A program made the position numbers and the translations under genes. This document shows positions 1-64,000 of a stretch of 64,000 nt of DNA, in pieces; position 1 is the first letter of the stretch, and each line of letters opens with the position of its first letter. The stretch is from Rhizophagus irregularis. Its lineage: Eukaryota. The notes below the pieces were generated by a model that saw nothing but the letters and a program-made list of their open reading frames with translations, was not told the origin of the DNA and ran no database searches. The stretch is from assembly GCF_026210795.1 (NCBI RefSeq), contig NC_089432.1:2976001-3040000 (forward strand), in the 5' to 3' direction.

Positions 1-711
1 ATATCCCACAGCATATTCTGACCGGTCATTGTCTATATGTCCAATTGCTTCATAATTTTCAGTACAAAATACTGCACCTATAATTTCATTATCATCTAAT
101 TCTGATTGATTTTTAAATTTTTCATAAGAATCGACAGACCAGTGCAAATGTTGTTTTCCAAATTCAAACAACCATTTAGCCAAAGTAATTCCATTCTCAC
201 AAAGTATTTTTTGTTCCTCAGGGTTAGAAGTTTTATAAACATATTTGTCATAACCAGAATTTAAACGATTGGGACGAAATCCGTCACCAACCATTTTTCC
301 AAAAGATGCATGTGCCTTTCCACGTTTAATGATAGGATGACCTTCAATTATCGATTTAATTTTTATTCCAAAATGATTTGATAATTTTTTTATTGCTGCA
401 TCACGTATGACCGCACCTACAGCTTTACCATTATATTTTAAAATAACTGACTTATTTTTACCAATTATTTTAATTTCTAAATCTTTTAGCAAATTAATAT
501 GATCACCACTGTCAAAACAAGAAACCCTTTTTCCTAGATATTTATTTGCTAAGTCAGGACAGTAGTCAACTTCTACATCTAACATCGATGTTTCCATATC
601 ACCTTTGTGTTTTAAATCTTTTGGAGTAATCTTAACTCTCTCTTTCCAAATATCTAATAAATATTCATTTTTTGTATTGATTAAATGTCGAGAAAATGTT
701 GATAAAGGATC
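1..711 (-). CDS. Partial exon of a TET/JBP-family 2OG-Fe(II) dioxygenase; runs off the window edge, with upstream exons probably at ~790-1340
   Basis: Manual minus-strand translation from the acceptor at 712-713 is open: DPLSTFSRH...IKRGKAHASFGKMVGDGFRPNRL...GAVFCTENYEAIGHIDNDRSEYAVGY. It has the GxMxxxGxR motif and the HxD iron-binding motif of fungal TET/JBP proteins. Missed by the ORF track. Confidence 0.7.
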
Positions 712-1619
712 CTATAAAATAAAAATTTTTTTTTTTAACGTTAATATTGTTAAAAAAAAAATACCATTAATTTCCAAAAATAAGCAACTCATACATACAT
801 GCATTACAATCATTTTGGCTGAAATTATAAAATTTTAGCCAGAATTACAAGTAAAAAAAAAGTGCTTATTTTTGGAAAATAACATTGACATAAATAAAGT
901 ATTCCTCCCATCCTTCTTTTATAAATAAGAAAGAATTAATTCTTTTCTCACGTAAAATTTGGTTAGGAGGTATATTTATATTAATACCCTTTCTATCCTC
1001 CTTCCACAGGTCTTTAAAAAGAATTAAAACTTTAATATATTATAAAATTTGTTTAGGAGCATACTTAAATATATCTATGCCATTTATAATTTTAAAAAAA
1101 AAGATGAATAATAAAAATACATTTATCTAATATTACCTTATTCTTAATTCCTTTTTCCTTTAACCATTCTTCAAATCTTTCTGATTCTCCAAATAAAACT
1201 TTACAATGTAATTTGCTTAATCCACAAAGTACATTTACAACCTCATCCATACTAATAGTAGTAGAAGATATCTTAAAGAAATAAAACTTCGTTAAAAATC
1301 TAATTTTCACTTTATTTATTTGAAGAAGGATAAATAAAACGCTACATACTTTTTTTTAGAAGATTCAAAAAATTTTTAGACCGTAAAAAAAAAAGCAAAA
1401 AACACCTTAAAAAAAAAAAGATTGATAATCAGATAATCTAGTTTGGGTATACAAGCCATCAGCAAGTCACGGGAAAAATGTTCATTCCTAAAATGTTCAT
1501 CATAAAAATATGTTGAACATCTATATTAAAATCTATAATAATATAATCAAAATTGATTCTCTACACGCGCGTAAGAAATATCCTTCACAATTAAAATTGC
1601 ATTGCATTCATCTTTACAT

Positions 1620-3050
1620 TTTTTAATCTGAAGCAGGTATCTACAAATAAAAGTAGACACCATTAATATTTCTATCAAAAACGAAAAAAAACTTACAATT
1701 TTTAAACATTAATCATACTTTTCGAACCTACAAAAAAACAAAGAAAAGAAAATTTAGAGTTTCTGCTAAAGAAAATAAAAAAAAAAGATGGTAGGTTTAC
1801 GCAACGAAACTTACCATTTTAAATTCTTAACTCAATACCCCAGACAATCTACAAAAAAAAAGATTATGGTAAATTTCTTAAAGATAATCTATTAATTTAT
1901 TGCTTACTTAGTAAACTAATATAAAACATTATATTTAAAAGATAAAGAAGATTGAAATGTAAAGGTAAATAACAATAAAATCGAAGTGTAATCATGCCCA
2001 AAGTGTAATTATGTCTAAAGGTAAAAAAAAAGTAAAATCAAAAGGTAATTACATCTAAAGGTAAAAACAACAAAATCAAAGGGTAATTACATTATCATCC
2101 AAAGGTAAATAAATAACAAAATCGAGGGGCATTATGTTCCAAGATAAATCAAAGTCCAAATAAATGCAAAAAAAATCACAAGTCGAATCAAATCGAAATA
2201 CAATCCTGAACGCAAAGTTGAATAACCTTGAAAAAAGAAAGTCCTCATGTTTCGTTTTCTTAAAAGTCCACTAAATTACTATACACTGAGAGAAGATTAC
2301 GCCCGAAGCTGAAAAAAGAAACAAGAATCGTTAGTTAGAAAAAAAAATTCAATTATTTTAAAGAAACTTACCCGAAAAGTTGACCTAAAAACCGAAGACG
2401 ATTTTACAAAATAGACAAAAAAAAAGGAAACGGTTAGTTTCTTCAAAATTAAACAAAAACTTTAAAAAAAGTTTCGAAATGAACTTCGAAACTTACCTTC
2501 CAAGAAAGTTCAGCCTGAATTTTTGAAAAACCTAGACCTAAAAAATAAACAACTTTTAATAAAAAAAAAATGATGAAAACAATCTGAAACTACGCCTATA
2601 AACTTACCAAAATCAAATTCAATTCCGGATTCTAATACACCGATATCTACAAAAAAGTAAGAAAATTAAAATTAAGAAAATATAAGTTTCAAAGTATTTG
2701 CTTCGAAACTTACCAAATTCAACCTCGAATCCTAAGACCGAAGGAACCGAATTTCTGAAAAAAAATAAAATTATAAAAAAAACAAAAAAAATAAAAATAA
2801 TTTTTCCATAAAAAATTAGAAAACATGAGACAAATAGGAACGATTATACATGGGGTCGTAATTATTCCAGATAATTCGGCATTTAGATGGCGTATTGGTG
2901 AAATTTATTATACCAAATTTTGTTCAAAGATTCAAGTATTACACCAGTAATACACCGGTGTAATGCCGAATTAGTATAATGTGCCGTAATATTTTCGTCA
3001 TGGCTTGAACCTAATTCGCCCCCATGTATAGGAATGATTCTTACCTCATT
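1620..3050 (-). other. Micro-exon-rich spliced transcript-like array, no long ORF
   Basis: Reverse-complement donors (cttac) at about 1692, 1810, 2367, 2492, 2604, 2709 and 3040 alternate with reverse-complement acceptors (ctac/ctaa/ctga followed by A-runs) at about 1641, 1728, 1849, 2309, 2538, 2647 and 2756. Confidence 0.5.
2847..3028. mobile_element. MITE, TA-flanked (Tc1/mariner-like)
   Basis: TIR tacatgggg(t/g)cg..aatt / aattcgcccccatgta with TA on both sides. Confidence 0.7.
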
Positions 3051-3744
3051 AACTACTTGTAATGCAAATAATGATTAATTAAGGTTGCTTCCAATGATAA
3101 TGCACTTGGAGAATTAATATTATCCTTGTCCCCAGTCTCAAGTGGTGTTTCAATAAATTTTCATTAACGGTGATATTTTCTAAATTTAAAAGTTATATAG
3201 GATCCTTAGATGTAGAATCAAAATATTGAACTTTATCGTTAGGGGTTAATGGTTTTTCTGATTTGGTACGAATAAGATCATAATTTTTGTCATAATAATA
3301 TAAAAAGCCATGTAAAGATCTAATGAAAAAAAAAACAAAAAAAAATATTTAAAAATACATAATTTTCGCGAAATTTACCAGATCCAAGACCCAAAGGCCA
3401 AAGCCAAAACCAACCGATATCGCACTGGTCGAATGATGAGGTATCGGTTATAAGCTATCATGATGCAGAAATCCGATATGGCATGATAGGTAATAGGTAT
3501 ATTGGTTTGGTATCCGATATTATTTATAAAAGTAATAAAACTATATCGGAAAATTTTAATATTTGATATTTCTAAAAAACATATCAGGAAAAGATCGACT
3601 CAAATTGAATGATTATCTGATCTTTTTTTTTCAGAAACGAATTATAAACTCTTTCATGTAACATTTCGTTTTTTTTTTCAACAAAAAGTATCATTTATAT
3701 TTTAAGAAACAATGACTGAACGGTCAGCCTTTCAGTAGACTTAT

Positions 3745-4555
3745 AGAAATGCAAGAAGTGCGGAAGGTTAGTAAATTTTTTGTTTTTTTTTTCTTTTTCT
3801 TTTTTCTTTATTTTTTTTCACCTTATTCTTATTTCTTTAGGGACGAGTCTCTTCTCTTGGAACGGCGATTTTGGTGACTACTGAGAATGCAAAAGACGCG
3901 GAAGGTTAGTATATTTCTTTTTTTTTTCATTTTCTTTTTTTAATTTTATTGTTTTTTTCTTTACTTACCAAATTCTTATTTCTTTAGGAACGGGTCTCTT
4001 CTCTTGGAACGGCAATTTCGGTGATTTCTAAGAATGTGAAAGACGCGGAAAGTAAGTATATTTTTTTTCAAATTTTATTGTTTTTTTCTTTATTTTTTTC
4101 ACCTTATTCTTATTTCTTTAGGAACGGGTCTCTTCTCTTGGAACGGCAATTTCGGTGATTTCTAAGAATGTAAAAGACGCGGAAAGTTAGTATATTTCTT
4201 TTTTTCATTTTCTTTTTTTAATTTTATTGTTTTTTTCTTACTTACCTAATTCTTATTTCTTTAGGAACGGGTCTCTTCTCTTGGAACGGCAATTTCGGTG
4301 ATTTCTAAGAATGTGAAAGACGCGGAAAGTTAGTATATTTTTTTTTTCATTTTCTTTTTTTAATTTTATTGTTTTTTTCTTTATTTTTTTCACCTTATTC
4401 TTATTTCTTTAGGGACGAGTCTCTTCTCTTGGACGGTGATTTCTAAGAATGTGAAAGACGCGGAAAGTTAGTATATTTCTTTTTTTCATTTTCATTTTTT
4501 AATTTTATTGTTTTTTTTCTTACTTACCTAATTCTTATTTCTTTAGGAACGTTCT
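3745..4555 (+). repeat. Tandem array of ~120-145 bp exon+intron units (about 6 copies)
   Basis: Repeated ttcttatttctttag|g(g/a)acg(a/g)gtctcttctcttggaacggc...aaagacgcggaa(g/a)|gt(t/a)agt followed by a T-rich intron. Confidence 0.85.
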
Positions 4556-5900
4556 CTTCTTTCGGGGTAGTGATCGGGAATAGAGGTAAATGTGAAGTGG
4601 ATGTGTGCGGGTCAGTGTATTTATTGTAATTAAGAGACGTTCTCTTCTTTTTGTAGGATATTATTAATCAAGCTGACCTGAGTCGAGTCAAGTATCAATT
4701 TAGACTTGGATTGACTCGACTCATCGACTCGTTTGGAGCACTACCGCTTCAGTTCTGATTTTTGGGTTTGGATATATAGGTGAGTTTTGAAGAGAACTTT
4801 AAAATTTTTTTTTTAAAAATTTATTTAACTTTTTTTTCTTTTATTTTGTAGGTTTCGGCTTCAGTTTTTGGGTGTTGGATAGGTGAGCGAAGCTTTGAAA
4901 CTTTAAAAACTTTATTTTTTTTAATTTTTTTCTTTTACTTTGTAGCTTTCTAGCAATAAAGAGAAGAACGGCTCATTTTGGATGCGGATTTCGATATGGT
5001 AAATGTATATATCTTTTTTTCCCTTAATTTATTTAATTTCTTTTAACGAAATGGCTACTAACATTTCGTTTTTTTCTTTTGTAGATGGTCGGGAATTACG
5101 CATACGTGTATAAGAAATACCGATATTTTTAAAATAATATTTTTATAGATTTCGGACGCCATTTTGAACTAGCAAGTTTTAAAAAAATTTTAATTTAAAT
5201 AGAAGGCGTGTAGATATGTACTAACCTTCTATTTTCTTTTATTTGCAGGTTCTGTGCCTGTTAGATGCCATCTTGGTCCGGTAAGTTGAAAACAAAAAAC
5301 TTTTTTTGAATAGAAGGCGTATAGGCGTATACTACCTTCTACTTTCATTTTTTTTTGTAGACTCTAAACCTCGTTAGGTGACGTTTCTCTCTTTTTAGGT
5401 TTCTGCTTCGCTGGTAGGTCATTCCTTTATGAAGAGTTTCGAAATTAGCTTTAAGAAATGTACTAACATTTCTTTCGTTCTTTTTTAGGAACAATATTTT
5501 AGACCGATTCTTCAAGGTATGCTTGTATAGACTTCGACATAGACCTTTAAATGTTTATTAATGATACTTCTTACTATATTATAGGTTTGACTTCGGGATC
5601 ATTGGATCGTACTTGGATGGTGAGTTTCAAAATTATACTTTAAAACTTTGTTTTTTTTTTCTTTAAAAAATACAATTACTAACATTTATTTATTATATTT
5701 TATTTAGGATCAACCTCTTACTGGCTCTTCAAATCCTTGCAGAATAGTTGTTTGTTGGAATCGAACCAACTGGAACAATGAATGCTCCAAACCATTAACA
5801 ACATAATATATATAAATAGATAGAATAGGGTAAATTAACGTTAACGAATATAATTTAAATATAATAATGAAATAAAAAATATGTATGTTTAAATAAATAA
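3745..5900 (+). ncRNA. Putative multi-micro-exon spliced transcript, probably non-coding
   Basis: About 15 exons of roughly 15-65 nt bounded by gtgagt/gtaagt/gtaggt/gtatgc donors, (ta)ctaac branch points and polypyrimidine-AG acceptors. No ORF of 60 aa or more in the unspliced track. Confidence 0.45.
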
Positions 5901-6246
5901 ATAAATAGTATATTTATTATAAATAAATAATAATAATAAAAAGAAATCAGGTTTCAATGTAGTAAATATACACCTGATATCGTAACAGTTTGGTAAAGAT
6001 TAAGAGAAATATCGGATTGCTGAAATTCTTCCGATATTCATATTCTTACCGCGCCAAGAACTGGTCACAAATTGGGTGGATCGATCCGTTGACATTCAGG
6101 ATAAAACCAAAAACGTATAATAGGGCTATCGGGTATATGAAATTTGCCCGGTAACCCTTCATTCGACCAGCGGCATCCCGCCGAAACCCCCCAGTTTCGG
6201 CAAGCAATCTTACCGATTAGTGACCAATTTTCAATAGTAAACTTTT

Positions 6247-7110
6247 GGTTAAGTACAATATGACTTGCTTTAAAAGACTATAATATTAATTTTTTGACTT
6301 TTAATATGTAATTAAATTAAATTGGTACCAATCTGCCATAAACCGGTCACCAATCAGCATATCAGATTGGTGACCGATTGGTGACCGACTGTCAATAGCA
6401 AACTTAATATATTTATCCAAAGAAATTCAAAAGCTCAGGTTAAGTACAATATAACTTGCTCTATAAGACTATAATATTAATTTTTGACTTTAATATGTAA
6501 TTAAATTAAACCGGTACCAATCTGCCATAAACCGGTCACCAATCAGCATATCAGATTGGTGACCGATTGGTGACCGACTGTCAATAGCAAACTTAATATA
6601 TTTATCCAAAGAAATTCAAAAGCTCAGGTTAAGTACAATATAACTTGCTCTATAAGACTATAATATTAATTTTTGACTTTAATATGTAATTAAATTAAAC
6701 CGTACCAATCTGCCATAAACCGGTCACCAATCAGCATATCAGATTGGTGACCGATTGGTGACCGACTGTCAATAGCAAACTTAATATATTTATTCAAAGA
6801 AATTCAAAAGCTCAGGTTAAGTACAATATAACTTGCTCTATAAGACTATAATATTAATTTTTGACTTTAATATGTAATTAAATTAAACCGTACAAATCTG
6901 CCATAAACCGGTCACCAATCAGCATATCAGATTGGTGACCGATTGGTGACCGACTGTCAATAGCAAACTTAATATATTTATCCGAAGAAATTCAAAAGTT
7001 CAGGTTAAGTACAATATAATTTGCTCTACAAGACTATAATATAAATTTTTTGACTTTAATATGTAATTAAATTAAACTGATACAAATCGGCTATAAATCG
7101 GCTGTCAATC
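6247..7110. repeat. Tandem repeat, ~188-191 bp unit, about 4.5 copies, with an internal hairpin
   Basis: ggttaagtacaata recurs at 6247, 6438, 6627, 6815 and 7003. Each unit contains ggtcaccaatc-agcatatca-gattggtgacc. The array is followed by atttcgacctgtg (ending 7275), the same terminus as the CAC-MITE at 35311-35510. Confidence 0.9.
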
Positions 7111-7279
7111 GGTCGTATGACCGATAGGTGACCGATTGGAATATATGACCGATAGGTGACCGATAGGTGACTAATTGGCAGAATCGGTTATCAATCGGCA
7201 TCCAATCAGTCACCAATCAGTCACAAATCGGTCATATGACCGATTGGTGACCGATTTTTCATATTTCGACCTGTGTTGA

Positions 7280-7681
7280 ATAAACATACCTATTTAATGG
7301 AATTTAATATTTAAATTATTTTATTAATATAAAACTTAATTTTTGTTTTGTTTTTATTTACAGTATTTATTATTTATTTATTTTTTATTAGATACAAATT
7401 ATTTTAAATATTGTTAGAAATTGGATCAACAAAATCATTCATTAAAAAAAATTTGGATTTGCGAAATGTACTGATAAACATTTACTGCAATATTTGCAAA
7501 TCCAAATTTTTTTAATAAATGATTTTGTTGATCCAATTTCTAACAATATTTAAAATAATTTGTATCTAATAAAAAAAAATAAAAATAAAAAAACTGTAAA
7601 TAAAAACAAAACAAAAATTAAGTTTTATATTAATAAAATAATTTTAAACATTAAATTCCATTATTAAATAGGTATGTTTAT
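7280..7681. repeat. Long AT-rich inverted repeat (foldback), ~185 bp arms
   Basis: ataaacatacctattta...aatttggatttgc (7280-7462) mirrors gcaaatccaaatt...taaataggtatgtttat (7496-7681). Degenerate tandem copies follow to ~8350. Confidence 0.8.
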
Positions 7682-9051
7682 CTAACTTCCATAAATATAA
7701 TGTACTAATAATTAAGAATCAAATCCTTTAATTTTCTATCAAATTTTAAATAATTTAGATCAAATAAAAAAATAAAATAAAATTAAAATAAAATCAATGT
7801 TAATTGCTAAATTACATTAAATAGATTAAATAAGTATGTTTATTTAACTTCTATAAATATATAATATATTAATAATTAAAAGAGCCAAATAAATCATTTA
7901 ATTTCTATTAATTTTTAAATAATTTAGATCAATAAAAAAAATAAATAAAATCAAAATAAAATGTTAATTGCTAAATTACATTAAATAGTAGATTAATAAA
8001 TAAGTATATTTATTTAACTTCCATAAATATGTAATGTATTAATAATTAAAAGAGCCAAATCATTTAAATTTCTATCAATTTTTGAAATAATTTGGATCAA
8101 AATCATCAAATAAAAAAAAATTAATAAAATCAAAATTAATCAATGTTAATTGTTAAATTACATTAAATAAGTATGTTTATTTAACTTCCATAAATATGTA
8201 ATGTATTAATAATTGAAGGATTTAAATTTCTGACAATTTTTAGATCTAATAAAAAAAGTAAATAAAAAACAAAAAAATTAATGTTTTATTTAATAGCATA
8301 ATTTTTAAATAATAATTAAAGGATTTAATTTTCTGCATTTTTGAAATAATTTGTATTTAATAGTAAAAAATAAAAACAAAAAATCATTTTTTAAATGTTA
8401 AATAACTTAAATTTACAATAAAAAAATTTTTTTTTTGGTTAAAATATACCAAATTGCTAAAAGTTAAATTGCATTAACTTGTCATCAAGTAATTGTAAAA
8501 ATATAATACACAGCTTGTTGGATTGTATTGAGATGTATTAAATGGTAGGAGTTTTATACCTTTAGGATTAATAAATAATAAGATATTTACATTGTTTGAA
8601 AAGAATTTTTTTGTATTTTTAAATATTTCCAAATGCCAATAACTTTCCATCTATTGATGATAGAAACCACAATTTAACAATTTAACATGTCTTGATGAGA
8701 CAAAGCTAACAAGTTATAATTTATTTTTTCTATGATTACTGGATTATGATAAATTGATGCAATTTATAATATTTGCATTTATAATGCTTACCAAATTTAC
8801 AAAAACGGACATTAATGTCCGTTTTTATAATTCCGGCCAAATTTACAAATGGACATTTATGTCCGTTTTATAATTCCGGCCAAATTTTGCTGGGCGAAAT
8901 TATCTTAATTCTGGCCAAATTAATGTGTAACCTTGAAAATTTTTTGCCTTTTTTATAGTTACAAGGTGGTACAAAATGTACATTAATGCAATCCTTGACC
9001 ATGAGTTTATAAGTAAATATCCGGTCAAAAGTTATAATATTGCCTTATTTG

Positions 9052-11729
9052 GAGGTCGTCTAAAGCGGGGGCAAATCACGTGATACGATTTCGGGATTAG
9101 TCGGGAATGTCGGTTTAATTCGTGTTACCATTACAACATCGTGCATTTATTTATTTTTTTTTTCAAAAAAAAACATTTTTTCAAATTTTTTCACTAGCCA
9201 TGTCCGTCCCTTCTTCACAATCAACTGTCCCTCCAGCTTCTTCTCCTCTAATAATAACGTCAGCATCAAACCTTACACCAGACGAAAAGCGGGATCTTCT
9301 TTTTGATGTAGACCGCGCTTTAGAAATTCCAATGGAGGTTTTTAACGAAGAGTGGTGGCCGTTAATTTCGAATATTTGGACGAAATGGGACTCGTATAAA
9401 TATGTAAATGGTGATATTCGGAAAACCTTCGCCTGTCATTTTATGAAGCACCGCGAGTCAAGTACGCGACAAAAAGAAAATGTTCTGAATGAAAAACGCA
9501 GAATAACCAGGATACGGCCATCTAACATATGTTCTGCGATGATTAAAATTTTTTGGATAGCTTCTTCAAATGTAGTTCAAGTAGAAAGACATAAAAATTC
9601 CCCCAACCACACTCATTCTTTATCAGAAATCGATAGGTTAAAACGGCCAAAAGCTATTAGAAGCTTAGTTGAAATAGAAGCGGCTAAAAATTATTCAGCT
9701 CCAACAATCACATCTGCCGTCAAGGAATACGCAACGTTGGAGTTAGGTCTTGGTGAACCTGCGCGCGAGCTGAAGCGCAAAGAAGTAGCGAACATCAAAT
9801 ATAAAGTTCGTGGGCCTGCAGAAACTTATCTTATTGGAAATCCGAACTTAAAATTAGATATTTTGGATTCTATTTCTTATTTAACGGAGCAGGGATATCG
9901 TGTCGAAAAGTACCGCGTCTCTCAACGGTCTACCAGAGGTATTGTGTTTGCGCATCCGGAGCAATTAAAGAAGCTTGAGCGTCATGGATGGCTGACGCTT
10001 ATAGATTCAACACATAAAACAAACCGGTACGATTGGCGTCTATTTACTCTTTACGTCCGGGATACCTATGGATGTTGGAACGTAGGCGCCCATTTTTTCG
10101 TAAGCAGTGAGGATGCAGATACAGTTGCGGAAGCTTTAATAATAATCCGCAATAAGTATTGTCGTTGGTCCCCCCGTTACATACTTTCAGATCATAGTAA
10201 TATCGAAGCCAAGAGCATTAAAAAGACATTTCCTGGCATGGCCGCTGGTGAACAAGAGTGCCAAGTTCTCCTTTGCGTTGTCCATGTTATGAGAACGTGG
10301 ATGCAAAAAATTCATGAAAAAAAAACCCGAGACATCATGATCGCGGCGATGCATAAAAGAACAAAGATTGGATGCGAAAGCCTTGTTCAAGATGCTATTA
10401 ATTCTTGTCCCGTTCCTTCTATACAAAGTTATATTAAAAGGAACTATACGAAAAATACCGAGAAATGGGGCTTATGGGCTCGGCAACATTCCCCCCTGCT
10501 TTTACAAGTCACTTCGACGAATTCGCTAGAATCTTTTCATAGTGAATTAAAGAAAACAACATCTTCATCACATGGATTGATCGGTACATGACGATTTTTA
10601 TTTGGCTATTTTGCCCGCATGCCCAACTCAAAACTTTTATATTTTAGGTGCCGCTCACAAAGTCGTCAATGTTGATTGCAAAAAAAGATCTGAAGCCGAA
10701 AGTGCATCTTTTGATTTTCGTATCAAGAAAATATCCGCGTATGGTGTTGATGGTGATATTCTTGAAGAAATCCAAAAGTTCCCATTCCCGTTTCAACAAT
10801 TAATCATTAGAGAAGCCTGTGCTGTGATAAATAGACTTGAAAAAGGAAAAAGTACGCCAGGTCTTACTTCTCTCGATTGTTTCTGCTTGTTTCGCCATCG
10901 ATATTTATTGCCCTGCAAGCATATTTTTCACGAACACATGTACGGCAATAAATTGTTGACTACTGACGTATGGCAAATGTTTCGCGAAATTTTTGAAGAA
11001 AGCGGGTTTGAAGTGTATGAAAGTCGAGAATCATTTATAGAATATGTTCAGACGGAGCAACAGAAAAACGCCGAGAATCGAAGAATTGCTGTGGGAGAAT
11101 TAACCGAAAGAATGCGCGATAGGTATTGGCGTGTTGAAGAGATGGGTGATGTTGAGAAGACGCAATCTTTTATTTCTATGTTAGAAGCCTCCATGAATCC
11201 GATTATTTTGCAATTTGATAATAATTCAAGCGGAAAAACTTAGAAATTAGAATTACTTATTAGTATTTTGATACTAATAAATGTACAAGGTTGTATTGGG
11301 TTCTGATTATTGTGCGGGCTTGGTTTCTTAAATTATTACGAATTTTTTTTTATATAGAAAAATTTTACGAATTTTTTTTTTTATGTAGATAAAAGCTTTA
11401 CGAATTTTTTTTTATGTAGATAAAACTATGAACTTTTTTTTACGAATTTTTATTAGAAATTTTTACGAATTTTTTATAAGAAAAATTACATTTTAAATTC
11501 AAATAAAACAATAAAATCAATAAATAGTGTGGGACTTTTTTATTTTAATTAATTCTTTTAAAAATTTTTAATTTTTTTATTAATGATTTATTGATATTTT
11601 TAAGAAATTTTACTTCGCCGGAACACATTTTTTTAGCCAGTTATCGTTTGGTAATCTAACGAAAATCACGTGACCCTTCCGGTTAATCGCGATCATGTCA
11701 CGTGATTTGCCCCCGCTTTAGACGACCTC
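9052..11729 (+). mobile_element. MULE/Mutator DNA transposon, apparently intact and autonomous
   Basis: TIR gaggtcgtctaaagcgggggcaaatcacgtga / tcacgtgatttgcccccgctttagacgacctc (32 bp perfect). Direct repeat cttatttg at 9044-9051 and 11730-11737. Confidence 0.92.
9200..11243 (+). CDS. MULE DDE transposase with C-terminal SWIM zinc finger; 2 exons (9200-10583, 10648-11243)
   Basis: Motifs IDSTHKTN, ILSDHS, CVVH, TNSLESFH and SWIM-type CFC...LPCKH. A 64-nt GT..AG intron (10584-10647) joins the two ORFs in frame (HGLIG|AAHK). Confidence 0.9.
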
Positions 11730-13238
11730 CTTATTTGTAATTAAATGTTGGTAAGTTGTTTGGACCAATCAGATCTTGTGGGCTAATCTGGCCCATGGGC
11801 AGTTTATAAGCTAGGATGTAGTGCACGCCCACTTAGCTTAGAAACTATGTCGATCATTTGGCTGGGGTGAAATCCTTCTAGTTAGGACCTTCCATATTCA
11901 TTTACTAATCAAAAACGCAATTTGTTATTATTCAACAAATTAATACATACCATAAAATATAAATATAGTTATAGTTACATTGAGATCATTAAAGGTGCTT
12001 CATTGATACTTGATGGTCCGTGCAAAGCACAGTACCCGATTCATGACGTCAGAATTGAGTTAGTACCCACCAATTTCCATCCACGTTTTTGGGATGTATT
12101 TAATTTTACTGCAGGAAATATATATTTAGTTTATTTTTTTCTCTTGATGCATTTAAATTATTTTTATATTTTTTTAAAAAAATTTTACACTTTTGATACC
12201 AGCCATACAATTTATTAAATCCTATAGATAAATTCAACCAATTTCCTTTCTATTTCTTTTAAATAACGATAATATTATAACTAAAATTTTTAACCGTATA
12301 AGTTCAGTGGTCATCGAAGTCGGTTCCCAGAGTGTTTTATACGTATGGATGATTTTTTTTTAGATATGTTAGCGTGAATTATTTACGTCTTTAAAATTCA
12401 TGGTATTCAATTTAATCATGTGTTATTGTTTTATAAATTATAAAATTTTGATTTTAAAGTAGTGTTTAATAAATTACTTTTTTATTTTTATTTTATATTA
12501 TTTTTATTTTATTTTTATTTTTATTTTTTTTACAGTATTTCTTTAAATAAAATTTTTTGACTCCGCCGGATTCAAATATGCTGGTCTCTATCATTAAACT
12601 TCTGTAATTTAACTTAAAAGTTATTGTTACGTTCGTATTATGAATATACAATAGAATTTTGGTAACTTTATACCATGCACAGTAGAGCTATGTCGACATA
12701 TGCAGTATTTTTTCGCTTCATAACTAACAATGATCAACACTAAATTCGATAAAACTAAGGAATGCCGAACTGGCCAGAAAAAATTTAAAGGTGAAGTACA
12801 TATTATTTGACATTGAATACCATATCGTTTGACCTTGAAGTACAAAACATTTAACTAATACTTATAAACCATTTTGCATTAATTGCAAACAATTTGGCAT
12901 TAAATGCAAATTATTTGTCAGTCATTAAATGCAAATCTTATTAATTTTAAAAATAATTTTCTTAAAAATGAAATAGACCTCCTTTAAGAATTACACATGA
13001 CTTCCAAAAAGAAAATCTCTTCATAAAATTACTCAAATTTACGCCATTTGAATTCTAACTAAATATGGAAAATTATTTCCACTTCATCATATTGTTTGAC
13101 CGTATTACAAAGGGTTTGATCGTAAAATCAAATTGTTTGACAGTAACAGTAAATCATTTGAACTTCATAAATGTCAAACGACGTCCCTATAAAAAATTTT
13201 CAGAAAAATGATCACGTGTCTGAGTTTCTTCGGAATAG

Positions 13239-14775
13239 CCCTATAAGAAATATGTATACGGAAAGGATACGTTTTGTATACATTTTATGTATGTTTCTAT
13301 AGATTCCGTATACAAATTCCGTATATTTAATAAGCAATTCATTTTTGAACATTTTTTAAAAAAACTGATGTATACGAAATGTATATGGAAAAAATTAATC
13401 ATACGGAATGTATACGGAATTTTTAAACTTAAAATAATTTTACAAAAATCTCGTATCATAATACGAGATCACGTGATTGTTTATTGTTTTGTTATGATAC
13501 GTTTTTTGTTTTTTATATATAAACCCTTACTTTGATGAGTTTGATCTTCAGATCTTCCTTTCTGTCTTCTCTTTTCTCTTGTCTTATTTTTGTTATTTTT
13601 TCTAAATTTTTCTTCTTTTTTCGTCACCCCCCTTTTAAAAAAAAATTTTTTTTTTCGTACCTCACTTTAAAATTTTTTTTTTTCATCACTCTCCTTTAAA
13701 AAAAAATTTTTTTTTTGATTTTATTCTTTTATTCCCACTCTTCTTTTTTTTAAAAAAAATTTTTTTTCTATTTCTATTTCCTTTTTATAAAAAATTTTTT
13801 ATTTTTCTAACTTTGACGTCCTCCCTTTAAAAAAAGAATTTTTTTAACTTTCCTAACTTCGTTACTCTTTTTAAAAAAATTTTTTTTTTGATTTATTCTT
13901 TATTCCCCTTTCTTTTTTATTTATATTTATCTCTTTTTTTATTTCATAGGCCAGCAGATTTTTTTTTGTGAGAAGATTCAGTTTCTTTTTTCTTTTTTGT
14001 AGATCAGTTTGGGAGTCCTTTCCTTTTTGTAGGATTGTTTAGGATTTTTTTCTTTTTTTAGGTCAGTTCAAATTTTCTTTTTTTTTTTTTTTGTAAGTTG
14101 GGTTCAGATTCTTTTCTTTTTGTAGGTTGTTTCAGTTTTGTTGCTTCAGAGTCTTCTTTTTTTGTAGGTCAGTTTTGGATTTATTTTGTTGTTTTGGTTT
14201 CTTTTTCATCAGATGCTTCATAATTCTTTTCATTTATGTAGGTCAGACATTCTGGAGTTCTCTTTCTTTTTTTGTAGGAATGCTGACCTTTGGTGACTTG
14301 GACGATTGCAGATACTATATGAAGGGGGGTTTTGTTTCCAATTAAGTTAGAAGTTCTTATGTTTCTTTTTTTTGTTTTTTTAGGTTGTTTGACTCCAAAT
14401 GAACCTGAACTTATAGATAATTTTGGTTGCAATAGGTGGTTTTAATAAGGAGGAATTTTCATAATGTATTTGTATTTTGTTTATTTTTTATTTTTTATTT
14501 AATTTAATAAAGTAAAATTAGATTTATGTAAATATAATTATAGTAAACTGTAATACAAATAGTAAATTCAGTGACCAAATTGTATAAATTTCGTGATAAA
14601 ATCAGTGATCAAATCATGTAAATTCCATATGAATTCCGTGCAAATTCCGTATCCAAACCATATTTTTAGTGATACGGAATTGTGCATTTTTCCGTATCCT
14701 ATTATGATACGTTATTTCTAAGGAAAAAAATCGTATAAAAACTTTATAAAAAACGTATCCAATTTTTTTATAGGG
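13239..14775. mobile_element. Non-autonomous CCCTA-ended (CMC/EnSpm-like) element with 3-bp TSD TAG, nested in a ~100 bp element with the same ends (13185-14825)
   Basis: tag|CCCTATAAG...TTTTATAGGG|tag. The empty site (ggaatagaaaaatg, reverse complement) is visible in the duplicate near 51915. Confidence 0.88.
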
Positions 14776-14936
14776 TAGAAAAATGATCATTTATCGGGGG
14801 TTTTCCCAGAATTTTTTTTATAGGGCATTAAACTTCTTTAGCCCGGCGTGCCATATTACTAACTTTGCAATACGCAATTTTATTTATATTAAATTCTAAA
14901 ATTAATCCGCACTAAGAAATTTCTATTATTTTAACA

Positions 14937-15080
14937 ATGTCTAATAATGCTGAACTTAAGTTACTGGTAATTCAATTAAGTGGATTAATTGGATTAAAAA
15001 AGCTATTGCGAAAGCACATTAAATATTACGATTACCAATATTTTAATAATATCCAAGAAATTGGTTTCGGAAGTTTTGAA
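14937..15080 (+). pseudogene. 5' fragment of a TKL kinase gene, truncated at the junction with the Polinton-like element
   Basis: Reads ...KHIKYYDYQYFNNIQEIGFGSFE, homologous to exon 1 of the kinase starting at 63313; frameshifted and cut off at 15080. Confidence 0.75.
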
Positions 15081-15390
15081 GTTCGTGGCCAGAAAACTCT
15101 TCCCAAATAATGCAGCATATACTGCTAAGATAGCAAAGATTCGTGAATCATACAAAAATAAACAAGCTCTTTTAGACAAACTTGAGGCCCTCTTCGAGTT
15201 GTATTATAATGTAACTAAGGACTCATTAACAGGTCCTCCAAAGCAAGCTGTCACTATGAATGAGGCTGAGAAAACATTAGCAGAACTTCTTGCATAAGCG
15301 GCTCCTGTACAAATTTAGTTTATATTTTTTATCCATTTGTAATGGGCATACAGTAATTGAAGATGGCTATAGTATAAGTAACATAACATC

Positions 15391-15807
15391 ATGTTGGACC
15401 GATTACCAGTAGAAATAGTCGAACGCATTGTTGCAAAGATCCCAGATACTGACCTTATTGCAGCGAGTAAAGTAGATAGTGTGTGGTGGCAGGAGGTTCG
15501 TCAAGAAGTATATAAGAGATGGAAAAATTACGCTACTACAATTGGGCATGTCCAAGCTCTTGGAAAGCCGTTTGAAAAAGGGAATATTGACTGGATATCA
15601 TTTGAAGATGTAAACGACTTCTATAAAAGATGGATAGACCGCCTCACCGAGGATCAGCTTTATATTATAGAGAAAATGCTTAGAAATGGGATGGTCGTGG
15701 ACCCCCAAGAGAGGGAAACCATAGAGCATGCATTAAGTAAACAAAGATGGGGAGGCGACCCTTGGGGACTGAACTGGGAGTGGAACAAATGGACTCAACA
15801 GGAGTAG
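15391..15807 (+). CDS. Small F-box-like protein
   Basis: N-terminal LDRLPVEIVERIVAKIPDTDLIAASKVDSVW fits the F-box pattern LPxExxxxIxxxL..L....V...W. Confidence 0.7.
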   Translation: MLDRLPVEIVERIVAKIPDTDLIAASKVDSVWWQEVRQEVYKRWKNYATTIGHVQALGKPFEKGNIDWISFEDVNDFYKRWIDRLTEDQLYIIEKMLRNGMVVDPQERETIEHALSKQRWGGDPWGLNWEWNKWTQQE

Positions 15808-15814
15808 CTTATTT

Positions 15815-16012
15815 ATCAGGTATCCTCATATTTCTCGACAAGGACTGATGACCATGTAACCTTATCATCAGGTATCCTCATATTTTTTTACAAGGATTGA
15901 TGACCATGTAACCTTATCATCAGGTATCCTTGCATTTTTTAATAAGGACTGATGACCATGTAATCTTATCATCAGGTATTCTTGTATTTTTTGATAAGGA
16001 CTGATGACCGTG
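15815..16012. repeat. 52-bp tandem repeat, about 4 copies
   Basis: atcaggtat at 15815, 15867, 15919 and 15971; unit includes aaggactgatgaccatgtaaccttatc. Confidence 0.9.
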
Positions 16013-16074
16013 TCACTTGGTTATTGTAAATTGAAGGAAACTATTAGGTATGTAGACACATACAGAAAAAAGAC

Positions 16075-16653
16075 ATGTCTTACCCTTATATAGCTAACCC
16101 TATAACTGGACGTCCAATTATTATCGGTGGAGATACCTTTAATCGAATAGTTATGGAATCCCATGATTATATTGATGGAAGGCTTGTCCGTAGACAAACT
16201 GCACCTCCACCTGAAGAGCAATCTGTATATTTAAATACAGATACAGGACGTTATGTTCGACGTGGTACTAGAACATATCATGGACTGATTGAGAGTGACT
16301 ATGAGGTAGTTGAGGATTACTACCTTGTCCATTATGAAGAAGAGGCGCTTATAGAGAAAATCATCAATGAAACACGCTATAATGAGGAAAATCTTGATGG
16401 GCAGCGGTTAACTTTCAATGATATACAACAAATCAGGACTGCTATTCAGGCTGACCAAGATGAATATGATGATTTTATCTTACAGCAGGATATGACTGAT
16501 ATGACAACTATCGGTCCTTCCGGTCGTCCACAAACTTTGGAGGACCATACCCCGAGACTTGCAGAGCTTAATATTGAGTTGTGTAGGGAATGTCTCATGA
16601 CTGTAAGCCCAAGTGACTTAACGGACAAGTTGTGCAAGGACTGCTCCGAATAG
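16075..16653 (+). CDS. Hypothetical protein with two NPxTGR (2-cysteine-adaptor-like) motifs and a C-terminal CxxC-CxxC
   Basis: ANPITGRPIIIGGDTF, LNTDTGRYVRRGTRTY and CRECL...LCKDC. Confidence 0.55.
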   Translation: MSYPYIANPITGRPIIIGGDTFNRIVMESHDYIDGRLVRRQTAPPPEEQSVYLNTDTGRYVRRGTRTYHGLIESDYEVVEDYYLVHYEEEALIEKIINETRYNEENLDGQRLTFNDIQQIRTAIQADQDEYDDFILQQDMTDMTTIGPSGRPQTLEDHTPRLAELNIELCRECLMTVSPSDLTDKLCKDCSE

Positions 16654-16698
16654 TTACTTAATTTTGAATAATTCTTTTTTACATAAAGAAAGATAGCC

Positions 16699-17259
16699 AT
16701 GTCAACATCAATCGTAATAAACCAGTGCCAAAACTGTGGAGTAATCACTCCAAAAACAGCATATAGAGGATTATCCAGTGTATTATACAGACAGATTATA
16801 AAGAAGATTAGTGATGAGAATGATCCTCTACAAGCCTTGGGACTTGCTAGGGATAAGTTAGTTCAGATCATTCATCGGGGAAGTAATGTGGACTTTACAC
16901 GATTGTTTACACAAAGACTGGATATGAATATTATGGATGGAGAGCCATATGAAGATATTAGGAAGTGGCTTCTCGAACAGCTTATAGCCATAGGTTATGA
17001 CAGTGGAGAAATTGCTTTATATCAATTTCTAAGGGATACATATCCAGATGGTATTGACAAGCCTTTCACTACATTCTATGAGAACTATGTAAATCATATA
17101 AGTAATCCAATGACTAAGAACTTTGCTTCTCGTGCTTTAGGAGCAATAGGGTTGAAGGCTAAGATGTTAAGGATTGACTTTGAAGGCCGTAAAAAAAGTG
17201 CTATAATTCTTAGAGCTTCTGCAGACGAATTACTTGATATTCTCACAAGATACTATTAA
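16699..17259 (+). CDS. Hypothetical protein of the Polinton-like element
   Basis: 186-aa intronless ATG ORF with an N-terminal CxxC; its 3' end overlaps the convergent ATPase ORF. Confidence 0.6.
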   Translation: MSTSIVINQCQNCGVITPKTAYRGLSSVLYRQIIKKISDENDPLQALGLARDKLVQIIHRGSNVDFTRLFTQRLDMNIMDGEPYEDIRKWLLEQLIAIGYDSGEIALYQFLRDTYPDGIDKPFTTFYENYVNHISNPMTKNFASRALGAIGLKAKMLRIDFEGRKKSAIILRASADELLDILTRYY

Positions 17260-18466
17260 TCCCTACTTGTAATGCTCGACGGTCCATGTGGCTCTTAGAA
17301 AAGATTTGTAGAAGGACTTCAATACCTTCTATTATTTGTTTATTATCCAGAGGGCGACTAGACTTCAGGGCTTCATATCGGGAGAATAACTCCTTCACAT
17401 TCTCAGTTTTCAGAGTTTCAGTCTTTGCAGTCCTACCCTGTACTTTTGCTAAGAAATCCTGAAAGTCAGCTCCTATGGTCTTACCAGAGAGTCCATAAGC
17501 TTCCCGAAAGACATATTTAATCCAGGTATCTGCATTCTTGGCTAAGACACCAGGTACAAGTAAATGTTGACGTTCTTTAGGGGATGGAAATACCCGAGCA
17601 AATTCAATCAAGTGTCCACCTTTTTTTGCTTCAAATACAGCTTTCTGACCATAGGGACTAAACTTGGATCGAACTGTGATTGAACTGGGTTCAGACTGAG
17701 ATCGAACTGGATTCAAACTTGGATCAAACTGAGATTGAACTGAGATCGAACTAGAATTGAACTGAGATTGCTCTGTGATCGAACTGAGACTAGTATCCCA
17801 TCTTACTCGAATGGACAGTAGATCACTTTTGGACCGTCTAAGATCAAACACTACAAATTCACGTTGCAGAGTAAGATCATCAATTACTGGTGCTAATAAC
17901 TCTGATTCTTCTGTATATAGGCGGATGATTTTCTTGGTATCTGTAAGGCTCCCATGACCTCCATGCAGTGAGATGTAGTTAACATTTTCTCAAATAGCCT
18001 TAGGAATGGCAAAGAATCTTTGGGCTACATAAATACATGAAATATTTTTGTGTCGTCCATGTGTAAAGTAACCAGTGATGAGATCCTGGATTTTTTTAGG
18101 TGCATCCATCAGATCCTCGAAGATTACCACAGTAGCTTGAGTAGGGTCGAAGGAGTCAATCTCTGGAATCTCACTATGGGTTACTGCAGTGAATGGGATC
18201 TTCTCCTCTTCGAAAAAATCATGTACAACTGCCCACTTCGGCTCGTCAAGATATCTGCCAACTAAAAGTACTGCATCACATAGTACATACCAATTACCAT
18301 CCTCTTTTGCTTTCTTGTCACCCATTAACAAATTAATAATCATAGTTGTCTTACCTGAGTCTGAGCTACCTGCTACGGCTAATCGAAAGGGCCATGATGG
18401 AGCAAACTCATTGCCTTATCTTGAGTCGGTCGTGTACTCGTCCAAATTGTATACATAAAGATCCAT
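17243..18466 (-). pseudogene. A32/FtsK-HerA-type DNA packaging ATPase with two in-frame nonsense codons
   Basis: One frame from ATG 18466: MDLYVYNLD..R*GNEFAPSWPFRLAVAGSSDSGKTT (Walker A), VVIFEDL (Walker B), GRHKNISCIYVAQRFFAIPKAI*ENVNYI (A32 signature). Continues in frame into ORF 17243-17851. Confidence 0.88.
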
Positions 18467-18497
18467 TTGAATTTTATTCTAACTTAGTTTAAATACT

Positions 18498-19295
18498 ATG
18501 TCGACATCAACACCAATTCCAGTTTATACTCCTTCAGAACCTACTGGACCGCCTCCTGCACACTTGGTCAATGAAAAAGACGATGATGAATTAGTTAGAA
18601 TACTAAAGGCTCATGCAAATTTATTGACTACCAGGGGTCGTTTAACTGTTGATTCAGAGATACAGGAGGCAAATAATCAAATCAAACATATTATTAATAT
18701 ATTAATATATCGCTGTAAAGCAAAACATGAAGAACTTGGTATTACAAAAGATTTGTTAGTTTTTGCACAAGGTAAGATAAATGCATTTGATGAAACGTTT
18801 ACTAATTTAGAACGTCAATTAGTTATTATACGTGCTGCCAATGATAATTTCATAGAAGAAAACCATAACCTGCAAAGAGATTATGATACTATGGTAGAGC
18901 TTCGTCGACGGGCTATAGGTGAACGTAATCAGGCACGACATGAACATAATGTATTACAAGCAGATTATACTCAAGCAGTAAGGGATCGTAATGAGGCTCA
19001 AAATGCTGTGAATCGTGGTAATATCCTTTTAAATCATTGGCGGCTGAGGGCTACTCGGACTGGAGGACAACTTGTATTGGTTAATGCGCAACTTGGACAG
19101 GTTAATGCACAGCTAGCACATGCTAATAATAGGGTGCGTTTTGGGATTCAGACATTAGGGAGACTTAGAAATAGACTTTTTCAACAGATAGCTGCTTTTA
19201 GAATTCAGGTACAATGGTTTCGAATTAGACAATTGAACCCTCCTCCACCTCTTTTAAACAATCCACTAGAGACGATATGGCTACCACTGCGATAG
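18498..19295 (+). CDS. Coiled-coil protein, probably the N-terminal half of the Gag-like protein (frameshift near 19268)
   Basis: Heptad-like Q/N/R/E-rich segment ending in NPPPPLLNNP and overlapping the Gag start. The paralog at 23440-24739 has the equivalent junction in one frame (LQNNPPIIQQPIMAGYAPKKF). Confidence 0.65.
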   Translation: MSTSTPIPVYTPSEPTGPPPAHLVNEKDDDELVRILKAHANLLTTRGRLTVDSEIQEANNQIKHIINILIYRCKAKHEELGITKDLLVFAQGKINAFDETFTNLERQLVIIRAANDNFIEENHNLQRDYDTMVELRRRAIGERNQARHEHNVLQADYTQAVRDRNEAQNAVNRGNILLNHWRLRATRTGGQLVLVNAQLGQVNAQLAHANNRVRFGIQTLGRLRNRLFQQIAAFRIQVQWFRIRQLNPPPPLLNNPLETIWLPLR

Positions 19296-20731
19296 GATTG
19301 CCGATTTTTGAGGGTAAAGCTACTGATGATATTGATACATTTGTTAGGCTTTATATGGGTTATCTTGATACTATTAATCTTAACCCATACGCTGCTGGAG
19401 GGCCACCAGAGTCTTGGAAAAGAGCTATGGGTATACTTAGAAGCTGCATGGCTGGTGAAGCGGCTGAATGGTTTGATCGAGAAATTACAGGAAAAAATTG
19501 GGAACTTTCTGGTATCACTTCAGCTGGTGGAGCTAATTTAGCTGCTTTTGTAGCATTAGTAATACCAGAAGGTGCAGGAGGACCAAATGCAGGTACCTAT
19601 GTAAATGGGTCTGAAGCACGGACTTATGCTACAGATCCAGTTAATGCATTAGTAACTATTAGAGCAGCATTTATTCCTACTCATGATTTAATAGGTGGAA
19701 ATAAAGCTTGGGGAAGAGCTGGTGCTCGTCCGACAGATAGAGTTGCTCCAGCTACTGCAGATGCTGGTGTTGCTGCTGCTAATAATCATCCTATAGTTTT
19801 TCCAGGTATTAAACCTAACCAGGCGCTTTATTGGCTTAGAACACAATTTCCAACTATTTTAGATGAAAAGAAACGTATCCGTTTTAACAGTCTTTATCAG
19901 GAAAATGAGCCAGTTGATGCATTTTATAGAACTGTAAAGAGAGCTGGAAAATTACTAAAACTAACTGATGATCTTATTATTGACCAGTTCTTTAGAGGTC
20001 TTTCGGCTGATAATATTTTTGAAGCAGAAAGGTTTAGTAATCTTAATCCTGATGACTTGGTTAAACATCTGAGAAATTTAGAACGGAGAAGGGCTAAAAT
20101 GCGCTTGGGGTTACAAGATAGAAATCGACGACTTCAAGCAGATTACAGTGATGTAACTCAACCTCCGTTAGGAAAACAGGAACCTGTCGTACTGACATCA
20201 AAGTCATCTGGGGTTACTCAAGAACAATTACAAGAGTTACTTAAGACTCAAGCTGAGGAACTTACCAAGAATTTTCAGGTGCAATTTAAACAATTACAGG
20301 CTCGGCCAGTTCGTAATCCACCAGTCTATAGACAGCAGATTAAACCTGTTCGACCAAAACCACAGAGACGTGTTGTTCAGGATCCTCAGGATCCTGATTG
20401 GGATGATGGTTATGTAGATCATGATGTTGGTGATGATCCTGATGCTCCTGAATGGACTTTGGATGATCATCAAAATGCTATTGATCTTATTATGGGATAT
20501 AAACGTGGGACGTCTAAAATACTTACAAAACAACTTCAGAAGGCTAAAGATAGACGTGATGATCTGGATTTGGCCCGAGCAATGAGAAACCTCGATCTTA
20601 ATGATGATGCTATGGATATTGATACTGCGAGTTTTGGTGAAAAGGTAGAATTGAGAGAAAAAGATGGTGATGTCTATATGGTTCGTGTTGGGTCAAAAAA
20701 AAGTAGGTTCGAGTATCTCAAAACTTCTTAA
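19277..20731 (+). CDS. Ty3/gypsy-like Gag capsid-domain protein
   Basis: LPIFEGKATDDIDTFV (capsid N-terminal), CMAGEAAEWF, LYQENEPVDAFY (MHR-like) and DQFFRGL. Confidence 0.8.
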   Translation: MATTAIGLPIFEGKATDDIDTFVRLYMGYLDTINLNPYAAGGPPESWKRAMGILRSCMAGEAAEWFDREITGKNWELSGITSAGGANLAAFVALVIPEGAGGPNAGTYVNGSEARTYATDPVNALVTIRAAFIPTHDLIGGNKAWGRAGARPTDRVAPATADAGVAAANNHPIVFPGIKPNQALYWLRTQFPTILDEKKRIRFNSLYQENEPVDAFYRTVKRAGKLLKLTDDLIIDQFFRGLSADNIFEAERFSNLNPDDLVKHLRNLERRRAKMRLGLQDRNRRLQADYSDVTQPPLGKQEPVVLTSKSSGVTQEQLQELLKTQAEELTKNFQVQFKQLQARPVRNPPVYRQQIKPVRPKPQRRVVQDPQDPDWDDGYVDHDVGDDPDAPEWTLDDHQNAIDLIMGYKRGTSKILTKQLQKAKDRRDDLDLARAMRNLDLNDDAMDIDTASFGEKVELREKDGDVYMVRVGSKKSRFEYLKTS

Positions 20732-21443
20732 GTCGTCCCCAAATAAGACAGCAGTTAGCTCTTCTAGTGTGCCATTGAAAGGCAAAGCAACCCCTGTTAA
20801 GATTCCTGTGAAAGTTACTGGTAGTAAGTCTACACCTGCAAAAGCTGTTACTAAGAATGATTTATTAAGCCTGTTAAGGTCTGCAGACTTTAGGAAATTA
20901 CTCCGTGAGATTCTTCAGGAGGAGTTATTGTCTGCTAGAAAAGTCACAGAGATTCCAGAGGACCTAGTTGAGGAGGAACAAGAAGAGGATATCAGGGTAG
21001 ATGATCCTATGGATATTGACATAGCTCGTTTAGAGAATACTAAAGATCTTTTAGCATTGGATGGAGAGGTTAATGGAATAGCAATTCAGTGTTTAGCAGA
21101 CACTTGTGCTAATGCGTCTTTTATTCAGAGAGAAGCTGCTGAGGAATTAGGGTTGGATATTGACAAGAGTATTACATATAACATATCTGGTGCTTCAGGA
21201 ACAGGTAGGACATTCGGCATGGTAAAGGGAGTGACAATCAAACTTACCCCTGATTATGCTATCACTGAGGACCTTGCAGTCTTAAGTGGTTACAAGCATA
21301 GGGAAATTGGGTTAAGCCGAACGTGTCTGAAACGTTACAATTATGATGTCCATGAATCACGTGAACATATAGCCTTTACCTGTGATGGGAAGAATGTTTT
21401 TATCCCGATAGTTCCTGATGCTAATCGAGGGGATAAAAAATAA
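20694..21443 (+). CDS. Retroviral-type aspartyl protease, likely made by frameshift from Gag
   Basis: GEVNGIAIQCLADTCANASFI (DTG-like active site, here DTC), AEELGL, ISGASG flap and IGLSRTCL. Overlaps the Gag 3' end at an A8 run. The stop at 21443 is not followed by RT. Confidence 0.8.
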   Translation, partial: QKKVGSSISKLLKSSPNKTAVSSSSVPLKGKATPVKIPVKVTGSKSTPAKAVTKNDLLSLLRSADFRKLLREILQEELLSARKVTEIPEDLVEEEQEEDIRVDDPMDIDIARLENTKDLLALDGEVNGIAIQCLADTCANASFIQREAAEELGLDIDKSITYNISGASGTGRTFGMVKGVTIKLTPDYAITEDLAVLSGYKHREIGLSRTCLKRYNYDVHESREHIAFTCDGKNVFIPIVPDANRGDKK

Positions 21444-21468
21444 GACCCTTTAATTCTTCTATTTTTTT

Positions 21469-22596
21469 TTATTCCCAAAATTTGCGAATTAAGTCAGGGA
21501 CATATTCCTTCAACCGGTCAGCAGGTTCCCAAGTAGCCTCAGTGTCTGGATAGCGCTCCCACTTAACCAAATACTGGTCTTGACCTTTTCTAATGCGATG
21601 CCGAAGTATCTGCTCAGGAACAAATCTTTCAGGTTGTCCTCTTATCACAGAGTCAGGTGGAGGCTTTTCATTAATAGGAACTACTTGCAATTCCTTTCGG
21701 GTATATGCACATCTGGATACACCTAATCGACCATGTGGTCCATTAAGGAGATATGTAGGAGGCTGTTCGGGTGAGAGTATCATTTTTTTGATTACACGAA
21801 TGTTTGGGTTCCATCTTATGTCTCCTGTACGGAATTTTCCGTGAAGTTTATTACCGAGTACTGAGATAGGTTCATCTAACTTGACTCTGACACGTGCTCC
21901 TTCAGAGAGGACATCCGTCTTTTTTGACACTTTGGGTGATCCTGTCAGAATGTCTGGGGGATTTCTCTGCCAAAGTTCATTTACTTTACTCACTATATTA
22001 TGGAAATCTTCTGACCATTCCATGGATGTCACCCCGGTTTTCAACTCCTGTGCTACCATTCGTTTAAGAAGGGGTTCTTGGATGGCTTGGATAGCTCTTT
22101 CAGCATAAGATTGCTGTTTATGCCTTCCTGGCTCTCCGAACCTCATCATTACCCCTAGGCTGTTCAGGAAAAAATCACGTACCTGGTCGTTAGTGAATTC
22201 TGATCCGGAGTCTGTCTCCAGTCTGTGTGTTGGTGGCTTAATACGATTTCTTCTGTAGATTTTGATAAACCCGTTTAGAACTCTATTTGCAGTCTTATCC
22301 TTTAGGGGTTCTGCATCAACTCTCTTTCCTGCAACTTCCACCACTACGAGAAAATAGTGGAATCCTTTGGGGTCAACTGGCATCTCTGCAAGATCTGCCT
22401 GATGTGTTGCATTTGGTTTCCATACAATTACCTTTGGGCGTTCTGTTGACTTTTCCCTTAGAGGCTTTTTGTATAGGTTGTAGTGCTCTTCACCTTTTAG
22501 AATTCGTGCTGGTATTCCGGAGAGATTGTAGTATTTGTAATAATTCTCTAAATGCGACATATTACGACAAATTAAAGGAATGGTTTTAGACTTCAA
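21469..22596 (-). CDS. Polinton-type rve integrase with C-terminal chromodomain (likely ATG at 22560)
   Basis: HQADLAEM, ETDSGSEF and YAERAIQ (DDE); YTRKELQ; PEQILRHRIRKGQDQYLVKWERYPDTEATWEP (chromodomain). Confidence 0.92.
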   Translation of the reverse strand: MKSKTIPLICRNMSHLENYYKYYNLSGIPARILKGEEHYNLYKKPLREKSTERPKVIVWKPNATHQADLAEMPVDPKGFHYFLVVVEVAGKRVDAEPLKDKTANRVLNGFIKIYRRNRIKPPTHRLETDSGSEFTNDQVRDFFLNSLGVMMRFGEPGRHKQQSYAERAIQAIQEPLLKRMVAQELKTGVTSMEWSEDFHNIVSKVNELWQRNPPDILTGSPKVSKKTDVLSEGARVRVKLDEPISVLGNKLHGKFRTGDIRWNPNIRVIKKMILSPEQPPTYLLNGPHGRLGVSRCAYTRKELQVVPINEKPPPDSVIRGQPERFVPEQILRHRIRKGQDQYLVKWERYPDTEATWEPADRLKEYVPDLIRKFWE

Positions 22597-22604
22597 ATCT
22601 TAAA

Positions 22605-22925
22605 ATGACACGTTTTTACTGCCTAAAGTGCAAGAAGGAAACTGAGACGGCTAGTGAAATACAAGATATGACTACAAATGGGCGTTACCAGCTGCATGGT
22701 GACTGCACAATTTGTGGTATGCATAAGAATACTTTTACTGGAATAGACTGGGTGATCAAGAAGAAGACTAAGGAGAAAAAGAAAGAAACCGCTGCTAAGA
22801 GACAGCAGACGGCTTACAATCGGCAATGCAAAAAACTTGGACAGAAAATCTTAGATTCTGATGACGCGTGTAAACAGTGTATTGATAAATGCCTTAAGGA
22901 GGCAAAAAAGAGGAAGACGGATTAG
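22605..22925 (+). CDS. Small zinc-ribbon protein (DUF5679-like) with a basic tail
   Basis: FYCLKCKKETET...TTNGR...GDCTICGMHKNTF. Confidence 0.7.
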   Translation: MTRFYCLKCKKETETASEIQDMTTNGRYQLHGDCTICGMHKNTFTGIDWVIKKKTKEKKKETAAKRQQTAYNRQCKKLGQKILDSDDACKQCIDKCLKEAKKRKTD

Positions 22926-23439
22926 TACTGTCTTCTAAACTTATCTGGATATGCTCTATTCTCAATACCCATTGTTCAATTACTTATTTTTTCTGACGGG
23001 GGCGGGACGGGGTTGGTCTTACTGGCTTTATAGACCTTCTAGGGGCTTACCTGCTAACTTATCTGGTTTGCTATCTCACTGCTTCCAACAGATTATTAGA
23101 CGGAATCCTGACTTGTTCCAGATGTTCCGGATGTGGCAGATCTGGGGGGGGTAAAAATAAAACTTTTTCTGGGGGGATGTCCTCTCATATTTTTTCTGAA
23201 ACATCTGCCACATCTGCCACATCCGGGACAACCCTCTCATTATGTCCGTTATTCCTTCCTTTTCTATTGTTTTCTAGTTATTTGGTATATATATTTGTTC
23301 CATATGTTGTCCCAGATTGTGGCGGATATATGGGGATTCCTGATCCCCCGTAGGGGGGATATAGGTACTGCGAGGCCATGAGGCCGAGGTGGGTGGAGCG
23401 GTAGCGAGACCCACATCCAGCCCGACGACCTTGTCCATA

Positions 23440-24739
23440 TACCAGCCCCTCCACGAAATTGATTCGCCGCTACAGCCTGTATAGCGCCATTATTCAAAGC
23501 ATTAAAAGCAGCAAGATTGGCCACACCAGTATTATCCAGAGGATTTACACATTCCCAATTTTTTCCTTTGATATGTGTTTCATACCAATCTCTAGCATCA
23601 TCTTCAAGTAAAGTCTCAAAGATCCCATGAATCCTAACACAAGTTCTAGCATTAGCAGCAGGATCAAGTCCAGCAGACTCACACCATTGCCTGAATTCTT
23701 GAAGCCAAAGTTCTGGATCTTCACCAGATACTCCTCTAAATTTTTTAGGTGCATATCCTGCCATTATCGGTTGTTGTATTATCGGAGGGTTATTTTGTAA
23801 TGCTAGAATCTGTTGATTCAAATTATTGACCTGATTTTGCAAATTTTGACCATGATTGCGACAGTTTAAAAATTGCCCTCTCCATGCTCAAGCTTGCTGA
23901 ATGATACCATTAGCCCGCCTTCTACTTCACTCTGTTTCAGTATTATAGCGCTGTAATAATCTATGAGCATTTCTTCTACTCTCATCACGTTCTCTCTGGA
24001 CATTAGCTAGTTGGATTTGACTGTTAGCAAATTAAGCCTGGATGTTAGCCAATTGGATCTGAGTATTTTGTGAAAGGGCTTCCCAATGTTGGCGATGACG
24101 CACTTCATTTGCATATGCATCCTCATAAGTACGTCTTGTTCTCAGTATAGTAGCACGTGTATTATTAAGTTCTTGTCTAAGATATTCTTCACGGTTATGT
24201 GCATCATCTAACAAACCTTCAAGTCTATCCTCCATATTATCTTGATCTTCTATAATATTTCGCAACTCATTAGCATATCAGATAATGGCATCAAGACTAT
24301 CATTTGCAGTGTTAAATAAATGATTTATATGAGGGTGTGCTGCAATAGTTGTACGATCAAGGTGAATACGAATACCAGCTACACTATTTGCTATAGTTGT
24401 CTGATTATTTAAGATTTCTGTAATAGGGTCAGGAGGAATTGCTGCCATGTTTTTCTGTTGTCTATTAGCAAGTTCTTTTATTCGATCTTTGAGTTGAATA
24501 TTTAGAGTATCAACTTCAATCAGCTGACGTTCTAATGCTTGAAGCCCTTCCTTTTTTAGTGATGCCATTTCTAATGCTTTCTTAAGCTTTGCACGCAACT
24601 CAGCATTTTTTTGCCTAAGTTCTTCTATCTCAGATTCATGACCCTTGATTACACCATACAGGTATTTTATATATTGCTCTTGTGATTGCAATGTATGTGC
24701 AAGCTTTGTAATCTATGTCTTTAACGATGTATCTTCCAT
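23440..24739 (-). pseudogene. Second coiled-coil + Gag-like capsid gene, disrupted and 3'-truncated
   Basis: ORF fragments 24278-24691, 24032-24265 and 23264-23842 are separated by stops or frameshifts. APKKFRGVSGEDPELWLQEF and DWYETHIKGKNWE...ANLAAFNAL match EWFDREITGKNWE...ANLAAFVAL of Gag 1. Confidence 0.8.
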
Positions 24740-25785
24740 TGCCAGTTCCACAGATTTTTATAGACCCTACATTTAATAAACAAATCGAACAAAATTATAT
24801 CCTTCAACAAATCTATTAGCATCCATGTGGATATTATCGTACTTCTGAAAAACTTTGGGCTAAAGTGCAAGCTGAGGGCCATGATTTTAACATATCTGAT
24901 ATTACAGAGTGGTTGCATAAACAGGCTATATGGCAAATACACTCACCTATACCCAAGTATGTTCCACAGGTTTCTTTTAATAAGATTACTTGACCAAATA
25001 TGTATCATCAAGCAGATATCTTATATATGCCCTATGATACTGTAGATAGAAAGCTGTATAAATACTGTCTGAATATTGTAGATGTTGCTAGCCGATATAA
25101 AGCTTCAGTACCTCTAGAAGATCGCAGCTCTGCACGTGTTGCTAAGGCATTTAAAAAGATTTATGGTAAAGCAGACTGCCCGCTTATTTGGCCAAGAGTT
25201 TTACAAGTAGATGGGGAATCAGAATTTAAGGATGAAGTTATCCGATTAATGGATGAAAAAGGTGTGCGTAGTAGGGTAGGTACTACTCATAAGAGTCAGG
25301 CTATTGTTGAACGGTATAATCAAACTTTAGCAGAGAGACTTTTCAAAATACAGGATGCAAAGGAACTCCTTACAGAAGGTGTGAATACTGCCTGGGTTAA
25401 GAATCTTTCTGATATTGTGAATGAGTTAAATAATTCTAATACTCGTCTGCTAGGTATGTCTCCAGTTGAGGCAATCCAGAAAGATCAAGTGTATGCACTA
25501 CCTTCAAAAATTCGGAAGGATAGACCTGTAGGTGCAGAAGAAATACGTTTACCAGCTGGTTCTCTTGTGAGATACTTACTTGATAACTCAGATTACCAAG
25601 GTAGGAGACATGTAACTGATCCAATATGGTCTACTAAAGTTTATACAATTGAATCTTCCACAGTTGTTGATGGGCAGCCGGTTATATATAGGTTATCTGA
25701 TGTACCTAAAAAAATATTTACTCGAGAAGAATTATTAGTTGTGCCATCTGATACTATGCTGCCTCCTACTCATATATTATATTAA
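24715..25785 (+). pseudogene. Second Polinton-type rve integrase, no chromodomain, two in-frame stops
   Basis: Single frame from ATG 24715 with TAG 24817-24819 and TGA 24991-24993. Motifs HQADILYM, LQVDGESEF, IVERYNQT and FTREELL. Confidence 0.88.
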
Positions 25786-28700
25786 TTTTCAAGTTGTGGT
25801 ATCCTATAGTCTCCATGTGCATACATTGTGATATTATCTTGTGCAATCCATTTTTTATCATCCATAGGGGATAACCCCACCTTTGACATTTCTATAACAT
25901 TTATGGCATGTCTATCAGATCGGATTGCTTTAAAGGTGACTGTATCATTATGTTTAGGATCAAAGAGTGCCTTATTATACCGCTCATGGTGGAACTCTTT
26001 TTTAACTACCTTTGAGGGGACACCTTTAGCTTTACAGATACCATGTTTTGGATTGGTAGTCTCATCCTTTACCTTGAGAATGGAATACATTTTGGGACGG
26101 AGGCCAATAAATTCTGCTATAACTGCTCCATTACATTCATCCTTAAATTTCCCTGGGATTTTCATATTTATGTCAGTCTTATCACCTAATGCTTTTCGTA
26201 CAGGATGATCTTTAGGATAATCACTAAAGTCAAATTGGTCTGCCATATCTATGAGGTCTGCATTGATATCCTCAGTTTGGATTTGTACAAGAAGTGAGTC
26301 TGTATCTGTATAACATAAATGGATTTTTTTACCATATCGTACTTTAAGAGTATCATAGTAGAATTGATACATACAGAGCTTTGAGAGGTCAAGCACACTC
26401 ATACTCACATATGTTGGATGGTTAAGCATTACCTCCACTTTTTGTCGGTGGATTGCAACAAGATTTTCTGAGAATATTTTACGACCCTTGAATGCAGGAT
26501 CTAAGGTAAGCTTTTTATATTTCTTGGGATGGGTTTGGGGTTATACTACTGAGACACGTACACGTTTCCTGAGATTTTCCATAGTTTTACCAAATACACT
26601 ATTATTCATGAGTTTATAGAAGTCCTTCTCAAAATTATTCTTAGCCTTAGCACGTTCGGCGGTGTTAAATTCTATATATGGTTTCATCCATGGAGCCTGC
26701 TTGAATTTTATAGCTTCTTGATTACTAAGCCCTGGCTAACATAATACTGGAGATTTCTATAATGAACTACATATTCATCCTTATCAAATAGGTTAAGGAT
26801 GAGCTTATCTGTGGGTGTATATCGTTGTCCTGAGCGTGTTATTATTTCCTGCTGCTTTTTACTAAGCCATTCCTTCTTAACCTTCATTCGTTCTGGTGCA
26901 AGGGGGTAATCTGTGTGTTGTGAATGGAGGGCTTGGGGATATTCCAGTTTAACTTTAAGGATATATCCTTCAGAAGAATCGTCTGGTATTTCATTACTCT
27001 CTATTTGTTTTTGAATGTTAGATAACTCGTTTTTCTCCTTTACCCAGTGGAAGTTACCTGTAGGTAAGTATTGCAACATGGCCCATCTATATAGGTTATT
27101 TGCATCTAAGTATAGAATAGATGACTTGGACTTTTCTGCAGTCCATTTACCTTCTCCCATATCTGGGTTATTTGCACGAGCATATCGTTTACTTACCATA
27201 GAGATTCCACCACGTAATCCTTGTTCTACCATCATGTACATATCCTGGTCAGTTATAAGATCCAATCTTTGTCTTGTCATAAAGAATAATGCATCCCATG
27301 CAAAGCCTGGTGTTGAATAGTACCAGAGAGGATCTAACCCATATTTTTTCAAGGCCATTTCTCAGAAATTCTGAAATATATCGGCTAGTAGAAGGACGTC
27401 AGTTTTGAGATAAATGTCATGATAATTTTGCATTATTTTACATCCTGCTTTTTCCCATACATACTGTGCATATTCGTATTCTTTATCACTAATGTGGATT
27501 CATTAAGTTTGCTATAGAATGCTCCTTTAGGTGGTAAACTAGTTTTCTCGAACTTTTTCCAGTCATCCATATATTCATACGGGTAGACACTTTTCTTAAG
27601 ATAAATCTCGAGTAATTCAGGTGGTATTTGACTTCGTGTTATCTTAAAGTTTTCGGGATGTGCAAAGCATCTACCTGCATCAATTCACCATAAGTGTTGT
27701 GGATTACTACATTCTTGTGCTCTACATTTTTCTGCGCCTAGGTTGGATGCTAATTTGTCGAGACTTGATTTCATGAATTGTAAGCTGTCTATAAATCAAA
27801 GGGAACCTAACTTGAATGCCATATACTTTTCCATGTTATAAGGGATAGGATCGATATCATCCTCACATTCCATTGCACCAATTCCTTGCATAATTATATG
27901 TCCATCATATCCTGATAAATTGTGAAAGATTACTGGGATATGCATTTCACGAGGTTTTATGGATAAGTCAAGATTACATCCTCTATGTGCTGCACCTCGA
28001 TACCTTCCTGTAATATGGCAGTGGTCTCTTACTTTATTTCCATCTAAGGGGTTGCGACATATCCAGCAGTTTATTGCATTATCATAACTTACTTGCTCTT
28101 GGGTTGTTAATGGCATCATTTCCATTGGGTTTCTGAATTCATTACGGATTGCTTCAGCCTCATTTAGCATTTCGATTACAAATTTTTGTGCTGCATTTTT
28201 TCCTGTAAATATCTTCTGTGATTCACTTACACCATCATATCTTACCTTAATATATGAGTATGAGCAGGGGATTTGCTCTTGTACTTTCTTGGTTTTCTTA
28301 TCTTTGTCTTCATCTGTGGGTAGTATGTCCATTACTAGGGCTTCAAAGTCTGCAACAAAGTAATATGGGACTTGCATGTGGTGTTTCCAGTTCTTGAATT
28401 CATATATATCATTTCCTTTCTTTACTGATGGCATTCGGTCTGCTTGTGGGGTTTTCTTTAATCCTCGACATATTGCTACATATTTGTCATGGATTTCTTG
28501 TTGATGTGTGAAGTGGAAGATACATCATCGGCAGACAAATATTGCATGTCCATTTTTTGTACGTTTATTTACTAAACGGCTTATATTCTTAATCCAGCAA
28601 TAGTGCTGCTTTTCCCCATTACTGATAAGTACTAAATCTATTATTTTACAGCCCTCTGCATCATCCCTATCACACAGATCGAAATGCTAAAAATCGGCAA

Positions 28701-29860
28701 AAAAAATGGCGCAAAAAGCAGTGGCTATTCTTGGCTATTCTTGGCTGTTTTTGGCTATTTACAAATTAACCTATACTATTTGTAAATAGTTTATACAAAT
28801 TTGCGAATAGTTTATGTGATTTGCACCATTTTTTTTGCCTATTTTTGATCATTTGACGTGTGTCAGTAACATATATTGGACATAGGCGGTGATCACGCCA
28901 TTCACAGATGCAGAGGGCAATAGTTGGGTTCTGTCGCTCAAATCTTCTTAGAATTACCTCATCAGCTTGTACTGGAAATTCGATACCTTCAAAGTTTAAC
29001 TCATTTACATACTCCTTATACTTGGAGATTCTTTCTGCATTCTTTTCTACTGGATGTAATGCTGCTAGGATTGCCCACTGAAAGCATTTGTCATCATCAT
29101 TAGCTGGATTTACTACTCCCTTTTTCGTGGCAAGATCTTTTGGGAGTGGTATATATCCTGCTCCTGTGGGTGGTTGGAATTGCGAGATTTCTATAAATAT
29201 TTTTTCTACATGATAGAATTCCCAACCTGATCCGTAATTTACATAGTCTTCTACTTTTTGCATGATTCTTGCTAATGCAAAGTTAAATGTACCATTAATA
29301 TCTGTTGATGGTAGGATTGGCATATTGCGAGTTTTAAATGGTATGTTATATCTGTAGATATACTCTACTCCATCATCTTCACTAAAGTTACCATCTCCGA
29401 ATAATCCCTCAAGGTAAGAATCTAAACGTCTTATTGTGGCAAATATTCCAATTCTTACCTTTATTGATTCCAATCGATTTCTTTCATCCTGAAGAATATT
29501 CTGGATTGTTTGACTGTGTGCTGTAAGAAATGAAGCATAGTCATGCTCTTCAGGTGTTCCTATAGCAATATCAGCCGTAAAGTTTGAGTCTGTTAACTCC
29601 TTTCCTATACGTACCTGATCACGACGTTCAAAGACTACCTCATAATGTGGGTCTGGGTCAATTTGCATCATGTGGGTTATCTCTTCATTGGTTACCGCTG
29701 CTTGTGCTTCACGGATTTGGTGGATTTCATCCTCATATTTTTGCAATTTTGCATTTGAGCGGGGATATGGGATGGACTTGACAGGTACCTCCTTGAGTTC
29801 AGCTAGAACTGATCGGGTGACTTGTCTGTGTTGGGCACTTCTTGCTTGATGTGTTGACAT
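25782..29860 (-). pseudogene. Protein-primed family B DNA polymerase (pPolB), disrupted by stops, frameshifts and a MITE
   Basis: N-terminal GSGW and NDDDKCFQWA...HY region; ExoI VADFEA; endonuclease VII-like CWIC..VRDHCHITGRYRGAAHRGCN; ExoII FHNLSGYDGH; ExoIII KTDVLLLAD; PolA YLDANNLY; Pol[12 protein letters not shown]; PolC YTDTDS; KAKGV. Confidence 0.95.
28673..28862. mobile_element. CAC-ended MITE inserted in pPolB, 3-bp TSD TCA
   Basis: tca|cacagatcgaaatg...catttgacgtgtg|tca. Removing it restores PIYVTDRDDAEGCKIIDL. A sister copy lies inverted at 35311-35510. Confidence 0.9.
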
Positions 29861-30011
29861 CTTGTAAACTTTTTATACTCCTCTTTTATTCAATTAGATT
29901 TTTTCTGAAAATAAAATTAATTGTCTGCCTACTTTATGAGGGTAAAAAAAAGAGGGAGACAGATTAGTACTGTCTTCCTAAACTATTCCTCACCATCTGA
30001 GTCATCGGGAT

Positions 30012-30502
30012 TAGGGATGGCAACGGTCGGTCATGGTCGGTCATCGGTCGGTCATAACCGGTCAAAAACCTTTGACCGACCAACCGACCGTTTGACCGAC
30101 CGTTTGGCCGATCATTTTTTTTATATTTTCTCAGCGTTTTTATTAAGGAAATTGAAAAAACGTGCGAAAACGTTTTTTTTTATTAAATTATTAATAAAAA
30201 ACGTTTTCGCAACGTTTCTATTAAAATAATTAAAAAAACGTTGCGAAAACGTTTTATTTTAATTAAATTACTAATAAAAACGTTTTCGCAACGTTTTTTG
30301 TTAAAATAATTAAAACCGTTTGCGAAAAACGTTTTTTAAAATTAAATTATTAATAAAAAACATTTTCGTGACGTTTTTTATTAAATTTTTCATACAAAAA
30401 TTTGGTCGGTCAAACGGTCGGTCAGAAGTCTTGACTGACCGATATCGGTCACGGTCATGACCGGTCATAATCGGTTAATGACTGTGACCGTTGCCATCCC
30501 TA
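30012..30502. mobile_element. hAT-type MITE, 8-bp TSD ATCGGGAT
   Basis: atcgggat|TAGGGATGGCAACGGTC...GACCGTTGCCATCCCTA|atcgggat, with internal ggtc/gacc repeats. Confidence 0.92.
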
Positions 30503-30568
30503 ATCGGGATTGTCATCCGAGTCACTGAGCACATCCTCGTCCTGATGTATTCTCTATCCTTAAGTAAC

Positions 30569-30997
30569 TTATAGTTGTAAGCTACAACGGCGAATAGCTT
30601 CTTTTACCATAATATGCTCTACTGCGGCATTTGTTCTCTCTTTACAAGCCTTTTGATATGCCTCCCATTCAAATTCATGGAGGATACCCTCCTCCTCCAA
30701 TGATTGGCCAAGAGCATCATTTGCTTTTTCCTTCTTTTCTACTGCCCTGTCGTATGCCTCCTTGACTTTTTTATGCCACTTCCAGATTACTCGTTCAGCT
30801 TTAGCTCTCCAGATTGGGCTGACTTCTAGAAGATGTGTCCTGAAATTTCTACTTGGAATGTATTCCAGGATATGGCCCACAAGTTCGGGGATTACTGATA
30901 CTGCGTACGGGGTTTGGTGGCTTTTTAGGATCTCCCTATTAAGATCGGAGACTGTGCAGCCAAAGATTGATGCCAACTTTTCCACGGTATATGCCAT
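30569..30997 (-). CDS. Small F-box-like protein
   Basis: VIPELVGHILEYIP...LLEVSPIWR followed by a helical segment. Confidence 0.6.
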   Translation of the reverse strand: MAYTVEKLASIFGCTVSDLNREILKSHQTPYAVSVIPELVGHILEYIPSRNFRTHLLEVSPIWRAKAERVIWKWHKKVKEAYDRAVEKKEKANDALGQSLEEEGILHEFEWEAYQKACKERTNAAVEHIMVKEAIRRCSLQL

Positions 30998-31189
30998 GTT
31001 ATGTACTGTTTATCTGTATAGTTACTTGGTACCTACCTTTTATTTAATTACATTTTTTCTCGGTATAAGGGTAATTGCTTGCCTTGCTATTCCGCTCTAT
31101 TGACTCCATAGCTGGTTTCCTGAATGGGTTAATATTTCCTTACCTTTTTTGGCTCCGTTAGCTTTGAAATCCTATTTCTTGTTCGGTTG

Positions 31190-31502
31190 GGGGGTAAGTA
31201 GGTGAAAATATTAATGAACGATTTAGATTATGAAATAAGTAGGATATAAGTGAATTAGATTATGAGATAAGTAGGATATAAGTAAGTAAAAATATAAAAA
31301 AGGTGATATAAGTAGGTGAAAAATGTAAAAAGGTGACCAGGATTGGACCCACAGCCAGTGGAAGAGCAACGGGGATAGCAAAAAAAAGGTTGTCAGAATT
31401 GGACCCACAGCCGGTGGGAGAGCAACAAGGGAATAGCAAGAAAAAGGTAACCAGGATTGGACTCCGAGGAAAGTGAGCCAGAACTGGCATTTATATACTA
31501 CT
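31190..31502. repeat. Subterminal repeats and right terminus of the Polinton-like element
   Basis: Repeated (a)taagtagg(a/t) motifs, ~57-bp units with attggac at about 31342, 31398 and 31456, and terminal ACTACT. Confidence 0.7.
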
Positions 31503-31898
31503 GTTTTTGACCATAAATAGATCAGACAGAGGCTTGTCATGGGTTTTAATTGTATGGTATGGGATTTCAAGTTACACATTTTCAAATTATTTACATGGAG
31601 ACTATAAATCCAAACGTCAGACAAATTTTTTTAGTTATATAGATTTTTTTTTTTTAAATAATAAATTTCTTTTTAAAATAATAATTTACTAGTGAATAAA
31701 GCTTTACTATTTGGTTTCCTCTTTTAGATGGTTCTTATTATCTTATAACACAATGAATGAATCGAATGGCAGCTCCCCTGCTTCTCTGCTAATAAGTCAA
31801 TTTCTTGTTAATTATTATAATTATTAATGATTATTATAAATATTCAGCTGGTGTAACATGTTATGATGCAGCATCACAAGAAACATTTATACTACGAA

Positions 31899-32324
31899 TA
31901 GGGATGGGGTCGGTTCAATTATGTAATTTTGAGCAGTTTTTGGAACTGATCAAAATCTCGTGAGTTTCGAACTTATATGAGCCAAAAATCTTATTGGGAA
32001 TAGAGAAACACTAATATTTTTACAATAAATAAAAAAAAAGAAAATTTATAAGTCAAAACAATTTTTAATAGCTTTTAAAAATTGAACCGCATCAGTTCCG
32101 AACCGGTTCTAAAAACCGGTTCAAAATATGATCAACATCAAAATTATAATGATAATGAACCAACTATTGATTGTTAACCAATCAAAATTTTTTTAATTCA
32201 TAATCAATATATGTTCAACTTGTGTCTTTAATTTGACACATGTAGCTCATATTTTTTTTAATGGGAACTGACGTGGAACTGACGAGGAACTGAAATAAAA
32301 CCGAACGAACCGTCCCCATCCCTA
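31899..32324. mobile_element. hAT-type MITE in a Tnp2 exon
   Basis: actacgaa|TAGGGATGGGGTCGGTTC...GAACCGTCCCCATCCCTA|actacaaa (8-bp TSD with one mismatch). Confidence 0.85.
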
Positions 32325-33275
32325 ACTACAAAGCCATATCCTGTCATGTTCTGGTGATATTCCTGCCCTATCCAAAGTTATGTGCCTATCTGGCCATAAT
32401 GCTTACTATGGATGTCGTTTTTGTTATTTATGTGGAATATATTCCAGTACAGCTAAACATATTTATTTTCCACTGCAACCACCATGCGGATATGATGGAA
32501 CTAATTATGATCCAAACAATTTGCCAATGCGCTCTCACGCCAGCTATCTTCAAGATATTGAAGTAGTAGAAAATAGAGGTAGGAATAGAATAATGCATGA
32601 ACGAGGTAAACTTTGATACTTTGATTTGTATAATTATAGAATATTTATGAATTAATTAATAAAATATTTAATAATAGGTGTAAATGGTCGTAGCATCTTA
32701 TTGGAATTACAATCAATAGATTTTCCTGCATCATTTTCAATAGATATCATGCATGCACTTTTTGAAAATATAGCTCCACATATGTTTCGCCATTTTAATA
32801 GAAAGTTTTTTAACAATAAAGAACTTAATGATACTGATTATAAAATTTCATCTGACAGCTGTAATGAAATTACAAAAATAATTGAACAAAATCAAAAAAA
32901 CATGCCAATGGGATTTGGACGACCTCCTATTAATATTTTAAAACATCACTTTGCTTTTAAAGCAGAAGATTGGTACAATTGGATAGTTTTATATTCACTT
33001 CCACTTCTCCACAATTATTTGCCTACAAGGTATTATATTTTAAATTAATTGGTTATTTCAGTTATTATACAATATTAATTAATTTACTTTAAATTTTTAG
33101 ACATATAAATGGATGGGCAAGATTTATTAGGGTGACTCAATTGTGCCTTGAACCAACTATTTCTAGGCAAGAACTTGAAGAAATTCAATTAATTTTTATT
33201 AGATTCATTCATTACTATGAGAAGTAAGACCTTATTATATTATATTCCATCTTTTTTTCATTTGTTGATAAATAT

Positions 33276-33573
33276 AGGACCTTGGATATCTAATATAAAG
33301 GTCATAATGGACTTTTGGCCAAAAACACCCCTTTTTGCTGAAACTCAAAAAATCGTTTTTTGTAAATATCTCAGCATCCAGTAATTCAATTTTAATGAAT
33401 TTTTTTTTTATTTTGTAGCCCTCATTTAGCTCTACAATTTAAAAAAAAGTTCATCAACATTGGACCACTGGATGCCGAGATATTTACAAAAAATGATTTT
33501 TTGAGCCCCTGAAAAATGGGCCAATCTGCCGAAAGTGTGACTTATGACCTGTTTTGGAGATATCCGGGGTCCT
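33276..33573. mobile_element. MITE in a Tnp2 intron
   Basis: ataaatat|aggaccttggatatct...agatatccggggtcct|ataaatat, plus an internal inverted repeat. Confidence 0.75.
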
Positions 33574-34692
33574 ATAAATATTGTTACTAACATTTAAACA
33601 AAAAACTTAGTGAATACTATCAAAGAGATTCTGATTGACTTCCAGCAACTCTTATTAGCTTTCATTACCTCTTACACATAGCATATTCAATTCAAGAAAC
33701 AGGTCCACTATGGGCAACATGGCAATTTCCGATAGAGAGGCTATTTGGAATGTTAATACCTTTGGTCCATTCTAGACAGCATCCATATACAAACCTAATA
33801 AATCAGATAACTATGTGGTTACAATTTGCACACTTGCAATACTATTCTGAATATAATCAGAAGGTTTTAAATATTTTTCAAAAAGGTCCATTAGAACATG
33901 CTTTTAGTTTTTCAAATACTAGAGAAAAATTGCATCCTCCATTTCAAAAGTATAATGTGACAAATTCAGAGATTCAAAAGGTTAAGCAATATTATGCTAC
34001 TGTGTTAAATTTGGCAATAAATGACATAGGTGTATGTATCTATATTTATATAATTGACATTACAAGAATCTTAATTTTAAATACAAAAATTGATTAAATT
34101 TAGGTAATTACCGAACATATCCAAAAGTATGGCAAGTTGCAAACTGAATCTGGGGTAATAATTGGCTCAAAACTTGCTAATCGCAAATGAGATATAGTGC
34201 GAAATAACTATTCAATTGCTGTAAGAAAATTTTTAAATTATATTATTTTAAATCATTCTGCTAATATTTTATTATTATATAGGCAAAACTTCTGGTTGAC
34301 AAAAATGCACATTTACCAAGAGCACCTGTTGATTTTGAAGAGCGTGAATTTTATAGTCAAATCTTATTTTATTTTGTATATAAACTTAATAATGAGTTAT
34401 CGATGCTTGCATTTGTGCAATGGATAAGAAACCCAGAAAAATTAAGCAACAACATACTATTTTTTCGCTACTTTGGTGAAACAAGTGTTGTTAATGTGGC
34501 TGCTATTGATTGTTGTGTGGGATTTCTTGAAATAGCAGTAAATAAGTTTATTATAATTGATAGAGAAAATCATATTTCATTTAGATAAAAACTTAGTATT
34601 ATTCAGGTTATAATTTTAGTGCAATCAGATTGTTATTTAAAATCAATATCAATTTTCAGAGTTCCTATAAAAAGTATTATACTTAAAATATA

Positions 34693-34878
34693 CAGTCGTC
34701 CTCCCATATAGTCACCCCCTGTATAATCACAACTCCCTTATAAGCACATTTACATTAATCCCAAGTTACTAATAAACTTATTAAAAAAACCTTCCCTTTA
34801 ATCACATCATATATAATTTTTATAGTCACACCATTTTTTTTTGGTCCCGAAGGGTGTGATTATATGGGAGGATGACTG
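34693..34878. mobile_element. Tc1/mariner-like MITE, TA TSD
   Basis: ta|cagtcgtcctcccatatagtcac...gtgattatatgggaggatgactg|ta. Confidence 0.85.
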
Positions 34879-35310
34879 TACTTAAAATATATTTAAAATA
34901 TACTTAATTTAAAAATTGCAAAATACTTATAATATATTTTTAATATATCTAAAATATACTTAAAATTATCTTAAAATATATGTCTAATATATTTAATTTT
35001 TGCCCATATACTTAAAATATATTTAAATTATATTTAAATTAAAATTTAAGTATATTATAAGATTATTATAAGTATATTTTTTACATACTTAAAATATACT
35101 TAAAATATATTATGAAATATATTATAAGAATATTTTAAGTATGTAAAAAATATATCTATAATATACTTAAATTTTAATTTAAATATAATTTAAGTATATT
35201 TTAAGTATTTGGGCAAAAATTAAATATATTAGAAATATATTTTAAGATGATTTTAAAATTTTAAATACATTTTAAGTATATTATAAGTATTTTGCAATTT
35301 TTAAATTAAA

Positions 35311-35510
35311 CACACGTCAAATGATCAAAAATAGGCAAAAAAAATGGCGCAAATCGCATAAACTATTCACAAATTTGTATAAACTATTTACAAATAGTAT
35401 AGGTTAATTCATAAATAGCTAAAAACAGCCAAGAATAGCCAAGAATAGCCAAGAATAGCCACTGCTTTTCGCGCCATTTTTTTTGCCGATTTTTAGCATT
35501 TCGACCTGTG
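35311..35510. mobile_element. CAC-ended MITE, sister of 28673-28862, TSD AAA
   Basis: aaa|cacacgtcaaatgatc...gcatttcgacctgtg|aaa; has one more aagaatagcc unit than the pPolB copy. Confidence 0.88.
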
Positions 35511-38444
35511 AAATATATTTTAAGTATATTTTAAATATATTTTAAAAAGTTTTTAATTATATTTTAAATATAAATACTTTTTATAGGGAGTATAATTGGA
35601 ATATTTTCAAACTATTTTCAGAATTTTTACTAAAAATTTTCTTATATTGAATTTCTAAATTTTGACTAAAAATACCATTTACAGTGTAATCGGAATGTTT
35701 TCAATGTTTTTCGGAATACTTTTAAAATATCTGGAAAATAATCGGAGTACTATATTGAATAAAATTTTTTATAAAGATATCAATTTTGTGTTGATTTACA
35801 AAAAATAAGAGGTGAAAATTAATTGTTAAATACTATATCTGTTATCATGATCACTGTATCCATACTATCACATCATACTTTAATTCCCATTATCTTGCGA
35901 GGTTTTCTTTTTATGTCTCTATAACGTAATGTGTCTATCCGGAATGATCATCTTTGTATGGTACGATTTCTTCTACAAATATAATTATGAAATCACTAGT
36001 TATTGAATGAATAAATGAATATATCGGTAAAAACAAACCCATTTTTGTTTGTATTATAAAAGACACTGTCTATATATAACGGGTGACTATTGGCATCATC
36101 ACAAGAGTTTTTTATAGTAATATGTCCGATGAGGCTATTAGGACACGTTTATTATATTTTTATTCCATGGGTTTATCTCATTTTGTATACCATGTAATCA
36201 AATACAAGTACAATAGTAATAGAAGAATAACTAATAGATCAGGACAAAAAAATTTCAATCTCCACTTCTCACAAAAATACCTAGTAATATATTTACTTCG
36301 GAATATACGATATTGTTACGCGGAATGTTGATCGATCTGTACCATGTAGAAACTTCAGTAGGAGAATCAAATGATCGGCAGCGTAACGGTGTAATTTACA
36401 CATAGTATAATTTATATAAAGTATAATTTATATTTAGTATAATTTATACCAAAATCATGAATAATATATATAGAATGGGCGAACGGTAAGGAAGACAGAG
36501 TTTAGAAAGGTTTTATTTTAATAGGTTGGTTTTATCGGTAATATTGCAGATCACCGGTAGAGGCAGCAATATTTTATTTATTATGATTATTGAATTTATT
36601 ATGTATTAGTATTTATTTATTTGTAATGTTTCATTTATTTAAGTTATTGCTTATTTGAATAAAGATACACTTTAAATTATATCAGATATATATACTTTAA
36701 GTTTACATATACACCTTATTTTTGTGATAAATATAATATGAATTTCTGTTACTATCACGTGACTTTGATGCAAATCGATAGTAACAATATATTGCTGATA
36801 ACGGTGATAGGAATTCCATAAAAATGTTGCGGACTGAGTACAAAAATGGAAGTTTCGGTGTTTCACATAATTTCCACATATTCCTCAATAATCAACTTTT
36901 AATCTTGAGTTGTAGCATAGTATTCATTATTTAAAACGGAAGATATAGAAGCAATAATTAACTACATTATCCTTCCATAGGCACTCTTCGGTATGATTTA
37001 TCTTTAATACGTCATCTAACAACCAGAACCAATAACCCGTTACTTATCATTTGTGTATAGACAAAGTATCTAATGATATAACTCCATTTTCATGATCATT
37101 ATATTCGTGTTATAACAATACCATAATAATGTATCACACCGTTATTAACAGAGAGAATAGTTTGGAGTCCAGACATTAGAATTACAGTATATTTTGAAAT
37201 AAATCATTTTCGCTCAACTATATTACTATATGTTATATACAACCCACACTATAACATATTAACATTTTAGTCTCTCTCGAAAATTGTTATTACAATGTCA
37301 ATCTCAATTAGTCTTTAGACCTTCCAAAGGAAGTGAAATAAGACCACCTATAGAATATGTATCTCATATTTACTTATTACTGAGATAATATCCATGTCCG
37401 TTTGTTATCATTGCTGCTTTTTCTACATTTCAAGCGTCTTTTAGATGTTTCTGAACAATCCAGGGTTAGAGACTGATCTTAACCCCACTAGTGTATTCTG
37501 TAGCTTACAGTTTTATTCTATGTTAACATGATGGACCGTGAGCATGATAAAAAGGAAAATCCAAAGAAATCAGACTCATATTCCTTGTATAAACGTTATC
37601 GAATTTTTCTCTAATGATATCCCTGGTACTCCACACTAAGCGTCTTGCCCTATGAACCTAGGTTCCTAGAACCTCCTCTGTTAACAGCGTGGTTGAGTGG
37701 CAAGACGATCACTATTTACTATACGGACTTTCTGTCTGCTCGTTTGTTAAATGATTGTCTTATATTCTGTTACTTAGAAAGGGTGTCCTTCAAAACTATA
37801 CAATAATATTCCTATTGGTATCGGCCAGATATTATGAATAATAAAAATATATTGACTATTTATCACGTAAAACATTATCCTAATAATCATTTGAATTGCA
37901 AAGCAACACAGGACCAGCTCTAAAAGTAAATATTGACGGCAAAATCATATGTTATGAAAGGCTGAGGACTTTGTAGTTTCAAGATCAACAAGAACTAACT
38001 ACCTTTGCATCTCTCTGGTAGATCTCCATTGAAAATTCCATTTGCATGTGCTTTCATAGAGTTCTTGGCATTAGACAACAATATTAATTACGCCTTATAC
38101 CTCCTTATCTTTTCCCAGCAAAATATATAAAGCATGTAGGTGTATGTGGAAGTTCAGCCAACTTTCCTTCCCAGAAAAAATAACGCAAAATAAGGTATGT
38201 ATATCATAGCATAAATTATATATGTATGGGAGCGAGTTTTTTCTCACTATGGGCCTTCAGTTGTTTTTAGGAACGCAATATTTCTGATAAGGCTGAAGTG
38301 CCTGATAAGTCCAAAACATCCGATAAATCAAAATTTGACAACTTGGAGACATTACTCTCAACTGCCGCCTTTACAGAAACCTTCAATTTTTCCAAATATG
38401 TTTGATATATCACTGATAGATAGCATTTATAAATATAACATATT

Positions 38445-38895
38445 ATCATATATGAAATATTGTTAATATATAGTTAACATACAAGCAAAATATATTAATA
38501 ATATGTTCTTTATATGCCTAAATTCATATTAAAAATAAAATATAGCAAACGCATGTCTAAAATATATTCAAGATATGTTCGCCATATGCCAAAATTCATA
38601 TTAAAAGCAAAATATAAACAAAATATGAGTAACATATAATTGTAATGTGTTTGATATATTCCAAAAATACATATTAAGATAAATAAAGTTAACATATAAG
38701 CAAAATATATTGATAATATGTTCTTTATATGCCGAAATTCATATTAAAAACAAAATATAACTAATGTATATCTAAAATACATTCGAGATATGCTCTTTAT
38801 ATACTGAAATTCATATTAAAAGCAAAATATAAGCAATATATGACTAACATATAATTGTAACGCATTGGATATATTCCAAAAATATATATTAAATT
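38445..38895. repeat. Two diverged ~220-bp tandem copies
   Basis: gttaacata(c/t)aagcaaaatatatt..taatatgttctttatatgcc recurs at about 38472 and 38688. Confidence 0.7.
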
Positions 38896-40084
38896 TACAT
38901 GTTTTGTTTTAAATATGATGTTAAAATTTACTTTATTATCTTTCCAGCTACAGCTACTGAACAATACAAATAAGATACAACATTTTTTTGCTAAGTAAGT
39001 CTTTGACTTTTAATTAAAGAAAATTTTGATAAACAAAAAAAGTTTTTTTGCTTTAGAAGGAATGGAAACTGAAGGATTCAGCAAAATTCATAACCCAAAT
39101 GAAAAACTGAAAGGAAAATTGTTTTTCAAACTGAAGTGAAGGATGATACTTAGAATAAATTTGAAAGAAATTAAATGAGGATAATGTTAATCACAATCCA
39201 AGAATTCTCAGACTGGTAATGATTTAACAACCCCAAGTTTTGTTGGAATTTTTAAATCAATTGTATATTTGTCAAGTCTTTAATAATGGATTGTGTGACT
39301 TCTTCATTTTCCATTGCTGTAATTATATTATATCTTTAACAGCCTATTAAACAAAAGTACTAAGTTTATTGACAATTACTCCATCTTTTTTCAATGTTTG
39401 CTGATCTGGTACTTTTAAATGTACAGTTAGAACTCGATATAACAAACCTTCTGTTCAAGGCTTCAAGCTATTTTGGATCATTATATTGAATATTCGATAA
39501 ATCAAATATTTTTATTATATTGATTTATATATTAAAAGTATAAAAATTGGTATATCTAAAAAAGATATATCAATATAAAATCAAATTTATCACTTTAAAA
39601 TGTGTTTATAATATCAATAGTTCAATACAATGTTATCATACAAAAACTTGTAAATAGATGTGAGACTTGGAGATATTAGGTGCTGATGTGTTGAATAGTG
39701 CTGGCCGAGACTAAGTTAATTCCGGCTGGAATTAGGATGGTATCAGTTTATCGTGAATAAATAAGTATGACTGATTTATGATTAACTTCGTTAGTATACT
39801 GGAATAATTGTGCATCTGTCACAAAGTTATCTATATCATATGGTTCATTTGTACTATTTTAAATGTTCAGTTAGTTTGATAATATAAAAGTAGTTAGCAC
39901 ATTATATTTAATATATTGTCAATACGTATTTTTTATTTAATGAAATAAATTCTTTTGCTAATTGGATAAGATTCGTATGAAGTTTATATTGGTAATTAAT
40001 CAAAACAACCATACTATAATTAAATTAATAATATGTTTAATTTGTATTTGTAATCTATAATAGTATAAATTAACATTTTGAATT

Positions 40085-40290
40085 AACGGCTATAAATAGT
40101 TTATCAGAAGCTTATTATTGAACTACCGAAAAAAAATTTTCGCGTTTTTTTAACAGTTATAAATAGTTTATCAGAAGTTTATTGAAAAAAAAATTTCATG
40201 TTTTTTTTTAAGAATTAATAGCTATAAATAGTTTATCAGAAGTTTATTGTTTGGAATTTCTGAAAAAAAAATTTTCTCACTTTTTTTTAA
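40085..40290. repeat. Three ~65-bp tandem copies
   Basis: tataaatagtttatcagaag at about 40091, 40157 and 40223. Confidence 0.75.
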
Positions 40291-40689
40291 AAATAAGACG
40301 TTTAAAGACCAACTGTCCATGTGCAATAATACCAAAATTACATGTTAAAGCTAAAAAATTACAATATGAAGGATCTTTTATAAATGATACGAAAAATGTT
40401 ATTCCTTTCAAAGATATACAGACAATGATATAGAAAATTCAGCCATTTCTCCAGATAATGTGGATACTAATAATATATCTGAAAAAGAATTACTGTAGCT
40501 TATGAGAAGCCAGCTGATGAAGAGTCAGGTTCAACTGGCAAAAAATCACCAGAAAAAGCAAACGAAGTTAGTATATATGTATATATTAATTCTGAAATTG
40601 CAGTACTGTAAACATTATAAACGATTTGTAAATATACAATAAGGAGTTACTAATATATAACTTTACTATAAACTATTTCAAGGAATCTG

Positions 40690-40900
40690 ATTATATGAAT
40701 ATTGATGACTCGTACAGGTCATTACTTGACGTTATGGAAGAAGTTCCAGTGAATACTAGAAATGTATTGAAAGAAGAATCTTCTGATTTTAAAGGTTTTG
40801 ATGGTGAATACAGCCCATACTTTCCAAATTTTATCTGCAATGGTTTTAATGGTTTTTATCTGGATCACAAAATATATCATTGCTTTCTGCTGTGTGTGAC
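40690..40900 (+). pseudogene. Possible remnant of a CMC/Plavaka-type transposon gene
   Basis: FKGFDGEYSPYFPNF followed by a frameshift. Resemblance is from recall only. Confidence 0.3.
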
Positions 40901-43900
40901 CAACTAATTTTATATAGCAACATCTGCGTATTAGGCTAACCAAAATTATATTTTAACCAGATTTTATTATAATCCAGTATAGGTTTTATTTTCTTATTAT
41001 ATTACTCATCTACTGAAGAAAAAAATTGCGTTCTAATTATGACTAAAGGTGAGAATTAAATTGTGTATCCTCAATTTACTGATAGTTCTCATTAATTCAT
41101 TAATTTCTATACAGTAGTTATGAAAGAAATCCATTAAGTCATGTTCAGATTTTATTAGAGGAAGTTTACCTTTGGAAAATTAAATCAGAGGAAACCAACA
41201 GAAAAATATTTCTATTATATTTTTGACACGTAATTATGCATTCTATAGTACTATATGGTATATAATATGACATTATTTTTTTTGTTAGTAACACGCATTT
41301 CTTTATTAAATTTATATGGTGATGGTACAAGAAATTTTAGGACAAGAAATAGATAGAGGCAGTCTCTATTTACTAACTCCATAGCAAAGATATATCACGT
41401 GATGAATTAATTTTGTGCTGAAAATTTGTTGCGTCACGTCCGAAAAATTCCACGAATTCATTGCTGAAGCAATACTACAAAAAGGCTAACATATAAAACT
41501 ACTCTTGATAAGTCTAAACTATAACTGAACTAACATCTACCTTTACGACCATAATATGTACCTTTACCTTTACTTCTACCTTTACCTTTCTCTCGAGAAA
41601 CTATCCATCCTTTACCTTTGTTATCTTAGTTTAGTGTCTTCTACAGTTCTACTATCCTCTTATTCTCCAATTATACGCTTCTCAAACTTTTCAATATAAT
41701 CTGTATCAGTTTTCGTTTTTGTTGTAGGTCAAGTAACCTTGTTAAGCAACGCTATGATATTTCTCAAGTTCTATTGGAGTGACTGTTCTTGTATTGGTAA
41801 TATTTTCCTTAAGTTGGCTCACTTCAAGTTCATTTCCGCAAGATATTCTTCCATCTCTTTTCTTTGTTCTTCTATTTTCAATAGAGATTTATTTTTTATG
41901 TCTTCCTTTTCATTACTATTTCTAAGTTGACCAATTTCTAGGACTACCTGTTCCGGTGAAGTATAATCGTTTATTGAAGTTAATTGGATTTGTGGTGGAT
42001 CTTAGTCCAGTAAATTCTTCCTGAAGTTATTTACCGTCAGTATCAACGACCTTATCTATTGTTGGTGTTGATATTGCTGACGGCAACTTATTATCTAGCT
42101 CAGCATGGGCAGTGGATTATATACTATGACATTATATTATCGACATATTACTATTAGTCACTGTTATTATATTTCGGCATGTAATTATTATATTATTTAC
42201 ATAATTTTGCGATATTATTTAGATATAATAGACATATAAATGTTATAAAAGGAGTAATAGTATATTTTAATATATGGTCGTCATATAAAATTAATTTTCT
42301 AAATATACTTCCAATACATGTTTGATATATGGTTGATATATTGTATAAAATTGAATTTCATAATTACATTTCTAATATGTGCTTGATATATGATTTTCAT
42401 ATAATATATATAAGTCCGGAACATATTTTTTATATATGATTGTCAAATTTTCGTGTAATATTTTCTACATATTGTAAGCATATAGTTAGAACGAAAATAA
42501 CAGAAATAATAAAATAATATGACTACATATTTAGGATAATTGAAAGTTTCTGTAAAGTGTTTCATTCCTGGCGAGATATTTTCGAAGTAACAATATCTAA
42601 TGCTAATAACAATCGATTTTCTTCTCTCGCGGAGGCATCAGAACCTGTCGTCTAGATCATAGATTCAACCAAGTTGGTTTTATATAACAGATAAGGTCGG
42701 GTTCATATCTGATAGCATCGTAATCCACAACTTAACAACTTTTCCTATACAACCCACTTAAATTTTTCGGCGACAATGTTATTGTGTATCCTCCTACTGA
42801 AACAGTGCCAGAGGTACTAAGCAAGGATAATTAGTATTTTTTATTCGCGAACTATTCGTAATTTTTGTGTATTATTGCCCGAAGTAAGCGTAAAACTTGA
42901 TAAGTCACGTGTATAAAGATGCAACTCTGTACTACATATTAATTTTGATACAAAAAATCTTGCGATTCTGCCATTGCTGGAAGGAAATAGAACATTGGGT
43001 CCCACAAGCACTGGAAAGTACAATGATGTAATATTTGAATCTGAAACGCAACACATTAGATCAAATAATAAATGTAAAGATAGTGCTTTTAGTGTCTCTA
43101 AAAACGATCAAACGTAATCATCCAAAGCAATCTTTAATACTCTTCCAATCGAACGAATATCTAAGTCCTGATGATCTGATCAGCCTGTTAATCCTTATCG
43201 CAACTTTTACATGCCTCTGAAAACGAAGATGTATGTACTCGTTTAATTATAGTAGATACTTACAAATCTATTTTAATATTTTAGATTTGGAAGAAATCTA
43301 GAGAACGTTATTTCCTTCCAACTCCTGAAGGACTTAAACGAATAGTTATATGTTTATTTTCTTTTTGGGGATGAATGTCAATTTTGTAAAAAAAGATCGA
43401 AGCGAGTTAAGCTATGAGTGTATCAAAATGAGGACAACCAGTGAAACTAATTTACAATTAGTGGAATATCAATGAAACATTTCGAGCGGCTTTTTGAAAA
43501 AAGAAATCGTAGCTATATAAAAAAATATATTTCATTGAGACTTATTAAAAAGGTGGTGCGAGGTAATCAGGATAGAAAATGGGAAAAGTATGGAGACAGC
43601 TCAAACTTATCCAAGAAAATATGAATAACTATCATAATATACTTAAATTAGAGAGAAAATCCTCACGTAAGAAAATAATAATTATTTCAATAACATTTTT
43701 CATAGATTAGCATGATAGAATATGCTTAAATATGAATAAAGTTACTATGTATTGCGTATTTGCGTATCATATGGCAAATGTATACAATAAAACATAAACA
43801 TGAAAATATATTTTATTTAATGAGAAATTATTAATCAATAAAGGTAGCATTACAAAACAAACTGTGCTGATTTTTCAGTATCATTAGATTGGATGGCGTC

Positions 43901-44182
43901 TTGTTTGATTGTAGTATTCATATTGTGATGATTAATTAACGACGAACATTTAATCAAAGGATAAAAAAAAATACTTTCTTACGAGATCACAAAGCAAGAT
44001 AACAACAAGAAGCCTTATTTACAGATGAATTAAAGCATGGAATTATTTGTATTATTTTCGCGTGATATTGTAAGATAATAAATTATTGATATCTATTGCG
44101 CAAGAGAAGCATAAGCAAGCACGTTCCTAACTACATCCCTACATGTTTATAATAGTTCGTAAGCATGCTCGACATAAACCGG

Positions 44183-45193
44183 CTAATGACGCGGATCCCA
44201 AATTTCTAAAGCATTAAAAAGCTTAGTTAATGAAGTGACAAGATTTTTCTGTTCTTCTGGAAATGAATCTCTCAGCAATTGTTCTTTTGCATCTTTTATA
44301 GTTTGATCTGGACTTTTGTGGAATTTTTTATTGCTAAGTTGTTTTGTTTCAAACAATAACTTAAAGTCTTTAAATGACATTCCAACCTTTTCTAAAATTT
44401 CCTCTAATTTTTTGACACAAGAACATTGAGTGATATCTGTCTGATAAGTTCTGGCATCATCCATAGCTTCTTTAATTTCGTTAAATACATCTTCCCCTAG
44501 CTTCATTTTTAACTTCCGATTGAAGATTCCAATCCAATCCCTGTGTACACTTAATAATTTTGTCATTGCCTTGGTATCTTTTAACTCGTCCTGAGTCTTT
44601 TTCAACTCAGTCTTCATTTCACTTAGTTCATTACCAAGTCTTTCTTTTGTTTCATTAAGTATATTAGTTGTATTATTCAGATAAAGCTCAAGTCTATTTT
44701 TTGTTTCTTTTGAATCAGCTTTTGTTTCTTTTAAATCAGCTTTTGTTTCTTTTAAATCAGCTTTTGTTTCTTTTAACTCAAGCTCCGTTTTATCAAGTTT
44801 ATCTTTTGTTTCTTTTAAATCAGCTTTTGTTTCTTTTAAATCAGCTTTTGTTTCTTTTAAATCAAGCTCCGTTTTATCAAGTTTATCTTTTGTTTCTTTT
44901 AAATCAGCTTTTGTTTCTTTTAAATCAAGATCCGTTTTATCAAGTCTACTTTGTGTTTTATCAAGCTGATCAATCGATAATCCCATGAGAAGCATAGATT
45001 CATGTGAAATCTCCATATGACCTTCTGCTAATCGATGCAAGTTTCTTGAAGTACGATTCAAATTTTCAAAGCTCTCAACATTTTCAAATTGTGATATAAG
45101 TTTGTCATACATCACTTTCTCATCTTTATAATTTTTGCAGTTAGAGAGATGTCTTTCCTCTAAATTTGAAAATGTCATTTTTATTTCTGCCAT
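44183..45193 (-). CDS. Coiled-coil protein with internal 7-aa tandem repeats
   Basis: 336-aa intronless ATG ORF. ADLKETK and DKLDKTE heptads are encoded by 21-nt repeats at ~44690-44965. Confidence 0.85.
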   Translation of the reverse strand: MAEIKMTFSNLEERHLSNCKNYKDEKVMYDKLISQFENVESFENLNRTSRNLHRLAEGHMEISHESMLLMGLSIDQLDKTQSRLDKTDLDLKETKADLKETKDKLDKTELDLKETKADLKETKADLKETKDKLDKTELELKETKADLKETKADLKETKADSKETKNRLELYLNNTTNILNETKERLGNELSEMKTELKKTQDELKDTKAMTKLLSVHRDWIGIFNRKLKMKLGEDVFNEIKEAMDDARTYQTDITQCSCVKKLEEILEKVGMSFKDFKLLFETKQLSNKKFHKSPDQTIKDAKEQLLRDSFPEEQKNLVTSLTKLFNALEIWDPRH

Positions 45194-46889
45194 GGTATAC
45201 GTTTATATCGTTTATAGTAAAGGAAAATGTTCAATTTATAAGGCGTAATGGCGTATTTAAAGACATTTTCATCCCACGTGATCATATCGTCATATTGTCG
45301 ATTCCTGACTCATATTATTAATAAAAGCAATATTATGACTATTATGACGTAATAATGTTTATTTCAGGTTGTTTCACATTGTTAGTCCGAAGTGTAACGA
45401 AGTGTAACAAGGACTATATAATTATACGCAATTAGTCATACAATGTCCGTTTGTCCGTACGGTAAAAGTGTCATTCTTGATATGTCAATAATAAGAGCAA
45501 AAATATGTCTAACTTGTCGGATCTGTTGTTTTGTGACTAACATATTGTCTTCTTAACTCAGTAATGCTTCCTTTGTTCACACCCTCATCTATAATGAAAA
45601 ACCAATCATAGGCACTTCCAGTAGCCCGTGTGATATCCTTAAAACAAGCATCTGATTTGTCCATATTACACAATTCAAATTATTTATATACGGTAGTCTA
45701 AACATGACCAATTTTTTTTAGTTATATGGATTCTTAACTAGAGAGGTGTAAATCAAGAATTCACCACCATCACCAACATCACCACCACATAACTGCTATT
45801 TTATCATCATATTGTCTCTATTAGCATTATTTTATGCTGTTAAAAAATTATTATTTTACTATTATTAAATAAAATTAAAATTTATTTATTATTTTTTTAT
45901 TTTTTTTTAATTATAAACTATTTGGGTAAATGTACTGTATATCATTATTTAATAGACGTTAGATTGGAAAGGGGTTATTGGCTATTCTTTCAAGTCATTC
46001 ATGCTTCGGGAACAGTTATAAGAGCACTTCTTTCAAGTGCTGACATTTCAAGATTATTCCAGCTGAAACAGCTACTTTCATAAAATTCTTATTTTGTATA
46101 TTTTCACGTTCAAAACTTTTACTTTTAAAGCATTAAAATTAAAATCATATTTAACCATGGTTCTAGATAAGTTTTTGTCCATCGAGAGATTACAATAATG
46201 AATTATAATGTGATATTGAGAACCTATTTACATCAATATTGTAATCAAATTTACAGCAAATTGAGTTTATTCCACTTTAATTAACTTCTAACTTTTACAA
46301 CCCTACAATCAGAAAGCTTCACAAGGCAATTTTTGAAAACACTACTAAAGATTAGTTGGCCGTTAGAGTGGTACAATGCATTAAAAAAGGAAAAGTCAAT
46401 TTCGAGATAATGGAAAAATATATTATGTAAGCATGACTAAATGATGATTGGCGGAAACCTGGCGAGAACAAATTTTATTGTTAACGTTAACGTTAACATT
46501 AAAATTTCGTTCGTTCTGTTCATTTCTTAATACTGAATTTAAAACCAAGGCCCACCCATCACATTATGTCTTTTTATAACCTTTTTTATTTTTTTAAAAA
46601 AAAAATCAAAAATTAGATCATAGAATTACGTTATAAAAAAATTTGATCGGTAAAACTTACATTGTAAATGCTGTTCATATTAACGGTAAAACAAAAAAAA
46701 TTAGATTATGTAAAAATTAATGATAATTCTCTTGTAAAAATTAAATAATTTATTAAATTTATTAATTAAAAATGTAATATTTTTTTTGGAATATGTGAAG
46801 TGTAATTTTAGCTAATTGTTATATAAGAAAATTAAATAAAGTTGATTTACTATTTAAAGATAAAAAATTAATTTTTTTTAAATTCATTA

Positions 46890-47098
46890 CAGCAATATCC
46901 AAAATAAATGGGACACTTGAAAATTTTGTTGAGAACTTGTCGGGTGTCGGGTTGTCGGGTCCAATCATTTTACAGAATAATCACGTGATATCGTCTGCTT
47001 TATGAAATTGATTGGATGGCCAGAAACCCGGCAAGCCGACAACCTGGCAGATTCTCAACAACAAAATTTAAGTGTCCCGTTTATTTTGGATATTGCTG
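46890..47098. mobile_element. Tc1/mariner-like MITE, TA TSD
   Basis: ta|cagcaatatccaaaataaatgggacactt...aagtgtcccgtttattttggatattgctg|ta. Confidence 0.88.
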
Positions 47099-47798
47099 TA
47101 ATAATTTTTTTCTTGATTCTTTTCTAAAAAACTTCAGGTTTGGCATGATTCTATGATGATGTCACTTTTTTTTTTATTTATATATTTTTTTTCTTAGTAA
47201 AATTAGTAAACAAGTTTATTTAATAAAAATTAATAATTATGTATATTGATTTGTGATTTGTATAAATAATTTTTGTTTGACTATTAATTATTAGACAAAA
47301 GTTTCCATTTGTTAAACATTTACTTGTTTAGATTATGTAAGTATAGTTATGATTGGTTTGCCGAGCGTAGTATGACGCTAAATTAATATTGTCAGTTTTA
47401 TGTATAACAGATAAGAAAATTGTATGTATAATGTTTAATGAGTATAATATTAATATTTTTTATATATGCCCAACAGCTTAATTTTTTTAAATTTATTATA
47501 TTTATTTACATTTTTTTATTATATATTGTTATATTTATAAAATAATAGCTTTATCAAAGCATTAATTTTCTTGTTGTCCTTAATTAGAACTGATTGAATG
47601 ATTAATTTTTAGTATTCTAAGCTAATAATTAAACACTAATTTAGATTTAGTTCATGTTCCTTCTCAAGATTAGATGATTCCATTACACGAACTTTTGCTC
47701 CTCGTTCCCTTAAGTTCGTGTTCATTTCTCTTTCTTAAGATTCAAGCACTATTATTATTGTCACAATCAAACATCTGAATCAGAAATCACAATTGTCT

Positions 47799-48061
47799 CC
47801 CTATAAAAAAAGAGATACGTTTTTTATACTGAAAGATACGTTTTGTATACTGAGAGATACGTCTAGATACGTCTAGATACGTTTTGAGATACGGAAAAAT
47901 GCACAATTCCGTATCTTGCAAGACACGTTTTGTATACGGAGACACTGAAAAACGTATCATGTGAGATATTTAATTGTGTATTTTTCCGTATCTCAAAACG
48001 TATCTAGACGTATACAAAACGTATCTTTCAGTATAAAAAACGTATCTACTTTTTTATAGGG
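47799..48061. mobile_element. CCCTA-family MITE, TSD TCT
   Basis: tct|CCCTATAAAAAAAG...CTTTTTTATAGGG|tct, with gatacg/cgtatc subterminal repeats shared with 13239-14775. Confidence 0.9.
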
Positions 48062-51000
48062 TCTTCTTGGATTCCTTTTTACTAGAACTTGTACATTTAC
48101 ATTTTGCAGTAGTTAATTGTGTTCTTTTAATGTGCATTTGCTAAAATATGAAAAAAAAAATAATTAAATAATTAAATTATATCATAAATTAAACAATTTT
48201 TATGTTTAATATTACCTTTATGTTATTTTTGTTTATATATTGAACATTACAAGGAGGTATGCTCTCAATTAGGTTAATTATTGACTTAACAGTCTCATTT
48301 TTTGTGATACTATATACTTCTGTATCTTCCATATCAGGCGAGAATATATTACTTGGCTATATTATAAAAAATGTTTATCATCTAATTTTGCGTTATAGAT
48401 AATATCTCCCTTATTGGCAAAGCTTGGTATTCATGGTTAAAAAGTTTATTTGAAAGAGATTGAGAGAGAGAGTTTTAATAAAAATTTCCACTGAAAATTC
48501 GCTAATTTATCTCAAAGAAATAAATGGTTAGAAAATATTGCACCTAAATTTTAATCCTCCCGAGAAAATAATCTGTCAAATAAAAGGATATGAACGCTGA
48601 TTAACAATACCAAGATCATAGAAAAATAAGACCAAAAATACATTTTGTGTTCAATGGTTCTATCCTTTAATAAATAAAATAATAAAAATCATATTTGCAA
48701 ATTATTTTAATACTTAGGCAGCAAAAAAGAAATAACTCGTGATTGTATAATTTGCAAAACTCCTACTGCGTATGCCACTTTACTACAATTATACGGAAAC
48801 GTGAAGGGATGTAACTAACTATTGTAACGTTGAATCTATTATTAAAAGCGGGAGCGGGATAATATTCTCCCGTTGTACACGTATTAACAATATATAGTAT
48901 TTACTATTGTTAATCAATGGTGACACTTTTATAAGGAGCTGATCACATGACTAGTTGAAGCTATTTTTTAAAAATAAACAATATTAAGAGCTGCTCCCGT
49001 GATGATTTACGCAATTTTGCAATTTCGTTATTTACCAATCAAATGATAATAAATATTATACAAAAAAAAATAATTATTTATAATTTTCTTTTCAGGATAC
49101 TTAGATAATTTAGATAATTACTTTATTATTTTAATAAATGAGTAAATATAAATATAAAAATTACAAAATAAAATTTTAAATTACAATCAAGTTATTATGA
49201 AGAAATTTAATAAAAATAATAGCACCAGGCCATTTTTGCAACGAATAGTATCTACATTATTAAGTATAATTTTTCGGTTAAAATTGTTTATAACCGAAGT
49301 CGTTTGTATCGTCCTTATGGAAGAATTACATTATAGAGCATGAGTTTGTAGGATTACCAGGTTTTTCTACTACTTCGGAAGCAACAATAACAATTGGTTT
49401 AGGGGTAATAATTGTTGGATTCATTTTTGATTAAATTTACTTTGAGAAAGTATTTTGAGAAATTTAATATTTTTTTATTTGATTAAATTGATCAGTTGGT
49501 TTTTTTTTTGTAAGGCGAAACCTGAAGTGTATTTATAATAAATCGAACAAACAAATTATAAGCGTTTAAATTATCTATTATCATTGCAGAAAATTTTATT
49601 ATGTTATTTATTTAAGGACGATAATGTTTGAAATGTTGAAACCCAATTATTTTTCCTTATCTATGCATCGCATTGTTCCGTTTTTTGATATTCTCCATTA
49701 ATGTTTCAAAGTTTTAAACTATTATTCAGGACATATAGGGAATATCCTTTTTTAGAAATCATTTAAAGATTGGAATAAACTTATATGGGAATATGGCTGA
49801 TTGCAATGCATGAAATATTATTACTATATAAGTAAATCGAAAAGTAAATCGACAGCACAAATTAATATTTTTGGTTAGAATAACTTTTTATTTGTACACG
49901 TTCGTACATAAATTTGAAACTAATATTTTTTGCCTACAATCATTGTCACGATACATCTCCGATATGATAACGATAATATTTATTATAATATATTCTAAAT
50001 TACGGTAAACTTTATAATGAAAAAGAATAAAATTCAAAAACAATTATCATGTATATATAATATAATATTCATATTCTGACGCTATGTAAAAAGTGAAAGT
50101 CGTAATATTTCTGGAGCAAATAATTATTAAATGATAATATTTGAATCTTCCTATTTGGATTATTATCAGTGTTTATATTACAGTATAAAGCATTAATTTG
50201 TAGGATTAATTTTACTTCAGAAGCAACAATGATAATTGGCTTTGACAGTGATGATTGTAAGATTGTTTAATTAATTTTGATTGTTGTTTAAACAATTTAT
50301 AATGGTGGGTTGGGCTTAATTTATAATTATTATTCGATTATTGATTATCATAAATTCTTAACAATGATTTCTTATTATCTATAGCTTATTTCACTCCTTA
50401 ACTCCTCGTAATAAATATTCCCCTTGGTGTTTCAAATATAAATATTACCATTTTAAGAATTTGTCAATCAATTTTTAAAAATGTCGTGCATGATTGGTAC
50501 ATGATATTATTGCCATTTTCAAAATGGTTGAAATTGATGTCGATCATGTAAGGTGGTGACGAAAACAAAAATATTTCAAAAGAAACAAGAAAAAAATATG
50601 TGTAATGTATGTGGTATAATGCAAAATCATAGAACAAGTCGCTAAAAATCTTATTACGTGATTGGAAATATCATGTAATTGCCAATAATTTGTTTTTGTA
50701 CTTTTTATAACAAAAAAGAAAAAGTGTGTTCTACGATCCAAATTGTGTCACTCACGTGACACAATTTGAGCCTGTCAAATGATCTTTGATCGAAAATTAT
50801 ATACAATTAGTTTATATTAGCTGTAACCTGTTGCGTTGCAACAGGATAAATCAACATGATGAAATTTCTGGTATATATTTAAAGAAAATTAATTATTACA
50901 TAATATTAATTTACAGTTTTTATTTATTAAATAAGGATTATAATGTGAATAATGAAAATAAAAATTGATTAAAATTTTAACTATATTTAATAAGTTAAAT

Positions 51001-51109
51001 TAAGATAATAACTAACTAATATGTTATTGGAATGCTATTATTAAATACAATAAATAAATTAGTATACAAATACTTACAGTATAATTTATTAAAGTGTACG
51101 AAGTAAATG

Positions 51110-51755
51110 ACCTACCAAATCACGATGCAGATATCTACATTAGCTAATTGAAATACTAGATTCAATTTATCATCCCAAGTTGAGATTATCAATTAAATAA
51201 TTTCTGAGGGTACGTACCATTATCTGCATATTCCATCACCAGAAAATATTTTTTTTGAATTATCACCCTGATTTTTTTTAAAGGAAAAATTATTTAATAT
51301 TTAGATATTTTTTTTTCAAAAAAAAAAAAGATAATAGTAACAATTTAAATTATATAACGTAGTTTTTATAATGCCACAAAAACGAATAATTTACTACTTC
51401 GCGCTGAAGATTAAGTTAATATTGAAGTAGAATTTTAAGTTAGGAACGTACTAATATATAATTAAAGAAGGTAAAAAAAAAAATTAATAAAATAGTTAAC
51501 ATATAATTATAATTATTTCATTAACAATTTCTTTGATTATGACACTATTAAAATTAAAAGATTTCAACGCTAAATGATTGCGAAAACTTTTCTAGTTAGA
51601 ACGATATACTTTTCAAAACTTCCGAAACCAATTTCTTGGATATTATTAAAATATTAGTAATCGTAATATTTAATGTGCTTTCGCAATAGCTTTTTTAATC
51701 CAATTAATCCACTTAATTGAATTACCAGTAATTTAAGTTCAGCGTTATTAAACAT
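51110..51755 (-). pseudogene. TKL kinase pseudogene (first three exons)
   Basis: Collinear with 62640-63313, including introns (KHIKYYDY, LALKSFNF, LVMEYADNG); frameshifts and stops; no downstream exons seen. Confidence 0.8.
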
Positions 51756-53265
51756 TGTTAAAGATGATAGAAATTTCTTAGTGCGGGTTAATTTTAGAAT
51801 TTACTATAAATAAAATTGCGTATTGCAAAAGTTAGTAATATGGCACGCCGGGCTAAAGAAGTTTAACCCCTATAAAAAAAATTCTGTGAAAACCCCCGAT
51901 AAATGATCATTTTTCTATTCCGAAGAAACTCAGACACGTGATCATTTTTCTGAAAATTTTTTATAGGGACGTCGTTTGACATTTATGAAGTTCAAATGAT
52001 TTACTGTTACTGTCAAACAATTTGATTTTACGATCAAACCCTTTGTAATACGGTCAAACAATATGATGAAGTGGAAATAATTTTCCATATTTAGTTAGAA
52101 TTCAAATGGCGTAAATTTGAGTAATTTTATGAAGAGATTTTCTTTTTGGAAGTCATGTGTAATTCTTAAAGGAGGTCTATTTCATTTTTAAGAAAATTAT
52201 TTTTAAAATTAATAAGATTTGCATTTAATGACTGACAAATAATTTGCATTTAATGCCAAATTGTTTGCAATTAATGCAAAATGGTTTATATTTAACGTTA
52301 AATGTTTTGTACTTCAAGGTCAAACGATATGGTATTTAATGTCAAATAATATGTACTTCACCTTTAAATTTTTTCTGGCCAGTTCGGCATTCCTTAGTTT
52401 TATCGAATTTAGTGTTGATCATTGTTAGTTATGAAGCGAAAAAATACTGCATATGTCGACATAGCTCTACTGTGCATGGTATAAAGTTACCAAAATTCTA
52501 TTGTATATTCATAATACGAACGTAACAATAACTTTTAAGTTAAATTACGGAAGTTTAATGATAGAGACCAGCATATTTGAATCCGACGGAGTCAAAAAAT
52601 TTCATTTAAAGAAATACTGTAAAAAATAAAATAAAAATAAAATAAAAATAAAATAAAAAAGTGATTTATTAAACACTACTTTAAAATCAAAATTTTATAC
52701 TTTATAAAACAATAACACATGATTAAATTGAATACAATGAATTTTAACGACGTAAATAATTCACGCTAACATATCTAAAAAAAAATCATCCATACGTATA
52801 AAACACTCTGGGAACCGACTTCGATGATCACTGAACTTATACGGTTAAAAATTTTAGTTATAATATTATCGTTATTTAAAAGAAATAGAAAGGAAATTGG
52901 TTGAATTTATCTATAGGATTTAATAAATTGTATGGCTGGTATTAAAAGTGAAAATTTTTTTAAAAAATATAAAAAATAATTTAAATGCATCAAGAGAAAA
53001 AAATAAACTAAATATATATTTCCTGCAGTAAAATTAAATACATCCCAAAAACGTGGATGGAAAATTGGTGGGTAACTCAATTTTGACGTCATTAATCGGG
53101 TACTGTGCTTTGCACGGACCATCAAGTATCAATGAAGCACCTTTAATGATCTCAATGTAACTATAACTATATTTATACTTTATAGTATGTATTAATTTGT
53201 TGAATAATAACAAATTGCGTTTTTGATTAGTAAATGAATATGGAAGGTCCTAACCAGAAGGATTT
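51612..53265. repeat. Right copy of the inverted segmental duplication (partner 11870-15080)
   Basis: Reverse complement of the left copy without the 13239-14775 insertion. Confidence 0.92.
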
Positions 53266-53689
53266 TCTTTACATATCGGCTTATTATCGGAATTGGACCA
53301 AAATTAAGGCCCCAAATTACTATTAAAATTGCATGTGACCATCGTAAATGTTACACAACAATCATATGTCAAGCGTTAGACTCTCTCACCGAAAAACCCT
53401 AAAAAAAAAAAATTTAATAGTAACTATCGCGTCAAACCAATCTCCTCCCTACGAAACCAATCTCCTTCAAAGGTAAATTATGTTGAGTGTACTATTCTAT
53501 TTCTATATACAAAAAAATATTTTTTAACTTTATTTAAACTACATTTAGTAATTCAAAAGTAATTTGCTTGTAAAATTTTTGTTATTTGTAAATTTCGCGT
53601 ATTAATTATTTAATTTGAATAAAGTTTACAACAGTGTTTAATATTTTTAATTAATAAAGTGTTTTTTTTTATATTTTAGGTATGGTAAT

Positions 53690-54361
53690 ATGAATCAAGC
53701 TGTAGTTTCTACCGGTGCTCTTCCAACTCCAACAACTAATGATTCAAAATTTGAATGTAATATATGCGGGAAACTGTTTAAAAAAAGGGGGGGATTGACT
53801 AGACATTTAAATACTATTATAAAATACAACTCTTTACGTCCAGATATTGATGCTTTACCTGATAATACCGTACACCAATTTAAAGCCATCTTAGTTCACT
53901 ATATTCGCAAAAGATTACCAAAAGGATATAGGCAATTAGGAAAACAAACAGTTTCTATTCCCGCTACTGAAAGTCAGTTTTATGCAGTATTTAAAAACTA
54001 TATACATTACTACTCTGCTACAAAGGGTATTTACAAGTGTATATTTCGTGGAGGTTCATCAAATCAAATATTAGCAAATATTCTAGAGATGGAAGGTTGG
54101 GAGACTAAATTTTACGATCAACGGCAATGTACTTATGTTGTACTTTGTGATGATGACAATAATATTGAAGATGGGGACGAAAATCCTATTACAGCTGCAT
54201 TAACTTATGAAACAATTAAAAAATTACGCAAACCAAAATGCGTACGTGGTCAATTAGTAGTAGAATGGAAAAAACAAAAAAATACTGATTTTAATGGTAA
54301 TTTCACTCACGCAGGTCACATTTATTTTCATTTTTACAATAGCCAGGCTATGATTGAATAA
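53690..54361 (+). CDS. C2H2-like zinc-finger protein convergent with the RAG1-like transposase
   Basis: FECNICGKLFKKRGGLTRHL (second His not evident). Possible 5' UTR intron at ~53473-53680. Stop lies 56 bp from the transposase stop. Confidence 0.75.
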   Translation: MNQAVVSTGALPTPTTNDSKFECNICGKLFKKRGGLTRHLNTIIKYNSLRPDIDALPDNTVHQFKAILVHYIRKRLPKGYRQLGKQTVSIPATESQFYAVFKNYIHYYSATKGIYKCIFRGGSSNQILANILEMEGWETKFYDQRQCTYVVLCDDDNNIEDGDENPITAALTYETIKKLRKPKCVRGQLVVEWKKQKNTDFNGNFTHAGHIYFHFYNSQAMIE

Positions 54362-54417
54362 AATAGATTATTTGAACACGAAAAAAACAGTATCAAAGTA
54401 TATTAAGCATTTTCATT

Positions 54418-56685
54418 CTAATTATTTTCAGCTTTAATATGAATTTTATGAGGTTTTTGAGAGTTTAAGGAAACATTATGGTAATTGTAAAAAAGAGATC
54501 GATTTTCATGTTCTAAGATCTCAATAATTGCTGATGACTTGGATTTTCTACCTCCATCTTTCATTGTTTTACGAAAAAAATAAGAAACTTGCTGATGATT
54601 TTTTTTTTCCACTGCACTACATGAAAATGACTTTAATCCCCATTTTTGATGAATTGTCATAAATTCAGAAACGTGATGGACTAACACATGAATGTAAGGT
54701 GTCATATCATTAGGTTTATAAAGACCTTTTTTGAATCCTTGAGTATTTGGAATACCTTCAGATGGCGTTAAGAATAAAGTAAGCCAATTCTTTGCATCAT
54801 TTTGAAATTCTTCAGCATTTGTTTTTTGGTCCTTCATTTTTATGTAGAGTTCATAAAATTTATTCCATAGATTTCGTATCATATTAGCGCGTTGTCTTGA
54901 AAGAATTTTTGATAAATCAAAGAATTGTAATACTTTGATCTTATCATTTCCCATTAATGATGTGTAGCTCCAAGTTTTAGATTCTTGAATTTGCCAGAAT
55001 TGAAACTTAACTTTAATTCTTTTCATTTCCTCTACAATTATCTTTCGTGCAGTATCATTAAACAAACCATATTCTGTTAATTCTGCTATCACAAGACTCC
55101 ATAAACGATCAGTAATTCTAAGCATAATGTGCAATTCATCAGGAACCCAGTGATTAAGAGGTATCATATCAAAAAGTGGTTTTCTTATATGTCCTTTATA
55201 GTAATTATTTTGTTCAACTAACTTATCTATTTCTTTATTAATCTTCCATTCTTTTGATAGATCTCCTTGTTGTGATTTATCAATTGTACACCAAGGGCAG
55301 AAATTTTTACTATGAGCGCTATTAAAACCCAAACAGATTGCTAAGAACTTCCAGTCAGACGAAAAATAAAATTGAAAATTCCACTTTACATTATCAATTA
55401 CCAGTCCTTCTTTTAAATTTCTTAGATCATGGCAGAATTGGGTCATTGCATTTGATAGAGAGTTGTAATCTTCACATCCAGGATAGAGTATGGTCGTATA
55501 ATGATGATCTGGTTTGTGTGAAGTATTTTTATCATCTAAAATAGCCACTGTGATGATTACATGTTTTACTTTCCTTCCTACGTTTCGCCCATCTCCAGAG
55601 ATTCGAAGATTAATTATGGGCTGATCTGGATTCAAGATGCCTTTTTGAACAAGGTTAGGAACCAAATAATACAATATATTATTAATATTTCTATAGCCAC
55701 CTTTACCAACTGCATTAATTACTTCTTGTGTTATAGATTCATCATCTATATCTACTCCTTCGGATTCATCCACTTGACTTTTAGTATTTATATCTACTAT
55801 TGTTATTGGTATGAGCTGGACCATTATTTCATTTATATTTATACGTTCTTTAGATATTTCTCCTTCACGTGGTAGGTTATATTCTATAGCACATAGACGT
55901 CTATAAGAATCTCTTGGAATATTGCCTTCATCTAATGCTCTAACTATTGATTCAAGTTTTTGTTTTTTTTTAGTTTTATCTTCATTCTCGTAACTGATAT
56001 TAAAAGTATGTTTTTTATTAACAGAATAACATATACTTTCCAATGCTGGTACGTCTTCCAAATTATATAGCTTCTGTGTTTTTTCATTGAATTCAGCTAA
56101 TATATGTTTTCCAATACTCATAGCACGTTTTGTAAGGGTGGAATTTCCACATTGGTCAATTGGTTTTAATATATGTGCACGTCGCTTGCCTTCTCTTGCC
56201 ATTTCTAATGTTTTGAGATGAAGACCAAACAAATAAATTCCTGATGTTTTTGTTTTTTTTAAAGATGTATATTCCTGAAATAAATATTTTAAAGTTAATT
56301 TATAAATAGAAAAAAATAGAAAAACTAAAAAAAAATAATTTAGTGTACAAACTTTATGAAATAAATTTGTAACATCTGTCGCACTTCTAACTGAAGATAC
56401 TACATGTTCAAAACACTTTCCAAACCAGATTTGAAAAACTGGTTTATTATCAATGTAATTAATAAAACACTGAACAACACATCGATTATTACTTCTACCC
56501 CAAGTTGTTTCTACCATATAATCATCAGGGATTCGATATTTATTAGGAGGAAGAGTGTACGCTAATAAAGATTTATTAGGATACGTTCCTTCTTTTATAA
56601 TTTTATATGAAAAACTATGTCCTGATTTTTTAAAATTAATAATTGAGTCAAAGGGGTAATTATGAATTTCTTGTGTGTCAGACAT
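54418..56685 (-). CDS. RAG1/Transib-like DDE transposase with FYR-like N-terminal domain; in-frame 78-nt intron 56275-56352
   Basis: ISGDGR, SSDWKFL, FCPWC, PDELHIMLR, TPYIHVLVHH and SCSAVEKKNH match RAG1 CDG, YDEK, CTLC, DALH, TNYFHKTLAH and SEGNESGNK in order. GT..AG intron encodes the T-rich VCTLNYFF...YLFQ stretch. Confidence 0.8.
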   Translation of the reverse strand: MSDTQEIHNYPFDSIINFKKSGHSFSYKIIKEGTYPNKSLLAYTLPPNKYRIPDDYMVETTWGRSNNRCVVQCFINYIDNKPVFQIWFGKCFEHVVSSVRSATDVTNLFHKVCTLNYFFLVFLFFSIYKLTLKYLFQEYTSLKKTKTSGIYLFGLHLKTLEMAREGKRRAHILKPIDQCGNSTLTKRAMSIGKHILAEFNEKTQKLYNLEDVPALESICYSVNKKHTFNISYENEDKTKKKQKLESIVRALDEGNIPRDSYRRLCAIEYNLPREGEISKERININEIMVQLIPITIVDINTKSQVDESEGVDIDDESITQEVINAVGKGGYRNINNILYYLVPNLVQKGILNPDQPIINLRISGDGRNVGRKVKHVIITVAILDDKNTSHKPDHHYTTILYPGCEDYNSLSNAMTQFCHDLRNLKEGLVIDNVKWNFQFYFSSDWKFLAICLGFNSAHSKNFCPWCTIDKSQQGDLSKEWKINKEIDKLVEQNNYYKGHIRKPLFDMIPLNHWVPDELHIMLRITDRLWSLVIAELTEYGLFNDTARKIIVEEMKRIKVKFQFWQIQESKTWSYTSLMGNDKIKVLQFFDLSKILSRQRANMIRNLWNKFYELYIKMKDQKTNAEEFQNDAKNWLTLFLTPSEGIPNTQGFKKGLYKPNDMTPYIHVLVHHVSEFMTIHQKWGLKSFSCSAVEKKNHQQVSYFFRKTMKDGGRKSKSSAIIEILEHENRSLFYNYHNVSLNSQKPHKIHIKAENN

Positions 56686-57387
56686 TTGCAAATTAGAAGC
56701 TAGGAATAATTTTTTAAACCGCGTAATTATTTTACAAAGTTTCGTGAATTTTTTTTTTTTGCATGAAATTTGTGTTACAGATTAGATCGACCAATAAAAT
56801 GGTTTGATGTAGTGTTACCATATCCAATTTAACATGACCGTCATTTGGGGTTACGTCTTAAAAATTGGGGTTAGAGTTAAGATCCGCGCATATGATTTAC
56901 CTTTTTTGGACATGTTCAAACATAAACGGTTAGATGATCAACCAACTCGTTTCATTGTTAAATAATCATTAGCCTCATCTTTGATTCATTCATAATCGAG
57001 ATAATCATGCGTGATGCTCATGTGAATGCGCCGAACTCCGATTATACGATAAAATTTTTTTTCTTAATTAGTTCTTGATTTTCAAAAAAGGAAATAATTA
57101 AAAGTCCATTATATGCGCTTATTTCGCTTTTTAACTTGAAACGCTTCAAGCTTTTTGATTCATTCTAATTATAAATTGTTGATACTTCTTACAATGCAGC
57201 GCATTATATTAATTTCCTTATAAACTTAATTTACCGGTGAATTTAGCGATTAATAATTTGTGCCGATCTGACGATTTGAATCGTTTTGTTGAAAAAAATT
57301 TCTATATAAATAAGGATTTTATTTTTGTAAGTCTTTTTAAATTTTTTTTTTTTCTAACAAAAACATATAATAACGAATAACATCAAG

Positions 57388-59764
57388 ATGAATAATACTA
57401 TAAGTACAAAATATTGTGTCGAGGAGGCCATATCAAAAAAAATTGTTAAATATTACGAATATGATAATTTTAATAATATTGAAGAAATTGGTATCGGAAG
57501 TTTCGGAAGAGTATTTCGTGCTAATTATAAAAATTCACAACATTATTTGGCGTTAAAATCCTTTTTTAATTTTAACGAATTCACTCTAGAAAAGATCGTT
57601 CATGAGGTATTCATTTATATCTAATATGTTGTGTCGATCTACGTCAGCTGACAGCTAACGTGCAGATGATGGCTGGCCCAGTAATGCTGGCCAACCTACT
57701 TAAGGCATTATAATATTAGGCAATATTGGGCCGATAATGTAGGATCTGACGCAAATCGTCATCTGACGCACAACATATATATTTTATTATGCTCGTTCAA
57801 ACACGCAAATCACAATTTTTTATTCAAAGTTTTATTTTATATTAGCTTAAACGTCAAAGAGACGTGAATGTTCATCATAACGTTATTCGCTTTTATGGAA
57901 TTACAATACTTAATTCGGGTAAGATAAAATTAATTTAGTTAGATTATTTGACTTTTGTAAAAAGAGCTAACATACATTTTTCTTTTATTCGTTAGAAAAT
58001 GAAATTGATCAATCAAACAATTATTTGTTAGTAATGGAGTATGCCAACGGGGGTAATCTTCGAAACTACTATCTAAAAAAAAACTTTGATGTTCTCACTT
58101 GGAATGATAAATGCAATCTGGCATATCAGCTTACCTGTGCTATATCATTTTTATATGATGATGATATTGTGCATAGTGACTTGGTAAATAATTACTGTAT
58201 TTTCGTGAATTTAATTTAATTGACATATATTTACTGAATATTTATGATAGCATTCCTGTAATATATTGGTACATCAAAATTCTATAAAGTTGGCAGATTT
58301 TGGCTTATCAAAAGAAATTGATATAGTATCGAAATCACATACAAAATCATTTAATATGATTCCTTACATTGATCCAAAAAAATTTAACATAGAATCATAT
58401 TCATTAAATAAAAAAAGCGATGTCTACAGTGTTGGTGTACTCTTATGGGAGATATTAAGTGGTAAACCACCTTTTGAAGACGAATCTGATGTCAATTTAG
58501 CCGTTCGAATTTTAAAAGGTCTTAGAGAAAAAATTATTCCCAATACTTCTATTGATTATGAGAAACTTTATACTGGTAAGTATAATCATAAAATTTAAAT
58601 TATTTCAACGACTAAATTCATTAATAAAATTATACAACTTTGATATATTTTATTATATACTTAGAGTGTTGGGATGGCGAACCAGACAATCGACCGCCTA
58701 TGAATGAAGTCGTCAAAAGATTAAAAACAATTGTTTATCAACGAAATGAAAATATTGATAATATAACTTACCAAATATCAAATGCAAATTCAACTTCATT
58801 AAATGAAGAATCATTAATTAATCATACATTAACAAATTCAACTGTTGATGAAGATTTATGTGAAATAGTTAATGATATATTAATGAAAATATGTGAAATA
58901 ACAAATGAAGGAAAAGAACAACCTTACCTTTTTCTTGATTATCTTAATAATTTTGATATAAATGTAGAAGAAATTCGTAAAAAGATATTAAATAATCAAA
59001 ATAATCCAAATTTTATTTTTTTACTTGGATATTTTAGTTATTTAGGAATTGAAACTATTAAAAATGATGAGAAAGCATTTCGTTTATTTATTAATGCATC
59101 CGAACAAGATCATCTGTTGGCACAATATTATGTTGGAAAATGTTATGAATTTGGTATTGGAACTGTAAAAGATGAAAAATTAGCATTTAAATATTTAGAA
59201 AAATTCATTAATAGAGATTATTCAACGGGACAATTAAAAATTATTCAATATTATGATAAAGAAACAGATATTAAAAAAGATTTTAGAATAGCTTTTCATT
59301 GGTACGAAGAGGCCGCACGTAATGGGAATGTAATAGCTATGCGTAATCTTGGTCTTTTGTATCTAAACGGAAATGTAATTGATAAAGATTATCAAAAAGC
59401 ATTTGAATTATTTAGAAAATCAGCTGATGGAGAATATTTAGGTGAAATTATAATGTTGGGATATTGTTATTATTATGGAATTGGAACTAAAGTTAATTTC
59501 AAAAATGCATTTCAATTGTTTAAAGAGTCAGCAAATTTGGGACATAAAATAGCTCAATGTAATCTTGCTTTTATGTATGAAATAGGAAAAGGAGTTAAAA
59601 AGAATATAAATCAAGCAATATATTGGTATGAAAAATCTGCTGAACAAGGTAATCTAATTGCTCAATTTCAATTAGATAAATTTGAGAAAATTAAGAAAAA
59701 AAAAGAAAATTCTTCATGGAAAATAATTTTAAAGTATATACAGTACTTTACTGTACTGCTGTAA
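57388..59764 (+). CDS. Tyrosine-kinase-like protein kinase with Sel1-like repeats, 5 exons, 634 aa
   Basis: Exons 57388-57606, 57846-57918, 57996-58183, 58251-58575 and 58665-59764 splice in frame. Motifs GIGSFG, LALK, VMEYANGG, HSDLHSCN, LADFGLS, KSDVYSVG and Sel1 repeats. Confidence 0.9.
57624..57778. mobile_element. Possible small MITE in kinase intron 1
   Basis: atatgttgtg...cacaacatat inverted ends around a GC-richer insert; this intron is much longer than the paralog's. Confidence 0.45.
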
Positions 59765-60937
59765 TTTTATTTATGAAATAGCAAAAACGTTATGAATGTA
59801 ATGGGTTTTAAAAAAACCTACACATAGAAAAAAAGTTTTCAGCACGAATATTATGGTAGTGTAATAGCAATAAGTAATTTTAAGAAAAAAAACAAATAAA
59901 ATAAAAAAAATCCTGTAAGCATAGTAACATACTATTACATTAAACAAAGATGCATGTTTCACATTTTTTTTTTTTTTGAAGTCTCGCAAAATTTTATAGT
60001 ATTTAAGGGTGTTATTTAAAGGTGTCATAGCAAAAATTTTTTTGAAGTCATTAATAAAATACTTACTTCTTAACTAATATAACTGATCTTTAGAAATTGC
60101 CGTATTTTTTAAATTTAATTAATGACCTAAATAATAAAATTTTTTAATAAATAAATTTCTTATCAATTCATCAACATTGTAAGTTCTTCTATTAAAATAA
60201 TTGTTTGCTGTCTTGGTTGTCCTATTCAGTTTTTGTATTTACTTTATTCTTACAGAACATTTCGTAAGTATAATACCAAACTAGATTAACTAATGTGAGA
60301 GTTTGGATATCATTAATATTATCAATCATCGGAATATATTATATATGATAATTTTGAATTTTAATAGATTCATATTTCTCATTCGTAAATGATATATGGC
60401 CTGATCATTATTTAATATGATTTTCATTAAGTATGATATTAAAAGGCCAACCCCAATTTATTCAGTACTTTAAAATATTATTTACAGTTTTTGCAACAAT
60501 TTTGTGCTGATTTATTGTAAAGAAATAGAATTTGCAATGAGTTTCTACTTAAAATTCAAAATATTATTGCGCAGTCTCCACCTAAAATTTTGCAAAATGA
60601 CATGATTATTCTACGTAGATCATACTATTTTTCTAAGTGTAATTATAACTTCTATTTGCCACAATTACACAACGTAATGCAATATTGGAATATGGTTTTT
60701 ACAAAAAAATGAATCATCATATAAAAAAATGACAATTCTAAGATTAATTAGTTAGTCTTTTTATCATTAGTGTGACTTGAAATATATACTTAACAATTAT
60801 CTTACATAATTAGTTTATTTTATCTAATAAATTACTAATTAAAATTGACATTGTTTCACATACTATATTTTCCAAGCCCATATTAATATAATTAAAAAAG
60901 TAACTCATAACAGAATTTACCAAATAAAGTTAATAAA

Positions 60938-63313
60938 TTATACAAAAAATTTCCATTTACGTTTTTTTAATTTACTTAATTTGTTTTGGGCATCTTGATC
61001 TCCATACTCAGCAGATTTTTTATACCAATAAGTTGCTAGTTTTATATCCTTTTCAATTCCATCTCCAGTTTCATACATTAAAGCTAGATTATATTGAGCA
61101 TCACTATTACCTAAGTTTGCAGCCTCTTGATATAATTCAAATGCCTTTTGTTTATCAATACTAGTTCCAATTCCATTATCATAACAATATCCTAAACCAC
61201 ATATTCCAGATGAATCTCCTAAATTTGCGGCCTTTTGATATAATTCAAATGCCTTTTGTTTATTAATATTAGTTCCAATTCCATTATCATAACAATATCC
61301 TAACCTAAATATTCCAGACGAATCTCCTAAATTTGCAGCCTTTTGATATAATTCAAATGCCTTTTGTTTATCAATATTAGTTCCAATTCCATTATCATAA
61401 CAATGTCCTAAACTAAATATTCCAGATGAATCTCCTAAATTTGCAGCCTTTTGATATAATTCAAATGATTTTTGTTTATCAATATTAGTTCCAATTCCAT
61501 TATCATAACAATATCCTAAACTAAATATTCCACGTGGATTTCCTAAATTTGCAGCTTCTTGATATAGTTCAAATGCCTTTTGCTGGTCAACACTGATTCC
61601 AATTCCTATAACATAACAATATCCTAAACTAGTTATTCCAAATACATTTCCAGAGTTTGCCACATTTTGATATAATTCAAATGCTTTTTGTTCGTCAACA
61701 TTGACTTCAATTCCAAAATGATTAAATACTCCAAGTAAAAAGGTAGAATTTGAATCATTTTGATTATTTAATAACCAAGCATAAAATTCTTGTGGAGTTT
61801 TATTATGATTATTAAGATAATTAATGACTTCATGTTTTTTTCTTATCATTTCTGTATTTTCAAGATGAAGTATTATTTCATTAACCATTATGTTAAAGTT
61901 ATTACTTGATGAGATTAAAGGTTCTATTTCTTCTGTACTCATATTATTAAAATTTTCAATAAATTGGGACATTTCTCCATGTAATGAATTATCAATAATA
62001 TTTTTGGGAACTTCAACATTATTCTTCTGTTCACTTGATAATTGAACATTTTCTTTTTGAATAATTTTATCTAATTTTGCAATAACATGGTTGACAGTTG
62101 GACGATTATCTGGTTCATAATTCCAGCAATCTGATATACGTAGTAAGATTATAATTAATCAATATTGTCATTATTAATCTAATTAGTTTAATTGTACTTA
62201 CCAGTGTATATTTTTATGTAATCTACAGGTGTATTAAGTATAGGATTTTCTCTAAGACCTCGTACAATTTCCATAGCCAAACCAACATCACATGGATGTG
62301 GATCATTATGAAAAGGTGGCCGACCACTAGAAATTTCCCACAAGAGTATGCCGATACTGTAGATGTCACTCTTTTTATTTAATGAATATACTTGTATTTT
62401 ATTATTACTATCCCTTTTTCTATTATATGCTTGTGGATCAATATAAGCAATCCTTCCAAATAAATTTTGTTGAATATTGGATGATTCTTCAATCCTTTTT
62501 GACAAACCAAAATCTGCTAATTTAATGGTATTCTTATGAACTAATATATTATTTGAGTGCTATTATTAAATGCAATGACTAAATTAGTATAAAATTATAC
62601 AGTATAATTTATTAACATGTAAATAACTGAAGTAAATAACCTACCAAATCACGATGAACAATACCTTCATCATGTAAGCATGATATGGCATTAGCTAATT
62701 GAAATGCTAGATCCAATTTATTTTTCCAAGTGAGACTATCAAAATGTTCACTTAAATAATTTCGGAGAGTACCACTATCGGCATATTCCATAACCAGTAA
62801 ATATTTTTTTGAATTATCATCTTGGTTTGCTTTGAGAAAAAAAAGAAAAATTATTTTGATTATTTTTTCCAAAAAAAAAATATAATAACGATTCAAATTA
62901 TATATTATACCTGTTGTAATGCCACAAAAACGAAGAATGTTTTCATGAAAATCTACTTCGCGCTGAAGATTAAGCTTAATATTGAAAATAAAATTTTATG
63001 TTAAAAACATAATATATAACTAAAGATATAAATACAAAAAAAAAAAGATAAACTGTTAACATATAATTGTTATAATTACTTCATTAACAATTTCTTTAAC
63101 TGTAATGTTATTGAAATTAAAGAAAGATTTTAATGCTAAATGATTACGCAAACTTTTCCAGTTAGCACGATATACTTTTCCAAAACCTCCAGAACCAATT
63201 TCTTGAATATTATTAAAATGTTTGTAATCGTAATATTTAATGTGCTTTTTTGCAATAGCTTCTTCAATCCAATCAATCCACTCATTTGAATTAAATTCAG
63301 TACTATTAGACAT
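60938..63313 (-). CDS. Tyrosine-kinase-like protein kinase with Sel1-like repeats, 5 exons
   Basis: GSGGFG, LALK, VMEYADSG, HRDL|HSNN, LADFGLS and KSDIYSIG. Last exon 60938-62130 holds near-identical 36-aa Sel1 repeats. Confidence 0.92.
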
Positions 63314-64000
63314 GATTGATACAAAACGTTGATTCAGTTTGTACTCAAAGTTTAATAATAAAAAGAAAATTATAAAAAAATTAAAAAAGTAAATTTTTAA
63401 GGTAAAAAGTTATGAACTTCTTAAAATTTAAATGATTTTAAGTTCATCGTAACGTAGTGCAGAATGTGTTAGCACGCCGAAATGTGTGAAATGTGTGACA
63501 GGTAAACAGGTTACGCCAATAATGTGGCGCAACAGTCAATCACCTACTTGACTGTACTACCATGGACAAACAAAAAATTTTGTGTGATCTGCCCATGACA
63601 GTACGTGCAGTCGTGCACTGTCATATTGCATCATGCAGAGATCACGTGAACTTACTAAAAAAATTCTTTAGTATAAATATCTTTTCGAAAATAAATATTG
63701 CGTAATATTAATATATTGTGTAAGTGTTTAAAGAAAAATTTATTGCACCATTAAATTTCTCATCATTAAATATTTTTTTAAATAAAATAGTCGCATAATT
63801 ATGTTTTAATGATTTTTTTTATTTATTGAGCGAGATGAAAATGAAGATAAAAAGTTTATTATAATAAAGATATATTCCTTATGAAACTAGGGAGCGTAAA
63901 CCGTTCAGGTCCGAAGCATAATCAATTTATTTACATCACGTAACATGTACATAAAAACGTAAACTAAATACAAAATCTAATTTGTCGATAAGCATTCGGA

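Follow-up and report, generated by a model that had tools for sequence, protein, structure and literature searches.

Gag and aspartyl protease genes resident in two families of Polinton- and mavirus-like DNA elements of Rhizophagus irregularis

In a window of 64,000 nt of the Rhizophagus irregularis genome (contig NC_089432.1, positions 2,976,001 to 3,040,000) we identified members of two families of DNA elements carrying a resident retrotransposon-type Gag gene with a protease gene, a pair which, with moderate confidence, we take to replace the jelly-roll capsid as the particle module. Gag is the putative particle-former, and a capsid swap across virus realms is likely. The jelly-roll capsid is regarded as inherited in one module with the A32 ATPase and the cysteine protease, and Gag shells are linked to reverse transcription; in these elements, by contrast, a conserved and selected Gag–protease pair occupies the place of the jelly-roll module in two unrelated lineages of protein-primed polymerases (pPolB) described as capsid-less.

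The block at 15081–31502, which the sequence-only reading took for one compact element, is two decayed elements (Table 1). The remnant of family B ends exactly at the break point of the family A Gag gene (23429/23430); it is likely that family A, a Polinton-like element, was interrupted in its Gag gene by insertion of a mavirus-like DNA element (family B). As noted at first reading, the copy is decayed, with stops and frameshifts, and a left end is missing: the helicase, the short pPolB and the left terminal inverted repeat (TIR) are lost from the family B copy. Each element has one end only inside the window, and no sequence similarity was found between the ends of the two families. That the block is one element, with Gag and integrase each in duplicate and a single pPolB, is very improbable and largely refuted. 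All four runs cover the block deeply from end to end, and the X1 contig spans the 23429 junction without differences; X1 carries the same mutations as the window copy and shares its stop codons, hence it likely represents the same haplotype. Against a single element, contigs from two of the four runs (X1 and X12) diverge into mixed flanks after 23429, Gag2 continues past the break in three (X8, X12 and X13) and family B has a different pPolB (tblastn with the long pPolB of the window found nothing in the intact relative L003). Contig depth was rejected as a measure of copy number, as the X1 depth ranges from 7 to ~5,700 along the block and looks like uneven amplification.

Table 1. Features of the family B and family A elements (positions in the window)
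Feature	Position	Strand	Observations
Remnant of family B: 8.35 kb from the right side of a short-pPolB, mavirus-like element with TIRs	15077..23429	.	Loose contig ends before 15077 (X8, X12) and behind 23429 (X1, X12); gene order as in L002/L003
3′ part of an ORF located after short pPolB in other copies	15076..15297	+	Fused to short pPolB in the R. irregularis models P0449 and P0454, 89–91% identity
F-box-like ORF	15391..15807	+	Pfam F-box E 0.0046, under curated cut-off
52-bp tandem repeats	15804–16011		Directly after the F-box-like ORF
2-cysteine-adaptor-like ORF	16075..16653	+	PF08793 E 0.0027; in Diversispora model P0450, a frame of 47% identity is joined to short pPolB
Conserved small ORF	16699..17259	+	22% identical homolog upstream of ATPase, same strand, in L002/L003
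A32-type packaging ATPase; window copy interrupted by two in-frame stops	17243..18466	-	Pox_A32 E 1.7e-8
Coiled-coil ORF, last codons overlapping Gag1 ATG	18498..19295	+	
Gag1: CA N- and C-terminal domains, ~100-aa insertion, long tail up to poly-A run	19277..20731	+	
Retropepsin, DTCA motif	20655..21443	+	Asp_protease_2 E 1e-8
Integrase 1, rve and chromodomain, convergent on protease	21469..22560	-	58–65% identical convergent homologs in L002, L004, L012, L014
DUF5679 gene	22605..22925	+	E 8.9e-18; equal position in L002, L014
Family B non-coding right end, TIR-like	22930..23429	.	Short internal repeats; mixed flanks past 23429; TIR at equivalent place in L002/L014
Gag2: coil and CA fused in frame, truncated at 23430	23430..24739	-	
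Integrase 2, rve without chromodomain, in-frame stops	24757..25785	+	
Long Polinton-type pPolB, disrupted by stops, frameshifts and a MITE	25782..29860	-	
194-bp MITE within pPolB, missing from other copies	28672..28865	.	Joint 28671–28866 in 3/4 runs
hAT-like MITE, 8-bp target duplication, missing from other copies	30012..30502	.	Empty-site joints
Small family A ORF	30572..30997	-	No Pfam match
Probable family A right terminus: short repeats and ACTACT	31330..31502	.	Sequence; depth drops beyond ~31.7 kb

Most genes named from the sequence were confirmed. Family matches supported the A32 ATPase, the retropepsin, DUF5679 and both rve integrases, one with a chromodomain; the two Gag-like genes are indeed Gag-type CA genes, ~30% identical to each other, and the reported spacings (31 bp between the starts of the Gag unit and the ATPase, 25 bp between the protease and integrase stops) are exact. 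The pPolB is a broken long form, with a DNA_pol_B_2 match on one fragment only (E 0.0018) and polymerase motifs visible in frames. Its grouping, along with an AGTAGT end, with ATPase, Gag1 and protease held in part: ATPase–Gag1–protease is one unit (family B), while the pPolB and the end belong to family A, which has a Gag of its own.

The long pPolB, integrase 2 and the 5′ part of Gag2 lie on single contigs in X1, X12 and X13, and the full-length Gag2 model P0261 runs on into a DTGS protease. Pieces of the long pPolB had no match among PDB sequences and phage records. An AGTAGT-type terminus of family A at 31502 is plausible: the hexamer proposed as a terminus is present at 31497–31502 (ACTACT), though it occurs six times in 19 kb and no loose contig end falls there among the matches listed. 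An A32 ATPase was not seen for family A, which is incomplete in the window; since family A beyond Gag2 is unseen, its lack of a major capsid protein (MCP) rests on the inferred match to Polinton-1_GI. A second copy of the 194-bp MITE is located at 35310–35510.

In family B, the window ATPase is 83% identical to P0202 over 396 aa; among 21 aligned relatives, the Walker A/B and GRH motifs are intact or nearly intact. The overlapping coil frame terminates in xWLxxx-stop in all 12 sequences examined. The conserved small ORF upstream of the ATPase is likely a D5-type winged-helix piece (Atlas Pox_D5 score 0.84, a lead only).

Gene order is kept in metagenome relatives at Gag identities of 39–93%. 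Fourteen loci were compared, with L002, L003, L004 and L014 being one lineage; the ATPase is head-to-head with coil–Gag in all six loci that extend far enough to show it. Gag is followed by the protease in 5/5 and the protease by a convergent integrase in 4/4, the rest being too short for order counts. The near-intact contigs L003, L002 and L014 (overlaps 95–100%) give a TIR-bounded element of ~13.8 kb, a map drawn from overlapping metagenome contigs and not from one molecule; no locus spans both ends together with flanking DNA. It has TIRs of at least 658 bp at both sides and encodes an SF3 helicase (DUF5906; E 3.2e-22 in L003), a short, mavirus-sized pPolB (PF03175; E 1.8e-6 in L003), ATPase, Gag, protease and integrase. 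As intergenic gaps are ≤232 bp and every stretch is taken by other ORFs, there is no room for a reverse transcriptase (RT) or jelly-roll capsid. In R. irregularis itself, Gag-Pro and short pPolB are found on two small contigs with near-adjacent accessions. A stand-alone ORF similar to the CA C-terminal domain (CA-CTD) lies within the right TIR of L002/L014. Scans of IMG/VR with Gag, ATPase, an ATPase alignment, a short-pPolB alignment and integrase detected no relative, which we count against Gag–protease as a particle module. The single GTDB match, a 30-residue Walker-A stretch in a 70%-GC bacterial contig, was rejected as unrelated.

The lack of RT, RNase H, LTRs, jelly-roll proteins and adenain, noted from the sequence, was borne out. 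RT, RNase H, jelly-roll and adenain families were absent from all 81 window frames of ≥55 aa, and RT, jelly-roll and adenain families from all 49 frames of the family B map; a direct-repeat search found no LTR-like repeats flanking gag-pro in the window block or in five loci. Jelly-roll MCP, penton and cysteine protease families were likewise missing from the 49 map frames, where three ORFs of 115–211 aa could hold a penton-sized fold. RT or RNase H was found in none of 38 scanned Gag representatives, nor in a set of 130 sequences, and the longest Gag representative among the best 150 of 324 has 893 aa, i.e. is no Gag-Pol.

The structure model of Gag1 (pLDDT 89.5) has the CA fold: its best 39 structural matches among 48,161 chains are retroviral, retrotransposon and Arc capsids only, and the Atlas Retrotrans_gag score is 0.93. 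Foldseek E-values all exceed 0.001 and the tight match is confined to the CA C-terminal domain; both count against the particle reading, as does the lack in Gag1 of a CCHC knuckle that could bind nucleic acid. None of 120 proteins has such a knuckle; among 144 new Gag representatives, 10 do. A three-copy CA complex prediction in which the alignment was not used scored 0.00 and is evidence neither way.

In intact relatives the protease is in the −1 frame relative to Gag, and the poly-A −1 gag-pro junction is conserved; the window copy has a shorter A run. At least 84 of 120 listed Gag homologs (judged by the 40 commonest endings) finish with the C-terminus of the protease or a closely similar sequence. 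Counted against frameshifting are a Met conserved ahead of the protease domain, which permits separate initiation, and the RNA downstream of the poly-A run, which forms weak folds only, so that a 3′ stimulator was rejected. The TTTAAAC at the coil/Gag junction is not conserved and was rejected as a slippery site.

Both genes are mostly under purifying selection. Gag dN/dS was 0.18–0.39 in seven of nine pairs; values of 0.78 in two close pairs count against selection. For the protease it was 0.13–0.42 in all four computable pairs.

Where mavirus encodes its jelly-roll MCP, a penton and a cysteine protease, family B has Gag CA and retropepsin; it shares with mavirus and pMVRE group 1 the DUF5906 SF3 helicase, the rve integrase with chromodomain, DUF5679 and TIRs. 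The short pPolB has 624 aa versus 617 aa in mavirus, with motifs alike by eye. Polinton/Maverick traits found here are protein-primed PolB (both families), rve integrase and A32 ATPase (family B); a coil–Gag–protease gene (P0261) sets family A apart from Polintons. With Ty3/gypsy (Metaviridae), copia Gag-Pro, PEG10 and Arc the elements have in common the two-domain CA fold, retropepsin, −1 gag-pro junction and, in some members, a CCHC knuckle; unlike Ty3/gypsy and copia, they combine a DNA-polymerase replicon and a ~100-aa insertion in the CA N-terminal domain with no RT, RNase H or LTR. Capsid-swap chimeras, with replication module and capsid of different virus lineages, include cruciviruses and bidnaviruses, and caulimoviruses keep dsDNA, made by RT, in a Gag-related shell. 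We know of no system in which a Gag shell is combined with an A32 ATPase and protein-primed DNA replication.

Both lineages appear to be already catalogued as capsid-less, as Polinton-1_GI and as fungal ‘pMVRE group 1’. The latter is said to have no structural proteins and is read as likely plasmids (PMC13215967); many Rhizophagus clarus elements are given there as 13–14 kb. In supplementary file 5 of that work, retropepsin_like co-occurs with pPolB 57 times, RT_LTR 5 times and MCP once, while ‘gag’, ‘retro’, ‘aspart’ and ‘ATPase’ each have 0 occurrences in the main text. We found no published text recognising Gag in these lineages; retropepsin is named solely in the supplementary domain table. 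The size of pPolB, its motifs by eye, gene content and hosts agree with family B being pMVRE group 1. Two Polintons of Glomus intraradices, P_Gi1.1 and P_Gi1.2, are listed without MCP, penton or cysteine protease, and one with an ATPase (PMC4028283 Table S1). Like family A, Polinton-1_GI (P_Gi1.1, P_Gi1.2) has a long pPolB, an rve integrase and an AGTAGT-type end; we infer that the two are the same from host and size only.

The chances are about even that these families represent a class of dsDNA viruses of Glomeromycota, i.e. Polinton-/mavirus-type protein-primed replicons whose jelly-roll module was exchanged for a Gag–protease shell in two polymerase lineages, one retaining the A32 ATPase to load ~14 kb of DNA: Varidnaviria-type genomes in Ortervirales-type capsids, without reverse transcription. 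What is observed is the gene content, its conserved order, a CA fold in the Gag1 model, purifying selection in most of the pairs compared and a family B map in which no RT or jelly-roll frame was detected; from there on, the following scheme takes its steps from the known roles of these protein families. The protein-primed pPolB (in family B with the SF3 helicase) would copy the element from its TIR ends, and its own rve integrase would insert it. Gag would be made in excess, with a little Gag-Pro produced through −1 slippage on the poly-A run, and the protease would mature Gag, which would build a Ty3/copia-like shell enclosing a linear DNA–integrase complex and carry the element from one nucleus or hypha to another in the coenocytic fungus. 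In the least certain step, the retained A32 ATPase would load DNA into the Gag shell; the A32 ATPases known to us work with jelly-roll capsids only, which counts against it.

Gag-Pro could also be resident and selected yet non-packaging: it may act as a scaffold inside the cell, target integration or restrict LTR retrotransposons, with the element itself travelling naked, as a linear plasmid or transposon. We hold this to be unlikely, although the stand-alone CA-CTD-like ORF of L002/L014, the missing zinc knuckle of Gag1, the plasmid interpretation of the fungal lineage (PMC13215967) and the suggestion that Gag-like proteins may guide integration site choice (PMC8547959) all fit it. Restriction would need one domain only, and divergent copies retain the packaging ATPase along with the two CA domains and a protease made at a low level by frameshifting, which is the make-up of a particle module. 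Helper dependence, by which DNA is packaged in trans in jelly-roll capsids of a giant virus or related element and Gag shells hold RNA or proteins only, would explain the intact ATPase motifs; an endogenous giant-virus region is reported for R. irregularis (PMC10640383), and pMVREs co-occur with giant viruses (PMC13215967). This is distinctly improbable, as an MCP partner is seen in no locus; Polintons without MCP usually lose the ATPase too (PMC4028283), so its retention beside Gag needs explaining either way.

Hardly credible is the reading of gag-pro as the decayed remains of a Ty3/gypsy retrotransposon that lies nested within a Polinton, comparable with Ngaro elements in endogenous maviruses. 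Gag-bearing retrotransposons nested in virophages are documented (PMC8547959), and five pMVRE records combine RT_LTR with retropepsin (PMC13215967). For family B, conserved synteny refutes it: RT, RNase H and LTRs are missing, the protease terminates in a stop with the separate integrase on the opposite strand, and the junctions are conserved where Gag identity is 39–61%, the frames being open and under purifying selection. As first proposed from the gene spacing, gag-pro is resident, a conserved module of elements that have pPolB, ATPase and integrase and show no jelly-roll module.

If particles were shown, the replacement of the jelly-roll module by Gag and protease would amount to a capsid swap between virus realms and yield a candidate small dsDNA virus of fungi; if true, it would provide a vehicle for DNA transfer among nuclei of arbuscular mycorrhizal fungi, in which Mavericks are reported to be expanded (PMC11952901). 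Naturally intact genes exist.

G+C content is 35–44% in the 15–31.6 kb block against 24–30% in the neighbouring flanks. The gene set named in the sequence-only reading was recovered there: an A32 ATPase, a retropepsin, two rve integrases, a DUF5679 gene, two Gag-like genes and a long pPolB, the latter broken. The reported gaps of 31 bp (ATPase to Gag unit) and 25 bp (protease to integrase) were exact when measured and, as claimed, none of 81 window frames matched an RT, RNase H, jelly-roll or adenain family. Gag1 had 199 matches in two subfamilies; its homologs in Rhizophagus irregularis records were 97% identical, which points to this species or a near relative as the host.

The block had been taken for one Polinton-like element (15081–31502), a reading that these data largely refute. 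Contigs of public sequencing runs, aligned to window positions 22400–24400, separated two elements: family B, a mavirus-like left remnant (15077–23429), and family A, from 23430 onwards. Directly after 23429, contigs of runs X1 and X12 diverge into mixed flanks, thus indicating an element end. Gag2 of family A runs past the window's break in X8, X12 and X13, with a continuation that agrees with P0261 (a full-length Gag2-protease model); its 5′ part is joined with integrase 2 and the long pPolB on single contigs in X1, X12 and X13. Family B extends leftwards beyond 15077 in other copies. Gene models from R. irregularis and Diversispora fuse a short pPolB with frames matching 15076–15276 and 16105–16329, so the window copy of family B has lost its own polymerase. 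Counter to the two-element reading, one X1 contig crosses the B/A junction, but X1 has the window copy's stop codons and is likely the same haplotype. Most likely, family B adjoins the cut Gag2 of family A through insertion. Two MITEs in family A are unique to the window copy. There is a weak hint that family B termini are TG...CA rather than AG...CT.

We inferred an intact family B map from overlapping metagenome contigs. Locus L003 carries, in order, a TIR, an SF3 helicase (DUF5906), a 624-aa pPolB, two small ORFs, the ATPase (with a deletion), coil and Gag. Locus L002 continues with protease, chromo-integrase, DUF5679, a 115-aa ORF and an inverted stretch 100% identical to the L003 TIR, a match that L014 lengthens to 659 bp. 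From the coordinates, the element is at least 13.8 kb long with gaps of at most 232 bp. RT, RNase H, jelly-roll and adenain families were matched by none of 49 frames from the mapped loci. As judged from its sequence, the mapped element combines TIRs with genes for pPolB, integrase, ATPase, Gag and protease; neither RT nor jelly-roll was detected in it.

A metagenome scan with the Gag alignment gave 14 loci out of 270 pattern matches. The ATPase is head-to-head with coil-Gag in all six loci extending far enough (L001–L005 and L011), protease follows Gag in 5/5 and the integrase is convergent in 4/4; the others are too short on the side concerned to be counted. L002, L003, L004 and L014 form one lineage (95–100% nucleotide identity) and are not independent, and L012, whose Gag is 39% identical, independently has the Gag-protease-integrase order. 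The earlier view of gag-pro as resident genes is upheld by this conserved order, and we consider residency of the cassette very likely. In R. irregularis, two contigs, 35 and 50 kb long, also carry Gag-Pro and short pPolB under near-adjacent accessions (GET56661-65 with GET56669; GET67062 with GET67074-76); a third shared contig and one ATPase-pPolB pair have accessions of different series, uninformative on adjacency.

A Gag model built from 46 sequences reached pLDDT 89.5 (68 with 13 sequences). In structural comparison with 48,161 chains, the best 39 rows held nothing but capsids of retroviral, retrotransposon or Arc type: PEG10 CA-CTD gave the best single-domain match (Z 10.6, rmsd 2.3, 84 residues) and copia the best two-domain match (Z 9.6, rmsd 9.1, 160 residues), with unrelated folds entering only at Z 4.3. 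Foldseek placed the same capsid families on top, at E 0.004 or weaker, and the Atlas gave Retrotrans_gag (0.93) with a modest shared-feature count. On this modelling, Gag1 is a Gag-type capsid protein. The N-terminal domain contains an inserted segment at model residues ~72–178. Among the family's 324 representatives, the longest of the best 150 measures 893 aa, and a scan of 38 (the 34 longest and four others) found RT or RNase H in none. In a midpoint-rooted tree the Gag1 clade stands apart from Gag2-like clades, which argues that the family is old.

The coil frame stops just beyond the Gag ATG in 12/12 sequences. Gag terminates at a run of 9–10 A in 7/7 relatives (8 A in the window copy), and protease lies in the −1 frame to Gag in all five relatives holding it. 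No strong hairpin was found downstream of the poly-A run; hence ribosomal slippage, polymerase slippage and separate initiation are all compatible with the arrangement. dN/dS was 0.18–0.39 for Gag in 7/9 pairs (0.78 in two close pairs), 0.13–0.42 for protease in four pairs (a fifth was saturated) and 0.10–0.32 for integrase; ATPase motifs are kept in 21 aligned sequences of 247 matches.

Such an element would replicate its DNA by protein priming and insert into host DNA by its integrase; Gag-Pro would mature into a CA shell enclosing linear DNA. By a rough volume estimate, 13.6 kb of dsDNA fills a sphere of 20–23 nm radius at 45–30% packing, and T=9 retrotransposon shells have an inner size near this radius. 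Such packing is dense enough for a loading ATPase to be useful. Family A possibly does without an ATPase, in which case the enzyme would be optional. We lean towards Gag packaging the element genome.

We found no literature description of a Gag-bearing pPolB element, though Kapitonov and Jurka 2006, Pritham 2007 and Repbase may mention these ORFs; the accessible parts of PMC11071308, PMC11952901, PMC11296320, PMC8547959 and PMC6431247 describe none, and those of bioRxiv 10.64898/2026.10.13.758929 gave no matches. P_Gi1.1/Polinton-1_GI and P_Gi1.2 are presented in the portion seen of PMC4028283 as lacking MCP, penton and cysteine protease, P_Gi1.2 having an ATPase. Glomeromycota TIR elements are catalogued under mavirus-related group 1, whose fungal lineage was read as likely plasmids without structural proteins (PMC13215967, in part). 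In the domain table of that source, pPolB nonetheless occurs together with retropepsin_like 57 times and Retrotrans_gag eight times, and retropepsin_like occurs with RT_LTR five times and with MCP once; its figures may label the protease. Glomus/Rhizophagus A32 ATPases are noted in bioRxiv 10.64898/2026.06.19.733378, with 'gag' absent from the available text. The elements themselves are probably known already; neither the resident Gag-protease module nor what it means seems to have been recognised before. Gag-protease DNA elements would count as categorically new once particles holding element DNA had been demonstrated.

Positions of additional features in the window and in related metagenome loci
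Position	Feature	Remark
11870–13238, 14776–15080	Long repeat at left junction of block	Inverted copy at 51612–53265, 37–41 kb away
17661–17813	11-bp tandem repeat in ATPase frame	Variable insertions at same site in relatives
18498–20731	Coil and Gag, partner exchange at their overlap	L007: coil 92%, Gag 46% identical; reverse in L001: Gag 93%, coil 44%; L011 in compared set
19490–19810	~100-aa Ala/Gly/Asn-rich insertion, CA N-terminal domain	Modelled confidently with own strands and helices
20600–20625, 21000–21025	(P/A)MD(I/V)D motif: Gag tail; before protease domain	Both in most relatives
22904–22941, 29946–29984	39-bp block common to families A and B	At ends of DUF5679-type frame and small convergent frame; also in other runs
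23420–23432, L003:195–260	Loose ends after 23429	Start with A in both runs (consensus)
32300–34600	Pieces of likely CACTA-type transposase	DUF4218 E 0.0047; no relation to Gag finding
L002:7582–7899, L014:3167–3511	Stand-alone 106–115-aa ORF just within right TIR	Resembles CA C-terminal domain

A motif like (P/A)MD(I/V)D occurs in Ty3/gypsy Gag, and here it may mark cleavage sites. The ORF within the right TIR matches P0354, P0383 and P0353, proteins with repeated CA-CTD-like stretches, and may act as a factor for copy-number control or restriction.
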